From an uncultured Chthoniobacterales bacterium (lineage in GTDB: Bacteria > Verrucomicrobiota > Verrucomicrobiia > Chthoniobacterales > JAATET01), in NCBI GenBank assembly GCA_964247025.1, contig CAXTSM010000004.1:3042-67041 (forward strand): DNA of 64,000 bases, given 5' to 3'. Position 1 is the stretch's first letter; the number at the start of each line of letters is the position of its first letter. Shown one piece after another: positions 1 through 64,000 of this stretch. The notes under the pieces are model-generated. The model had not been told where the DNA came from. It ran no database searches and saw nothing but the letters and a program-made list of their open reading frames with translations. Position numbers and translations under genes: made by a program.

Positions 1-91
1 GAAGGCGCTCGCGGTGAAGAATGCGGAAGCGGAAAAAAATGCGGGCCAGAAGGCGCGAAAGGTTCGCGAAGAACCAATAGGTGAATGTCAT
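1..91 (-). CDS. N-terminus (truncated by window edge) of probable 1-acyl-sn-glycerol-3-phosphate acyltransferase
   Basis: ATG at 91 overlaps the cmk stop (ATGA); reads MTFTYWFFANLSRLLARIFFRFRILHRERL, typical of PlsC-like N-termini that follow cmk. Confidence 0.5.
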   Translation of the reverse strand, partial: MTFTYWFFANLSRLLARIFFRFRILHRERL

Positions 92-738
92 TCTCGAGGA
101 CATGCGGAGAGACCTTTGGCGAGGAGGGCTTGGTGAACAACGGCAATGACTTCGTCCAGATCCAGTCTGGTCGTGTCGATGACGACGGCGTCCTTCGCGA
201 TCGTGAGAGGGGCGGTGTGGCGGGAGGAATCGATGCGGTCGCGAGCGGCGATTTCATCGCGTTGCCCCTGGGCGTTGCGGCGGGTTTGGCGGATCTCCGG
301 AGTGGCGTCGAGGTAAAATTTGAAGGGCGTTTCGGGGAAGACGATGGAGCCGATGTCGCGACCTTCGACGACGCAGTCGACGCTGGCGGCCAGATTTCGA
401 AATTCCTGGACCAGGCGCTCCCGCACGGCGGGCACGCTCGATACGGCGGAGACGGCGCGATTCACATTCTCGTGACGAAGTTCGTCGTGAGGGCGAAAGC
501 CGCCGATTTCGATGAACGAATGACGGTTTTCGAAGCCGGTGCGGAAATCGGCGTGCGCAGAGGCTTCGGCGACGGCGACGGCGGATTGCGGGTCGATTTG
601 CAAGCGGAGCACGTGCCAGGTGGCGGCGCGATACATGGCGCCGGTGTTGATGAAGGAGAAGCCGAGCTGACGGGCGAGACCGCGGGCGACGCTGCTTTTT
701 CCTGAAGCCGCCGGTCCGTCGATCGCGATAACCGTCAT
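88..738 (-). CDS. cmk: cytidylate kinase
   Basis: IAIDGPAASGKS P-loop, TGAMYRA, EGRDIG, RDRIDSSR; start moved to ATG 738 overlapping aroA stop. Confidence 0.95.
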   Translation of the reverse strand: MTVIAIDGPAASGKSSVARGLARQLGFSFINTGAMYRAATWHVLRLQIDPQSAVAVAEASAHADFRTGFENRHSFIEIGGFRPHDELRHENVNRAVSAVSSVPAVRERLVQEFRNLAASVDCVVEGRDIGSIVFPETPFKFYLDATPEIRQTRRNAQGQRDEIAARDRIDSSRHTAPLTIAKDAVVIDTTRLDLDEVIAVVHQALLAKGLSACPRE

Positions 739-2099
739 AGGGATCGGTCGGCGCGGATGCGCTGAACGCTGGCGCCGACGGTGCCGCGCGGTTCGGCGGA
801 TTTTTTGGGAACGGCTTTTCCGGCCCGGATCAGGCGCAGGGTCTCCTCGAAGGTCGGGTAGGAGGTCGCGACGCATTCGACATCCTCGATGATCGTTTCG
901 CCATCCGCAAAAAGGCCGGCGATGGCAAACGACATGGCGATGCGATGATCGCCGAAGCTGGGCAACGTGGCGCCGCGGAGCCGGGCGCCGCCGGTGATTT
1001 CCATGCCGTCGTCGAATTCCTCGACCTCGACGCCCATGGCGCGAAGGTTCCGCGCAATCGCGTCGATGCGATCGGTTTCCTTGACACGAAGCTCCCGGGC
1101 GCCGCGGATGGTGGTCTTCCCGGTCGCGAGCGCGGCGGCGACGGCGATGGCGGGGATTTCGTCGATCACGTTGGGAATCTCGTCGCCTTCGATCGTGGTG
1201 CCGTGGAGTTGCGCGCCGGTGATCTCAATGACGCCGCCGGGCTCGCCTTCGTCGGTGCCGACGATCTCGCGCAAGTGGGCGCCCATGCGGACAAGCACGC
1301 CCAGGATGCCGGTGCGGGTGGGATTGAGGCCAACGTTGTCGACGAGAAGGCGGGAACCGGGGCGGGAGGCGGCGGCGGCGAGCCAGAAGGCGGCGCTCGA
1401 GATGTCCCCGGGGACCTTGAAGTCGCGGGACTCGAGCGTCTGGCCGCCATGGATGGTGATTTCGTTGCCTTGGCGGATAGGGCGAACCTGGAAATATTCC
1501 AGCATGCGCTCGGTGTGATCGCGGGAAGGCGCGGGCTCAACGACGGTCGTTTTTCCAGACGCAAATAGCCCAGCGAGCAGGGTGGCGCTTTTGACCTGCG
1601 CGCTGGCGTGCGGCATTTCGTAGCGGATGCCGACGAGCGGGCCTCCTTCGATCACGAGCGGGAGCGTGTCGCGCTCGCCTTCGGCGGTGAGGCGGCCGCC
1701 CATTTGCGTGAGCGGACCGATGACGCGGCGCATGGGGCGTTTGGAGAGCGAGGCGTCGCCGGTCATGCGGGTGCGAAAGGGCTGCGCGGCGAGGATGCCG
1801 GAAAGCAGGCGGACCGTGGTGCCGGAGTTCCCGCAATCGAGGTCGGACGTCGGGGCGGTGAAACGGCCACGGGAGCCGTGAACGATGACGGTGCCGGGCT
1901 CGGGGTGTTCGATTTCGACGCCGAGCTTGCGCATGGCTTCCATCGTGGCCAGGCAGTCTTCCCCCTCGAGAAAGTTCGTGATGACGCACGGGCCGTTCGT
2001 GAGCGCGCCGAGCATGATGGCGCGATGGGAAATGCTTTTATCGCCGGGGACGACAATCTCGGCGGCAATGGTGGAGGATTTCGTGACCTTAAAATACAT
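735..2099 (-). CDS. aroA: 3-phosphoshikimate 1-carboxyvinyltransferase
   Basis: PGDKSISHRA, DCGNSGTT, SAQVKS, LRVKETDRI, GDHRIAM; start ATG 2099. Confidence 0.97.
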   Translation of the reverse strand: MYFKVTKSSTIAAEIVVPGDKSISHRAIMLGALTNGPCVITNFLEGEDCLATMEAMRKLGVEIEHPEPGTVIVHGSRGRFTAPTSDLDCGNSGTTVRLLSGILAAQPFRTRMTGDASLSKRPMRRVIGPLTQMGGRLTAEGERDTLPLVIEGGPLVGIRYEMPHASAQVKSATLLAGLFASGKTTVVEPAPSRDHTERMLEYFQVRPIRQGNEITIHGGQTLESRDFKVPGDISSAAFWLAAAASRPGSRLLVDNVGLNPTRTGILGVLVRMGAHLREIVGTDEGEPGGVIEITGAQLHGTTIEGDEIPNVIDEIPAIAVAAALATGKTTIRGARELRVKETDRIDAIARNLRAMGVEVEEFDDGMEITGGARLRGATLPSFGDHRIAMSFAIAGLFADGETIIEDVECVATSYPTFEETLRLIRAGKAVPKKSAEPRGTVGASVQRIRADRSL

Positions 2100-2943
2100 C
2101 GAATTGGTGCCGTGCGGAGTGACCCTCGGCGAGAAAGGCGGAGATGGTTTCCGCGTCGCCGGAGTCGAGCGCGGCGCGAAAATTTTGCAGAATTTCGGTG
2201 AATTCCGCAACCGAAGTCGAGAGCTCTTTGCGGTTCGCGAGCAGGATGCCGATCCAAAGTTCCGGCGAGCCCAGCGCGATGCGGGTGGTGTCCCGGTATC
2301 CGCCGCCGACGAGCTGGCTCCAATCGGGCACCGTCCGCGCGATGGAGGTGGCGAGGGCGCTGGCGACCGCATGCGGCAGGTGACTGGTCCGGGCGAGGGC
2401 GGCGTCGTGCTCGTGGGGCGACATCTCCCGGAGACGACAGCCGACGGCCTGCCATAAGGCTCGGACGCCGCCGAGCGCGTCGTCGTCCGTTTGCGATGTC
2501 GGGGTCAGCACGCAGGTCGCGCCTTCGTAAAGATCGGCCGAGGCGGCTTGGATCCCGCTCCGATCGGAGCCGGCGACGGGATGCGCGCCGACGAAGCGAC
2601 CGGCGAGAATCGGCTCGCATGCCGCCACCACGCCGCCCTTGACGCTTCCGGCGTCGGTGACAAAGGCGCCTGGATCGAGATGGGGGGCGATGGCTCGGGC
2701 GAGGTCCGGCATGATCTCCACGGGAGTGCAGAAAACGATGCTCCGGGCGCCGCCGACGATGGTGCCGAGGTCGGAACTTACCGCCCGGGCAAACCCAAGG
2801 CGACGGATGGCCTCGAACGCCCGGTCAGCGCGCCCCCACACGCGCACCTCGACATTTGGGCAGCGGTGCTGGAGCGCGAGACCGAGCGATCCTCCGATGA
2901 GGCCGGGACCGAGGATGGCGACCGGACCAAAGGGATCCGCCAT
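2089..2943 (-). CDS. tyrA: prephenate/arogenate dehydrogenase
   Basis: GPGLIGGS Rossmann motif, DAGSVK, HPVAG, HD..A..SHLPH, DTTRIA. Confidence 0.9.
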   Translation of the reverse strand: MADPFGPVAILGPGLIGGSLGLALQHRCPNVEVRVWGRADRAFEAIRRLGFARAVSSDLGTIVGGARSIVFCTPVEIMPDLARAIAPHLDPGAFVTDAGSVKGGVVAACEPILAGRFVGAHPVAGSDRSGIQAASADLYEGATCVLTPTSQTDDDALGGVRALWQAVGCRLREMSPHEHDAALARTSHLPHAVASALATSIARTVPDWSQLVGGGYRDTTRIALGSPELWIGILLANRKELSTSVAEFTEILQNFRAALDSGDAETISAFLAEGHSARHQFDVF

Positions 2944-2963
2944 GCTTCGGGGAGCCGGCGTGC

Positions 2964-3374
2964 TCAGGGGACGAGGAAAATCTTGCCCGAATAGGGGTCC
3001 TTGACTTCGGTGTTCGGAGGGAAGCCGCGGACGTCGACGTAACCGGCGTAAGGGGCGTGCGGGCTGGTCACGAAGCCGGCTTTACCGGGAACCGGGGTGC
3101 CGTAGGGCAGATTCCGCTCGGTCGTCGTCGCGGTTGTCGCCGGGGTCGGGGCCGGCGCAATCTCGGTCGTCAAAGGCGTCGGCTCGGGGGTTGGGGAGGC
3201 GTCCACCCCGGGAACGATATCGGTCGCCATGCCGGGAGTGGCCTGCTGGTAGCCATAATTGTTCGTGCCCGTTTGGGCGGCGGTGGTGGGTTTGCGCGGA
3301 CGGGATTCTTCCTCGCAGGCGGCGAGCAGCACGAGAGCGAAGGTTGCCGGAATGATCAACGAGGAGATTTTCAT
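2964..3374 (-). CDS. lipoprotein with Pro/Thr-rich linker and compact C-terminal domain
   Basis: lipobox LLAAC; P/T/A-rich middle; C-terminal PVPGKAGFVTSPHAP...DPYSGKIFLVP. Confidence 0.75.
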   Translation of the reverse strand: MKISSLIIPATFALVLLAACEEESRPRKPTTAAQTGTNNYGYQQATPGMATDIVPGVDASPTPEPTPLTTEIAPAPTPATTATTTERNLPYGTPVPGKAGFVTSPHAPYAGYVDVRGFPPNTEVKDPYSGKIFLVP

Positions 3375-3419
3375 AGGTCTTGGCTACGCGAGATAGAGAT
3401 CATTTTTTGGGATCGAACT

Positions 3420-4118
3420 TCAATTCCTTTTTGGGGAAAGCGCGTCATTCCCAGGAATTTCCGCGGATTTGGCCGGTGGCGGCGCCCAAGCGACCGCGCC
3501 GGGCGGGGTTTTTTCGAAATAACGGAGCGCCTCGATGGGGCGTTCGTAGGCCTTGAGCGGATAGATGCCTTGCGCGCCGGGCGCTCCCGGATCGCGGATC
3601 AGATAATCGAAACCGCGCTTGCCGACGATGACGACGAAATGCGTGCCGCCGGCCGGGTGGCGGATGCGCACGATGACCGGGTTCCCAGCCAGCAAGTTTC
3701 GGTCGATCAACGCGTAGGACGGTTGGTCTTCGTATGCTTTGCGGGCGATGGCCGGGGGATACGCGGCGGCGGCTTCCCAATACAGCCACCCTTCCGGCGT
3801 GTAGCCGGCGTGTTGGGTGGCGAAGGCGTTCAGGCGGCCTGGGTCGACATCGGCGCCGTAGCTCGCGATCACCATGGCGGCGGAAGTGACGGCGCAACCC
3901 TCGGCCCCCATCGTCGTGGGGGTGGAGCCCAGCGGATCGCGGGACCAACGGGGGTCGCCCTGGAAAAATTGCGGAACCGGAAGAATTTTTTCCACCATGA
4001 AATACAATCCGCCACTGGGAGCGAGAGATGGCCGGGGACTGAGCCAATCCCACGCGAAAAATCCCGCGGCCCCCAGAAGTCCGAAGGCAGCCAGGCCGAA
4101 AATGCGCCTTGCGGTCAT
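3420..4118 (-). CDS. C39-like cysteine peptidase
   Basis: Q.DPRW, GCAVTSAAM (Cys), HFVVIVG (His), IRDP (Asp); N-terminal hydrophobic anchor. Confidence 0.75.
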   Translation of the reverse strand: MTARRIFGLAAFGLLGAAGFFAWDWLSPRPSLAPSGGLYFMVEKILPVPQFFQGDPRWSRDPLGSTPTTMGAEGCAVTSAAMVIASYGADVDPGRLNAFATQHAGYTPEGWLYWEAAAAYPPAIARKAYEDQPSYALIDRNLLAGNPVIVRIRHPAGGTHFVVIVGKRGFDYLIRDPGAPGAQGIYPLKAYERPIEALRYFEKTPPGAVAWAPPPAKSAEIPGNDALSPKRN

Positions 4119-4151
4119 GGAACCAGCGTATTTCTTGGGTGCCGGGTCTCA

Positions 4152-4904
4152 ATGAGAATTATTTCTTTTCTACTGGCGGTCCTTTTTTCGGTGCGTGCGG
4201 CGACGGCGGCGGATTGGAACGCGGAGGTGGTGGCGGCGACCCGGGCGATCCCGCCGGGCGGCGGCTACGCGGCCACGAGTCAGGCCGGGGCGCGACTGCG
4301 GGACGCGGTGAGCCTCGAGGCGGGCAACGTGAAGGTGAATCCTTCGGCGGCGCGGCCCAGCTATTGCTCCGGCGCGACCTATCTGGTGCTGTTGAAGGTC
4401 GTCGAGCGCGCCCAGGCGGCGGGGAATTTGCGACTGGATGCACAGGCGCTGGCGGCGCTTCCTCCGGCGATGCAGCAAGACGGACAGGGCGTCTGGGGAC
4501 GTTGGAACGCGAACGGTCCGGGCACCGCGCGGTTGTTTTACGAATTGAGCCTGGGGCGAAACTTCATCGACTGGCACGAGGCGCGGGCGGGGGATTTCCT
4601 GAAAATCTTCTGGCGGGATGCGGTGGGGGCGAAGGAACGGGGGCACTCCGTCGTGTATCTGGGAACGGAGTCGCGCGGGGGCTTGGAGTTCGTTCGGTAT
4701 TGGTCGAGCAACCAACCCGGCGGGATCGGGGAAAAGATGGTGGAGAAGTCCAAAATCGCGCGCGCGCTCTTCTCGCGCCTGGAACACCCTGAGCGGCTGG
4801 CGGACGTAAGCGGATTGAAGGCGACCGATCCGTACCTCGCGAGCTTGCTGGAGCGGGAGTCCAGTTTCGCCCAGGCGTGCGCGAAATCGGGCGTCGGGCC
4901 GTGA
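4152..4904 (+). CDS. secreted protein, possible NlpC/P60-like (papain fold) hydrolase
   Basis: signal peptide MRIISFLLAVLFSVRAATA; YCSG and GHSVVYLG resemble NlpC/P60 Cys and His motifs. Confidence 0.6.
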   Translation: MRIISFLLAVLFSVRAATAADWNAEVVAATRAIPPGGGYAATSQAGARLRDAVSLEAGNVKVNPSAARPSYCSGATYLVLLKVVERAQAAGNLRLDAQALAALPPAMQQDGQGVWGRWNANGPGTARLFYELSLGRNFIDWHEARAGDFLKIFWRDAVGAKERGHSVVYLGTESRGGLEFVRYWSSNQPGGIGEKMVEKSKIARALFSRLEHPERLADVSGLKATDPYLASLLERESSFAQACAKSGVGP

Positions 4905-5903
4905 TCAGCGGTTTGCCGCCTGGTCGCCGAACGTGCGACGCAGAACATCCTCGATCGGCATTTCCCGCACGGAAAGATCGGCGACGCGGGCTCGCTTGAG
5001 GATTTCCCGGCAGGTCTCGGCGACTCGATGCCGGTCCACTTCGATGCGGAGCCGCCTTGGCGTGGACTCGAGGACGCGGCCCAGTCCCGGGAAGCGATCG
5101 GAGCAAGGCGCGTCGAAGTCGACCTCGACGATCTTCGTTCCGGCGAAGCGCTCGATCACTGCCTCCAGTGGCCCGTCGAAGAAGATCTTCCCGTGATCGA
5201 TGAGGATCACCCGCTCGCAGAGTTCCACGATGTCCTGCATGTAATGGCTGGTGAGCAGGATCGTGATGCGGCTGCCCTCGTTGTAGGCCTTCAGGAACTC
5301 GCGCACTTTTTTCTGGCTGATCACGTCCAGGCCGATGGTGGGCTCGTCGAGGAACAAAACCTTCGGATGGTGCAGCAGCGCGGCGATGAGCTCGAACTTC
5401 ATTCGCTCGCCCAGGCTCAGCTCCCGCACCATCACCCCGAGTTTGTCCCGCACGTCGAGCATGGCCGTCAATTCTCCGACCGTGCGTTCGAAATCCGCGC
5501 GCTCGATGCCGTAGATCGCACGATTCAACTCGAGGGATTCCCGCGCGGGAAGATCCCACCAGAGCGCGTTCTTCTGGCCCATCAGCAGGCTGAACTGGCG
5601 CTTCATCGCGTTGCGGCGCTCCCAGGGCACGAACCCCAGCACGCTCCCGCCGCCCCCGCTCGGCTGCACGAGGCCGGAGAGCATTTTCAGCGTGGTCGTT
5701 TTGCCCGCGCCGTTCGAGCCGAGGAAGCCCACGAACTCGCCCGGTTCGACGGAAAAGGTGACGCCGTCGACCGCGGCGATTTCATCGTAGCGCCGGTGAA
5801 AAAGCCCCTTGATCGCTCCGAGCACGCCGGGTTCCTTTCGATAGACGCGATAGACCTTGCGGAGGTCATGGGCTTCGACGGCGGGCACGGGATGATCGAT
5901 CAT
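4905..5903 (-). CDS. ABC-2 type transporter ATP-binding protein
   Basis: Walker A GSNGAGKTT, signature LSLGERM, Walker B LFLDEPT, H-loop TSH. Confidence 0.92.
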   Translation of the reverse strand: MIDHPVPAVEAHDLRKVYRVYRKEPGVLGAIKGLFHRRYDEIAAVDGVTFSVEPGEFVGFLGSNGAGKTTTLKMLSGLVQPSGGGGSVLGFVPWERRNAMKRQFSLLMGQKNALWWDLPARESLELNRAIYGIERADFERTVGELTAMLDVRDKLGVMVRELSLGERMKFELIAALLHHPKVLFLDEPTIGLDVISQKKVREFLKAYNEGSRITILLTSHYMQDIVELCERVILIDHGKIFFDGPLEAVIERFAGTKIVEVDFDAPCSDRFPGLGRVLESTPRRLRIEVDRHRVAETCREILKRARVADLSVREMPIEDVLRRTFGDQAANR

Positions 5904-6370
5904 GGGATCGAGCGGGAACGCGCGGTCAACTGGCGCTTCGCTTCATAAAGCGCGATGCCGGCGGATGTGGCAAGATTCAGGCTGCGCGCAGCGGGCGTCA
6001 TCGGAATCGTCAGGCAATCCTCTCTCCGGTCCGCGAGCAAGGATTCCGGCAACCCCTTGGTCTCCCGGCCGAAGACGAGGTGGTCGCCATCGGCAAACGT
6101 CGCATCCCAAAGACATCGGGTCGTCTTCGTGGTGAAAAAGTAGAAACGCGCATTCGGTTCGGCGTCGAGCTCGAGGGCCGGCAGGCCCGGCCAGGTCCGC
6201 ACGTCCACTTCCTTCCAGTAATCCATCCCCGCGCGTCGCAGCGCCCGATCGTCGAGCGAAAAACCGAGGGGCTCGACCAGATGGAGTCTTGCGCCCGCCG
6301 CGAGGCAGAGCCGGGCGATGTTGCCGGTGTTGGGGGGGATTTCCGGCTCGACCAGGACCACGTGCAACAT
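5900..6370 (-). CDS. trmL: tRNA (cytidine/uridine-34 2'-O)-methyltransferase, SpoU family
   Basis: PEIPPNTGNI, RRAGMDYW, FGRETKGLP, RSLNL. Confidence 0.93.
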   Translation of the reverse strand: MLHVVLVEPEIPPNTGNIARLCLAAGARLHLVEPLGFSLDDRALRRAGMDYWKEVDVRTWPGLPALELDAEPNARFYFFTTKTTRCLWDATFADGDHLVFGRETKGLPESLLADRREDCLTIPMTPAARSLNLATSAGIALYEAKRQLTARSRSIP

Positions 6371-6470
6371 TTCGCGACCCTATCGATCGCGGCAATAATG
6401 GCAAACCGTTCGACTCCCGCGCGATTTTCGTGTATGGGAGTCGCCGGGTCCCGTCTCCGCGGGAAAAATC

Positions 6471-6872
6471 ATGAACAACCTCCGGCAACATCTGATCGGC
6501 GTCACGCTCGTTGTTTGCGGCCTGGCTCTCTCGACCGCCCAGGCAACCCCGAACGATATCTTGCGCAAACGGGTCGCGTTTTTGACCAATCAACTCGTCC
6601 ACCTCCCGGCTCGCCGATCAGCGCCGGCCCACGTTTCGCAGCTGGTGCTGAAGCTGTCCCAACTCGCGCCCCAGTACGCGAACTCCTATTTCCGTTGGGG
6701 CATCAGCAAGTTGCCGTATCGGGAATATAACGACAACCAGACGCAAATGGCGAACAAGACCATCTCGATCGTGAACGCATCGATCCTGCTCGGGAAAAAG
6801 AAATCGCAAATCATCGTGCAGATCCAGTATGCCGTGAAGCGGAGCGCCGTTCCGCCGCCCTATCAGGCCTGA
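6471..6872 (+). CDS. small basic secreted protein ending PPPYQA (paralog of 10048..10494)
   Basis: signal peptide with AQA cleavage site; colinear similarity to 10048..10494. Confidence 0.8.
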   Translation: MNNLRQHLIGVTLVVCGLALSTAQATPNDILRKRVAFLTNQLVHLPARRSAPAHVSQLVLKLSQLAPQYANSYFRWGISKLPYREYNDNQTQMANKTISIVNASILLGKKKSQIIVQIQYAVKRSAVPPPYQA

Positions 6873-6936
6873 GCGCCCGACCGGCTTCGGTGCAGGATCG
6901 GCGGGGCGGATGCCCTTGGCGGCCGACGGCGCAATG

Positions 6937-7008
6937 GCCCCCGTAGTTCAACGGATAGAACGGAGGTTTCCTAAACCTTAAATCCGGGTTCGATTCCCGG
7001 CGGGGGCA
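6937..7008 (+). tRNA. tRNA-Arg (anticodon CCT)
   Basis: acceptor GCCCCCG/CGGGGGC, D arm GTTC..GAAC, anticodon loop TTCCTAA, T arm GGTTCGATTCC, discriminator A; CCA not encoded. Confidence 0.95.
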
Positions 7009-7129
7009 TCGCCTTCATGCCGCGACCGGCGCGATCGCCGGGGAAAAGCGCCCTCGTCTGGCGGGCACCACCGGATCGACGGCAGGTTTGCTTGCGTCGA
7101 AGACGGACATCACGTTCTCATGGCCTTTC

Positions 7130-7729
7130 GTGAGCACGCCGGAAAATATCCATCCCCAGTTCCATCGATTTCTTGCTTCCGAGGACAAGGGGCGATTGCT
7201 CGGGCAAAGGGGCGTGGTCGCCTGGCTCGTCGGGCTCTCGGGATCCGGCAAGTCGACCATTGCGGCTGCCACCGAGCGGGCACTGCACGGCGAAGGCCGC
7301 TTCACCGTCATTCTCGACGGGGACAATTTGCGGTCCGGGCTGAATTCCGATCTGAAATTCTCGGACGAGGATCGGCGGGAAAACATCCGGCGAGTGGCGG
7401 AAGTGGCCCGACTCTTCTCGGAGCAGGGAATCATCACGCTGGTGTCGCTGATCACGCCGCGGGAGGAATTCCGCGGCGCGGCGAAGCGGATCGTCGGTCC
7501 GGCCTACGTGGAGGTTTACGTGAAGGCGCCCTTCGAGCTTTGCGCGCAACGCGATCCCAAGGGTCTTTACAAAAAAGCGGCGGCGGGCGCGATCGCGCAT
7601 TTCACCGGACGCGACAGTGGCTTCGAGGAGCCGATTTCGCCGAATCTTGTGCTGGACACCGCCACCGCCTCCGTGGAGGAATGCACGGCTCATTTGGTCG
7701 CCATTTTGCGCAACCGTTTCGCGGTTTAG
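7130..7729 (+). CDS. cysC: adenylyl-sulfate kinase
   Basis: GLSGSGKST, LDGDNLR, RRENIRR, RDPKGLY, FTG..S.FE.P; start (GTG 7130) uncertain. Confidence 0.93.
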   Translation: MSTPENIHPQFHRFLASEDKGRLLGQRGVVAWLVGLSGSGKSTIAAATERALHGEGRFTVILDGDNLRSGLNSDLKFSDEDRRENIRRVAEVARLFSEQGIITLVSLITPREEFRGAAKRIVGPAYVEVYVKAPFELCAQRDPKGLYKKAAAGAIAHFTGRDSGFEEPISPNLVLDTATASVEECTAHLVAILRNRFAV

Positions 7730-7760
7730 ACCGCGAGCTCCGCGCCGTGACCCCATCCGT

Positions 7761-8666
7761 ATGCCCGATTATAATCTCAGCCACCTTGCGCAGCTCGAAG
7801 CCGAGGCCATCTATGTGCTTCGCGAGACGGCCGCCCAATTCCACCGGCCCGCGCTTCTTTTTTCGGGCGGGAAGGATTCCATCCTGATGGCGCACCTTGC
7901 GCGCAAGGCCTTCTGGCCCGCACGAGTTCCCTTTCCGCTCGTGCATGTCGACACCGGGCATAATTTTCCCGAGACGATCGCCTACCGTGATGAATACGTT
8001 TCCGCGCTCGGGGCGGAACTGATCGTGGGCTCGGTGCAGGCGTCCATCGATGCCGGGCGCGTCGTCGAGGAAAAGGGACCGAACGCCTCCCGCAACAAAC
8101 TCCAGACCGTCACGCTGCTGGACACCATCGAGGCCCACCAATACGACGCCTGCCTCGGCGGCGGACGACGGGACGAAGAGAAGGCCCGCGCCAAGGAAAG
8201 GTTCTTTTCCCACCGGGACGAGTTCGGCCAATGGGACCCGAAGAACCAGCGGCCCGAGTTGTGGAATCTCTTCAACGGCCGCCGTCAGCAGGGCGAGCAT
8301 TTCCGCGTGTTTCCACTTTCCAACTTCACCGAAATGGACGTGTGGCTTTACATCCAGCAGGAAAAGATTCCGCTGCCGAGCCTCTACTTTTCCCACGCGC
8401 GCGATGTTTTCCTCCGCGGGGGAAGTCTGCTCGCCGTGACGGACTTCGTGACCGTCCAGCCGGGAGAGACCGTGGAGCGGAAGACCGTGCGCTTCCGCAC
8501 CATCGGCGACGCGACGTGCACCGGCGCCGTCGAGTCCGTCGCGGCCACGCTCGATGACATCATCGAAGAGGTCGCGGCCTCGCGCCAGACGGAGCGGGGC
8601 ACCCGCACCGACGACAAACGCTCCGAGACCGCCATGGAGGACCGCAAGCGCGAGGGTTATTTCTGA
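7761..8666 (+). CDS. cysD: sulfate adenylyltransferase subunit 2
   Basis: LFSGGKDS, HVDTG, RRDEEKARAKER, WDPKNQRPELW, ends KREGYF. Confidence 0.97.
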   Translation: MPDYNLSHLAQLEAEAIYVLRETAAQFHRPALLFSGGKDSILMAHLARKAFWPARVPFPLVHVDTGHNFPETIAYRDEYVSALGAELIVGSVQASIDAGRVVEEKGPNASRNKLQTVTLLDTIEAHQYDACLGGGRRDEEKARAKERFFSHRDEFGQWDPKNQRPELWNLFNGRRQQGEHFRVFPLSNFTEMDVWLYIQQEKIPLPSLYFSHARDVFLRGGSLLAVTDFVTVQPGETVERKTVRFRTIGDATCTGAVESVAATLDDIIEEVAASRQTERGTRTDDKRSETAMEDRKREGYF

Positions 8667-9913
8667 TGGACATTCTTCGTTTCACGACCGCCGGCTCCGT
8701 CGATGACGGGAAATCCACGCTGATCGGGCGCCTTCTTTACGATTCGAAGAGCATCTTCGAGGACCAGCTCGTCGCGATGGAGGAAAGCTCGCGACGCCGT
8801 GGCGACGCCGTCGTCAACCTCGCGTTGCTGACGGATGGGTTGAAGGCCGAGCGCGAGCAGGGCATCACGATCGACGTCGCCTACCGATACTTTGCGACGC
8901 CGCGCCGCAAATTCATCATCGCGGATACGCCGGGTCACATCCAATACACCCGCAACATGGTCACGGGCGCCTCCACGGCGAACCTCGCGATCATTCTCGT
9001 GGACGCCCGCAAGGGCGTGATCGAGCAGACGAAGCGCCATTCGTTCATTGCGGACCTGCTTCGCATCCAGCACGTCGTGGTGGCCGTGAACAAGATGGAT
9101 CTCGTCGATTACGACCAGGCCGTCTACGACCGGATCGTCGAAGAATACAAGGCCTTCGCATCGCGGCTCGATAACCTCATCGACATCACGACCATCCCGA
9201 TCAGCGCATTGAACGGCGACAACGTCGTCGATAAATCCAGCGCGATGCCCTGGTATCAGGGTCCCTCCCTCTTGTACCATCTCGAGACGGTCTACGTCGG
9301 CGGCGAACACAATCACGTCGACGCCCGTTTTCCGGTGCAATGGGTCATTCGACCGCAATCGAACGACTGGCACGACTTCCGCGGCTATGCGGGCCGGGTG
9401 GCCGGCGGCGTGTTCAAGCCAGGCGACGACGTCACCGTCCTGCCGTCCGGCTTCACGACGCAAATCAAGGAGATCCACGCCGACGCCGGCACGCGGGCCG
9501 AGGCCTTCGCCCCCCAGTCCGTGACGCTGACCCTCGCGCACGAGATCGACGTCTCGCGCGGAGACATGATCGTCAAGGTAAACAATCCGCCCATTGTTTC
9601 GCAGGACATCGAGGCGATGATCTGCTGGTTTTCCCAGACGCCGATGGCCGAGCGCGGAAAGTATCTTCTCCGCCACACCACGCGCGAAACGCAGGCCGTC
9701 ATCAAGGAAATCCGCTATCTTGTCGACATCAATACCCTTCACAAGGTGGAGGGCCCGCGCTCCTGTTCCCTCAACGATATCGGCCGCATCACCCTCCGCA
9801 CGGCCGTTCCGTTGATCCACGACGCGTATCGCCGCAATCGGATCACCGGCTCCTTCATTCTCGTGCACCGGGGGACCAACGAAACCGTCGCGGCGGGAAT
9901 GATCTGGCAATGA
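8666..9913 (+). CDS. cysN: sulfate adenylyltransferase subunit 1 (GTPase)
   Basis: GSVDDGKST, EREQGITIDVAY, DTPGH, NKMD. Confidence 0.97.
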   Translation: MDILRFTTAGSVDDGKSTLIGRLLYDSKSIFEDQLVAMEESSRRRGDAVVNLALLTDGLKAEREQGITIDVAYRYFATPRRKFIIADTPGHIQYTRNMVTGASTANLAIILVDARKGVIEQTKRHSFIADLLRIQHVVVAVNKMDLVDYDQAVYDRIVEEYKAFASRLDNLIDITTIPISALNGDNVVDKSSAMPWYQGPSLLYHLETVYVGGEHNHVDARFPVQWVIRPQSNDWHDFRGYAGRVAGGVFKPGDDVTVLPSGFTTQIKEIHADAGTRAEAFAPQSVTLTLAHEIDVSRGDMIVKVNNPPIVSQDIEAMICWFSQTPMAERGKYLLRHTTRETQAVIKEIRYLVDINTLHKVEGPRSCSLNDIGRITLRTAVPLIHDAYRRNRITGSFILVHRGTNETVAAGMIWQ

Positions 9914-9972
9914 ACTCGAACGAGTTCGCGCCTCATCATCCGGAGCGTTGATTTCCGGAAAAAACTGTTGAC

Positions 9973-9989
9973 TTGGTATGATTGAAGCT
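9973..9989 (+). promoter_or_regulatory. candidate sigma54 -24/-12 promoter for the 10048 gene
   Basis: TTGGTATGATTGAAGCT: GG-N10-GC spacing but AAGC instead of TTGC; predicted +1 near 10000 coincides with a GCAA-tetraloop hairpin (10000-10025). Confidence 0.4.
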
Positions 9990-10047
9990 TTATCCCCTAC
10001 CGAAGCGGGGCAACCTGCGACTCGGAAAAAACATAACAACTAATCTC

Positions 10048-10494
10048 ATGTTCAAAAAAATTGCATCCATCCTCACGGTCGGAGTCGCTGCCTTGGTCAT
10101 TGCGGCCCCCACCAGCGTTTACGCGCTCACCCCCGCGCAGACAAAGGCAAAAATCGCAGCCTTGAAAAGGCAGCTCGTCGCCCTTCCGCTTCACAAGGCT
10201 CCTTTTGCGAAGGTCAACAGCCTGGTCCTCCAGTTGGTCACTCTCGATGCGAAAGGCGCTTCCAATTACCTCGGGCTTGGCCTTCCAAAAATCGCGACGG
10301 TGAACGCGAAGAAAAATGCCGCCACGCTCACGAGCGCGGTGAACAAGAAGGTTCAATCCAACAAAACGCTTACGACGAGCGTCAAGAAATCGATCATTTC
10401 GAAAAACACGACGCTGCTGAAGAAATACGTCCCACCAGGACCTAACAATCCTCCTTACCAAGCGATGCTTAGCGTGAGCCGAGTGGTTGCCTAA
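10048..10494 (+). CDS. Lys-rich secreted protein with PPYQA motif near C-terminus
   Basis: signal peptide MFKKIASILTVGVAALVIAAPTSVYA; A-rich leader; own terminator; paralog of 6471..6872. Confidence 0.85.
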   Translation: MFKKIASILTVGVAALVIAAPTSVYALTPAQTKAKIAALKRQLVALPLHKAPFAKVNSLVLQLVTLDAKGASNYLGLGLPKIATVNAKKNAATLTSAVNKKVQSNKTLTTSVKKSIISKNTTLLKKYVPPGPNNPPYQAMLSVSRVVA

Positions 10495-10510
10495 TTTGGA
10501 TCTTAATCTT

Positions 10511-10543
10511 AAGGGCGGACTCCCAGCGAGTCCGCCCTTTTTG
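10511..10543 (+). terminator. intrinsic terminator
   Basis: AAGGGCGGACTC-CCAGC-GAGTCCGCCCTT followed by T run. Confidence 0.85.
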
Positions 10544-10627
10544 TTACCTGCATCGTTATTGCAGATCATTCAACTGCTCGCGAGGTAGAGCGCCGAGAGC
10601 TGAAATCAGAGTCGGAACACACAGCTA

Positions 10628-11224
10628 ATGGGACGTTTTTTAATTTACGCGGCTTTTGGGATCCTGCTTGCGGCCTGCACTTCGGTGGTGGAGAAAGTCG
10701 TCCCCGTCGAGGGCTCGACCGAGGTTGATTCGAATAATTACAAGCTTTCCGCCAACGACAACGTCACGATCTCTGTTTTCCAGGAGCAGGACATGACGAC
10801 GCAGCAACAGATTTCCCGCGATGGTTCCGTCAGTATTCCCTTGATTGGGCGGGTTGTCATCGGAGGTCTGACGATGGGGGAAGCCGAGGCAAAAATCTCC
10901 CGGACGTTGTCCACGAACTTTCTGGTCAATCCCCAGGTCTCGGTGGTCGTGACCCAATACGCTCCGCAAAACTACACGATTTTGGGGCAGGTGAATGCTC
11001 CGAACGCTTATCCGATCCCGGCGGACGAGCCGGTTTTCACCCTTCCGATGGCAATCGCCCGGGCAAGCGGCAATACCCGGATCGGAAACCTCCGGAACAT
11101 AAAAATAAACCGCCGCCACGGCAACGCGATGTCACAATTCACGGTCAACATGCTTAGCCCCGAAGGACAGCAGTTTGTTATCAAGCGCGGGGATCTCATT
11201 ACCGTGCAGGAAACGCTATTTTAA
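10628..11224 (+). CDS. wza: polysaccharide export lipoprotein (OPX/Wza family)
   Basis: lipobox LLAAC; Y.L...D.V.I.VF, DG.VSIPLIGRV..GGLT, PQVSV, LGQVNAP, SLBB-type end GDLITV.E. Confidence 0.88.
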   Translation: MGRFLIYAAFGILLAACTSVVEKVVPVEGSTEVDSNNYKLSANDNVTISVFQEQDMTTQQQISRDGSVSIPLIGRVVIGGLTMGEAEAKISRTLSTNFLVNPQVSVVVTQYAPQNYTILGQVNAPNAYPIPADEPVFTLPMAIARASGNTRIGNLRNIKINRRHGNAMSQFTVNMLSPEGQQFVIKRGDLITVQETLF

Positions 11225-13416
11225 TGTTAAACTCAGATCCCGTGGGCGACTTTCAACCTCCCGGCCACCCGTCGGCCGCCCCGGAGGGCGAGACCAAGGC
11301 GTTTTCAATCGATTATCGCCGCCTTTGGGAAACCGCCAAAAAATATTTTTGGCTGATCATTCTTTACGTGATCGCCGGAATTATTGCGGCGGTTGTTTAT
11401 CTAAGTAACGCCACGCCCATTTACCGCTCGACGGCGCGCATCAAAATCGAACAACGGGTCATGGATGCCACGCCCATGGCCGGCGGCGGGATCGAGGAGG
11501 ACCTGCGCGGACTGGAGATGATGCAGACCATTCAACTCGGTTTCATCAGCCGGTCGTTGATGCAGCGCATGGTTCAGAGATTGAACCTCAAAAACCGCGC
11601 CGATTTCACCAAATCGACGTTTTTGGAGGGAAGTTCCGATGATGAATTGTTCACGATCTATCTTTCGAGCAATTCGCAATCGGAATTGATCCAAGGCACT
11701 CGCTTATTGACGATTTCGTTCGATCACCCCGATCAGCATGTCGCCCAGGAAATGACCGATAGTCTGATCAGGGAATTCGTCGCCTTGGAAGGCGAGCAAC
11801 GTCTGGCGGCGGCAAGTGTCAATCTAAGCTATCTCATCGAGGAGAAGAAATCGCTGGAGGAGAAGCTAAGGCGCTCCCGCCAAGGGCTTATTGATTATAC
11901 CCGAAAGCTCGGAAGCGTGAGCGTTTCCGTCGACGGGCAGACAAACATCGTCGCCAGTAAATTGATCGAGTTGAACACGCGCCTGGGAGTTGCGACCGCG
12001 GAAAGGCTGAAATTACAAACCGACAACGATCAGATCAATAAATATCGAGACGATCCAAAAAGGCTTCTTCAGATCGCGAGTGTATCGCAGCTGCCGGAGA
12101 TCATCAATCTCCGAAGCCAGTTGAATAGCTTGGACGCAGATTTGAGCAAAGCCCGGAAACGATACAACCCCAAGGCCCCGGCGCTGGAGGCATTGGAAAG
12201 CCAGAAAATGTCCCTGCAGAAGGCGCTGGAGGCCGAAGCCTTGCAGGCCCCGGAAACCGTCGATAGGACCTATCAATCTGCCGTCGAAACCGAGCGCGCT
12301 TTGCAAAAAGCGACCGATGAGCAGGAAAAGCAGGTCATCGAAAACAAAGCGCAATCGATCGAATCCGACAAACTTCAAGGGGAAATCGATGCGGATAACA
12401 TGGCCTACCAGGCGGTTCTCAAAAAACTCAACGAAGAAACGGCCCAGGCGAGGAGCCAGCCGGTCTTCATTCAAGTGGTTGACTCGGCCGGACCTGCCTT
12501 TCAGGTGGCTCCGAAAAAGATCCAAGTCCTGGCGATCGCCATCTTTCTTTCCGTGGCGGCTTCCGGGTTGACGATTGTCATCCTGTCCAGCCTGGATACG
12601 TCCTTCAAGTCGGTGGACGAGCTCGAGGCGGTGATCGGGTTGCAGGTTTTGGCCTCGGTGCCGCAATACGAGATAAAAACCTCCAAGAAGTCGTCGGGAA
12701 ACAATCGAGACCAGATGAACGTGGCGCTCCCCCTGATCGACGACCCTTATTCCGCGGCCAGCGAAGCCTACCGCACCCTTCGGGCCTCGCTTTTGCTTTT
12801 GGAAGACGAGAAGCACAGCATCCTTGTGACGAGCGCCGTTCCGGAAGAAGGCAAATCCACGACATCGCTGAGCCTGGCTGTTTCCATGGCTCAACGCGGC
12901 GCGAAGACCTTGCTCATCGAGTTCGACCTTCGTAAACCGGTCTTGGAAAACCGTCTCTTCGGCCGACAGACTCACCTGGGAGCGGCTGATTTTTTGAACG
13001 ATCAAGCCGATTTCGATAGCCTGATTCAAGCGACGTCGATCCCGAATCTCAGTGTCATTACGGCTGGCAAGGTGACCAAGAGTTCGGGGGAGCTGTTGCT
13101 TCGCCGACACAAGGTGGAGAAGTTTTTGGAATCGGCCCGCGCTCAATTCGAGCAGGTGATCGTGGATTCCGCGCCGCTTCTCGCGGTGAGTGATACGTTG
13201 ACGATCGCGCGGCACTTCAAGGTGATCACGATGGTCGTCAGGTCCCACAAGACCGCCCGGCGGCTCGTCCGCCGTTCCGTTGATCTTTTGAAGCGCGTCA
13301 AGAGAATGCCGGCCGGGATTACGCTAAGCATGGTTCCGCCGGGCAACGCGTATTATTATTATGGTTATAGCGACGGCGGGAGAGCTTATGGCGCGGAACG
13401 CCAGCCGGTGGACTAA
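11224..13416 (+). CDS. wzc: polysaccharide co-polymerase / BY tyrosine kinase
   Basis: two TM segments flanking coiled coil; EAYRTLR, SAVPEEGKST, DLRKP, VDSAP, C-terminal YYYYGY cluster. Confidence 0.92.
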   Translation: MLNSDPVGDFQPPGHPSAAPEGETKAFSIDYRRLWETAKKYFWLIILYVIAGIIAAVVYLSNATPIYRSTARIKIEQRVMDATPMAGGGIEEDLRGLEMMQTIQLGFISRSLMQRMVQRLNLKNRADFTKSTFLEGSSDDELFTIYLSSNSQSELIQGTRLLTISFDHPDQHVAQEMTDSLIREFVALEGEQRLAAASVNLSYLIEEKKSLEEKLRRSRQGLIDYTRKLGSVSVSVDGQTNIVASKLIELNTRLGVATAERLKLQTDNDQINKYRDDPKRLLQIASVSQLPEIINLRSQLNSLDADLSKARKRYNPKAPALEALESQKMSLQKALEAEALQAPETVDRTYQSAVETERALQKATDEQEKQVIENKAQSIESDKLQGEIDADNMAYQAVLKKLNEETAQARSQPVFIQVVDSAGPAFQVAPKKIQVLAIAIFLSVAASGLTIVILSSLDTSFKSVDELEAVIGLQVLASVPQYEIKTSKKSSGNNRDQMNVALPLIDDPYSAASEAYRTLRASLLLLEDEKHSILVTSAVPEEGKSTTSLSLAVSMAQRGAKTLLIEFDLRKPVLENRLFGRQTHLGAADFLNDQADFDSLIQATSIPNLSVITAGKVTKSSGELLLRRHKVEKFLESARAQFEQVIVDSAPLLAVSDTLTIARHFKVITMVVRSHKTARRLVRRSVDLLKRVKRMPAGITLSMVPPGNAYYYYGYSDGGRAYGAERQPVD

Positions 13417-13427
13417 TTAGCCGTTTC

Positions 13428-14885
13428 TCACGGGGGCGGCTCCTCTCGTCTTCCGGTGGAACCGATATAGCTCCACCCAAGGGCGAGAAACACGAGGAAA
13501 TAAAGCTGTAAAGAGGCTATTTGCATCGGAAAATCGACCATGGAATGCAGAGAAGTTAGAACGACCGAGACGAACGCTGGAATGGCGATCCAAGGTTCTC
13601 GACTCGACGGGACATTGTTAAAGAAGGCTTTGACATGGTCGAGAAAGCCGATGCGATAACCTTCGAACTCCTGGGACGGTTTTTCCGAGTCCCGGCGGCT
13701 CCCGCGAAGGAGAGAGATCCCCGGGGGAATCATGACGGCGGCCCATAATATCGTTCCGGCGTAACCCCACTCCACGAGGGTCTGAATCAAATCCTGGTGG
13801 GCTGCCCAATAGGATTGAGTGCGGAGCTTGGGATCGTCTTCGACGTAGCGGAAGTAGTAGCGCTTGAAAGATCCGGGACCGAAGCCGATCCATCCGGAAT
13901 CCGGCAGAATTTTCAGAAAACTCAGGTAGGCGTGCGTCCGTCCGTCATTGGGTTGATGAACGGTCGCCGCAAGATAGTTCCATCGCTTCCAGGGGAGGGC
14001 GAACGGAAGGGAGATCGCTACCACGAGAATCGGAATGATGGCCGCGAGCACGTAGGTGGAACTCAACTTCCGCCGGAAGCGCTTCATTTCAGAACGACAG
14101 AGAGGCGCCATCATCACCATAAGTAAGACGATGCCAATGGCGGCGAGCACGTTTCCCGCCTTTGAAACGTTGAGAAAACTGGCCACGAATACCGCGGTAA
14201 AGGGAATCATCCACAACGGCCAAGCCGGGCGCTGGCGAACGACGGTGAATAGGGCGATGGCTGCGGTGACCGGCCAGAAGAGGTTGAGATAAGCTCCCGC
14301 GTTTCCCCAATATCGATAGGTCGCGAATGAAAGGTCGGTGGTCCCATTCTCGGCTTTGAGAATAAAAATCCCTCCGACAATCCGCTGGAGGAAGAAAAAG
14401 ATCACCATGCCAAAGGAGGAAAAGACCATCGTCAGAAGCAGGCGCCGGGACCACTTCGGATCGCGCCATATTTCCACGGCGATAAGCATTGCTCCTAACA
14501 GCGCGGTGGTCCGCAGCATCGCCGGCAACGAGAGGCCGACGTCGTAGGCGCTGCAGTTAAGAAGAAGCCAGGCGCGAAATCCGTCGTCCCATCCTTGCAA
14601 GCGACCCTCGGTCACGGCCGCATCCACCATCGCCATGATGGTGACAAACCATCCGTAGACGAGCACCGCCGACGAGGTCAACCAAGGAAAGATTCCGGTT
14701 CCGGGCATTTGTCCTCGAGCGACGTGGGCCACCAGCCAAAGGAGGAACGTGCCTCCCATGACCCAGATGAACTGGCTGATGGTGGATTCACGCGTCAGTC
14801 CATAAGCAACGGCCGCCCACACATATAAGGCGAGAAATAGTCCGTAGCTTGAACTCAAAAGGATATTTCCCCACTTCTCGCGCAT
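13428..14885 (-). CDS. O-antigen ligase / O-oligosaccharyltransferase family membrane protein
   Basis: multi-TM; GFGPGSF, AHQDLIQTLVEWG, LHSMVDFP motifs. Confidence 0.75.
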   Translation of the reverse strand: MREKWGNILLSSSYGLFLALYVWAAVAYGLTRESTISQFIWVMGGTFLLWLVAHVARGQMPGTGIFPWLTSSAVLVYGWFVTIMAMVDAAVTEGRLQGWDDGFRAWLLLNCSAYDVGLSLPAMLRTTALLGAMLIAVEIWRDPKWSRRLLLTMVFSSFGMVIFFFLQRIVGGIFILKAENGTTDLSFATYRYWGNAGAYLNLFWPVTAAIALFTVVRQRPAWPLWMIPFTAVFVASFLNVSKAGNVLAAIGIVLLMVMMAPLCRSEMKRFRRKLSSTYVLAAIIPILVVAISLPFALPWKRWNYLAATVHQPNDGRTHAYLSFLKILPDSGWIGFGPGSFKRYYFRYVEDDPKLRTQSYWAAHQDLIQTLVEWGYAGTILWAAVMIPPGISLLRGSRRDSEKPSQEFEGYRIGFLDHVKAFFNNVPSSREPWIAIPAFVSVVLTSLHSMVDFPMQIASLQLYFLVFLALGWSYIGSTGRREEPPP

Positions 14886-15012
14886 GCGGGAAGGTAATCG
14901 CCTTTTTCAAGTATGTGGCAAGTCACAAGTCAGGCAGATTTCCGCTTGTGACGAAATCCGTGCGATGCGAAGCATAAAGGCCGGACGTGCCAAGCCGCGC
15001 TCCAATCCATAA

Positions 15013-17022
15013 ATGACTACCGACGTTCCGCAGCCTTCATCGCCGAAAACCGGCTTTCTTCGAAAAGTGCTCGAACGGTATCGATGGGTCAGCCGTCGTA
15101 ATAAAATCGCCTTTTTTAGCTTAGTCTTTGTCATCTCGGCGGTCGCGATCTCATCCCGATGGATCCAGCCGGCTTACCGGACGACAAAGATGTGGCTTTT
15201 CCTCAATATCGCGGAGAAAGCCATCGCAAAAAAAGATTACAATTCGGCCTCGCTCGCTTTTCGAAAGGCGCTTCTTTCCGGCTACGAGAATCCGGCGAGT
15301 TGGAAGGCATTGGCAAATTTTCTGGAGAAAATCGATTCGGCGGAAATCATCGGAGTCTGGAAACGACTCGAAAATCTGGAGCCAGACAATAGATCGTATG
15401 GTTTCAAACAAGTAAGGGCAGCTCTGAAATACAATCGCTTGTATCAGGCGGAGGAGATTCTGGTCGGGTTACCATCGGGCTGGCGGGACGACCCGGAATA
15501 TCTGCGACTTCAAGCGGACATTTTCACGCAGAAAAAGTTCGCCGCGGACGCGGAGAAAAGCTTGCGGCGTCTGCTTGCCCTTCAGCCCGATGACAAGGAG
15601 GTGCAGTTCCAATTACTCTCCGTGCAGGCGCAGCTCGAAGATCTTTCCGTGCAGATCAAGGCAAGATCGAAGTTGAAAGAGATCGGAGAGGGGAAATCGG
15701 AATTTGCCACCCAGGCGCTGAGATCGTCCATCGGCTTCGAATCCGCCTCGGAGAATCTCTACGAGGCGGATCGCCTCGCGGCGAAATTGATCCTGCGGCC
15801 GGATGCCACGGTGGCGGATCGGCTTTTGCACGCGCAACTCGAACTGAAGACCGACAGCATCTCCCAGGCAAAATCTCAGGCCGATTTGCGGGCTTACGCG
15901 GCAAACCATCCGGAAGCCTTCCCGGACATCCTGCAATGGCTGATGTCAAGCCAGATCGATCCACCGGCCACCGACCGATGGGTGGAATCGCTTCCCTCTT
16001 CCTTGACATCGAAACCGAACATCCAGGCGTCGCTGTTTCAATTTTACTTGTCGATCGGGAAATTGGACCGCGCTCGCAAGATTCTCGAGGATCCCAAATC
16101 GCCGGTTTACCTGCCGCCCAAAGTTTTGGATCTGGCGTTCAAGGCCTTGGAGGAAGACCGGAACGCCCTTGCTTCCGCCGAACAGACATGGATGCAAGCC
16201 ATTTACGCCACGGAAGGAAAAGCTTCCTTGCTGAGAGTCCTTGCCTTTCTGGCCAGTTCGCGAGATTGGACCGGTGCGACGGGACGCGCCCTCGTCGCTT
16301 GTGCGGATGCCGCTCCCTGGGACGGTTCGGCCTGGAGGCTGTTGATTCAGCATGAAAACGCCGTGCGAAATCTTCCGGGTCTCTACACTGCCCTGCAGGG
16401 ATTGATGCGCCTGAATCCCTACGATGTGAATGTCGCCAGCAACTGGGCGCTCGCGGCGGCGTTGGTCCGCCCCAGCAACATCGAGGAGGTGCTCGATATC
16501 GCCAAACGCACATACTATTCCACCTACCCCTCCGATCCGCGAGCGGCCACGGCCTATGCGATCGCTTTATTGCGGGTGGGACGGACCCAGGAAGCGAACG
16601 ATATCGTCACAAACATGTCGTTGGCGGATCGCCGGGAGCCCCAACGTGCCATCTACGTTGGCAGCGTCATGGCGGCCAATGGCCATAAAGAAGAGGCGCT
16701 GGATTATTTCAAGCGTTCGGAAGCTCTTCAAAATGCGGCGTTTCCCGAAGAAATCACGCTTCGTCGCATCTGGAAAGGAGTGGCCCTGGGAGAGGAGACG
16801 ACGGCCGAAGAAGCCGCCAAGATTCTTTTGAAGCGCGACGATGTCGACGTTGAGGCGGGCAAGATCAACTCCGAACTCACGACGGAGATGAGGCGGCGAT
16901 CGAATCCGGAAGAAGCGCGCCGAATTCTCGAAAGCCTGCGCTCCGAGGCCGACAGTCGAAAGGTGGTGCCCGTGGAGGTCGAAAATTTAATTCGCCAAGT
17001 GCGCGGCGAACAGAAACCTTGA
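15013..17022 (+). CDS. membrane-anchored TPR protein associated with exosortase locus
   Basis: single N-terminal TM followed by helical TPR-like repeats; directly upstream of exosortase. Confidence 0.7.
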   Translation: MTTDVPQPSSPKTGFLRKVLERYRWVSRRNKIAFFSLVFVISAVAISSRWIQPAYRTTKMWLFLNIAEKAIAKKDYNSASLAFRKALLSGYENPASWKALANFLEKIDSAEIIGVWKRLENLEPDNRSYGFKQVRAALKYNRLYQAEEILVGLPSGWRDDPEYLRLQADIFTQKKFAADAEKSLRRLLALQPDDKEVQFQLLSVQAQLEDLSVQIKARSKLKEIGEGKSEFATQALRSSIGFESASENLYEADRLAAKLILRPDATVADRLLHAQLELKTDSISQAKSQADLRAYAANHPEAFPDILQWLMSSQIDPPATDRWVESLPSSLTSKPNIQASLFQFYLSIGKLDRARKILEDPKSPVYLPPKVLDLAFKALEEDRNALASAEQTWMQAIYATEGKASLLRVLAFLASSRDWTGATGRALVACADAAPWDGSAWRLLIQHENAVRNLPGLYTALQGLMRLNPYDVNVASNWALAAALVRPSNIEEVLDIAKRTYYSTYPSDPRAATAYAIALLRVGRTQEANDIVTNMSLADRREPQRAIYVGSVMAANGHKEEALDYFKRSEALQNAAFPEEITLRRIWKGVALGEETTAEEAAKILLKRDDVDVEAGKINSELTTEMRRRSNPEEARRILESLRSEADSRKVVPVEVENLIRQVRGEQKP

Positions 17023-17029
17023 AGGCGCT

Positions 17030-17944
17030 TTGAACGCCGATTCCTCCCTCGCTTCCCCGGTCGCGCCGGTGAGAGCATCCTCGACGGCGGACCGCATCGA
17101 GGCGATCGCCCTGGTTCTTGCGGCGCTCGTTTGGCTGCCGACGCTGTATCGCTGCAGCATCGAGTGGTCCGTGAACGCTCAATACTATTTCGGGTGGTCG
17201 GTGCCGATGCTGGCGGCCTATCTCGCGTATGAACGACTAGGGCAAGGTCTGCCCTCCCGACCCGGCCGCTGGCAATGGGTGGCCATCATGGCGATCGTCG
17301 TCTTCGCGCTTCCTGAGCCGGCGTTTCGGCTGGTGGGCGAGGCGAATAGCGACTGGCGGCTGGTCTCGTGGTTCATGGCGATCTCCGCGGCGGGGATCTC
17401 GTTCTCGTTCTACTACCTGGCCGGAGGGACGGCGTGCGTGCGCCGGTTCATTTTCCCGACGTTGTTCCTTGTGACGGCGATCCCCTGGCCCACGTCGATG
17501 GAAACTTTTTTGGTCCAGGGCATGATGCGTCTCAATGCGGAGATCGCCGCGGAATTTGTCAGCCTGTGCGGAGTGCCGGCCATTGCCCAAGGGAACGTCA
17601 TTGAGCTTCCCACCGGGATGCTTGGGGTCAACGAGGCGTGCAGTGGCATCCGCTCGCTGCAGTCCACGCTGATGGCTTCGATTTTTCTGGGGGGACTTTA
17701 CCAGTTGTCGCCGGCCGCCCGCGTCGTCCTCGTCGGTCTCGGGGTGGGGATCGCCTTCTTTTTGAACATCGTGCGCACCATCTTCCTGAGCTGGCAGGGG
17801 GCTTTTCACGGAATCGAGGCCACGGAAAAGTGGCATGACTCGGCCGGCTTTGCGATTCTTGGCGTCGTTCTGGTGTGCCTCTGGCTCATCGGGCGCTATT
17901 TCGAGCGGCGAGCCACCCGGCCGGCCCCCCGCCCGGCGGCCTAG
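17030..17944 (+). CDS. exosortase (EpsH/Xrt family)
   Basis: multi-TM; catalytic triad motifs EACSGIRS (Cys), NIVR (Arg), WHD (His); start codon uncertain. Confidence 0.9.
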   Translation: MNADSSLASPVAPVRASSTADRIEAIALVLAALVWLPTLYRCSIEWSVNAQYYFGWSVPMLAAYLAYERLGQGLPSRPGRWQWVAIMAIVVFALPEPAFRLVGEANSDWRLVSWFMAISAAGISFSFYYLAGGTACVRRFIFPTLFLVTAIPWPTSMETFLVQGMMRLNAEIAAEFVSLCGVPAIAQGNVIELPTGMLGVNEACSGIRSLQSTLMASIFLGGLYQLSPAARVVLVGLGVGIAFFLNIVRTIFLSWQGAFHGIEATEKWHDSAGFAILGVVLVCLWLIGRYFERRATRPAPRPAA

Positions 17945-17966
17945 TTTCCTCCCCCAAGTGGACATT

Positions 17967-17988
17967 TTGTTCATTTTTGTTTGAACAA
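17967..17988. promoter_or_regulatory. palindromic operator candidate
   Basis: TTGTTCA-N8-TGAACAA in an AT-rich stretch upstream of the GbsR/MarR gene. Confidence 0.55.
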
Positions 17989-18142
17989 TCTGAATTCTCC
18001 GGTCACTTTTCGAACGAGCGCAGGACAATGTCTCGCCGCGAATCCCTTTCTCGCCTTGGCGAAGGTGCGGAAAAACTCCTCACCAAGGGCGGCAGCATCG
18101 CGAAATCCGACGCGGGTTTGCGTCGAACCGCCGACTGAATCG

Positions 18143-18661
18143 ATGGGTTCTCCGACCGAATCTTCCCCTCCTCCCACGAAGGCGGAACTGGAGCCGTTTC
18201 AGCGCGAATGCATCAACCTTTTCGTTCACGCCGCGCAGGCTCTATCGATTCCGCGCTCCGTGGGGGAGATCTATGGCCTGTTGTTCGGCAGCAATGAGCC
18301 GTTGACGATGGACGACGTCATCGCGCGACTCAGGATGAGCAAAGGCTCGGCGAGCCAGGGACTGCGTTGGTTGCGCGACACGAACGCGGTGCGGACGACT
18401 TACGTCCCGGGGGACCGCAGGGATCACTTCGAGGCGGAGACCGAATTACGAAAACTCGCATTTGGCTTTCTGCGCGAATCGATCGAACCCCGCCTTGGTC
18501 GGGGCGCGGACTACCTCCGGCGCGTGAAAGAGTCTCTTCCCCTGGTTTCGACCGGCGAATCGCGGAAGTTTGCCGAAGGCCGGGTGACGAAACTCCGACG
18601 CTGGCATCGGTTCGCCTCCCAGCTTTTACCGTTGCTCCTGCGCGTGGCCGCCAAGTTCTAG
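18143..18661 (+). CDS. GbsR/MarR-family transcriptional regulator
   Basis: PRSVGEIYGLL, L.MSKGSASQGLR.L helix-turn-helix, GDRRDHF wing; start ATG 18143. Confidence 0.85.
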   Translation: MGSPTESSPPPTKAELEPFQRECINLFVHAAQALSIPRSVGEIYGLLFGSNEPLTMDDVIARLRMSKGSASQGLRWLRDTNAVRTTYVPGDRRDHFEAETELRKLAFGFLRESIEPRLGRGADYLRRVKESLPLVSTGESRKFAEGRVTKLRRWHRFASQLLPLLLRVAAKF

Positions 18662-18756
18662 GTGGATTCAGCATTGCGCCAGCGTCCTTTCTGCGGAAAT
18701 CTCTCGTCTCGATCGTGAATCCCGCCGCCGACCTTAAGTCAACCCCGACGTCTCGA

Positions 18757-19467
18757 ATGGAGCGGAATCACCGCCTGCTCTGGATTGTCGCGGGTCTTGT
18801 GCTGGCCTGGTTTGTCGCCGCCGAGATCGCGAATTTCGCGTGGTATGCGTCGCACGAATCAGGCTTGGCCAAAAATCGCCTTCCGTCCACGGGCGAGCAG
18901 ATTTTCGAGAAGCTGAAAAAATTCGTGGCGGCCACCGGCGGTCAATCCAAGGAACAGGGGATCGGCGACGCGGCGATGGAAATGCTGAAGTGCTCCTATG
19001 GGCGCACCTTGATCTGGATGGAAAGTGCGAACGATCCGGTGGGCGTCACGACGATTCGTTGGAACGATCGCTCGATCGTGGGCGGTTTGGAGAGCATGCA
19101 CAACCCGGGAAATTGCCTGCGAGCCGCCGGATGGACGATCGGTAAAAAGACGGAATTCGGGACCGAGGATTTTTGCGGGGCCAACTGCGAGGTGACTCAG
19201 TGGGAAGTGTCCCAGGGAGGGCATCAGATGCTGGCCTACAGCGCGGTCTTTCGACGGTTCACCGGCGCGGCGCCGAAACCGGAAAAGTCGTTCTGGAACA
19301 ACAAGCGGCTTCAACCCGTTTTTTCCGGCCGGCGCGACGCTCCCGTCCTCATTCTGCTTGGTTATCTGCCGGTCGAATCCGGCAGCATCGACTCCGGGCA
19401 CGTGAGATTCCAGCAGATCATGCACGCGGTTTTTTGCCCGCCCGGCGTGGCTTCGAAAACACCTTAG
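18757..19467 (+). CDS. exosortase-associated EpsI-like periplasmic protein
   Basis: N-terminal TM then [12 protein letters not shown] (H.P..C...GW motif of EpsI-like domains). Confidence 0.65.
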
Positions 19468-19516
19468 CGATCGACGGGGCGAGCCTTTCGCCCTGATCGT
19501 TTTGCCCGACTTATTT

Positions 19517-20575
19517 ATGAAAACTGCATTGATCACCGGGATCACCGGCCAGGATGGGTCCTACCTCACGGAACAGCTCCTGGATAAAGGTTACACGGTC
19601 CACGGGATGATCCGGCGGTCGAGCAGCTTCAACACCGGTCGCATCGATCATCTTTACCAGGATCCCGAGGTGCAGGATCGCCGTCTGTTTTTGCACTACG
19701 GCGACCTGACGGACTCGAGCAACCTGAATCGGTTGCTGGAAAAGATCGGTCCCGATGAGATCTACAATCTCGGGGCGCAGAGCCACGTGAAGGTTTCTTT
19801 CGACGTGCCGGAATATACCGGCGAGGTCGACGCGATGGGCACGCTGCGATTCCTCGACGCCATCAAGGAGGTGGGCCTCAAGGACAAGACGCGCTTTTAT
19901 CAGGCTTCCACGAGTGAACTTTACGGGAAGGTGCAGGAGGTGCCGCAGACCGAGAAGACGCCGTTCTATCCCCGCTCGCCCTACGCGGTGGCCAAGCTTT
20001 ACGGCTTCTGGATCATCGTGAACTACCGCGAGGCCTACGGCATCCATGCGTCGAACGGCATCCTCTTCAATCACGAGTCGCCGCGCCGGGGCGAAACTTT
20101 CGTCACCCGCAAGATCACCCGGGCGGTCGGGCGCATCCGCGAGGGTCTCGAGGAGATTCTCGTGATGGGGAACATCGATTCCAAACGCGATTGGGGTTAC
20201 GCCCCGGAATACACCGACGCGATGTGGCGCATCCTTCAGCAGGAAGAACCGGACGACTACGTATGCGCGACGAACGAGACGCATACGGTGAGGGAATTCA
20301 TCGATCTCGCGTTCAAGCAGCTCGACATGGAGCTGGAGTTTCGAGGCGAGGGAGTGGACGAAGTCGGCATCGAGAGATCCACCGGCCGGGTGCGGGTGAA
20401 GATCGACCCGCGGTATTTTCGGCCGACGGAGGTCGAGCTGCTCATCGGAGACTACGAGAAGTCGAAAATTGCGTTCGGATGGGAGCCCACGACGCGCTTC
20501 GCCGAGCTGGTGAAGATCATGACCGACGCGGATTGGAAGCTGGCCCGGAAGGAAAAGCGCGACGCGCAGTCGTAG
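19517..20575 (+). CDS. gmd: GDP-mannose 4,6-dehydratase
   Basis: [40 protein letters not shown]. Confidence 0.97.
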
Positions 20576-20640
20576 AGCCTGTTTTCAAGTTTCGCGTCGC
20601 GAATTTCTCTCGTTCTGGTAACCACGATCCAACACCAACC

Positions 20641-21576
20641 ATGAGAATTCTTATCACCGGCGGAGCCGGATTTCTTGGATCGCATTTGTGCGACCGTCTG
20701 ATCGAAGCCGGGCATGACATTCTGTGCCTGGATAACCTGTTCACCGGCCGGAAGGAAAACATCGCCCACCTGCTGGGCCATCCGCGATTCGAACTCATCC
20801 GGCACGACGTGACCGATCCATTCAAGTTCGAGGTCGACCAGATCTACAATCTCGCCTGCCCCGCTTCTCCGCCGCACTACCAATACAACCCCATCAAGAC
20901 CACCAAGACCTCCGTGATGGGAGCGATCAACTGCCTGGGACTCGCGAAGCGCGTGAAGGCGCGGGTGTTCCAGGCTTCCACCTCGGAGGTTTATGGCGAC
21001 CCGACCGTTCATCCGCAGCCCGAGGGATATTGGGGCAACGTGAACCCCATCGGCCGGCGTTCCTGCTACGACGAAGGCAAACGGTGCGCGGAAACGCTAT
21101 TTTTCGATTACCACCGCGAAAACAAGGTCGATATCCGCGTCGTCCGCATCTTCAATACCTACGGCCCTCGCATGCATCCGAACGATGGCCGCGTGGTCTC
21201 GAATTTCATCGTGCAGGCCTTGAAGGGCGAAGACCTCACGATCTACGGCGACGGATCGCAGACCCGCTCGTTTTGCTACGTCGACGATTTGATCGAGGGT
21301 TTTATCCGTCTCATGGCGCAGACCGAGACGGTGGGCCCGGTAAACATCGGCAACCCCGGGGAATTTACGATGCTCGAGCTGGCCGAGCTGGTCCTCGAGC
21401 AGATCGGCGGCTCCTCGAAGATCACGCACCATCCGCTTCCCGCGGACGATCCCCGTCAACGGCGCCCCGACATCTCGCTTGCGAACAAACACCTCGGCTG
21501 GGAGCCGAAGGTGCCGCTCGAGGAAGGCATTGCGCGCACGATCGCGTATTTCCGCGGCGAGATCGCCTCCGCTTAG
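20641..21576 (+). CDS. UDP-glucuronate decarboxylase (UDP-xylose synthase)
   Basis: [45 protein letters not shown]. Confidence 0.92.
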
Positions 21577-21660
21577 ATCGGACTTGGCTCGGAGAGAGCG
21601 ACCGCGGCGCCGGGCTTGGAGCGCGCGCCCGGATCGAAAAGGGCATTCCGATCACTTTTT

Positions 21661-22443
21661 ATGAAGGTCATCATCCTATGCGGAGGGAAAGGCACGCGCT
21701 TGCGTGAAGAAACGGAATTCAGGCCCAAGCCCATGGTGCCGATCGGCAATCGCCCGATCCTTTGGCACATCATGAAAACCTACGCGCACCACGGGCACAA
21801 GGAGTTCATTCTCTGCCTTGGCTACAAAGGCGAGATGATCAAGGACTACTTCCGAAACTATCTCTGGAATACGTGCGACACGACCATGTTGCTCGGACGC
21901 ACCCCGGCGGTGCAATTTCACAACCGTCACGACGAGGAGGACTGGAGCGTCACCCTCGCGGATACCGGGGAGGATTCCATGACCGCCTACCGCATCCGCC
22001 AGGTCGAAAAATATCTCGGGCGGGACGAGGAATTTCTTCTGACTTACGGGGACGGGGTTGGCAGCGTCGACATTCCGGCCAGCATCGAGCACCACCGGAA
22101 GACCGGGAAAACCTGCACGCTCACGGCGGTTCATCCGCCGGGGCGCTTTGGCGAATTAGGCATCGACTCGGATACGACGATCCACGGATTCAACGAAAAA
22201 CCCCAGACCGAGAGCGGCTACATCAACGGAGGCTACATGGTCTGCCGCCGCGCTCTGTTCAACTATCTGCCTGACGATCCGCGCATGATGCTCGAGCAGG
22301 AGCCGATGAAGAGGCTCACCGAAGCCGGCGAATTGGCCGCTTTCAAGCACGACGAGTTCTGGCAGCCGATGGACACGTTTCAGGAATTCACGATGCTGAA
22401 CAAACTATGGGAAGCCGGGGAGGCGCCGTGGAAAGTATGGTAG
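21661..22443 (+). CDS. rfbF: glucose-1-phosphate cytidylyltransferase
   Basis: GGKGTRL, PKPMV, TYGDG, INGGY, FWQPMDT, APWKVW. Confidence 0.93.
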   Translation: MKVIILCGGKGTRLREETEFRPKPMVPIGNRPILWHIMKTYAHHGHKEFILCLGYKGEMIKDYFRNYLWNTCDTTMLLGRTPAVQFHNRHDEEDWSVTLADTGEDSMTAYRIRQVEKYLGRDEEFLLTYGDGVGSVDIPASIEHHRKTGKTCTLTAVHPPGRFGELGIDSDTTIHGFNEKPQTESGYINGGYMVCRRALFNYLPDDPRMMLEQEPMKRLTEAGELAAFKHDEFWQPMDTFQEFTMLNKLWEAGEAPWKVW

Positions 22444-23600
22444 CCGCGCCCCGTTCGCTCCGGAATTCCTTCGGGGGCGTCTACGCGGGAAAGCGCGTCC
22501 TGATCACCGGTCACACCGGCTTCAAGGGCTCCTGGCTTTCCGAGTGGCTGCTGGCCCTGGGCGCGGAGGTGACCGGGCTGGCGCTCGAGCCGGCCACGAC
22601 CCCGGCATTGTTCGACCAACTTGGGTTGTCCGACCGCATGCGGCACGTCGCGGGAGACGTGCGCGAGGAGAAAACCGTCCGCCATGTGCTCGGGGAAACC
22701 GCGCCGGATTTTGTGTTCCATCTCGCGGCTCAGCCGCTCGTGCGCCTCTCCTACGACATTCCGGTCGAGACCTACGCGACGAACGTCATGGGAACCGTCC
22801 ATGTGATGGACGCGCTTCGGCACTTTGCGTCGAGATCGCCGGCTCCCGTGATCGCGGTGATGATCACCACCGACAAATGTTACGAGAACCGGGAGTGGGT
22901 TCACAGCTATCGGGAGGAGGATCCCATGGGTGGTCACGACCCCTACAGCTCGAGCAAGGGAGCCGCCGAGATCGCCATCGCCGCTTATCGACGTTCTTAT
23001 TTTTCCGCGGCGGATACCCGGGTGCATCTGGCTTCGGTCCGCGCGGGCAACGTGATCGGGGGCGGCGACTGGGCGCTGGATCGCATCGTTCCCGACTGCA
23101 TCAAGGCGCTCGAGGCGAAGCAACCCATCCCCGTTCGCAATAAGATCGCCACGCGGCCCTGGCAGCACGTGCTCGAGCCGCTCAGCGGCTATCTGACCGT
23201 GGCGGCCGCTCTCGCCGGGGCGGAGGACGTTCCCTTTCCTCTTCCCGCTTATTGTTCCGCCTTCAACTTCGGCCCCAATCTTTCTTCCAATCGCACGGTG
23301 CGTGATCTCGTGCGAGAGATCCTTCGGCACTGGCCCGGCGAGTGGAGCGACCAAAGCGATCCGCACGCCCTCCACGAAGCGAAGTTGCTCAATCTCGCCA
23401 CGGACAAAGCCTTCCACTATCTTGGCTGGAAGCCGGCGTGGACGTTCGAGGAGACAATCGGCGAGACCGTCGCGTGGTATCGAGCGTCCCTTCAGTGCCG
23501 CCAGCCGGTCGATTTCCAGACGCTCACGCTTCGTCAGATCGCCGAATATACCGCCCGCGCCCGGGAGCTCCGGATCGCCTGGGCCGGTTCTTCGGTTTAG
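22437..23600 (+). CDS. rfbG: CDP-glucose 4,6-dehydratase
   Basis: TGHTGFKGSW, AAQPLV, TTDKCY, YSSSK, RAGNVIGGGDW, RPWQHV. Confidence 0.94.
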   Translation: MVAAPRSLRNSFGGVYAGKRVLITGHTGFKGSWLSEWLLALGAEVTGLALEPATTPALFDQLGLSDRMRHVAGDVREEKTVRHVLGETAPDFVFHLAAQPLVRLSYDIPVETYATNVMGTVHVMDALRHFASRSPAPVIAVMITTDKCYENREWVHSYREEDPMGGHDPYSSSKGAAEIAIAAYRRSYFSAADTRVHLASVRAGNVIGGGDWALDRIVPDCIKALEAKQPIPVRNKIATRPWQHVLEPLSGYLTVAAALAGAEDVPFPLPAYCSAFNFGPNLSSNRTVRDLVREILRHWPGEWSDQSDPHALHEAKLLNLATDKAFHYLGWKPAWTFEETIGETVAWYRASLQCRQPVDFQTLTLRQIAEYTARARELRIAWAGSSV

Positions 23601-23627
23601 CCCCCCGTTTCCCTCGGTTCCCAAATC

Positions 23628-25145
23628 ATGATCGCATCCGAAATCAAATCCGAAATTCTCCGCCTCACCCGCGAATATTCCGCCGCGATGCACGCGGCCA
23701 ATCGTCCCGGCAATGATCCCGACCGCGCTTCGTTCGTCCCGGGCGAGTCGCTCGTGCCTTACGCTGGCCGGGTCTTCACCCCCGACGAGGTCGAGGCGGC
23801 GGTCGGCTCCACCCTCGATTTCTGGCTGACGCTCGGGCCCGAGGGGGAAGCCTTCGAAAAGGAACTCGCCGAGTTGCTGGGGGTCAAATATTCGCTTCTC
23901 GTCAACTCCGGATCGTCCGCCAACCTCGTCGCGCTCTCCGCGCTGACCACGCACAAGCTGCCCGGGCACAAGCGGATCCAGCCCGGCGACGAGGTCATCA
24001 CCGTCGCGGCCGGATTCCCGACCACGGTGGCCCCCATCATCCAACAAGGCGCCATCCCCGTTTTCCTCGACAACGATCCCGCCACCGGCAATGCCCGGCT
24101 CGACCAGCTCGAGGCGGTCTTCGTGCCGGGCAAGACCAAGGCCGTGATGATGGCCCATACGCTGGGGAATCCCTTCGATCTCGGCGCGGTTCTCGCCTTT
24201 TGCCAGAAGCACGATCTCTGGCTGATCGAGGACAATTGCGACGCGCTTGGCTGCACCTACGCCATGCCCGTCGAGCAGGCGAGATTCCTCGGGCTCGACC
24301 ACCTTTTCAAGATCGCCGAAGCCGGCGGCCACGCGTTCATCCGGATCGAAGACGGTCTTCTCGTCGCGCCCACCGGCACGTGGGGCGACATCAGCACGCA
24401 ATCCTTCTACCCGCCGCACCATCTCACGATGGGCGAGGGCGGCGCCGTCAGCATCATCCGGCGGCCGCCGCTCAAGACCTACGCCGAGAGCTTCCGCGAT
24501 TGGGGCCGCGATTGCTGGTGCCCGAGCGGCAAGGACAACACCTGCAACAAGCGCTTCGGCTGGCAGCTCGGCGAGCTTCCCCAGGGCTACGACCACAAAT
24601 ACATCTACAGCCATCTCGGCTACAACTTGAAGCCACTGGATCCCCAGGCCGCCATCGGCCGGCAGCAGCTGAAGAAACTTCCCGCCTTCATCGAGGCGCG
24701 CAAGCAGAATTGGGAGACGCTTCGTCGCGGCCTCGCCGATCTCGAGGATGTCTTCGAGTTCAGCCTGCCGACGCACGCCACGGGTTGGAGCGCCGACGGC
24801 GGCTTCGCCTGGGACGACACGGGATGCCGCACCGATTGCTCGTGGTTCGGCTTCATGCTGCGGGTTCGACCGGGCGCGCCTTTCTCCCACACCGATCTCG
24901 GCCGCCATCTCGACGAAAAAAAGATCGGCAACCGCATGCTCTTCGGAGGCAATCTCCTCAAGCAGCCGGTCTTCGTGCAGCTCAAGAAAGACCGCCCGGA
25001 CGCGATCCGCACGCCGCTGGGCGAATATCCCGGCGCCGACGAGATCATGAACAGCGCGCTGTTTCTAGGCACCTATCCCGGCCTCACGCCGGCGATGCTG
25101 GCCTACGAGATCGAGATGATCCACGCGTTCGTAGAGAGTTTCTGA
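23628..25145 (+). CDS. rfbH: CDP-4-keto-6-deoxyglucose 3-dehydrase (E1)
   Basis: NSGSSANL, EDNCDA, PPHHLTMGEGG (His at the aminotransferase Lys position), CWC..GKDNTC Fe-S motif, YDHKY. Confidence 0.92.
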   Translation: MIASEIKSEILRLTREYSAAMHAANRPGNDPDRASFVPGESLVPYAGRVFTPDEVEAAVGSTLDFWLTLGPEGEAFEKELAELLGVKYSLLVNSGSSANLVALSALTTHKLPGHKRIQPGDEVITVAAGFPTTVAPIIQQGAIPVFLDNDPATGNARLDQLEAVFVPGKTKAVMMAHTLGNPFDLGAVLAFCQKHDLWLIEDNCDALGCTYAMPVEQARFLGLDHLFKIAEAGGHAFIRIEDGLLVAPTGTWGDISTQSFYPPHHLTMGEGGAVSIIRRPPLKTYAESFRDWGRDCWCPSGKDNTCNKRFGWQLGELPQGYDHKYIYSHLGYNLKPLDPQAAIGRQQLKKLPAFIEARKQNWETLRRGLADLEDVFEFSLPTHATGWSADGGFAWDDTGCRTDCSWFGFMLRVRPGAPFSHTDLGRHLDEKKIGNRMLFGGNLLKQPVFVQLKKDRPDAIRTPLGEYPGADEIMNSALFLGTYPGLTPAMLAYEIEMIHAFVESF

Positions 25146-25160
25146 GCCCCCGGAAACGCG

Positions 25161-27434
25161 ATGATGGTCGTGCTTCTTCGCGCTTTGGCGATCACCGGGG
25201 CCTTATTGCTGGCAATAGACGCGCGAGCGGGTGCGCCCGTTTTCTTCCAGGCGCTGGATCCGGTTCGCCCCGATGAAACATTCCTGCTTTTCGGAGCGGA
25301 CGTGACGCCGGGCGCGAGCGCGGAAGGTCTTCGCCTGGAAGACACCGAGGTCGTGGGCCCGCCCGCGCGAGTCGCCGACGAACCCTCCGGCGTCCCCGGC
25401 CCGATGACGGTGCTGCAAGCGACCGACCTCAGCGCAAAGATCCTCATTCCGAAATCCTGGGCGCCCGGCGCGTATGCCGTGCGCGTGCGCACCGAAGCCG
25501 GTGTTTCGGCTTGGCGGTTTGCCAACCGCCCGGCCCTCTGGTGGCAGCTGTCCGGCGTCGGCGGCCAGGCGTGCGCCGGGGACGAGCTCCGGGTCTTCGG
25601 TAAAAATCTAGGGTCCCAGGCCAGGCTTTGGCTCGTCCGCTCGGCGGAAGTCCGTGAATTGAGACTGACCATCGCGCGCGACTACGACATCGCGGCCACC
25701 GTTCCGGACGACATCCTTCCCGGCCGATACCAGACCTGGGTTCATAACGGCCATGGCGGGACGGCGGGCTTCGGCGCTCCGCTCGAGCTCGAGATCACGA
25801 GGAGGGAGCGGTGGCCGGCGACCGTTTACGACGCCGGCAGATTGGGAGCGAAGGGGGACGGTGTCACCGATGACACCGAGGCCATTCGACGGGCCTTGCG
25901 CCAGGCGGGCAAAAACGGCGGCGGAGTCGTCTTCCTGCCGCGAGGCACGTATATCGTGACGGGAAAATTGCAAATGCCTCCCCGGACCACGCTGAGGGGA
26001 GAGGGGAGGGACATCGTCTGGCTGAAGGTTCCGATCGAGACCAAGCCGTTCGACTCGGTGATCGCGGGCGAAGGCCGCTTCGCCGTCGAAAATCTTTCCA
26101 TTATCGCCCGGCCGGTCGAGCGGCTGATCGCGAGTCCGGACCGGACTCCCACCTATTCGCCCGGCCCGGCAAATTGGAACGTGATGGACGGGGGGGCGGG
26201 GGAGGTGACGCTCGAGCACCTGCGCCTGCAGCATCTGACTTTCGCCCTGCGGGTGAGAGACCAGGATCCCCGCCGCGCCCTTTCCGCTGGTTCTTCCACC
26301 GTCGCGTTGAAAGGGCCGGATTGCACCGTTCGAGATTGCGTGATCGTGAGCCCGGGAGCTCCGATCCAGATCTCCTCCGCCCGGCGCGCCCAGGTCGTTC
26401 GAAATTCCTTGGGCGTCGGTCGAAATGGTGCCGTTTTGCTCACCGACTTCGAAGACGGCCTCTTCGAGGAAAACGACGTGGAAGCGCGGGACCTGGAGGG
26501 CAGTTACGGCGGGGTCCAGCGGTCGGCCTATCATGTTATGTTTCGCGCCAATGACTGGCACGACGGCTATGGCCAGGAGCGGGAGGCTCTCGTCTTCGAC
26601 ACCCCCTACGAAGCGGCCTGGTCGGGTCGGGTTCGTTTTTCCGGCGGCGATCGATGGGCGGTGGCCGAGGCCCGTTCCGGCAAATGGCCGCCCCTCGCGT
26701 ATTACTCCGGGCATTTGGCCGCGGTGGTGCTGGGCGGCCGCGGGGTGGGGCAATTTTCGCCGATCACCAAGATCGACGGAGACGGCTTCATCCTTTCCCA
26801 ACCCTTCGTGGTTCCGCTCGCCGAGGACAGCCTTGTCGCGGTGGTCGCCTGCAAGTCGGAGGTCCTTATCGTGGAGAACCGCATGAGCGACGCGAGCAAC
26901 GCCATGCTTCTTTACTCTCAATCCCACGCTTTCGTGATGGCCGGAAACCGCTGCGAGCGAACCGGGGGGAGCTATGCGTTTTCTTCCGATTTTCAACTGG
27001 GCGACGCCACCTGGCGGCTGTCCTACGCCTTTTTCAATCAATGGATCGACAATTCGTTTCGCGAGGGACTCACTTATTATCAATATCCCTTCGCCTCGGC
27101 GTTCGTCGGCTTCACCGCCATCCGTTCGGACGTGGACGGCTCGACCATCCCCGCGATCGGAAATCGTTTCGTCGGCAATGCGCTGAGCGGCAATACCTCG
27201 ATGGGCGTGCGCGGCAACGCCCAATTCGCGCCCGCGAAAGTGTTTCCGCCCCAAGGTCTCCCGTTCTCGTGCGATGGAATGTTCGAGCGCAACACCATCT
27301 CTTTTACCCGGGAGGGAATCGGACTCGACGCGGGCCAGACGCGGACTCTTTTGCGGAACAACATCTTTTCCCACGTCCTGCGCCCGGTCCGGGATGAGGC
27401 CTCGGACACGCTCATTCTTTCTCGTGACGAATAA
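25161..27434 (+). CDS. secreted right-handed beta-helix protein (pectate lyase 3-like)
   Basis: signal peptide; GAKGDGVTDDTEAI..AL...GGGVVFLPRGTY; repeated Asn-ladder strands. Confidence 0.75.
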   Translation: MMVVLLRALAITGALLLAIDARAGAPVFFQALDPVRPDETFLLFGADVTPGASAEGLRLEDTEVVGPPARVADEPSGVPGPMTVLQATDLSAKILIPKSWAPGAYAVRVRTEAGVSAWRFANRPALWWQLSGVGGQACAGDELRVFGKNLGSQARLWLVRSAEVRELRLTIARDYDIAATVPDDILPGRYQTWVHNGHGGTAGFGAPLELEITRRERWPATVYDAGRLGAKGDGVTDDTEAIRRALRQAGKNGGGVVFLPRGTYIVTGKLQMPPRTTLRGEGRDIVWLKVPIETKPFDSVIAGEGRFAVENLSIIARPVERLIASPDRTPTYSPGPANWNVMDGGAGEVTLEHLRLQHLTFALRVRDQDPRRALSAGSSTVALKGPDCTVRDCVIVSPGAPIQISSARRAQVVRNSLGVGRNGAVLLTDFEDGLFEENDVEARDLEGSYGGVQRSAYHVMFRANDWHDGYGQEREALVFDTPYEAAWSGRVRFSGGDRWAVAEARSGKWPPLAYYSGHLAAVVLGGRGVGQFSPITKIDGDGFILSQPFVVPLAEDSLVAVVACKSEVLIVENRMSDASNAMLLYSQSHAFVMAGNRCERTGGSYAFSSDFQLGDATWRLSYAFFNQWIDNSFREGLTYYQYPFASAFVGFTAIRSDVDGSTIPAIGNRFVGNALSGNTSMGVRGNAQFAPAKVFPPQGLPFSCDGMFERNTISFTREGIGLDAGQTRTLLRNNIFSHVLRPVRDEASDTLILSRDE

Positions 27435-28440
27435 TCCCGATCCCATTCGCATTGGCGTCATCGGCGCCGGCGGCATCACGGTGGCGGCGCATCTTCCGGC
27501 CATCGTCTGCCAGCCAGCCGCGCGTCTGGCGTGGATCTCCGATCGGTCCGCGGACCGGGCCCGCCTGGTGGGTCGGGCCTATGGCGTGCCCGGCTACGAC
27601 GAGGGCATCCTGCAACGGGAACCCGATTGCGACGTCATCCTCCTTGCCGCCCCCTACGGCGTCCGGGAGCCTTATTATGCGCGGTTCGGAAGCCATGGCG
27701 TCGGCTGGTACGTCGAAAAACCGTTCGCGCGGACCGAGGAGGAGCACCGGATCCGCTGCGAGACGCTTGGAAATCGGCGGGTGGCTTGCGGATTTCAACG
27801 CCGGGCGTGCGGGCTGGTGCGAGTGGCCCGGGAGGCGGTAAGCGAGCGCCTGTTCGGCAAACTGCGTCGGGTGGAAATGGGTTTCGGCCGGCGCGGAAGA
27901 ATTCTCGGCGGCGGCACCTACGCGACCGACCCCAAGCAGGCGGGCGGCGGCATCCTCGCGGAGGTCGGCATCCACAACGTCGACGCCATCTTCCACCTGA
28001 CCGGCGCGAGGGATTTCTCGATCCTCGACGCGCGCACCGTGGTGGATCACGGCATGGACATCCACACCGAGGCGTCGATTTCCCTCGCCCTCGCGGACGG
28101 CGATCCGGTGGAGTTTTCCTTCGTCGTGAGTTCGCTCGTCGACACCCGGGAAATGATCGACCTGCATTTCGAGCATGCCAGTCTCGCCTTCTCGATTTTT
28201 GGCGAACCGGTCATCCGGGTGACCGGAGCCCGGGGGAAGTCGGGCTTCGTCCTGTCCGATCCGCGCGGACTTTATCCTTCGACGAGCGACCAGATCTTCC
28301 ATTCCTTCTGGGAAGCCTTTCTGACGGGCTTCCGAACGGGCGCTCCTTCGATGGCCCTGGCCGAGGGTTCCCTTCTCACCACCCGGCTCGTGGAGCAGAT
28401 CTACGCCCGATCCGCCCACCCCGAGGGAAGCCCTCCATGA
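27424..28440 (+). CDS. Gfo/Idh/MocA family oxidoreductase
   Basis: IGVIGAGGI, EKP, GGGIL.EVGIH..D; start GTG 27424. Confidence 0.8.
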   Translation: MTNNPDPIRIGVIGAGGITVAAHLPAIVCQPAARLAWISDRSADRARLVGRAYGVPGYDEGILQREPDCDVILLAAPYGVREPYYARFGSHGVGWYVEKPFARTEEEHRIRCETLGNRRVACGFQRRACGLVRVAREAVSERLFGKLRRVEMGFGRRGRILGGGTYATDPKQAGGGILAEVGIHNVDAIFHLTGARDFSILDARTVVDHGMDIHTEASISLALADGDPVEFSFVVSSLVDTREMIDLHFEHASLAFSIFGEPVIRVTGARGKSGFVLSDPRGLYPSTSDQIFHSFWEAFLTGFRTGAPSMALAEGSLLTTRLVEQIYARSAHPEGSPP

Positions 28441-29519
28441 GCAACACCCGCATCGCGATCATCGGAGCGAACGGCCAGGTGGGCTCCGAAACCAGCCTCT
28501 TCCTTCGCCTTCTGCCCGGCGTCGAAGTCGTTCCCATCAGCCGCTCGGTCCATGGCTCCAGCCTGCTGCGCCGCTGCGGGTTCGAATGCCGGCACGGCTC
28601 GTTCGACTCGCCGGAGGCGGCCCGCGAGCTCGTCGGCGATTGCGACATGGTGCTCGACTTCGCCCTGCCCTCCGGATCGATGCCGCAGATGCGGCTGGCC
28701 ATCGATCGGATCATCGAGTCCGCGATGAGCGGGAGCGAGCGGCTGCGGCAATACATTTACATGAGCACGATGTCGGTCTATCGACTCGATCCCTCCCAGC
28801 CTTTCTATCGCCGCTATGGCGCGATCAAACGTTACGCCGAAAAATCTGCGGTCCGCCTGGGCGCGCGGTTCGGCAAGGAAGCGCATGTCCTTCGGCTGGC
28901 GCAGGTTCATGGCGAGATGCAGGCCATCACGCGGAAAATCCGCGCGGAGATCCGGCCCGGTGAAATCAGCGTGCCGGATGCGCCCTCGAACACCGTTTTT
29001 GTGTTCACGATCGCCGAGGCGGTCGACTTGATCCGGCAGGGCCGCGTCCCCCCGGCCACGCACACCCTCGTCTCGAATCCCGCGTGGTCCTGGGCGGACA
29101 TCCACCGCCACTATGCCGCGGAAGCGGGCCTGGAAACGACCATCCGGCTGCACCCCGCCCCGCAGCGCGCTTTGGAGTTCCGGTTCCTGCGCAATCTGGG
29201 CGCTTCGCTCAAGCGAGAGATCGCCGCCCAAGCCTACGCCAACCGGGATTTGATCGACGATCTCCTGGTCCGCATCTCGCCGGAACGCTCCTTCAAGCTG
29301 CGCGCGGACAACGCGCGCCGTCGCACCGGCCGCGAGATCACGCAAGATCCCGCCCGTCAGATCTCGAAGCCGTACTACGATGAGTTCGTGGCACCGGGAC
29401 CTCGCCTCGAGGGACTGAGCGACTCCCGTGTGACGATGGCAAAACCCACCGCGAAGGTTCTGGCGGTTTTGGAAGACCTCATGAATTCAAAAAAATTCGA
29501 TGCGCGAACACCGTGCTGA
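28437..29519 (+). CDS. NAD-dependent epimerase/dehydratase
   Basis: IIGANGQVG, ST.SVY, YGAIK (YxxxK). Confidence 0.75.
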   Translation: MSNTRIAIIGANGQVGSETSLFLRLLPGVEVVPISRSVHGSSLLRRCGFECRHGSFDSPEAARELVGDCDMVLDFALPSGSMPQMRLAIDRIIESAMSGSERLRQYIYMSTMSVYRLDPSQPFYRRYGAIKRYAEKSAVRLGARFGKEAHVLRLAQVHGEMQAITRKIRAEIRPGEISVPDAPSNTVFVFTIAEAVDLIRQGRVPPATHTLVSNPAWSWADIHRHYAAEAGLETTIRLHPAPQRALEFRFLRNLGASLKREIAAQAYANRDLIDDLLVRISPERSFKLRADNARRRTGREITQDPARQISKPYYDEFVAPGPRLEGLSDSRVTMAKPTAKVLAVLEDLMNSKKFDARTPC

Positions 29520-30637
29520 AAAAGCTTTACCAAAGTTTTTTTCGCCGGACCCACGCAGATGTGAGTGCTCGAAAAGTTCCCGAGCTTCCGTCCCTGACGG
29601 GGATTCGGGGAATTGCGGCTCTCATCGTGGTCATCGGTCATTCATCGCAAATGTTCCTTGGTGGACGGGACATTTCGACGTTCTCACGGCTTCCCCCCCA
29701 GGACGCCGCCGTCGATTTGTTCTTCGTGTTGAGCGGGTTTATTATTTGTAAGATTTATGGGAGGGAGGAACGCCTGACGGCCCTCGCTTATGCACGTTTT
29801 CTGCAACTTAGGTTCGCAAGGATTTGGCCGTTGCATGCGTTGACGTTGTTTCCCGCCTTTCTAAAGGTTTGTTTGACCGTGGGATTTGGCGTGGGACTCG
29901 GGGCGGCGGCTTCGGAAATAGCGATGGTCCATGCCTGGCCGATTGTTGGGCATGCCCGCCTCCTTAACGGCCCGTCGTGGTCGGTGAGCATCGAGTGGTT
30001 TGCCTACATTCTTGTCTTTCCCTTGCTTTACCTGTTCGGCCGGAACCTGCGCGGTTCGTATTTATGGGCCGGGATTGTCGCATTGCTGACCTTGGAGATC
30101 ACGATCCTTCTCCATCTGAAAGATCAAGGGGGAGATGTGATCGCCCGGGGGTGGGTTGCCATTTTACGCGGGACCGTCGGATTTTCGGTTGGCTGGATGT
30201 GCCAATATCTCCAGCGGCGGGACGGTTTCGCCTCTCACTTGGCCGCTAAGATGCTTGATGCGGTGATCATTATTAGCATCGGCTACATTGCTTTGGGATG
30301 CTTCTATCCATCCCGTCCTCTCTGGTGGCTCCTCGGCGCCTCCCCCATCATTGTGTTGGGGTTGGAAGGGAAAAACTATTTCACCCAATTCTGCTCGGGT
30401 AGCGTCATTCATTTCCTGGGGATGATTTCTTATTCCCTGTATCTTTGTCATATCCCATTTTTGAATTTCTGGCGGGCGATGCACCTAACCATCGACTATG
30501 ACGTCAACCATGTTCTTTCATGGGTTGCCTATCTCATCACCTTGATCGGGATTTCCTCGTTATCTTATTTTTTCGTCGAACTGCCCGCGAGAAACCATCT
30601 AAGGAGCTTTAAGCGATTCAAGGCGAAATCGGCTTAG
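29513..30637 (+). CDS. acyltransferase family 3 (OafA-like)
   Basis: LTGIRGIAA, VDLFFVLSGF, RFARIWP, PSWSVSIEW, LG.ISYSLYL.H. Confidence 0.9.
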   Translation: MLKKLYQSFFRRTHADVSARKVPELPSLTGIRGIAALIVVIGHSSQMFLGGRDISTFSRLPPQDAAVDLFFVLSGFIICKIYGREERLTALAYARFLQLRFARIWPLHALTLFPAFLKVCLTVGFGVGLGAAASEIAMVHAWPIVGHARLLNGPSWSVSIEWFAYILVFPLLYLFGRNLRGSYLWAGIVALLTLEITILLHLKDQGGDVIARGWVAILRGTVGFSVGWMCQYLQRRDGFASHLAAKMLDAVIIISIGYIALGCFYPSRPLWWLLGASPIIVLGLEGKNYFTQFCSGSVIHFLGMISYSLYLCHIPFLNFWRAMHLTIDYDVNHVLSWVAYLITLIGISSLSYFFVELPARNHLRSFKRFKAKSA

Positions 30638-30734
30638 GATGATCTTCGCCGGTTTGCCAAAGCTGCGTTCCCGGTTGGGCCACGCGCCCGAACGGATTTC
30701 GTTTCTTGGGGATCACGATTGACGAGCATGGGCG

Positions 30735-31283
30735 ATGAACTCTGCAATTGAAGCATCGACCACCCCGCTCGCGGGGGTCCTCCTCCTGAAGCCACGGGTT
30801 TTCAACGACGCCCGCGGCTCGTTCGTGAAGACCTTCCACGAGGGGATCTTTCGCGACTTCGGCCTGGATTTCGCGGTGCGGGAGGAATTTTTCTCCACTT
30901 CGCACCGGGGCGTCATTCGCGGAATGCACTTCCAGACGCCGCCGGCCGATCACGCGAAGCTCGTTTATTGCCTTGTTGGCTCGGTGCTCGACGTCGTGCT
31001 CGACCTCCGGCGGGATTCATCCACCTTCGGCCGATTCCATTCCCAGGAACTCAGCGAGGAGAACCGCTTCTCGCTGCTCATTCCAAGCGGCTTTGCCCAT
31101 GGCTTCCTTGCCCTCAGCGAGGGCGCGACGATGGTTTACAAGACCACGAGCGTCCACGCGCCGGAATGCGATGCCGGCATCCGGTGGGACGGTTTTGGCT
31201 TCACCTGGCCCGTGTCGGACCCGGTGGTCTCCGGGCGGGACGCGACGTTCCCCTCGCTCGCTGAGTTCGCGTCGCCGTTTTGA
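30735..31283 (+). CDS. NDP-4-keto-deoxyhexose epimerase (RfbC/RmlC cupin family)
   Basis: D.RGSF, GVIRGMHFQ, DVVLDLR..S.TFG, GFAHGF. Confidence 0.88.
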   Translation: MNSAIEASTTPLAGVLLLKPRVFNDARGSFVKTFHEGIFRDFGLDFAVREEFFSTSHRGVIRGMHFQTPPADHAKLVYCLVGSVLDVVLDLRRDSSTFGRFHSQELSEENRFSLLIPSGFAHGFLALSEGATMVYKTTSVHAPECDAGIRWDGFGFTWPVSDPVVSGRDATFPSLAEFASPF

Positions 31284-32137
31284 TGAAAATCTTCGTGACC
31301 GGCGCGACCGGCTTCATCGGCTCGCACGTCTTGAACGCCGCGCTGTCCGCCGGCCACGAGGTCGTCGCCGTGCGCCGGTCGCCCGATGCGCGGCCGCGCG
31401 TCCCGCTCGTGGGCGAGCCCGTTTGGCTGGAAAGAGGGCTTGGCAAAATCTCCGCGGACGATCTGGCCGGCTGCCAGGCGCTTCTGCACCTCGCAGCGGC
31501 GGGCGTCACCCCGCAGCCGGCGACCTGGCGGGAGTGTTACCAGGTGAACGTCCTGGAATCCCTCGCCTTGGTGCAGCGGGCGGTGGAGGCGGGGATCTCC
31601 CGGGTGGTCGCCACCGGCACCTACGCCGAATACGGAAAGGCCGGGCTGCGGTTCGACCCCATTCCGCCGGACGCCCCGCTGGAGCCCACCGACCCCTACG
31701 CGGCTTCGAAGGCGTCGGCCGGCATCGCGCTCGGCAGCCTGTGCCGGGAGCAGAAATTCACGCTGGTCTACGCCCGTTTGTTCTCGGTCTACGGGGAGGG
31801 CCAGTTCGAGAAAAATTTCTGGCCCGAGCTTCGCCGCGCCGCGCTGGCGGGCGACGATTTTCCGATGACGGAGGGAGGGCAGATCCGGGATTTCGTGCCG
31901 GTCGAGAGGGTCGCCCGCCTGCTGGTTCACGCCTGCACCCGCGTCGACCTGAACGCGGGTGAGCCGCTGGTCGTCAACCTGGCGAGCGGGCAGCCCACCA
32001 CCCTGCGGGATTTTGCCGTCCGCTGCTGGAAGGATTTTGCCGCGACCGGGCGTTTGCTTCCGGGCGCGATTCCCTCCCGACCGAATGAAATCCAGCGATA
32101 CGTGCCGCTGATCACCGACGCGCCGTTCCTCTCGTGA
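31283..32137 (+). CDS. NAD-dependent epimerase / 4-reductase
   Basis: TGATGFIG, YAASK, RDFV. Confidence 0.85.
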   Translation: MKIFVTGATGFIGSHVLNAALSAGHEVVAVRRSPDARPRVPLVGEPVWLERGLGKISADDLAGCQALLHLAAAGVTPQPATWRECYQVNVLESLALVQRAVEAGISRVVATGTYAEYGKAGLRFDPIPPDAPLEPTDPYAASKASAGIALGSLCREQKFTLVYARLFSVYGEGQFEKNFWPELRRAALAGDDFPMTEGGQIRDFVPVERVARLLVHACTRVDLNAGEPLVVNLASGQPTTLRDFAVRCWKDFAATGRLLPGAIPSRPNEIQRYVPLITDAPFLS

Positions 32138-32766
32138 TGAAGCGTCTTTTCATCACGGCCGTTCGCGCGCTGCGCCTGCCGCTCTATGCCCGGAAAATCG
32201 CTCGCTGGTGGCACGAGGCCACGTTGCCCGCCGCGTTGTCGATCGGCGCGGGGACGGTGATCGACGCTCCCTTCCATTGCGGCAATCCGCAGAACATCCG
32301 TATCGGGGAGGACTGTCATATCGGTCGGGGATGTGACTTCGGGGTGGTCGATGCTTCGTTTGAAAAGGGCCGAGGAAATGACGGGAAAATTCTCATTGGA
32401 AATCGGGTTTGGATTACCGAAGCCCTCCAAATTTATTCCGCGTGCGGGGTTGCCATCGAAGACGACTGCATGCTGGCTTCACGAATTTTCATCGTGGATT
32501 ACACCCACGGCTACAGCCGCATCGACCTTCCCTATCAGCATCAGCCATTCGAAGCATTTGGAGCGGTCACCATCGGTCGCGGCAGTTGGATCGGCCAGAA
32601 TGTCGTGATCCTGCAGGGCGTCACCATTGGCGAGATGAGCATCGTCGGAGCGAACAGCGTCGTGACGCGCAGCCTTCCGCCTTTCTGCATCGCGGCCGGG
32701 GCGCCCGCCCGGGTGATCAAACTTTGGGATGCGACCGCCGGAGAATGGAAACCCTCCCGGGCATGA
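32137..32766 (+). CDS. hexapeptide-repeat O-acyltransferase
   Basis: left-handed beta-helix repeats, IGRGSWIG, GANSVV, AGAPARVIK. Confidence 0.85.
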   Translation: MKRLFITAVRALRLPLYARKIARWWHEATLPAALSIGAGTVIDAPFHCGNPQNIRIGEDCHIGRGCDFGVVDASFEKGRGNDGKILIGNRVWITEALQIYSACGVAIEDDCMLASRIFIVDYTHGYSRIDLPYQHQPFEAFGAVTIGRGSWIGQNVVILQGVTIGEMSIVGANSVVTRSLPPFCIAAGAPARVIKLWDATAGEWKPSRA

Positions 32767-33734
32767 CCGCTTCCGAAGACCTTCTCACCATCACGATCCC
32801 CGTTTGGGAGCGGACGGATTTTTTCGCGGAGGCCTTGCGGAGTGCCCTGGACCAGACGATGCCCGTGCGCGTGTGGGTGGTGGACAATGCGTCGTCGCAC
32901 CCCCGGTTCGAGGAAGCCGTCCGGGCTCTGGGCCATCCGCTCGTGCGTTACTCGCGAAACGCCCGCAATCTCGGAATGTATGGCAACTGGAATCGCTGCG
33001 CGGAGCTGGCGGAAACGCCATTTTTCATGATTCTGGGGGATGACGACGCGCTTCAACCGACGTTCGCGGAGAAGGTGTGCGATGCAATCCGGGCGCATCC
33101 CGGGATCTCCTCCGTCTACTGCGACATCGAGCGGTTCGGCGACCGGCACGTCGACCATCCGCCTGCCTCCGTTCCGTTCGGGCTGGTCTCCGGAGCGAAT
33201 CTCTTGAAGAGCGCCGCCTCGCACGGCCCGAACTTCCCCAGCGTGGCCATGGCCCTGCACAAAAATCTGTTTGCCCGCGATGCCTTTGTTGCCTGCGAGC
33301 CCGCGCTCAGCCAGGATTGGCTGTTCGTCTACCGGGCGCTGGCGGACAAGACGTCTTTCGGGCTCCCAGAACGGCTCGTGCGATACCGGGTGCACCAGGC
33401 CGGCAATGCGCCCAAGGTTGGCGCGAGGGCCTATTTGTCCACGGCCCTCATCCTGGAAGAAATCGCCGACCGCCTGTCCGCGACAAATCATCCCCGGGAT
33501 TCCCGCCGGGCGCGAAAGAAGTCGCGATGGATCGCCCGGAACGCCTGGATTGCCGGCCACGCAACGGAAATTCGCGAGATGCTTGCCTGGACCAACCCGA
33601 ATCCATTCACTCCGCACCTCCGGAAAATCGTGGCAAAAGACCGCGTGTTACGGACCGCCATGGCGCTCCCGCGTCCCTTTTCCCAGCCGATGTCATTGGC
33701 GATGCGTCTGTGGCGCAAGCTGTCGAGAGCCTGA
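32763..33734 (+). CDS. glycosyltransferase family 2
   Basis: TIPVW.R, VDNAS, N.G...NWN, GDDD. Confidence 0.85.
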   Translation: MTASEDLLTITIPVWERTDFFAEALRSALDQTMPVRVWVVDNASSHPRFEEAVRALGHPLVRYSRNARNLGMYGNWNRCAELAETPFFMILGDDDALQPTFAEKVCDAIRAHPGISSVYCDIERFGDRHVDHPPASVPFGLVSGANLLKSAASHGPNFPSVAMALHKNLFARDAFVACEPALSQDWLFVYRALADKTSFGLPERLVRYRVHQAGNAPKVGARAYLSTALILEEIADRLSATNHPRDSRRARKKSRWIARNAWIAGHATEIREMLAWTNPNPFTPHLRKIVAKDRVLRTAMALPRPFSQPMSLAMRLWRKLSRA

Positions 33735-35017
33735 TGAGTTTTCTTCGCAAGCTCGTGGGCGGATTCGGTCTGACCGCGATGGGCCAAACGATGGTGACCC
33801 TGGTCGGAGCCGTGTCCGGTTTCGTCGTGATCCACGCGATGGATAAAGACCATTATGCGGAGTATTCCTACCTGCAGAGCTGGATCGCATTCTGGACGAT
33901 GCTGGCGGGCATGGGAAATCTCGGGGCGTTTCTTGCGCTGGCGCGGCAGAATGCAGGTTCCGCGGATTCCGTCAGCCGGATCACGGCCGTGATCTGGAGA
34001 TTGAACCGGCCGTTTTTTGTCGTGGGATTGATCGCGGCCCTCGGCTTTTGGATCTATGCGAGCTGGGCTCGGGGCTGGTGGGGGACCGATTACCTCATCA
34101 CGTCGGCCCTGGCCCTGGCGTTGGGGCTGACCGCGGTCAGGCAGCGATTTCACCAATCCGTGCTGCAATTCCAGGGTTTGTTTGGGGTGATTGCGCGGGT
34201 CTTTCCCGTGGCCGAAATCGGCCGGTGCCTCGGATTCGTGGGATGCGCGGCTTTGGGGCTCGGAGGTTTCAGCGCGCCCTTTCTCGCCGTCACCCTGCTG
34301 TGCGCGGTCTCCCTCAACCTTTATCTCTCCCGAAGCGAAAGCGGGGCCTGGACGAAGGAAAAGGTCGCAGAAGAGGATCTCGCCAGAACGCGGCCGAAGT
34401 TCTGGCAGATTCTCCGGCCCCTTCTGTTTCCTTCGTATTACTCTCAGTTCCAGGGGTTTCTCACGACCATCCTGGTGGTTTTGTTCGCATCGACAAACGC
34501 GATTGCCGATGTTGGCGCCCTCGGCCGCCTCATGATGCTGATGATCATTTTCGACAAAACGCTGGAGATCGCGTTTTTTCCCCGCCTGGCGCGGGAGCCC
34601 ACGTTCGCGAGTTTCGACCGGAAGCTCCGCCTCGGGGTTGGCCTGATCGCCGTCGGATTCGCTCTCGTCGTCGTCAGCTCAGTCGTTTTTCCCGGTCTCT
34701 GGCTGGTGCTGCTGGGGCGGCAATACACGAACCTGGGCCCCGTGCTGGTTTGGGCCGTGCTGGCCGCGTGCGTGGAGCGCATTTCCGGGACCTTCATGTG
34801 GGGAATGCTGGCCCGCGGGGTGGCAAAGCACCAGACGTGGATCACGCTGGCCGGGCTCGCCGGGCAGATCGCTTTCCTCGCCCACTCCCTGCCGAATACC
34901 GTTCTTCTCGCGACTCTTTTCAATCTGACGCGGGTCGCGGTGTCGTGCGTGGCGCAAATTACCAGTTATGGCCTGATTCGTTCCCGGCTTCTGCGCGCGG
35001 AGGCGCTGGCGGGATGA
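33734..35017 (+). CDS. probable Wzx-type flippase
   Basis: roughly 11-12 hydrophobic segments; position among glycosyltransferases. Confidence 0.65.
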   Translation: MSFLRKLVGGFGLTAMGQTMVTLVGAVSGFVVIHAMDKDHYAEYSYLQSWIAFWTMLAGMGNLGAFLALARQNAGSADSVSRITAVIWRLNRPFFVVGLIAALGFWIYASWARGWWGTDYLITSALALALGLTAVRQRFHQSVLQFQGLFGVIARVFPVAEIGRCLGFVGCAALGLGGFSAPFLAVTLLCAVSLNLYLSRSESGAWTKEKVAEEDLARTRPKFWQILRPLLFPSYYSQFQGFLTTILVVLFASTNAIADVGALGRLMMLMIIFDKTLEIAFFPRLAREPTFASFDRKLRLGVGLIAVGFALVVVSSVVFPGLWLVLLGRQYTNLGPVLVWAVLAACVERISGTFMWGMLARGVAKHQTWITLAGLAGQIAFLAHSLPNTVLLATLFNLTRVAVSCVAQITSYGLIRSRLLRAEALAG

Positions 35018-37104
35018 TCACCTTTACCGCGTCCATCCTTTGCTACAACTACGGTCGCTACCTTGCGCGGGCCATCGACAGCTGCCTCGCGCAGCAGCCG
35101 GGGGATTATCGGTTGGAGGTTCTTGTCCTCGACGATGGCTCCACCGACGACACGCCGGCCGTGTGCGCCACGTTCGGTGATCGCATCCGGGTGTCGCGCA
35201 CGGGCAACCTGGGATTCTCGCGCAGCCTCGATCGGGCCGTCCGGGAGGCGCGCGGCGACTACGTCTGCCTGCTGGATGCGGACGACTGGTGGGAACCGCA
35301 CAAGATCGTGTCGATGCTGCCCGCCCTCGAGGCGGGGGCCCTCTTCGTGAAGCACCCGCTCTGGCACGTCGATGGGGAGGGCCGGCGCTCGGGTGGGTCG
35401 GGCGCCTGCGGCAATACGAGTTCTCTGTGCATACACCGCGCGTCCGCCTGCCAGCTCCTGCCGGGCACCTCGGAGCTTTTTTGCCATCCGCTCATGGATG
35501 CGGGTCGCGGCGTGGAACTTTCCGAGCCGCTGGGAAGCTACCGGATCCATGAGACAAGCATGACGGATCGATCCGCAACCAGCGCGCATACGGCCTTTTT
35601 TGCCCGCACCTCCCACCTGGTCGCGGATCGCCTTTCCGCGCTCGAGAAGCTGCCCCCCGACTGGATCGACCGCGCAGGGCTAGCGGCCATCGCCCGGAGG
35701 TATCGGGCCGAAGGCTACACGAAGGATTTCCAGCGCGCGATCGAGCGCCGGGCCTGGCGGGACTATCCGGCCACCTTTTTTCATGCGGTGGGATGGTGGC
35801 TTCTTTCGGGGCGCATCCCGGGCGAACGTCATGCCCGCCTGTTGGCGCGCGCCCTCCTCAGTCTCCTGCCGGTCAAGGCTTGGAAACCGGTCGCCAAGGC
35901 GCGTGCCCAGGGACTGCCCCGGGTGGTGCAGACCTGCGGGGGCCGCTTCCACCATTTCGAGCTCGCCAAACAGATCTATCGGCATGGATTGCTCACCGAG
36001 TTCTACACCGGTTACCCGCGGGTCGCCACGCTGCCCGGGGACTATCCGCGCGCGGTCACGCACCTGCCGTTTTCGTGGGAATTTTCCCAGCTGGCGATGC
36101 GGGCCGCCCCCCGGCTCGGAGTCAAGGGAGCCGGCACGGACTGGCGCGTCGCGGAATACATGTCCAATCTTCAGGACGCCACGATGCGAACGAAGTTGGG
36201 GCAGGCCGACATCCTCGTGGCGCTGTCGGGATCTTCCCGGCGAACGCTCCGCCGCGCCCGCGCGCTCGGGGTGAAGTTCGTCTGCGACCGGGGTTCCCTG
36301 CACATCCGCACGCAGGACGAGTTGCTCCACGAGGAATACGCGCGCTGGGGCCAGCCGTTCCGCGGCGTGGACCCGCGCCGGATCGAAAAGGAAGAGGAGG
36401 AATACGCGCTCGCGGATGCGATCACCGTGGCCTCGCAATTTGCCCGCCAGTCCTACATCGAGCGGGGACTCCCGGCGGAGAAGGTCCACGTGATCAGATA
36501 CGGCGTCGACATGGACGACTTCCGCGGCGAACCCCACGCGCCTGCCGGCGACTTCAACGTGATTTTCGTGGGAAACGTCAGTTTTCGAAAGGGCGTGCCG
36601 TATTTGCTCGAAGCTTTTCGACGCTTGCGGCATCCCCGCAAGTGCCTGCGGATCGTGGGAGCCGTGCGGCCGGACTTCGCCCCCTGGCTCTCCCGCCAAG
36701 ACCTGGCCGGGGTCGAGTTCATCGGTCACGTTTCCCGCCTGAAACTGCGCGACCTCCTTCTTGGCTCCCATGCGTTGGTCCTGCCCAGCGTCGAGGACGG
36801 CTTCGGACTCGTCGTGGCCGAGGCCATGGCGTGCGGCTGTCCGCCCATCGTCTCGAAAAATGCGGGAGCGGTGGAATTCGTCACCGACGGCCATGATGCG
36901 CTGGTGGTGCCGGCGCGCGATTCCGGCGCCATCGAGGCGGCCATGAACCGGATGGCCGACGAGCCGGATCTGCGCGCCTCCCTTGGCTTCGCCGGCCGCC
37001 GGAGCGTGAGCCAGATCGAAGGATGGGACGAATACGGGGACGTCTACGCCGCGCTTCTCCGCAAGCTCTGGCGCTCCGAGCCTCCCTCGACAACCGCCTC
37101 ATGA
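35014..37104 (+). CDS. fused GT2 + GT4 glycosyltransferase
   Basis: N-terminal YNYGRYL, DDGSTD, LDADD; C-terminal FVG...RKG, PSVEDGFGLVVAEAMACG. Confidence 0.85.
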   Translation: MITFTASILCYNYGRYLARAIDSCLAQQPGDYRLEVLVLDDGSTDDTPAVCATFGDRIRVSRTGNLGFSRSLDRAVREARGDYVCLLDADDWWEPHKIVSMLPALEAGALFVKHPLWHVDGEGRRSGGSGACGNTSSLCIHRASACQLLPGTSELFCHPLMDAGRGVELSEPLGSYRIHETSMTDRSATSAHTAFFARTSHLVADRLSALEKLPPDWIDRAGLAAIARRYRAEGYTKDFQRAIERRAWRDYPATFFHAVGWWLLSGRIPGERHARLLARALLSLLPVKAWKPVAKARAQGLPRVVQTCGGRFHHFELAKQIYRHGLLTEFYTGYPRVATLPGDYPRAVTHLPFSWEFSQLAMRAAPRLGVKGAGTDWRVAEYMSNLQDATMRTKLGQADILVALSGSSRRTLRRARALGVKFVCDRGSLHIRTQDELLHEEYARWGQPFRGVDPRRIEKEEEEYALADAITVASQFARQSYIERGLPAEKVHVIRYGVDMDDFRGEPHAPAGDFNVIFVGNVSFRKGVPYLLEAFRRLRHPRKCLRIVGAVRPDFAPWLSRQDLAGVEFIGHVSRLKLRDLLLGSHALVLPSVEDGFGLVVAEAMACGCPPIVSKNAGAVEFVTDGHDALVVPARDSGAIEAAMNRMADEPDLRASLGFAGRRSVSQIEGWDEYGDVYAALLRKLWRSEPPSTTAS

Positions 37105-38216
37105 AAGAAGGCCCGGTTATTTTTTATCCCGCGATCGAATACGGGGGAATCGAGCGGAACCTCATCGGCCTGTCCGATTTTCTTCACGGGCTCGGTTTCG
37201 AAGCGACCCTCGCGTGCTTCCAGTGCGTGGATCCGGAAAAAAACATCCTCCGGCAGCGCACGACCGAGCGGCCGTTGAAAATTCAGGTGCTCGCCGGCTC
37301 GAAGAACCCATTCTCCCGGGCGCGGCTCCTGGCTCGTTACCTCGCGGATGAGTCTCGCCGCACCGGGTTTTGTCCTCTTTTGTTCAGCATCAAGGGAGCG
37401 TTTTTCATGGGAATTCGCCAGGAGGCACCCTTCATTCTTCATTATACCGACCCTCCAAGCCTGCTCGGCGCGCCGCGCACCGAAGGATTGCTCCGTCGCC
37501 TTCGCCAGGCGGGAGCCGATCACTTTACCCGCCGCGGGGTCCGGCGGGCGAAGAAGATGATGACCATGACCCAGCGCAACGCCGACGAATTGCTGGCGCT
37601 GTATGGCGTCCGTTCGGAGGTCGTGTTCCAGGGCGGGACGCCGCCACGGCAAGAGGCGGGAGCCGTTCCCCCGTCGGCCGGCGCGCCGTTGAACGTGTTG
37701 TCGGTGTGCCGCATCGAGGATTCCAAGCGAATCGACTGGATCTTCCGTGCCGTCGCGCGACTGAACGACCACCGGCCGGCGGATGCCCGCGTGCGGGTGG
37801 AAGTGGTGGGGATCGGCGGCGGATTGGATCGTCTTCGCCGGATGGCGGGAGAAATGTCGGATCGGGTGGAGGTGATCTTTCACGGCCAACTTTCGCAGGA
37901 CGCGGTGGAGGCGGCCTTCCGTCGGGCGGCGGTGTTTGCCATGCCCGCGGTTCAAGGCTACGGCCTGCCGGCGCTCGAGGCGATCTACCGAAACGTTCCC
38001 GTGGTGCTGCACCGGGATTCCGGCGTGCACGAGGCGCTTGGAAAAGTGCCGATCGCCGTCGTCTCGAAGGGAGACGAGGAGCAGTTCGGCGTCGACCTCG
38101 CGGCAACGATCGCCCGGATCGAACGGGACGAGTTTCGAAACATGCCGGGCTTCGACGTGCCGACGGAGGCGGGATGGGCGGCGGAAATTTCCCGGCTTTG
38201 CGGCTGGATCCCGTAA
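37101..38216 (+). CDS. glycosyltransferase family 4
   Basis: GGIER, CRIEDSKRID, QGYGLPALEA. Confidence 0.75.
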   Translation: MKEGPVIFYPAIEYGGIERNLIGLSDFLHGLGFEATLACFQCVDPEKNILRQRTTERPLKIQVLAGSKNPFSRARLLARYLADESRRTGFCPLLFSIKGAFFMGIRQEAPFILHYTDPPSLLGAPRTEGLLRRLRQAGADHFTRRGVRRAKKMMTMTQRNADELLALYGVRSEVVFQGGTPPRQEAGAVPPSAGAPLNVLSVCRIEDSKRIDWIFRAVARLNDHRPADARVRVEVVGIGGGLDRLRRMAGEMSDRVEVIFHGQLSQDAVEAAFRRAAVFAMPAVQGYGLPALEAIYRNVPVVLHRDSGVHEALGKVPIAVVSKGDEEQFGVDLAATIARIERDEFRNMPGFDVPTEAGWAAEISRLCGWIP

Positions 38217-38233
38217 CTGGACCGAGTTCTCGC

Positions 38234-39298
38234 ATGAAGGATCTAAGCGAAGCGGAGGTGGTTTTTTTCGGCGACATCGCCGAGGTCGGCATGTCCGGCT
38301 TCCAGCGAATGGACACCCTTCGGCGGTTGGGCGCGACCGTGCGTCCCGTCGACCTGACGCTCCCGCGCGCGGAACGCTCCTTGTGGGGCCGCCTCGTCAC
38401 CCGGACGTTTGGATTGCCGGCCACGCCGAAGACGCTGGCCTGGGTCAATCGCAAGACGGCCGCCCTCGCGGGCGAGCGTGCGCCTGACATCGCGTGGTTC
38501 GAATGGCCGCGACTCGTCGAACGCCGCGTGCTCGACCGCCTGCGAAAGGCCTGGCCCCGGACCACCTTCGTCTGCTTTCAGGACGACAATCCTTTCGGCA
38601 AACGCCATCAGAAGGCTCTTTGGAAGCGGTTCATCGCAAACATTCCGTTTTACGACGTCCATTTTCTAAAGCGGGAGAGCGATCTTGCGACCTTCCTCGA
38701 AGCGGGGGCGAGACAGGTGCGGCTCTTCACCAGCGGCTACTACGAGCCGGTTTTCGACCTTCCCGAGCCGGCCCGCCCGACCCAGGAGGTGCTCTTTGCC
38801 GGGACCGCCATGGATCATCGCATCGAATACCTCGAGGAGTTGATCGTCGCCCGGTCCCTTCCGATCCACGTTCGCGGCCAGCGCTGGGAGGATCGATCCA
38901 TCATCCCGCGACGCCGGCCGGATCTGGTCGGGCCGGGACTCTTCGGGGCGGATTGCGCCCGCTTGATTCGAGATCACAAGATTTCCCTTGGCTTCGTCTC
39001 GTCGACCAATCTCGACGAATATACGATGCGCAGCCTGGAAATTCCCGCGGCCGGCGGGTTCCTCCTCGCGGAACGCACGCCTTTTCACCAGAAATTATTT
39101 CGTGAGGGCGTCGAAGCGGAATTTTTCTCCGACGTGGGCGAATGCGAAGCAAAGATCCGGCATTATCTAGCCAACGAAGACGCGCGTCGCGAGATTGCCG
39201 AGAATGGCGCTCGCCGATGCCGGCAAAGTGGATATGGTCTCGAATGTCGCATGCGCGAAGCCTGGACTCAGCTGGCCGAACTCGATCAAAGGTTCTAA
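38234..39298 (+). CDS. CgeB-like glycosyltransferase
   Basis: DDNPF, TMRSLEIPAAGGFLLAERT, KIRHYL.N...R..IA. Confidence 0.78.
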   Translation: MKDLSEAEVVFFGDIAEVGMSGFQRMDTLRRLGATVRPVDLTLPRAERSLWGRLVTRTFGLPATPKTLAWVNRKTAALAGERAPDIAWFEWPRLVERRVLDRLRKAWPRTTFVCFQDDNPFGKRHQKALWKRFIANIPFYDVHFLKRESDLATFLEAGARQVRLFTSGYYEPVFDLPEPARPTQEVLFAGTAMDHRIEYLEELIVARSLPIHVRGQRWEDRSIIPRRRPDLVGPGLFGADCARLIRDHKISLGFVSSTNLDEYTMRSLEIPAAGGFLLAERTPFHQKLFREGVEAEFFSDVGECEAKIRHYLANEDARREIAENGARRCRQSGYGLECRMREAWTQLAELDQRF

Positions 39299-39353
39299 AT
39301 CTCGATGGAAGCCATCAAAATGCGTTCGCTTGGAAGGAGGGTCTAGGGCATTC

Positions 39354-40841
39354 ATGAGCGTTCTTTCCAATGCTCCCGATGGGGCGATGATTTCGCGAGG
39401 TGCATCGGCGTCAGCCTCGTCTTCTCCCCGCATTTCTCCCAAATATTTTTTGGGGATTCTGTTCGCCCCAGAACTTTGGATTTTCATCTCCCTGATCGTT
39501 CAAATGGCGCTTCACGCGCCTTTCTGGGGCACCATTTTGATTCATCTCGGGACGGCGATAGGGTTTTTCGCGGCGCGGGTGGCCGGTGGTTTCTCCGCGG
39601 CCGGCGGCATGGTGGCATGGTGGTTCACCATGGGGACCACCGGGATCGCTCTCCTGGTAAAAAGCTTTCTCCTGGAAAATTGGGCGTCGCGGGTTCACTT
39701 GCCCACCGAAGTCTCCATGCCTTATCTGGTCGGGTATCTCAGCCTTCTCTGCGCGGCGTTTATTTATCGTCAAGTCCCGGTATTCGTCCTGCCAAGACGG
39801 GTGTTTAACGCGTCGGGGTGGACGGCGCTCGCGATTTTTATTTTTACCGTCTGCAGCCTGATTCCCTTCGTGGTGGGAGACCGGATCGGCGGTCTCTGGG
39901 GAGCGCTCAAGCTTTACACCCGGCTGGCTCCGTTGGGTCTGATCGCCGCCATCGCCGCGAGCGTCATCAAACATCCTCGTCGCAAGCTTTGGCATCCTTT
40001 TCCGCTCGCTTTGTTGTCGGTGTCGCTCGTGTTCGCGGTCATCGGCATCGGCAAGGAAGCCTTCGTTTCGGCGGGATTGTCTTACAGCCTGGCGATGCTG
40101 ATGTTTCGTCGGTTTTCGCCCGTGCAGTTCGCCTGCTTTTTGGCGGGTGGGTTTTTCATCCTGATCACCATCGTCGGCCCTTACTCGGACACGGTGCGAT
40201 ACATGAACGTGCGGCAGATGCAGGGTTGGAAACGCGTGACGGCTGCGTTCGATGCGATGGGAAACATGTTCGACCACCGGGTGCGGGCTCAGGCGCAAGC
40301 CAAGGTCAGGTGGGAACAGGATCGCGAACGTTCGACCCGGTTCACCGACGCGAACGTCGGTTATCTGGAGAGATTCATGACGATTGCGGCGGGCAAGGAG
40401 TTGATCCAAGCGGCCGTGCGCAAGGGAAGCGCGGGGTGGAAATGGATCATCGATGATCTTCTCGCCCAAGTGCCGCGCTTTCTTAACCCGGAGAAAAGTG
40501 TCTTCGGATCGAATTATTATTACCAAAGATATTCAGGGGTGATCCCGACGGATTGGATCGGATACATCGGAATTTCCTTCGGAACCTTTGCCGTTTTGTT
40601 TGCCGGCGGAGGGTTGACTGCCGTGGCCGTCATGTGCAGCGTCGGTTTCACGGTGATTTTCATGATGACCAAGTCGATCGAGACCCAATTCCCGGGGCCG
40701 GTTGCGAGGTGCATGGTTTTCATGGCGGTCTGGCACTCCATCGTGGAGGCGGGCTCGCCGATCGATAGTGTTTACGTCGTTCTGTTCATTTATCTGACTT
40801 TGTTTGGGTTCTCCCTCTTCGTGGGAAAACGACAGGCGTAA
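39354..40841 (+). CDS. probable Wzy polymerase (multi-TM)
   Basis: about 10 TM segments, large periplasmic loop with VPRFL.P.K; start uncertain. Confidence 0.6.
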   Translation: MSVLSNAPDGAMISRGASASASSSPRISPKYFLGILFAPELWIFISLIVQMALHAPFWGTILIHLGTAIGFFAARVAGGFSAAGGMVAWWFTMGTTGIALLVKSFLLENWASRVHLPTEVSMPYLVGYLSLLCAAFIYRQVPVFVLPRRVFNASGWTALAIFIFTVCSLIPFVVGDRIGGLWGALKLYTRLAPLGLIAAIAASVIKHPRRKLWHPFPLALLSVSLVFAVIGIGKEAFVSAGLSYSLAMLMFRRFSPVQFACFLAGGFFILITIVGPYSDTVRYMNVRQMQGWKRVTAAFDAMGNMFDHRVRAQAQAKVRWEQDRERSTRFTDANVGYLERFMTIAAGKELIQAAVRKGSAGWKWIIDDLLAQVPRFLNPEKSVFGSNYYYQRYSGVIPTDWIGYIGISFGTFAVLFAGGGLTAVAVMCSVGFTVIFMMTKSIETQFPGPVARCMVFMAVWHSIVEAGSPIDSVYVVLFIYLTLFGFSLFVGKRQA

Positions 40842-40894
40842 ACTTGCAGAACTAACCGCGACGGCGGACTTCAGGTATTCTCGGATTCAACGCG

Positions 40895-42097
40895 GTGAGA
40901 CTCATTTTTCTTTGCCATCCTGGCACGCTGGGCTCGACGAGCATGCCCCGATTTGCTCGGCTTCTCGGGGAGGGAATGCGTGACCGCGGACATGATGTGT
41001 CCTACGCTACCTCTCCGCATTTCTTTGGCCGGTTACCGTTGCGTTCCCGCGGGGCGCGAAAGTGGCTCGGCTATGTTGACCAATTCCTCGTTTTCCCATC
41101 CCGTCTCCGGAAGATGGCCCGGGGGAAGAAGGCGCTCTTCGTCGTGACCGACCAAGCCTTGGGAATGTGGTTGCCCGCGTTGGGTCGTTCCCGGCACGTC
41201 GTTCATTGCCATGACTTCCTGGCCCAGCGCTCGGCGCTAGGTGAGTTTCCTGAGAATCCGACCGGCTGGTCCGGACGCCAATACCAGGCCTTGATCCGGG
41301 ATGGATATCGACGGGCGAGAAACTTCATTTCCGTCTCGCAGAAAACACAGGCGGACCTTCGCTTTTTTTTGAAGCGGCCGCCACATCGGGACGAAGTGGT
41401 TTACAATCCTCTCAATTATCCATTTTGTCCGATGGAAAAGGAGCAAGCCCTGGCGCGGCTCTCCGGGCGTCTGCCGTTCGATCCCGCCGCAGGCTTCGTG
41501 CTCCATGTCGGGGGGAATCAGTGGTATAAAAATCGGGAGGGCGTCGTTCGGCTTTATCAGGAATATTGTCGGCGATCCGCCAATGTGCTCCCGCTCCTCA
41601 TGGCCGGAGCCCCCCCGAACGAGGAACTTCGAGTGAAGGCCGAAAACGGTGCCGAGAAGGGTCGGATTGCCTTTTTGGGAGACTTGACGGACGAGGAAAT
41701 CCATGCGGCCTATGCCACGGCCAGGGTTTTACTTTTTCCCTCGCTCGAAGAGGGATTTGGATGGCCGATCGCCGAGGCTCACGCTTGTGGGTGCCCGGTC
41801 CTCACGACGGACGCCGCGCCGATGAACGAAGTCGGGGCCGACGCGGCCTTCTACATCCCACGGCGACCCGCGAACGATGATTCCGACTGGATGAGACACG
41901 GCGCGGACCGGCTTCAATCCATTCTCGACCTGCCCGGGACCGACCGTGAGCTCGTCGTTCGGAACGGTCTTCGCAACGCGGAGCGATTCCGGCCAGAAGA
42001 CGCGTTAAATCGAATCGAACGAATTTATCAGGAAATTTATTCCTCGGCGTCGGAGCCGGAAGCAGACATTCCGGCGGTTCGATCTCATGGCTATTAA
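40895..42097 (+). CDS. glycosyltransferase family 4
   Basis: SMPRF, HVGGNQWYKN, FPSLEEGFGWPIAEA. Confidence 0.88.
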   Translation: MRLIFLCHPGTLGSTSMPRFARLLGEGMRDRGHDVSYATSPHFFGRLPLRSRGARKWLGYVDQFLVFPSRLRKMARGKKALFVVTDQALGMWLPALGRSRHVVHCHDFLAQRSALGEFPENPTGWSGRQYQALIRDGYRRARNFISVSQKTQADLRFFLKRPPHRDEVVYNPLNYPFCPMEKEQALARLSGRLPFDPAAGFVLHVGGNQWYKNREGVVRLYQEYCRRSANVLPLLMAGAPPNEELRVKAENGAEKGRIAFLGDLTDEEIHAAYATARVLLFPSLEEGFGWPIAEAHACGCPVLTTDAAPMNEVGADAAFYIPRRPANDDSDWMRHGADRLQSILDLPGTDRELVVRNGLRNAERFRPEDALNRIERIYQEIYSSASEPEADIPAVRSHGY

Positions 42098-42656
42098 TAC
42101 CGACACTTTTCACGAGGCCAGCTTTTCCCTCGGGAATCGCGTGAGGCGGTCGATCTGGAACGTCGTTTGGGCGTCCGCGGGACGGCTCAGCCCCCGGCCC
42201 TGTCATCGATGGCGCGCCCTGCTTCTGCGGCTGTTCGGCGCCCAAATCGGGCGCGGGGTCCATGTTTATCCGGGCGTCAAAATCTGGGCGCCCTGGAATG
42301 TCGTGATCGGCGATGAAACGGGAGTCGGCGACGGATGTTTTTTATATTCTCAGGATAAGATCATCCTCGGCCGGCGGGTCGTCGTTTCCCAGGGAACCCA
42401 GCTTTGCACCGGAACCCATGATTACGAGAGGGAAGGGTTTCCCCTGGTGACGAGGTCCATTGTCGTCGGGGACCACGCCTGGATCGCCGCCGAGGCGTTC
42501 GTTCACCCCGGGGTCACCATCGGAGAGGGCGCCGTCGTCGGCGCGCGTTCGGTGGTCACGAAGGACCAGCCGCCTTGGATGATTTGCGCGGGACATCCTT
42601 GCAGAACCCTCAAGCCCCGGGGAGGATGGCGCCCCCGGATCCCGCCTCTTCCGTGA
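42087..42656 (+). CDS. wcaF: WcaF-like polysaccharide acetyltransferase
   Basis: LLRLFGAQIG, WAPWN, LCTGTHD, GARSVV. Confidence 0.8.
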   Translation: MAINTDTFHEASFSLGNRVRRSIWNVVWASAGRLSPRPCHRWRALLLRLFGAQIGRGVHVYPGVKIWAPWNVVIGDETGVGDGCFLYSQDKIILGRRVVVSQGTQLCTGTHDYEREGFPLVTRSIVVGDHAWIAAEAFVHPGVTIGEGAVVGARSVVTKDQPPWMICAGHPCRTLKPRGGWRPRIPPLP

Positions 42657-42660
42657 TCAC

Positions 42661-43521
42661 GTGAAAGTCTCCGTTTCCATCCTTATTCCAATCAAGAACG
42701 AGGCCCATAATCTGCCTCGTTGCCTCGGGTCGGTGACTTGGGCCGACGAGGTCTTCGTCGTCGACTCGAGCAGCATCGATGGATCCCAGGAGATCGCCGA
42801 GCGGGCGGGCGCGATCGTGGTTCAATTCGACTTCAACGGCACCTGGCCAAAAAAAAAGAACTGGGCGTTGGAAAATCTACCGTTTCGAAACGAATGGGTT
42901 TTTATCTTGGACGCCGACGAAGTCTTGCCGCCGGGGGCGGAGGCCGAGTTTCGTTCCATCGTCGAAGGCTCCGGGCACCCCGTGGACGGATATTGGATCA
43001 ATCGCCGGTTCATGTTCATGGGCCGTTGGCTGAAACATGCCTACTATCCGAACTGGAACCTGCGTCTTTTTCGCCACCGCCTCGGCCGTTACGAGAAACT
43101 AACCGACGTGGCAACCGCCAGCGGCGACAATGAGGTGCATGAACACGTCGTGGTGAATGGGCGGACCGCCAACCTCCAGAGCGAGATGGATCACTACGCA
43201 TTTCCTTCCGTCGACGTCTTCGTCGAGAAACACAACCGCTACTCCAATTGGGAGGCCCGGGTCGCCGTGGACCGTTACTTGCAGGGGAGCAATGCCTCCC
43301 TCCAAAGCGGAGCGGTTGGACTTCGCCGCCGCCTCAAGCAGTTTTCACAAGGCTTGCCCCTCCGTCCGCTTCTTCGGTTCTGTTTTGTTTATTTTTGGCA
43401 GAGAGGATTCCTCGACGGCCGCGAGGGATACTATTTTGCCCGGATGCACGCGGTCTACGAATTCCTCTGCGTCGCCAAGACGTTCGAGTTGCGGAAAAAT
43501 GCGCGCTCAAAAAGTCTCTAA
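42661..43521 (+). CDS. glycosyltransferase family 2
   Basis: KNEA.N, DSSS.D, LDADE, VHEH, KHNRYS.WEA, RGFLDG. Confidence 0.88.
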   Translation: MKVSVSILIPIKNEAHNLPRCLGSVTWADEVFVVDSSSIDGSQEIAERAGAIVVQFDFNGTWPKKKNWALENLPFRNEWVFILDADEVLPPGAEAEFRSIVEGSGHPVDGYWINRRFMFMGRWLKHAYYPNWNLRLFRHRLGRYEKLTDVATASGDNEVHEHVVVNGRTANLQSEMDHYAFPSVDVFVEKHNRYSNWEARVAVDRYLQGSNASLQSGAVGLRRRLKQFSQGLPLRPLLRFCFVYFWQRGFLDGREGYYFARMHAVYEFLCVAKTFELRKNARSKSL

Positions 43522-43536
43522 CGCCCAAGCTCTCGA

Positions 43537-44034
43537 ATGAAAGCCCTTAATATTATCAAGCTTGCCACCATATTTGTTTTATTCGCGGCCGTGGTGGCTT
43601 TCGATTACCTGACGGGCTACGAGGTCACGAGCTACCCGGTCTATCTTTTGCCCATCATGCTGGCATTTTTCTACTTCGGAAGATGGGGCGGCTACGTGGC
43701 CAGCGTGGTCGCCACCGCCATGTGGGCCATCACCGACATCATGAATGGCCATGTGCTTTCCAACGAACTCTTCCGCTATTGGAACGCGGCGTCTCGCTGT
43801 GGCATCTATATGCTTTTCGTCTACGGCCTGTCGGTTTACGCCAAGACGGTCGCCGTCCATCGCAAACGGGTGGAGGCCCTCCAACGGCTCATTCCCCTGT
43901 GCCACGGTTGCGGGAAGATTTACGGCGCCGATGGAGAATGGAAGACCCCGGAGGATCTTTTTGCGATGGCGGGCGGGGAAAACCCGGAATGTCCCGAATG
44001 TTCGCTCGCGATGGGAGAGCACACCGGAAGCTGA
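43537..44034 (+). CDS. membrane sensor-like protein with C-terminal CxxC...CxxC tail
   Basis: about 4 TM helices then LIPLCHGCGKI...W...CPEC. Confidence 0.65.
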   Translation: MKALNIIKLATIFVLFAAVVAFDYLTGYEVTSYPVYLLPIMLAFFYFGRWGGYVASVVATAMWAITDIMNGHVLSNELFRYWNAASRCGIYMLFVYGLSVYAKTVAVHRKRVEALQRLIPLCHGCGKIYGADGEWKTPEDLFAMAGGENPECPECSLAMGEHTGS

Positions 44035-44041
44035 TATCGCG

Positions 44042-45280
44042 ATGGCCCTGCGCATCCTCCACGCGATCTCGACGATCAATCCGGCCACCGGCGGCCCGGT
44101 GGAAGGCGTGCGCCAACTCACCGCCGTCAACGAGCTCTACGGCCATAAGATCGAGGTGGCGACGCTGGATGCGCCCGAGGACCCGTGGGTGCGAGACAGC
44201 CAGCTTGTCGTGCACGCCTTGGGCCCCGGGTTCGGCGGCTATGGATTTTGTCCCCGTTACGTGGATTGGCTGCGCGCCAACGCCGGCCGATACGACGCCG
44301 TCATCGTGAATGGGATCTGGGGGTTCAATGCCCTCGGCACCTGGCAGGCGCTGCGAAAGACAGCCACCCCCTACATGGTCTTCACGCATGGCATGCTGGA
44401 CCCGTGGTTCAAGCACCAGTATCCGCTCAAACACCTCAAGAAGTGGCTGTATTGGCCGTGGGGATTGTATCCGGTGCTGCGCGACGCGGACGCGGTTTTC
44501 TTCACGTGCGAGCGGGAGAGGGTCCTCGCGCGGGAGTCCTTCTGGCTCTACGATTGCAACGAAGTGGTCGTGCGATACGGCACCGCGGGGATCCCTGATG
44601 CCAGCCACGATTATCGCCCGGAGTTCTACGCCGCGCATCCTTCCCTGCGGGACAAACGCCTTTTTTTGTTTTTCGGCCGGGTGCACGTAAAAAAGGGGCC
44701 GGATCTCCTGATTCGGGCCGTCGGCCAGCTGAAGACGGAAGGACGTTGGGACGAAAAAATCATGCGGCTCGTGATGGCCGGTCCCGCTGATTCGAGCTAC
44801 GCCGACGAGCTGAAGGCCCTGGCGCGGCGGGAAGGAATCGAGGATTCCGTTTACTGGACGGGCATGATCGGCGGAGACCAGAAATGGGGAGCGCTGCAGG
44901 CGGCCGAGACCTTTATCCTGCCCTCGCACCAGGAGAATTTCGGCATCGCGGTCGCCGAGGCGCTTTCCTGCGGGACGCCGGCCCTGCTGGGCCACGGGGT
45001 GAACATTTCTCCGGAAATCGCCGTCGACGGCGCTGGTCTGGCGGACGATGACACCCTGAGCGGCGCCTATCGATTGCTTCGGAAATGGCAGGGATTTGCC
45101 GCCGCTGAAAAGGAGCAGATGCGGGAGCAGGCGCGTCGAACCTTCCTGGCGCGCTATCTCGTCGAAGTCGGGGCCAAAGACATGGTGAAAAGCATCTATC
45201 TCATCATGGCTGGCCGGAAGGCCGAGGCTTTCTATCGCGACCGGGCGAATCGACTTTCCAACCTCGCCGCGCGGCCCTGA
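44042..45280 (+). CDS. glycosyltransferase family 4
   Basis: GGP, HGMLDPW, GRVH.KKG, PSHQENFGIAVAEAL. Confidence 0.9.
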   Translation: MALRILHAISTINPATGGPVEGVRQLTAVNELYGHKIEVATLDAPEDPWVRDSQLVVHALGPGFGGYGFCPRYVDWLRANAGRYDAVIVNGIWGFNALGTWQALRKTATPYMVFTHGMLDPWFKHQYPLKHLKKWLYWPWGLYPVLRDADAVFFTCERERVLARESFWLYDCNEVVVRYGTAGIPDASHDYRPEFYAAHPSLRDKRLFLFFGRVHVKKGPDLLIRAVGQLKTEGRWDEKIMRLVMAGPADSSYADELKALARREGIEDSVYWTGMIGGDQKWGALQAAETFILPSHQENFGIAVAEALSCGTPALLGHGVNISPEIAVDGAGLADDDTLSGAYRLLRKWQGFAAAEKEQMREQARRTFLARYLVEVGAKDMVKSIYLIMAGRKAEAFYRDRANRLSNLAARP

Positions 45281-45425
45281 CCGCGCCTTTTCTGCCCGCG
45301 AAAGAATGCGGAGGAAATCTCGCCCGCTTTCAAATGACCATCAGCAATCCTCCGGCCATCACGTCGGGCGCGCATCGCGTTCGTGATGCCGGCACGGGGG
45401 CGCGCATGATCGCGGACCGGCTGCC

Positions 45426-47480
45426 TTGAAGTCCCGCCTGGGACCCGTCGCGCTCCTGGCGATCCTGGGGGCCGGAGGAGTGTGGAGCGCCGGGTTTCCC
45501 CGCGAAGCTCTCTCGCGAGGCGGTTGGGGCATCGATGCCTGCCTCTCGGTCCACGTGCCGCGCTCGGAGGTGCCCGGCTATTTGCGCCTGCTGCACACCT
45601 CCGGCATCCGGTGGCTGCGCGAGAGAGAACTCGGCGCGGCGGGTCCGGACGTCCCCGCCCGGCGGGATCGACTCGACACGTGGCGGGAAATGAAGGGCGA
45701 GGGTTTCCGCGTGGTGGCTTTTGCTTCGCTGCCGCGGAATATTCCGGTCACCCGGTCCGATGGGCAATTACCGGAGAACTTGATCGAAGTTTTCCGCCAA
45801 TCGCAGGACCTGGCCCGGCTTGCCGCCGGAAAGGTGGATGCCTGGGAAACAAACGGAGAACCGGAGACCTTCTACATGAAAGACTTGCCTGATCGGGTCG
45901 TCGCCTACCAAAAAGCGGTCTACCTCGGAATCAAGTCGGGCGCCGCGATGCGGCCTCTCCCGATCGGCGGCTTGCGAAATCGTCCGAGGGCCCGCCGGGC
46001 CCCGGGGGTGCTGATGGGCGCGCTGGCTTTTCCCCCGGGGCCCTGGCTCGAAGCGGCGGCGGAGAACGGAATCTACGACTACACCGATGCCGTGAACTTT
46101 CATCACTACGGCTTCGGCCATTCCTTGCCTGAAGTGATCCAGGCCCAACGCGCATTTGCCGCCCGCTGGACTCACGACCGGGCGCTGCCGCTCTGGCTCA
46201 CGGAGGTGGGCCTGAACAATGTTCCTTACGGCGATTTCGAGAACCCTTCCGCCCGCCAGGCGCAGGCCGACTACCTCGTGACCTGCGCGCGCGCCGCCAT
46301 CGCCGGCCGGCTGGCCGTGTTCATGCCGTTTGTTCTGGTTCATCGCGGCGACCCCTTTGGGATGACGAATGCCGCGGATGACGTCCGGCCGGCTTGGCGG
46401 GATTATCGGGATTTCACGCGCCGGGAATCGCTTCCCGCGCAACCGGTCTTCGCTCCGCCCGTCGCGCCGGACCCGGTGATCCTGCAATGGATCCCGGACG
46501 AAGTGGACGGCGGCATCGCCAGTAAAATCTCGCGCAGTTACTGGTTCGAACGCTCGGGGCCAGCGCGGTGGCTCCCCCTGGAGGGCTCGGTCCACGTCTA
46601 CAATTTGTCGGCGGCATCGGTGAAGGTTCGTCTGGTCATGACGGCGGGACGGGATCTCGTCCCCGCGGGGACGACTTCCCTTCCGACGGAAGCGCTGGAA
46701 TTGGCGCCGTTCTCGCGGAAAATCGTTCCGCTCACGTTTCGCGCGCCGACGGCGGGATACCGTCGGGAGACCGTGCGGCTCCAGGCGCAGACCTTGTCCG
46801 ATTCGGACCAGGTGACCGCGATCTCTCCGCTGAGCTTCACGCTGGAAACCGCCCCGGCGGTTGATTTACCCCACCGTGCCGAGCCTCTCGCCCTGGCCCG
46901 GCCGGAACGATCCCCCGCGGGCGCGCCGCCTTTCGCGTCGATCTCCGGGGCGGCGCCGCTCGAGCCGGCCGAAGAACTCGGGCCCTGGCTCGGAATCAAT
47001 GGGACCAAAATTTCCGCGCTCGATTCGGGAAAAGTCGCTTTCCACGTTACGGATCGGAAGATCGATCCGCTCTCCCCCCCGATGGCGATCGCCGCTCTCC
47101 CGGGGGGGCTGCCCGATCTGGAAAACGGTTTCCTGCATCTGGTCGCGACCACGGCGGATGGCAAACCGGCCTCAATCCGCGTGGATTTGATCGACGCCGA
47201 TGGACAACGGTTTTCCATCGTCGAGAATCTGGGCCGCAATCCCCTGACCGAAGTGACCGCGTCGGTCTTGATGGCTTACGCTGATTTCCATCCCTGGGTT
47301 TTCGGGCGATGCGTCGCCGGCCGGGAGCGCCTCGATCCCCGCCGGGTCCGTGAAATTCAGCTGCGATTTTTCGACGCGGGAAAAGCGACCGCTTTCCGCG
47401 TCCAACTGGAGGCCGTGGGATTCCCCCCGAAACCGGCGAGCCAAAAAACGACCGACTCCCCCCTCGATTTTCAGGAATGA
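45426..47480 (+). CDS. secreted glycoside hydrolase, clan GH-A-like, with C-terminal accessory domains
   Basis: signal peptide; WETNGEPE (acid/base), NFHHY, PLWLTEVG (nucleophile). Confidence 0.65.
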   Translation: MKSRLGPVALLAILGAGGVWSAGFPREALSRGGWGIDACLSVHVPRSEVPGYLRLLHTSGIRWLRERELGAAGPDVPARRDRLDTWREMKGEGFRVVAFASLPRNIPVTRSDGQLPENLIEVFRQSQDLARLAAGKVDAWETNGEPETFYMKDLPDRVVAYQKAVYLGIKSGAAMRPLPIGGLRNRPRARRAPGVLMGALAFPPGPWLEAAAENGIYDYTDAVNFHHYGFGHSLPEVIQAQRAFAARWTHDRALPLWLTEVGLNNVPYGDFENPSARQAQADYLVTCARAAIAGRLAVFMPFVLVHRGDPFGMTNAADDVRPAWRDYRDFTRRESLPAQPVFAPPVAPDPVILQWIPDEVDGGIASKISRSYWFERSGPARWLPLEGSVHVYNLSAASVKVRLVMTAGRDLVPAGTTSLPTEALELAPFSRKIVPLTFRAPTAGYRRETVRLQAQTLSDSDQVTAISPLSFTLETAPAVDLPHRAEPLALARPERSPAGAPPFASISGAAPLEPAEELGPWLGINGTKISALDSGKVAFHVTDRKIDPLSPPMAIAALPGGLPDLENGFLHLVATTADGKPASIRVDLIDADGQRFSIVENLGRNPLTEVTASVLMAYADFHPWVFGRCVAGRERLDPRRVREIQLRFFDAGKATAFRVQLEAVGFPPKPASQKTTDSPLDFQE

Positions 47481-48238
47481 GCATCCAAATTCTCGGCGTG
47501 GATTTTCGAACCGACGGTCCGGCGCTTCCCGCTCGACTGGAAGGCGCGGGGCTCGTGGTGGTGCCGTCCGGGCCGGGTCTCGCGGGCGACCTGGTCTCCC
47601 GCCGGGTTTATCGCGAGGCCTTGGCCAAGGCGGATTGGGTGATCCCCGACAGCGGCTTGATGGTGCTGGTGTGGAACGCGCTTCATTGGCGGGAACCGGC
47701 GCGGCGGATCGAACGTTATTCCGGCCTGCGGCTTCTGCGGGAAGTTTTGGTCCGGCCGGAGGTGCAACTGCCCGGCGCAAGTTTTTGGATCATGCCCAGC
47801 GCCCCGGAACAAGACCGAAATCTCGAATGGCTGCGCGCGAACGGCTTCTCCTCCCTCACCGATGAGCATTGTTATGTCGCGCCGATGTATCGGCCCTCCC
47901 CGGATGGCGCCATCGAAGATCCCGCCCTGGCCGACGAACTCGAGCGGCGGCGCCCCAAGGTGATTTTTCTCAACGTCGGAGGCGGCACGCAGGAGCAGTT
48001 GGGCTGGTATCTGCGGCAGCGATTATCCTATCGTCCGGCCATCCTTTGCACGGGCGCCGCCATCGCGTTCCTGACCGGTGGCCAGGCGTCCATCCCGCCG
48101 TGGGCGGATCGCTTTTATCTGGGCTGGCTTCTTCGCACCTGCCAGGACCCGGCGAAATTCGGTCGCCGCTACTGGGACTCGATCGGCTTGATCGGGCTTC
48201 TGGCGCGATACCGCGAACGATCCCCGGTGACCGATTGA
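47477..48238 (+). CDS. WecB/TagA/CpsF family glycosyltransferase
   Basis: AD..IPDSG, R.SG, GGGTQE, GAAIAF, GWLLR...DP. Confidence 0.82.
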   Translation: MSIQILGVDFRTDGPALPARLEGAGLVVVPSGPGLAGDLVSRRVYREALAKADWVIPDSGLMVLVWNALHWREPARRIERYSGLRLLREVLVRPEVQLPGASFWIMPSAPEQDRNLEWLRANGFSSLTDEHCYVAPMYRPSPDGAIEDPALADELERRRPKVIFLNVGGGTQEQLGWYLRQRLSYRPAILCTGAAIAFLTGGQASIPPWADRFYLGWLLRTCQDPAKFGRRYWDSIGLIGLLARYRERSPVTD

Positions 48239-48257
48239 TCCCGATTGAAGCGAAGAC

Positions 48258-48286
48258 GCCGCCGAAATTCCCGGCGGCTTTTTTTT
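48258..48286 (+). terminator. intrinsic terminator
   Basis: GCCGCCG-AAATTCC-CGGCGGC followed by T8. Confidence 0.8.
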
Positions 48287-48295
48287 GGCTCGAGC

Positions 48296-49708
48296 TCAGT
48301 AGGCCGACTTCGGCGGCCTCACGATCTGGAAGGCGGTTTTGGCGATGATGAGCATGTCCAACGGCAGCGACCATCGCTCGATGTAGTCGATGTCGCAGGC
48401 GACGCGCTTGCGGATGTCTTCATGGGTGCGAGCCTCGCCTCGGAAACCCTGCACCTGGGCGAGACCGGTCACGCCCGGCTTGACGAAAGCGCGGACATGG
48501 TAGTTCGCCATGATGGCGGCAAATTCTTCATTGTGCTCGAGCATATGCGGCCGGGGGCCGACCACGCTCATGTCGCCGAAGAGCACGTTGAGGAATTGGG
48601 GGATCTCGTCGATGCTGGTCTTCCGAAGAAGCCGCCCGAGCGAGAAGACCCGCTCGTCGGTCTCCCTAGCTTGCTCGGTGGAGGGGCATTCCGAAAAGTG
48701 CATCGTGCGAAATTTGACGATCTCGAACCGTCGGTTCTGGATCCCGGCCCGGGTCTGGCGAAAAAACAACGGCCCCGGAGATTGGTTCCGATGAATGAGC
48801 CAGACCGCGAGGGCCAGCGGAGGCAGGACCACCGCCACGGCGAACAAGGCGATCGAGATGTCGAACGCCCGTTTGAAGACGCGATTGAGGGGATCCTGCA
48901 AGGGTTCCTCCCGGAGCGTGATGAAATCCACGCCGAATTGACGGTAAAACCGAAGCGAATGCCGGAATGTCTCCGAGAGGTTATTCATGACGATCATCCG
49001 CACGCCCGCTCGATCGGTGGTATCGACGAGAAAGTCGAGCACCTCCTTGTCCCGCGGCACGTCCAGGACGATGACGGTCTCGATGCGGATTTTTTCCAGG
49101 ATCGCCTTGAGATCGCCCGCTTCTCCGACGATCGGAAATCGCTGAATCGTTTTGGTTCGAACGGTTTTTTCCTCCGTGAGCAGGCCAACGATGCTCACGC
49201 CGTAGCTTTCCATCCGCCGCAGCCAGCGTCGCATCCGTCCGATGCGGGGGAGCCGGCCGATGAGGAGGGCCGGCAGCTGATTCGCGCCGCTGAAGAAGAT
49301 CCGGCTGAGACGGCTGGGAATCAACGTATTACCGGCGAAAAGCGCGACGGGAAGGGCGACCAGGTAAACGAGCAAGAACAAACGCGAGATCGTCATATCC
49401 TTCGTGAGAACGAGCATCACCGCCAGCGCCCCCGCGACGTGGAGCGTTTGGCTCACGGAGAGCCGAATGTTTTGCACGGGATCGAGGGCCTGCAAATTCA
49501 GACGGCTCGAGTCGGTTTGATAAAGCTGGAGCAGCAGGCCCCCGATAGAGATCAGGTTATAGGCCAGATAGGACTCTCCATGGCTGACGAGGTCGCGCAC
49601 GCCGAAGATCCCGAGCGCGAGCACCCAGAACCAGAAGCAAAGCGTGAGCACGCCCGCTTGGGCGAACGAGTAGGCGTTGAAAAGCCCGACCTCCCGGGAA
49701 CGAATCAT
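48296..49708 (-). CDS. polyprenyl-phosphate glycosyl-1-phosphate transferase (WcaJ-like priming enzyme)
   Basis: KRAFD, KFRTM, LRKTSIDEIPQF.NVL.GDMSVVGPRP, KPGVTGLAQV. Confidence 0.92.
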   Translation of the reverse strand: MIRSREVGLFNAYSFAQAGVLTLCFWFWVLALGIFGVRDLVSHGESYLAYNLISIGGLLLQLYQTDSSRLNLQALDPVQNIRLSVSQTLHVAGALAVMLVLTKDMTISRLFLLVYLVALPVALFAGNTLIPSRLSRIFFSGANQLPALLIGRLPRIGRMRRWLRRMESYGVSIVGLLTEEKTVRTKTIQRFPIVGEAGDLKAILEKIRIETVIVLDVPRDKEVLDFLVDTTDRAGVRMIVMNNLSETFRHSLRFYRQFGVDFITLREEPLQDPLNRVFKRAFDISIALFAVAVVLPPLALAVWLIHRNQSPGPLFFRQTRAGIQNRRFEIVKFRTMHFSECPSTEQARETDERVFSLGRLLRKTSIDEIPQFLNVLFGDMSVVGPRPHMLEHNEEFAAIMANYHVRAFVKPGVTGLAQVQGFRGEARTHEDIRKRVACDIDYIERWSLPLDMLIIAKTAFQIVRPPKSAY

Positions 49709-49744
49709 GAGAAACGGATGGGACGAGGACGAAACGCGGGCAAG

Positions 49745-51247
49745 CTAAAATTTATAGTTGAAGCGAAGTCCGCAGGTGTTGATTGCATAGCCGGTTCCCG
49801 CGATCTCGGAGGTCCGTTGCTGTCGGAGATAATAAAAATCCACCCCGATTTGATCCCTCCAGAATGTGTATGTCAATGTCGGCCCGGCGGAAATGTAGGT
49901 TTCCGTATGTTCTTCCGTGTTGCCCGAGACGTCGCCTTGGTAATCCAGATATTGAAGGCCGGCGCCGAACTTGAAGCTCAGGTTTCGGAGGATTTGCCAA
50001 CCGCCGTTCAAGGCGATCGACGTGGTCGTGTAGGTGAGGCCGCGCACGATGTCGGTGACCTCCACGCTCCGCGCGAGCGCGAGCTCGAACGTGAGCAGCT
50101 GAGTGGGCGTCCAGGTGGCGGAAAGATTGAAGATCGGCGTCGTGAAATCCTGGGCGCCGGCGAAAGTTTCCCCGTGAAATTGCCGCGCTTGAACGCCGAG
50201 CGAACCATCCAACTTCAGCTTGCGCATCGTGTCGTAGCTAAACCCGACGGTGAGGCCCTGAAAAGTCTGGGTCGCTCCCTGGCCCACATCCACCAGACCG
50301 ACGTAAGGACCCGCGAAAATCGTCGTTTTCGGGCTGAAAGCGTAACCGATCTGCGGAGAGAGCGAATAGGTCGTGTAATTCTGCCCGCTTTCGTAGTTCT
50401 GATTGGTGACGCCGACCGCGGCGCTGGCGAACGTCTTGGCTCCCAGATAATACACGTTATTCCAAGTGAAGGTCGTAATCTGGTAGCTCTGCCGGCCGGA
50501 TTGCGTCGCGTTGGGTTCGTTGTTGTTGACGTAATCCAGCCTGACGTCGGTCGAGTAGCGGGAAAACGTCGCCTTTCCGCTGACGTGCAGTTCCTGATTC
50601 ACGCGTGACTGGTCGGAATTCTCGAGGAAGTACTGAAACTGAGGCAGATATTGGAACGAAAGATAATCCTCCGTCTGGGCCTGAAAATCCCCCACGCCGA
50701 AAAGGAACTTCGGGGTGATCCGGGTGATGAGGTCCGTCACCGGATTGACGGGCGATGCGAAAATGTTGTCGTTGTATTCCTCGCTCATCGAGAGTTCGAT
50801 TCGGAGATTGACCGGACCGGCCCGAAACTTCAGCCCGTCGCGTTCGAACAGCGGCCGATCGTAGTAGTCGAAGCTCGGCAGAAACTGTCGCTGCGCGGCC
50901 GGGACGCCCGCGGAATCCACCGTTCCAGCCGATGGGTCGACCGTGGCCGGACCAAATTCAGTGGTTGCGGTCGGGCGGGCGACCGAATCGGTTTCGACTC
51001 CCGGCGACGGGATTCCCGTTCCGACCCCCTCGGGACGGGGAGTGGTGATTTTCTGGGCGGCCGAAGTCGCGTGATCCGGGGAAGAATCGTTCCATGCGGG
51101 CTGCTCCGGGCCGGGGTCGTCCGGCTGCGCCCGCCCGAGGTTCGTGGCGCCGACGAGCAGGGCAAGGACGGCGACCGGAGGACGAAGGTCAATGCCGCGG
51201 AGACGCCCGCCCCAGATTTGCCCGCCCGTTTTATCAGGACCCCTCAC
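49745..51247 (-). CDS. outer-membrane beta-barrel protein of EPS loci
   Basis: signal peptide, Pro-rich N-terminus, YNDNIF, alternating aromatic strands, C-terminal NYKF; start uncertain. Confidence 0.75.
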   Translation of the reverse strand: MRGPDKTGGQIWGGRLRGIDLRPPVAVLALLVGATNLGRAQPDDPGPEQPAWNDSSPDHATSAAQKITTPRPEGVGTGIPSPGVETDSVARPTATTEFGPATVDPSAGTVDSAGVPAAQRQFLPSFDYYDRPLFERDGLKFRAGPVNLRIELSMSEEYNDNIFASPVNPVTDLITRITPKFLFGVGDFQAQTEDYLSFQYLPQFQYFLENSDQSRVNQELHVSGKATFSRYSTDVRLDYVNNNEPNATQSGRQSYQITTFTWNNVYYLGAKTFASAAVGVTNQNYESGQNYTTYSLSPQIGYAFSPKTTIFAGPYVGLVDVGQGATQTFQGLTVGFSYDTMRKLKLDGSLGVQARQFHGETFAGAQDFTTPIFNLSATWTPTQLLTFELALARSVEVTDIVRGLTYTTTSIALNGGWQILRNLSFKFGAGLQYLDYQGDVSGNTEEHTETYISAGPTLTYTFWRDQIGVDFYYLRQQRTSEIAGTGYAINTCGLRFNYKF

Positions 51248-51268
51248 GCGCGAAGTGGAAACCCTCCG

Positions 51269-51886
51269 CTACTCGGGGAGTTGTTCGCCGTTCTTGAATT
51301 TCACGACGCGCACCTCGGCGGTCTTTTCATCGTAAATTTTCCACGGACCATCCATGTCGCCCGCCACGTAGATTCCCTCGGACTCGGTTTTGCCGTTCTC
51401 GAAGTAAGTCGTCCATTTTCCCACGGGGCTCGCGTCGCTGTAGCTGCCGACGCTTTGCAAAGCCCCGTTTTCGAACCAATATTTCCACGGTCCGACCTCC
51501 TTGCCATCGCGGTATTCTCCATCCGAGGCCGTTTTTCCGTCCTCGTAGTATTCGATCCAATGCCCGTCGCGCACGCCGTTCTTGAGGAGGCCGCTGAGTT
51601 CCTTTTTGCCGCTATCGTAATTCGAAAAAACCGGTCCGCTGTAGGGCTTCTGCGTCCCGACGGCATAGAAAACATCGAGGTCTTCGTTGTAATCCAAGGA
51701 ATATAATTCCACCGGACGGACGGCGGCGGCGGCGGCGGTCGAAGCCGACGAAACGGCGGGGGCGTCACCCGGGATCGGGGCGGACGACGGGACCGGCGAG
51801 GCGGACGGAGCCGGTGCCGGGGTATCGGCGGCGATAAGGGGCAGCGCGACGACGAAGAGCAGATTGAGAACGAAACGAAATTTCAT
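51269..51886 (-). CDS. secreted MORN-variant repeat protein (YwqK-like)
   Basis: signal peptide; repeated G.W..YYE.G.....G.Y..G units. Confidence 0.8.
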   Translation of the reverse strand: MKFRFVLNLLFVVALPLIAADTPAPAPSASPVPSSAPIPGDAPAVSSASTAAAAAVRPVELYSLDYNEDLDVFYAVGTQKPYSGPVFSNYDSGKKELSGLLKNGVRDGHWIEYYEDGKTASDGEYRDGKEVGPWKYWFENGALQSVGSYSDASPVGKWTTYFENGKTESEGIYVAGDMDGPWKIYDEKTAEVRVVKFKNGEQLPE

Positions 51887-52016
51887 GGAAAAGGTAGGAG
51901 AAAGCCGGCGAGACCAAATCGAATAGGAGCGGGCGGCAATGCCGTCAACGTTAAATGCGACGCCGATTTTCGCAACCCGGAACCTTGCGTGGCGTTCGAT
52001 CCGCCGACGTTTCTCC

Positions 52017-52226
52017 TTAAAGAGGTTTGGCCGAGCTTCGTCTCAGCACAAGCGAGGCCGCGAACAATGCCAGCATGCCGGCCATCACGAGCTGAGTCCG
52101 CGCCGTCGCCGCCACGCTGGCCGCCTTCGCGGTGATGTCCTTGGACGCCCCATGAGCCGGCGATCCCCCAAATGTCAAGGTAAGGGCAAACGCAACGGCG
52201 TTCGCCCACTGTTTCGTAGTTCTCAT
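52017..52226 (-). CDS. 69 aa protein: signal peptide, short spacer, TM helix, basic tail
   Basis: ATG 52226 preceded by G8-AAA and a sigma54-type promoter; MRTTKQWANAVAFALTLTFGGSPAHGASKDITAKAASVAATARTQLVMAGMLALFAASLVLRRSSAKPL. Confidence 0.6.
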   Translation of the reverse strand: MRTTKQWANAVAFALTLTFGGSPAHGASKDITAKAASVAATARTQLVMAGMLALFAASLVLRRSSAKPL

Positions 52227-52268
52227 TTTCCCCCCCCAGGTAATTGAACGATGTTGGGCGGGCAATAG

Positions 52269-52285
52269 AGCAGTGGACATGCCAT
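52269..52285 (-). promoter_or_regulatory. sigma54 -24/-12 promoter
   Basis: minus strand ATGGCATGTCCACTGCT. Confidence 0.65.
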
Positions 52286-52621
52286 CGGGCAACAAATTCC
52301 GGATCGAATGTTTGCAAGGATCGCGTTCTTGCCCAGAGGGAGAACGTGCGAGTCAAAACTTCATCGTCCCCGACGACTCTTCCCGCCCAGACGGATGCGG
52401 GCGGATTTTTCTTCGTCGGTGGCCCGTTCTGCGTCTTTTTGATCCGCCGGGTGGCGAAACAAGCGGCGGAAGAAAGATCCGGCCAACTTTTTTCTCCGAC
52501 CACGAGGGTGAGAATTTTTTCTGCAAGTCATTTGCCGTCAGCCTCCTGCCGCCAAACCTTCACCGAGCTTCCGATCGGCCGATGCTTCGTCCGTGACGAC
52601 AACGTAACGTCAAGACGGTTG

Positions 52622-52638
52622 TTGGCATGCCCTCTGCT
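52622..52638 (+). promoter_or_regulatory. sigma54 -24/-12 promoter
   Basis: TTGGCATGCCCTCTGCT upstream of PEP-CTERM gene. Confidence 0.75.
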
Positions 52639-52653
52639 TGTAGTATCGCGACA

Positions 52654-52703
52654 TGTCTGCGATCCGCCGCAGGCACGCCAAGTCGGGGGGGATCTTGATG
52701 AGG
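52654..52703 (+). repeat. conserved leader motif, copy 1
   Basis: TGTCTGC-GATCCGCC-GCAGGCA hairpin then GTCGGGGGGGATCTTGATGAGG; matches 53792..53836. Confidence 0.7.
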
Positions 52704-52743
52704 TGAAGTTGTATGCGGCTTTAACTACGAACACCAAAACAAG

Positions 52744-53493
52744 ATGAAAAAATTGATCTATTCCGTCGCGACGATGGCATGTGCCGCGGGGAGCTCCTTC
52801 GGCCAGACCGCTGTCACCTCGAACTACACACAAACCTTCGACGGAATTGGCACGGCTCTTCCCAGCGGTTGGACCGTTCGCACGGGCGCGACGGCGACTT
52901 CGCTGGGCACGAGCGGTGCGTTCACGACGGCCGCGGCGACTTGGGCCGATACCGGCGGAAGCTTCAAGAACGTGGCTTCGTCCGACGGGTTGACTTCTAC
53001 CGCCACGACGGCCGCGCAAAATGCCTCGACCGACCGTGCATTAGGGGTCCGGCAATCCGGCACCTTTGGAGATCCGGGTGCGTCCTTCGCCTTCAACATC
53101 AACACGACCACGGCAACCATCTCGGCGATCAGCTTGAAAGCCCAGATGCTGAGCGTTCAAACTCGCTCGACGACCTGGACCATCGACTACGGCATCGGCG
53201 CGGTCCCGACTTCGTTCACGACGATCGGAACTTACGTCGATCCCGGCACGTTCGGTTCGACGACTTTGAGCTTCGGGGTGGGCGATTTTGGCACGGCGCT
53301 GAACAACCAGACCAGCGTGTGGATCCGCGTGACGGCTTTGACCGCTTCGACCGGATCAGGAAACCGAGATACCTTCGGGATCGACGATTTTACCATCACG
53401 GCCGTCCCCGAGCCGCATGAATACGGCATCGCCTTTGCCGGCATGCTGATCGCGCTGATCGTGACCCGCCGCCGTCGCGCTCTCGCCGGGTAG
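52744..53493 (+). CDS. Thr/Ser-rich PEP-CTERM surface protein
   Basis: signal peptide; C-terminal VPEPHEYGIAFAGMLIALIVTRRRR. Confidence 0.92.
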   Translation: MKKLIYSVATMACAAGSSFGQTAVTSNYTQTFDGIGTALPSGWTVRTGATATSLGTSGAFTTAAATWADTGGSFKNVASSDGLTSTATTAAQNASTDRALGVRQSGTFGDPGASFAFNINTTTATISAISLKAQMLSVQTRSTTWTIDYGIGAVPTSFTTIGTYVDPGTFGSTTLSFGVGDFGTALNNQTSVWIRVTALTASTGSGNRDTFGIDDFTITAVPEPHEYGIAFAGMLIALIVTRRRRALAG

Positions 53494-53515
53494 AAAATTT
53501 TAGCCCGAAACATTC

Positions 53516-53547
53516 AGCCCGGCGGGAAACACCCGCCGGGCTTTTTT
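53516..53547 (+). terminator. intrinsic terminator
   Basis: AGCCCGGCGGG-AAACA-CCCGCCGGGCT plus T run. Confidence 0.85.
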
Positions 53548-53758
53548 CATGTCCGGCTGGCGCTCTTTTGGTCGCCTCGGTGCCCAATCGTTCGAGGTGG
53601 CTGATCGAGCGGTTGAAAGTCACGCCACTCTTCAATCTTGAACTCGTTCTCGAATGATTCCGCAAATGGTTTGCTATAAACAAGATAACTTTTCGCGAGG
53701 AGCGACGGCCTTTTGAACTTCTCCCTAGATGGCAGAAATGTCACCGAACACCGCTGGA

Positions 53759-53775
53759 TTGGCATTGCGGCTGCT
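53759..53775 (+). promoter_or_regulatory. sigma54 -24/-12 promoter
   Basis: TTGGCATTGCGGCTGCT upstream of PEP-CTERM gene. Confidence 0.75.
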
Positions 53776-53791
53776 CTATCCTGGTTGGAAA

Positions 53792-53836
53792 GCCTGTTAC
53801 CGCCACAGGCACTTTGTCGGGGGGGATCTGATGAGG
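53792..53836 (+). repeat. conserved leader motif, copy 2
   Basis: GCCTGT-TACCGCC-ACAGGC hairpin then GTCGGGGGGGATCTGATGAGG; matches 52654..52703. Confidence 0.7.
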
Positions 53837-53871
53837 CATGCACAGGCGGGCAAAACTCAATCACATACAAA

Positions 53872-54657
53872 ATGAAGAAAACGGCATTATTTTTGGCGGC
53901 AATCGGGGCGACGGGCCTGTCTTTCGCGGAACTCAAAGCGGACGGACTTTCTTTGAGCGACAATTTCAACACCTACACCCCCGGAAATCTCGTTGGCCAA
54001 GGGAATTGGTTGCAGACCAGCACGGTGACGACGAATCCGATTCAAGTCACGGGCGGTGCCGTCGTGGTGGGGAACACCGGCCAGGATGTCTTCAAGCCAT
54101 TTACGGGCGGCACCCTGACTCTGGGGACGAACCCAGCCACCTCCGCGACGAGCGTGACGGCGACGATGGACATCAATGTCAGCGCGGCGGCCGCGGCCGG
54201 AGATTATTTCTTCCACTTCACGCCGACCACGACCACGACCAACATTTTCATCGATCGCGTGTTCATCAAGTCGTCCGGAACGGGATTCGTGCTTGGCCTC
54301 GGCAGTGCGGCGTCGGCTGCGGCGACCTACGGGACCACCGTCTTGAGTCTGAGCTCGATCTACACGATTGCCACCACTTATACGGTGGTGGCGGGAACGT
54401 CTAACGACACCTTCGATATCACCGTGGGCGGCGTGAGCTACCTTTCGGGCGTCGTGCTCGTGGGAACCGAACCGACGACCCTCGCATCGGTCGCTTTCCG
54501 TCAGGGAGGAGGACCGTCGGCTGCTCCGAGTCTGACGGTGGACAATCTCAGCGTGACCTATACGGGCGTGCCTGAGCCGCAAGAGTATGGCGTCGCCTTC
54601 GCCCTCATGCTTGGCGCGTTGATCCTGTTCCGTCGTCGCCACGCGGTCCGCGCTTAA
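53872..54657 (+). CDS. Thr/Ser-rich PEP-CTERM surface protein
   Basis: signal peptide MKKTALFLAAIG; C-terminal VPEPQEYGVAFALMLGALILFRRRH. Confidence 0.92.
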   Translation: MKKTALFLAAIGATGLSFAELKADGLSLSDNFNTYTPGNLVGQGNWLQTSTVTTNPIQVTGGAVVVGNTGQDVFKPFTGGTLTLGTNPATSATSVTATMDINVSAAAAAGDYFFHFTPTTTTTNIFIDRVFIKSSGTGFVLGLGSAASAAATYGTTVLSLSSIYTIATTYTVVAGTSNDTFDITVGGVSYLSGVVLVGTEPTTLASVAFRQGGGPSAAPSLTVDNLSVTYTGVPEPQEYGVAFALMLGALILFRRRHAVRA

Positions 54658-54674
54658 TCTCAAAGAGCCTTTTC

Positions 54675-54706
54675 GAAAACCCGGCGGAGCGATCCGCCGG
54701 GTTTTC
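54675..54706. terminator. bidirectional intrinsic terminator
   Basis: GAAAACCCGGCGGA-GCGA-TCCGCCGGGTTTTC between convergent genes. Confidence 0.8.
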
Positions 54707-54771
54707 TATTTTGGTCGCCGAACGAGGAGGGCGTCGCCAAGTCACGCGCCCGGATTTACCTGGGAACGAGC

Positions 54772-57188
54772 TTATTCCCGCCACGGGATTCCCTTGAGGT
54801 AACCCTCTTTCTGCCTTTCGAAGGCTCGCCGTCTTTCCGACGTCGCGGCGAGGGCCGACGCCGTCTCGACCTGGCGAAACGCGCTCGAATAATCGCCGCT
54901 TTCCGCCAATGCCGCCGCAAACGTGCCGAGAATGGCCGGGTTTTTTCCCCCGCTCAACGCGTTCGCCTGGGCGGCCAGGAGCTTGGCCCGGCTTGCATCC
55001 CGATGTTTTTCTTCGCGGTTCGTCGCCAGGATCCAAGCCAGATTGTTCAGGGTCGCCACCGAACGCGGATTTTCCTTCAAGGCGAGCCCGTAACGAACGA
55101 CGGCTTCTGAAATCTTGCCTTGCTGTTGGCAGGCCGCGGCGATCAGGGATGGCGCTTCCGGACAGTGCAGATCGAGATCCAAGGCCGTCGTCAACTCGGC
55201 GATGGGTTCCGCCGGGCGTCCCCGTCGGCAAGGAACGTCTGTCCCAGGTTACGGCGGGTTTCCGCGCTTCTCGACTCGATCTCCAAAGCGGCTCGATGCT
55301 GCGCGATCGCGTCGTCGTAATTTTTTGCGCCGGTGAGAGCGATGGCGAGCTGATTGCGGAAGGTGAGGTTGCGGGGATCGAGCGTCACCGCGGTCCGCAA
55401 TGCGACGGTGGCCTCCGGAAAATCGCGCCGTTGAAGGTGGATCGAGCCCAACAGGGCATGGCTGGCGGCGGAGCCGGGATTCAGCTCCAGGGCAACTCGA
55501 ATCCGGCGAAAGGCTTCGTCGGTCCGCCCGGCGCGAAAAAGCGACTGGGCAAGGTCGTGGGTCGATTCGTAGTTCGACGGCTCGAGTCGAACGGCGCGCT
55601 CGAAGCTGCGGCATGCCTCCGCGTTCCGGCCGAGAGCGTAGTAGGCCCGACCAAGATCGGCGTGCAAACTGGGAAGGTTCGGCTTGAGCTCGAGAGCACG
55701 GAGAAAATACGTGATGGCGAGGGCCGGGGCGCCTTTTTTGAGGTAAACCAGGCCGGCGTTGGCGATCGGCTCGCAGGAAGAGGGACTGGCCGAGATGGCC
55801 CGTTGAAAATCATCGAGAGCGCCGTTGAAATCCCCGCGATCCACGGCCAAGAGGCCGCGATTGCTGTAGGCGACGTGATTGTCCGGGGTCACGGCAATGG
55901 CGTGATCCCACAGCGATCGACTGTTTTTCCAAACCCCGACCTGAAAAAAAGTCGCGGCGGCGCACGCCGTCAGGACGGCCGCGCCGCCGGCGAGCAGGGC
56001 ACTTCGCGGAAGCCGGGCCGCTTTCGCCAGATCCCCCAGCAACCACGTGACGGCAATCGCGATCCCGATCTGGGGCAGGTAGGTGTAACGATCCGCATGG
56101 GCTTGGTTGCCGACCTGAACGATCCCGAGCACGGGAAAAAGCATCACGAGATACCAAAGCCACCCGACGATCAGATAGGGCTGGCGACGAAACCGGACGC
56201 CGGCGGCGAAGGTGATCATCGCGACAAGGATGCCCGCGATGGATACGCGCCACCAGGTCAGCGCGACGAGGGACAAGGGATAGATGACGGAAAGGCAGAA
56301 GGGCCAAAGCCACTGTTCCAGGTAGACGACGATGGAAACGAGCGCGTTCTCCAGGCGCGGGCCGAGGGCGAAGTTACCGAAGGATTGGAGCGCGGAGTCC
56401 TGGGCGAGAAGGGTCGCCAGACAGGAGGCGCCGCCCAGCGCCAGAAAGGGAATTTTCTCGGCGAGGAGCGGCCAGCATTTCCGGAGAAGGTTCCGGCCGC
56501 TTCCCGGGTCGGGCGGAGAAATCCGGTTTAGCGGCTAGAAATCGAGCAGAAGAAAGATCAGGGGCACGGTGACCAACATGGGCTTTGCCATCAGGCCCAG
56601 CGAAAACAGAAACAGCACGAGAACAAAACGCCCGGCCGCCGGTTTTTTTGCGTAATCGGCGTAGGCGAAGAGAATCAGCGCGAAGAAAAGGCCGCTCAGC
56701 ACGTCCTTCCGCTCGGAAACCCACGCCACGGACTCGACCCGGAGCGGATGGAGGGCAAAGAGGGTCGCGACGAACAGGTTCCTCCACGGCGCAGCAAAGA
56801 GCCGGTCCAGCGCGAGGAAAAGAAAAACCGCGGCGAGGCCGTGGAACAGGACGTTGGCGGCATGCGGCCCGGTCGGGCCGGGTCCGAACAAACTCGCGTC
56901 CAGCATGTGGGACAGGGTGGTGAGCGGGTGCCAGTTCGAAGCGTGGATATGCGTGAGGGCCCAGTAGATGTTCTCCCAATCCCATCCGCGAGCGATGCGG
57001 GGGTTCTGGGCGGTGTAATCCCCGTCGTCGAAATTGACGAATTCACCGAAGATCGCCCGGGAGAACGTCGCCGTCACCACGACGAAGAGCAGGATGCTCG
57101 TGCCCCACAGCCATTTCCGGTGCCCGCCGCTGGCCCGAGGAGGACGGGACGGCTCCGAAGAACGGCCCGAAGCGATTTGAGATTTCAT
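54772..57188 (-). pseudogene. disrupted TMTC-like GT-C glycosyltransferase with TPR tail
   Basis: FVNFDD, NWHPLT, HPLRVESVAWVSERKD, EKIPF, ADRYTY and TPRs; in-frame TAG at 56535-56537 and a frameshift near 55220-55223. Confidence 0.8.
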
Positions 57189-57430
57189 TTTTTCTGGGAG
57201 ATTTCATCGACCGCCTCGGTGCATCGCGGGTGTCTGATCTGATCGAGAATCTATCGAGGGAGATTGGAAAGAAATTAGCCGGCTCGAGAAGATGACATGC
57301 GCGATCGCCACGGCACGGTACAAGCAAGCGGCTCGCCAGGGAGGGGCGCAAGGTTTTGGCAATTTAATGATCGAGTCGCCGCTTTCGCCGCGGTCTTCTC
57401 TTGCTTCGACGGTCGACAATCGACTCCAAC

Positions 57431-57447
57431 GTGGCAGGCTACTTGCT
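57431..57447 (+). promoter_or_regulatory. sigma54 -24/-12 promoter
   Basis: GTGGCAGGCTACTTGCT, near consensus. Confidence 0.7.
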
Positions 57448-57453
57448 TGAAGC

Positions 57454-59232
57454 ATGGTCGCCGTGCGGACTTTCCCTCTTATTTTCCTGTTTTTCGGCGG
57501 TGCGTTGCACGCCCAGCTTCGCGTCGTGGACTACAACACGGCGGGGGCTGCTCGCGATGGCATGTCGACCCTGCTTGCCGCCTTTGGCGCGGAGAGTCTC
57601 AACGGGGTCTCCAAGGCTCCGGATGTGTTCACCCTCGAGGAGCAGAAATCCACCACGACGGCCGAAATCGTCTCTCTTCTCAACGGCATCTACGGCGCCG
57701 GCACTTATGCCCGGTCCACGATCAGCGGGGCGGAGACCGGGACCACCGGCAAGCCGGGACTGATCTACAACACGCAGACCGTCCAATTGATCGCAACGAC
57801 GACGGCTTCGACCCTGAACGGCGCCAGCGGCGCCGCGCGGCAGACGATGCGGTATGAATTGCGGCCCGTCGGCTACGAGGAGACGGCCGATTTTTACGTC
57901 TACGTCAGCCACTACAAGGCCAGCGCGGGCGGTGCGAACGCGTCACGTCGCGCCTCCGAGGCTCAGCAGGTGCGGGCGAATGCCGATGCGCTGGGCAACG
58001 GCGCCCATATTCTTTACACGGGCGATTTCAACGTTTACGCCAGCACCGAGCCGATGTGGACGGCGTTGACGGCGGCGGGCGCGGGCCAGGCGTTCGACCC
58101 CATCAACCGCGTGGGGAATTGGAGCAACAACGAGGCATTCAAGGACGTCCACACGCAGTCGCCGGTGACGTCCTCGCGCTACGCCGGACAGGTCACCGGC
58201 GGGATGGACGACCGATTCGATTACCAGCTCGCCTCGGCGGAATTTTTGGACAACGAGGGATTGAGCTACCTTCCCGGTTCCTATCACGCCTTCGGCAACA
58301 CGGGCACGCACGCGTTCAACGGCGAGATCAACGGCGGAAGCGTGGCGGCGCTTCAGGCGAGGCTGCCCGGTTACAGCCTGGCCCGGACGAACGATGTGCT
58401 CACCGCTCTTACGACCACGAGCGATCACTTGCCGGTGGTGGCGCAATATCAGTTGCCGGCAAAGATGAAGGTGGTCGTCGGAGCCGTGGCGCCGAGAGTC
58501 ATCGTTGGCGCGGCCGCAAACGTGACGGTGACGGTATCCAACGTCGCACCGGTGGCGGCGGCCGTGGGCGCCGACGAACTCGACTACGCCGTGAACGGCG
58601 CCGGCGCGGTCTCCGGTCATCAAACCGGCAGCGTGCTCGCCCTCGATCCAGGCGAGGGCGTCGTTCTCTCGCTGGAAACCGGCCGCGTGGGCGCGCAGAT
58701 TGGTAACATCTCGGTGGGCAGCGACAGCCAGCAGGTGGCGAACGGCGATTTTTCCGCGGGGATCGGCTATCAGGTGCTCGATCACGCGCGCCCGGTTTTT
58801 GCCGATACGAAAGACTCCACCCTCACGCTGGATTTTGGAGACGTCGCGCAATTTTCGGATGCGTTCACGCAGGCGTTTTCCATCGAAAACCTCGTCGCTT
58901 CGATCGGGACCAGGGCGAAGCTCGATCTCGATGCGTTTCAACTCTCGGGAGCCGGGGTCTTTTTCAGCGATATCACGCTGTTTTCGAATCTCGCGCCGGG
59001 CGACGGGCAGGCTTTTCACGTCGGCCTTCACACCGATGAATCCGGAGCTTTTCACGCCATTTATACGCTGACATTTTCGGACGAGGACCTGCCGGGAGCG
59101 GCCGCCGCCGGGACGCTCACGCTGGCGGTGACGGGGCGGGTGACGGCCGTGCCTGAGCCAGGCGCTCTGGCGCTGCTCGCGCTCGGCGGAATGGTGACAT
59201 GGGCGATGAGACGTCGCCTCCATTTCGCTTGA
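57454..59232 (+). CDS. PEP-CTERM protein with endonuclease/exonuclease/phosphatase domain and Ig-like repeats
   Basis: signal peptide; YN, LEE, SHYKA, GDFN, RFDY, SDHLPV; tail VPEPGALALLALGGMVTWAMRRR; start may be GTG 57463. Confidence 0.88.
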   Translation: MVAVRTFPLIFLFFGGALHAQLRVVDYNTAGAARDGMSTLLAAFGAESLNGVSKAPDVFTLEEQKSTTTAEIVSLLNGIYGAGTYARSTISGAETGTTGKPGLIYNTQTVQLIATTTASTLNGASGAARQTMRYELRPVGYEETADFYVYVSHYKASAGGANASRRASEAQQVRANADALGNGAHILYTGDFNVYASTEPMWTALTAAGAGQAFDPINRVGNWSNNEAFKDVHTQSPVTSSRYAGQVTGGMDDRFDYQLASAEFLDNEGLSYLPGSYHAFGNTGTHAFNGEINGGSVAALQARLPGYSLARTNDVLTALTTTSDHLPVVAQYQLPAKMKVVVGAVAPRVIVGAAANVTVTVSNVAPVAAAVGADELDYAVNGAGAVSGHQTGSVLALDPGEGVVLSLETGRVGAQIGNISVGSDSQQVANGDFSAGIGYQVLDHARPVFADTKDSTLTLDFGDVAQFSDAFTQAFSIENLVASIGTRAKLDLDAFQLSGAGVFFSDITLFSNLAPGDGQAFHVGLHTDESGAFHAIYTLTFSDEDLPGAAAAGTLTLAVTGRVTAVPEPGALALLALGGMVTWAMRRRLHFA

Positions 59233-59264
59233 ATGGGATGGAGTGATCCGGCTCGGGATGTCGT

Positions 59265-60020
59265 TCAGGAAAACCGGCGACCATGGCGCAGATGCTCGAG
59301 TTCCGCTCTCAGCGGACGCCAGTAAGCGGCGTCGACCTTGCGCTCATGTTTTTCTTCCTCCTCGAGGGCGGAGACCACGGACTCGATCTCGTTTCGGAGC
59401 GCTCCCACGAGCAAAGGCCGCGAGGACGCGAGCGACTCCGCGCGCGACCGGCAAGAGGAGCATGCCGCTAGAAGAATCTCCGGTGTTCGCGCTTGAAGGA
59501 GCCAGAAATCAAGCTGCTCTTCGGTGGGTTGAAAGGAAAAGGCGTGGTAATTTGCCTCAACGAGGCGGCGAATCATCGGCCAATCCTTGTCTCGCTGCGT
59601 TTTTTTTGCCTGCACCAGATCGGGCAGGGCAAGAAGCTCCGTGATTTCGCCGGTGCGCGCATCGGTGAGCGTCGTGCGGCGCTCCCAAAGCCGAGGAAAG
59701 TCGGCGACGCCCCGCATTTTCGACATCACATCGACCCGCAGGCCGGCCGCTTCCGGGTGGCGGCAGCGAAAATGGACGGCATGTCCGCGCAGAAGGTATT
59801 GCGGATCGAAGGGCGGGACCGCGATGCGCTCCGCGACGAGATCATCGAGCGCGCTTTGCAGTCGGGCGAGATTTTCCGGGTTGGCAAGCAGGACGAAGTC
59901 GGTGTCGCGGCTAAACTCTGCTGCGCCGTAAAACACGCAAGCCTGTCCCCCCATCAGCAGCGCCTGCACCTGGTGCGTCTGGAAAGTAGAAAGGACTTTG
60001 CGAATCGGGTTCGGGATCAA
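59265..60020 (-). CDS. nucleotidyltransferase-superfamily protein
   Basis: LMGGQA..YG....SRDTD (GG..A and DxD), RVD, LVQAKKTQRDKD; start TTG 60020 or 60032. Confidence 0.7.
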   Translation of the reverse strand: MIPNPIRKVLSTFQTHQVQALLMGGQACVFYGAAEFSRDTDFVLLANPENLARLQSALDDLVAERIAVPPFDPQYLLRGHAVHFRCRHPEAAGLRVDVMSKMRGVADFPRLWERRTTLTDARTGEITELLALPDLVQAKKTQRDKDWPMIRRLVEANYHAFSFQPTEEQLDFWLLQARTPEILLAACSSCRSRAESLASSRPLLVGALRNEIESVVSALEEEEKHERKVDAAYWRPLRAELEHLRHGRRFS

Positions 60021-60132
60021 GGTTGCCTCCAAGGTTCAGGAATGTCGTCCACAGTTTCTCGCTTTCCCGCCAGCGTTCGAGTGGCGTCAGCGAATACCAT
60101 TCTCGCCATTCGTCGTTTTCGGGCTCCCACAT
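59911..60132 (-). CDS. small 73 aa acidic Trp-rich hypothetical protein
   Basis: SD-like AGGAAGGA before ATG 60132; MWEPENDEWREWYSLTPLERWRESEKLW...; overlaps the nucleotidyltransferase start. Confidence 0.55.
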   Translation of the reverse strand: MWEPENDEWREWYSLTPLERWRESEKLWTTFLNLGGNLDPEPDSQSPFYFPDAPGAGAADGGTGLRVLRRSRV

Positions 60133-60190
60133 GAATCCTTCCTGCCAGAAGCAGGATCGATTGACAATGTCGTGCGGTCGGATGACGCAC

Positions 60191-60222
60191 AAAAAGCGCG
60201 ACCCGCTTTCGCCGGTCGCGCC
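60191..60222 (-). terminator. intrinsic terminator downstream of ppdK
   Basis: minus strand GCGCGACCGGC-GAAA-GCGGGTCGCGC then TTTTT. Confidence 0.75.
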
Positions 60223-60266
60223 TTGGTTTCGAATGAGGCTTGCTGGGAGGCTCGCCGAATTCGGAA

Positions 60267-63065
<2,799 letters not shown>

Positions 63066-63190
63066 GAATGGAGAAATTAAGGGAGCCGTCCTAGATAGCA
63101 GGACGGAGGGCGGTGTCAACGTCGCGCGCCATGGCGACGCCCGGGGGAAACTCCGCCGCCGCCGCGGGACGGAGCCAAATCGGGCGGCCG

Positions 63191-63406
63191 TCAGGCCGGT
63201 TGCGGCGCGGCGTTCGCCGCGCCGGCGACCTCGTCGAAGGAGCGGACGAAGTCGGAAAGGCCCGTGCTGGGAATGATGATCGAGTTGCGGCGGCCGTGCG
63301 CTTCCTCGGTGATGCGGACGAATTTGCCGCGTTCGTTTTCGCGGTATTCGATGAAGAAGTGCTTGCGCTCGATCTGCAAGTCACGGGCCAGGATGATGTT
63401 GTCCAT
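63191..63406 (-). CDS. PUR-alpha-like single-stranded nucleic-acid-binding protein
   Basis: K.FF....EN.RG.F.RITE....RR.SIIIP pattern of a single PUR repeat. Confidence 0.75.
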
Positions 63407-63493
63407 TCCGATTGTTTTACGCCTGATGGGCGATGAAAGTTTTGCAATATCGCGCAGCTTCCGCGTTCAACAAGCGGAAATCCGCGAAGCCGC

Positions 63494-64000
63494 TCAAACG
63501 GCCTTGAAGTCCACCTGCTGCTTGAACATGTCCACGCGCGCCACGCTCACTTCGATCGTCTGGCCGGCCTGGTAGACGCGTTTCGTCTTTCGGCCTACGA
63601 ACTGCCCGCGCGCCGCGTCGTGCAGGTAAAAATCGTCGTCCATCGTCGAGACATGCACCAGGCCGGTGAGCAGGAAATCCGGGAGCTCGACCAGCAGCCC
63701 GTAGTTCCGCACCTCGAGGATCTGCGCGGAGAATGGCCGGCCGTCCCGCCCGGCCGTCTGGCGCTGGAAGAACTCCAGTTTCTTCATCCGCGTCGACTCG
63801 CGCTCGGCGTCCGACGCCACCCGCTCGGTCGTGGAAATGTGCTCCGCGGTCGCGGTGAGTTCCGCGGAATTCGGACCCGTCTTCGTGATGCCGAGATGCC
63901 GTTCCAGCGAGCGATGCACGATGAGATCCGCGTAGCGCCGGATCGGGCTCGTGAAGTGGGTGTAGTCTGGCTTCGCAAGACCGTAATGCCCGAGCGGCTC
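63494..64000 (-). CDS. rnr: ribonuclease R, C-terminal part (truncated by window edge)
   Basis: HYGLA...[18 protein letters not shown] followed by S1 domain. Confidence 0.9.

Follow-up and report, generated by a model that had tools for sequence, protein, structure and literature searches.

As defined in PMC1569441, PEP-CTERM proteins, the substrates of exosortase (EpsH), combine a PEP motif with a helix and a basic cluster. The proteins studied here, which we call the PYQA family after their tail motif, resemble them in being predicted to be secreted, in carrying a short proline-containing C-terminal motif, in their link to exopolysaccharide (EPS) and in occurring in Verrucomicrobia, but they differ in having neither transmembrane helix nor basic cluster and in forming a single domain family as opposed to many unrelated passengers. 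GfcA, encoded in the group 4 capsule operon of E. coli and proposed to carry polysaccharide, is likewise a small operon-head protein of a barrel and wza-wzc export operon (PMC8592465); the likeness is positional only, GfcA being Thr-rich (30%), whereas in the PYQA family a separate tail motif follows a folded helical domain rich in Lys.

Two further systems involve the C-terminus itself. In D1 maturation, the PDZ protease CtpA cleaves the precursor behind Ala344; spinach D1 loses a 9-residue extension in this way, and Euglena D1 has none (PMC8909930). The PYQA family shares the short extension after Ala, its dispensability in some lineages and the presence of a candidate protease of the PDZ type, although D1 is a membrane protein and the PYQA proteins are predicted to be soluble, exported and cleaved. 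TfpO and TfpM are Wzy_C enzymes which glycosylate the C-terminal Ser/Thr of pilins (PMC9829042); here too a Wzy_C gene is found in the locus, and P-x-Ser variants of the family and a second protein family end in Ser, but the PYQA form ends in Ala and the family members are not pilins. Finally, the composite OPX/beta-barrel translocon, in which the short OPX type needs a barrel, corresponds to the short Poly_export-SLBB OPX and BBP2 barrel of the genome studied here, whereas the accessible part of that paper describes no small upstream protein, and the barrel gene is unlinked here (PMC9603273).

Two paralogous cationic proteins and their locus

The window is a stretch of 64,000 nucleotides from an uncultured Chthoniobacterales bacterium, with the following features:

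6471..6872, forward strand: paralog 1, a helical cationic protein of 133 aa, predicted to be secreted and ending PPPYQA; divergent from trmL, patchy duplicate
6858..6869, forward strand: PYQA motif of paralog 1, stop codon directly after
6937-7008, forward strand: tRNA-Arg(CCT), between the two paralogs
7088..9913, forward strand: sulfate-activation genes cysC, cysD and cysN, preceding the main copy
10048..10494, forward strand: paralog 2, 148 aa with a predicted signal peptide; main copy, next to wza
10453..10464, forward strand: PYQA motif of paralog 2
10465..10491, forward strand: 9-residue extension of paralog 2, lysine-free with a non-polar end; predicted pro-tail
10511..10539, forward strand: intrinsic terminator between the paralog 2 gene and wza, 12-bp stem and T run
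10628..11224, forward strand: short OPX/Wza, Poly_export and SLBB only
11224..13416, forward strand: Wzc polysaccharide co-polymerase/tyrosine kinase
13428..14885, reverse strand: Wzy_C protein (O-antigen ligase/O-oligosaccharyltransferase family; PF04932, E 1e-9; synteny), candidate attachment enzyme
15013..17022, forward strand: TPR protein, weakly PrsT-like
17030..17944, forward strand: exosortase (EpsH family)
49745-51247, reverse strand: single-copy outer-membrane beta-barrel (BBP2/EpsL-like), located about 39 kb away from the paralog 2 gene

The description of the two ORFs in the initial annotation as paralogous and strongly cationic was borne out. BLASTP aligned them with 41/132 identical residues (31%, E 4e-9), a recount of the 48-residue ungapped block again gave 18 identities, and a search of 38,134 six-frame ORFs from the whole genome gave each as the sole match of the other at E <0.1 (E 2e-5). 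The mature chain of paralog 1 has 8 Lys, 7 Arg and 3 acidic residues (pI 10.5), while that of paralog 2 contains 2 Arg besides the 17 Lys and single Asp counted earlier (pI 10.7). In paralog 2 a cationic five-helix domain (residues 29-126) is followed by a Pro linker, NPPYQA and the 9-residue non-polar extension. Signal peptides were called by eye and with a crude hydrophobicity rule.

The gene order cysN, paralog 2 ortholog, wza, wzc is found in 13 relatives as well as in the window genome, in agreement with the placement of the second gene directly before wza and tying it tightly to the wza operon; cysD and cysN are present in 13/13 syntenic relatives and cysC in 11, and two further genomes have a PYGA-ending protein 5' of wza. 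Only the second gene can be said to head the EPS locus, as had been proposed for both: the first, kept apart from it by the tRNA-Arg(CCT) and cysC/cysD/cysN genes, is a patchy duplicate beside trmL which is not fixed in the EPS operon, its position being matched in G005 and G008 only among the loci fetched. The terminator assigned to the second gene was supported (hairpin 10511-10539, z -4.8, 0/200 shuffles as strong), and folding of 14 intergenic regions showed a strong hairpin 3' of the gene in each. The promoter candidate and 5' hairpin attributed to the same gene were not supported, with no sigma-70 match upstream and a hairpin z of -0.67. Since the terminator stands between them, paralog 2 is predicted to be expressed above wza.

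A lineage-restricted family of predicted five-helix proteins

No family had been recognised at the outset, and none was found in Pfam and NCBIfam scans of both paralogs (no match at E<=0.1). Structure prediction with AlphaFold, proposed earlier as a check, modelled a five-helix domain with confidence and left the tail without structure (tail pLDDT about 68). The best VIA-align Z-score was 9.7, to designed helical repeats and against a guide value of about 13 for helical bundles; Foldseek returned generic helical repeats only (no match at E<=0.001), and an Atlas look-up of one family homolog gave no usable match. A related-locus search of the genome contigs yielded no confirmed relative. In the openly accessible literature, no paper paired PYQA with Verrucomicrobia, and no title among the matches listed concerned the family.

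A family profile matched in 15/16 other genomes of the same taxonomic family, whereas the 184 other genomes of the order gave three weak partial matches only, which were dropped as spurious. Also removed were L014, a partial match inside a 625-aa ORF, and P0015 and P0020, which are long repeat proteins. The resulting set of 60 members excludes the truncated G009 ORF as well as P0007 and P0041-P0044, which are duplicates or a fragment; because its members are kin, counts over them are not independent. There are one to four copies per genome, all of one domain family, and about ten paralogs are located away from wza. Both window proteins belong to an unnamed, lineage-restricted family of predicted secreted cationic five-helix proteins, the main copy of which precedes the polysaccharide-export genes in nearly every genome of the taxonomic family.

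The conserved tail and its extension

A shared PPYQA motif had been described for the two proteins. The tail is indeed conserved, but not in that form: the conserved motif is PYQA with Y-x-A as its core. Tails of the 60 members fall into PYQA (37), Y-variants (6), SP/TP/PxS variants (12) and no motif (5), and all 16 wza-adjacent proteins have a Y-x-A tail (PYQA in 12), which is kept despite only 25-43% domain identity to the query. Following the motif, 40/42 extensions are 9-11 residues long, and 40/42 end in A/V/G, compared with 28% of the 2,739 called genes of the genome; Lys is absent from all 431 extension residues, and the last three residues have a mean hydropathy of +2.2 vs -0.5 for the background. 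Other copies terminate exactly at YQA, one of them wza-adjacent (G010). As in CtpA/Prc precursors, a small residue is followed here by a short non-polar extension at the C-terminus, and the genome has one candidate S41 protease gene (motif match only). Fixed-length, lysine-free extensions together with copies ending at YQA form the pattern expected of a pro-tail removed by CtpA/Prc, and we infer that the extension is such a pro-tail; this gives circumstantial support to the earlier suggestion that the tail acts as a cleavage signal.

The same ends can be read differently. Tsp recognises non-polar C-terminal ends, and extension ends such as YALA, ILAA, LAIA and VVA resemble them, so that the protein might be a cationic protein binding matrix or capsule non-covalently, with a tail that is no more than a flexible Pro linker and a turnover signal (a Tsp/ssrA-like degron), PYQA being kept by descent and local structure. 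The confinement of the motif to the family fits this, but Y, Q and A are invariant across 15 tails with varying flanks in a region predicted to be unfolded, some copies stop exactly at YQA, and a P-x-Ser tail has persisted through an exchange of domains (see below); we consider this explanation possible but rather unlikely.

A scan for PYQA as a signal shared by many proteins, as had been proposed, did not reveal one: a tail-only profile at E<0.02 found the tails of this family alone in 17 family genomes, with none on unrelated proteins. One of its weak matches was the G011 wza-upstream protein, and the remainder were short or unrelated frames.

P-x-Ser tails and the second cationic family

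A second family of secreted cationic proteins, adjacent to dnaJ, ends in Ser in 14/14 cases and in P-x-Ser in 13/14, against a background of 17/2,739. Comparison of the two families with hhalign detected no homology between the cores (6.6%), and gave 88.5% with signal peptides included. In G005 and G008, five-helix-family paralogs with P-x-Ser ends occupy the dnaJ-adjacent slot of the second family, and since the five-helix domain thus fills its locus with a P-x-Ser tail in two genomes, this suggests that tails are modular across domains. A Ser/Thr acceptor of the TfpO/TfpM type fails for the PYQA form, as the motif has no Ser/Thr: paralog 1 has none in the motif, paralog 2 has Ser in the extension only, both window proteins end in Ala, and a C-terminal Ser/Thr is found only in the P-x-Ser variants. 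The Wzy_C protein of the locus could be of the WaaL or the O-OTase type.

Exosortase and barrel as candidate partners

The genome has an exosortase gene in EPS context, within the same locus and a few genes downstream, also in a genus where the TPR gene is not a neighbour, and the linker of the PYQA proteins is Pro-rich, which would fit the tail being a non-canonical substrate of this enzyme, as first suggested. The tail is, however, distinct from PEP-CTERM, as had been recognised: hydropathy of both proteins and of the family showed no transmembrane helix after the motif (17-residue maxima of 0.89 and 0.25 in the C-terminal region, family mean 0.17), the lysine-free extensions with their non-polar ends contain no basic cluster, and no exosortase-signal model in Pfam or NCBIfam matched either paralog. 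With no membrane helix here and about 33 ordinary PEP-CTERM proteins in the genome to account for the enzyme, handling of the PYQA proteins by exosortase is unlikely and the specific proposal of a non-canonical substrate highly improbable; the exosortase probably serves the PEP-CTERM proteins and is a bystander for the PYQA proteins.

The barrel had been counted among the adjacent machinery, but its gene lies far outside the locus (see the feature list). The uncleaved tail might nevertheless be a docking peptide, binding the TPR protein or the barrel of a composite OPX/beta-barrel exporter, and the protein would then be an accessory or cargo of the export channel. Wza here is of the short, barrel-requiring type, and some family members have VSP/VTP replacing PYQA, with one having VSPYQA. 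In other lineages, a secreted protein with a Pro-rich linker and a V/I/M-S/T-P tail stands directly 5' of the BBP2 barrel at 7/19 barrel-wza loci of the order (5 strict, 2 with QSP/NSP), and in the phylum such a tail lies within the last 20 residues at 9/30 loci; these proteins carry unrelated domains (helical, FecR), and 4/4 FecR homologs with the barrel next to them end in VSP. The pattern was, however, defined after the first sets were inspected, 11/15 phylum examples appear to belong to a single protein family, and the family gene has remained next to wza, with the barrel located elsewhere. VSP-like tails of proteins neighbouring a barrel in other parts of the phylum are suggestive but failed the held-out test, which found such a gene directly upstream in 0/20 further barrel loci, and docking of the PYQA tail is an unlikely explanation. 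Homology between the Ala-rich barrel-upstream family and the five-helix domain was rejected (hhalign 0.3-0.6%).

Proposed role of the tail

The conserved tail is likely to be a protease-trimmed tag which attaches proteins to the slime layer, rather than an exosortase signal. Our tentative model for the main copy is that it could well be an abundant polysaccharide-layer protein, with the Pro-linker/Y-x-A end as an anchor-free recognition tag exposed by a CtpA/Prc-type protease. The protein would be exported by Sec, the periplasmic protease would remove the 9-11-residue non-polar extension, and the cut would fall after the Ala of YQA; copies ending at YQA would be born mature. The lysine-rich helices may bind an anionic polymer electrostatically, possibly a sulfated one given the cysCDN genes upstream, and the mature end might be used by the Wzy_C ligase of the locus or by the export barrel, so that the protein would be tethered to the polymer.

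Set against a tag are the 5/60 members without recognisable motif, the paralogs away from wza, the restriction of PYQA to related proteins, unlike classic many-to-one sorting signals, a non-polar end that could equally be a degradation tag, and a barrel gene which is non-adjacent in this taxonomic family.

More broadly, Verrucomicrobia may possess an undescribed C-terminal tagging system free of membrane anchors, in which a Pro linker with a PYQA, P-x-Ser or VSP/VTP end, borne by interchangeable secreted domains, is matured by a tail protease and coupled by the Wzy_C ligase of the EPS locus or the BBP2 barrel, yielding protein carriers joined to or exported with capsule polysaccharide; this we regard as doubtful.

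For bacteria with a short OPX and a barrel, what keeps Wzx/Wzy polysaccharides at the cell surface is largely an open question, and no role has been established for GfcA and other small operon-head proteins. The PYQA family is a concrete candidate, with the prediction that the mature end lies at YQA and depends on a tail protease but not on exosortase. The domain exchange found in nature points to modular tails that lack a membrane anchor; were these tails acted on by the Wzy_C enzyme, they would also represent a new type of sequon, and the tagging system, if true, would constitute a new class of sorting signal and a capsule-anchoring mechanism.

Two paralogs and their genomic setting

The two open reading frames exist as the initial annotation described them, in the following setting:

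6471-6872 (+): paralog 1, 133 aa
between the paralogs: tRNA-Arg(CCT)
between the paralogs: cysC, cysD and cysN
10048-10494 (+): paralog 2, 148 aa, next to wza
13428-14885 (-): Wzy_C ligase, within the locus on the strand opposite to wza-wzc
49745-51247 (-): BBP2/EpsL-like outer-membrane beta-barrel

The paralogs align over their full length with 31% identity (E 4e-9), including the 18 identities over 48 ungapped residues counted earlier, and are each other's sole convincing match in the 3.3-Mb genome. Their strong positive charge was confirmed (pI 10.5 for paralog 1, 10.7 for paralog 2), as was the strong intrinsic terminator 3' of paralog 2, which is followed by short OPX/Wza, Wzc, the ligase, a TPR protein and the exosortase. 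Neither the promoter candidate nor the 5' hairpin proposed for paralog 2 found support, and the barrel, thought to be adjacent, is encoded on the opposite strand at a distance of ~39 kb. A secreted MORN-repeat protein (51269-51886, -) is encoded immediately upstream of the barrel, an arrangement shared by several relatives. A stable hairpin region (6406-6445, z -2.7) lies upstream of paralog 1, in the divergent trmL intergenic space, and the EPS cluster contains nucleotidyltransferase, 4,6-dehydratase and DegT-family genes (21616-25145) resembling a CDP-dideoxyhexose pathway.

A lineage-restricted family ahead of the EPS export genes

The annotation as a new, unrecognised family held up: neither paralog matched Pfam or NCBIfam at E<=0.1. 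A same-genus homolog is labelled 'hypothetical protein [Terrimicrobiaceae bacterium]' at NCBI, which assigns the lineage to Verrucomicrobiota. Among 1.84 billion representatives searched, 34 matched at E<=0.001, 32 of them relatives of 132-191 residues; the other two, long repeat proteins, were dropped. A 53-sequence profile matched 15 of the 16 other genomes of the same taxonomic family, and only three short partial stretches in 184 genomes from other families of the order. AlphaFold (26 sequences) predicted five helices, spanning residues 29-126 at pLDDT >90, with an unstructured tail behind them; one fold search yielded nothing but generic helical repeats (best Z 9.7, rmsd 5.2), and a second returned nothing at E<=0.001.

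The order cysD-cysN-gene-wza-wzc was found in 13 of the 20 neighbourhoods fetched, from 13 different genomes, with the ligase also in view in 11. Two more genomes have a longer protein ending in PYGA before wza, one matching the profile weakly and the other not at all, while the remaining family genome is too fragmented to show the wza neighbourhood. All 16 wza-adjacent proteins carry a Y-x-A tail (PYQA 12, PYGA 2, GYQA 1, NYAA 1). Folding of 14 intergenic regions placed a strong hairpin, in most cases carrying a T run, 3' of the gene, and because it separates the gene from wza we infer that expression of the gene probably exceeds that of wza. The trmL-adjacent position of paralog 1 recurs in only two relatives; other paralogs adjoin PEP-CTERM genes, dnaJ or unrelated genes. 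The PYQA family is real, unnamed and lineage-restricted, and is tightly linked to the front of the operon for EPS export. In the related genome G005, ~5 kb of extra DNA between tRNA-Arg(CCT) and cysC (L051:6770-11790) suggests an insertion at the tRNA gene.

The C-terminal tail

Among 60 members, the tail carries PYQA in 37, a Tyr variant in 6, an SP/TP/P-x-Ser variant in 12 and none of these motifs in 5. An extension follows the motif in 42 of the 59 members examined; it is 9-11 residues long in 40/42 and ends in A/V/G in 40/42, vs 28% of 2,739 called genes, and Lys is absent from all 431 extension residues although the domains are lysine-rich. Other copies, among them paralog 1 and one of the wza-adjacent orthologs, have YQA as their exact C-terminus. 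The tail is under selection.

Exosortase handling of these tails had been proposed. PMC1569441 describes PEP-CTERM as requiring PEP together with a helix and a basic cluster; both paralogs lack all three, and the tail is too short and too polar for a membrane helix. It is therefore not PEP-CTERM, as had been noted. PMC4960237, as far as its accessible text goes, deals with PEP-CTERM proteins only. A genome pattern scan gave 36 PEP-CTERM candidates (~33 canonical; one confirmed by Pfam, weakly), three of which are canonical genes in the window, at the distal end of the EPS cluster:

52744-53493: PEP-CTERM gene
53713-54657: PEP-CTERM gene
57454-59232: PEP-CTERM gene

The exosortase remains in the locus in relatives, and this linkage is compatible with a role, yet nothing specific points there; an exosortase link is unlikely.

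The layout of the tail is that of a C-terminal pro-peptide, which would be cleaved. In the published account, CtpA, a Tsp/Prc-related PDZ protease, cleaves photosystem II D1 after Ala344, removing 9 residues in spinach, and Euglena D1 has no extension (PMC8909930); in D1 and the PYQA family alike, a short C-terminal extension is missing from some homologues. The genome has one S41-like gene (motif match only), and protease maturation of the tail is plausible.

Similar tails in other proteins

A profile built from 15 PYQA tails alone was searched against 17 family genomes. All 17 matches at E<0.02 were PYQA-family tails, so PYQA does not appear to be a many-passenger signal; the ten weaker matches comprised another wza-upstream protein and otherwise unrelated frames.

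A second family, of predicted secreted, lysine-rich, eight-helix proteins, is present in 12/17 genomes and has no Pfam match. Its member in the source genome, and the PYQA-family domains that take its dnaJ-adjacent slot in two genomes, are:

C6:6192-6725 (-), source genome (G000), locus L199:1501-2031: third predicted secreted cationic protein, 177 aa, eight helices
L060:578-994 and L062:7997-8410: PYQA-family domain with P-x-Ser tail, dnaJ-adjacent

The C-terminal residue of the second family is Ser in 14/14 and its end P-x-Ser in 13/14 (background 17/2,739). It lies next to dnaJ in six genomes; elsewhere it neighbours a DAG-kinase-like gene, and some relatives have tandem duplicates. The search did not find it in G005 and G008, where the dnaJ-adjacent slot is filled by a PYQA-family paralog ending in PIS or PVS. 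This may reflect either an exchange of the domain that preserved the tail type or very remote homology of the two families; homology between their cores was not detectable by hhalign (6.6%, reversed control 0.7%).

In the order's other families the barrel usually precedes wza. Among 19 such barrel-wza loci a secreted protein precedes the barrel in 10, of which 7 end in an SP motif, e.g. VSPE. Across 30 phylum barrel loci, 15 have a same-strand upstream gene; by eye, V/I/M-S/T-P falls within the C-terminal 20 residues of 9 of the 15 products and deeper inside 2 more (background 56/2,739), a pattern defined after the data were seen, with most phylum examples from one family. Twenty further barrel loci gave 0/20 with such an upstream gene. 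The proteins concerned are:

L099, L103, L104, L109, L113, L119-L146, L189, L190, L194, L195: unnamed secreted proteins upstream of barrels

They are Ala-rich helical, FecR or other helical proteins from several Verrucomicrobiota lineages, with a Pro-rich linker and a VSP/VTP/MTP end, and their domains differ from the PYQA family and among themselves. Among ten FecR homologs, all four with an adjacent barrel end in VSP. SP tails beside barrels are a lead only. FecR-like proteins without an adjacent barrel (L191-L193) end in R-P-Y-[S/Q]-F, loosely PYQA-like and perhaps by chance, and wzc directly follows the barrel, without wza between, in L119, L121, L126, L140, L143, L144 and L146.

Proposed function

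Three published systems, as described in the sources cited, offer analogies. The group 4 capsule operon begins with GfcA, a small protein for which modification with O-antigen and delivery to a barrel are proposed (PMC8592465); the main PYQA-family copy is likewise small and heads an EPS export operon. TfpO/TfpM are Wzy_C enzymes glycosylating a C-terminal Ser/Thr (PMC9829042), which suits the P-x-Ser forms but not PYQA. The third, for the export machinery of the locus, is the short-OPX/barrel exporter (PMC9603273). Most likely, the protein would be exported by Sec and trimmed to leave a YQA end, its lysine-rich helices would hold it in the polysaccharide layer, and the attachment or export machinery of the locus would read the tail. 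PYQA-family proteins may plausibly tether polymer.
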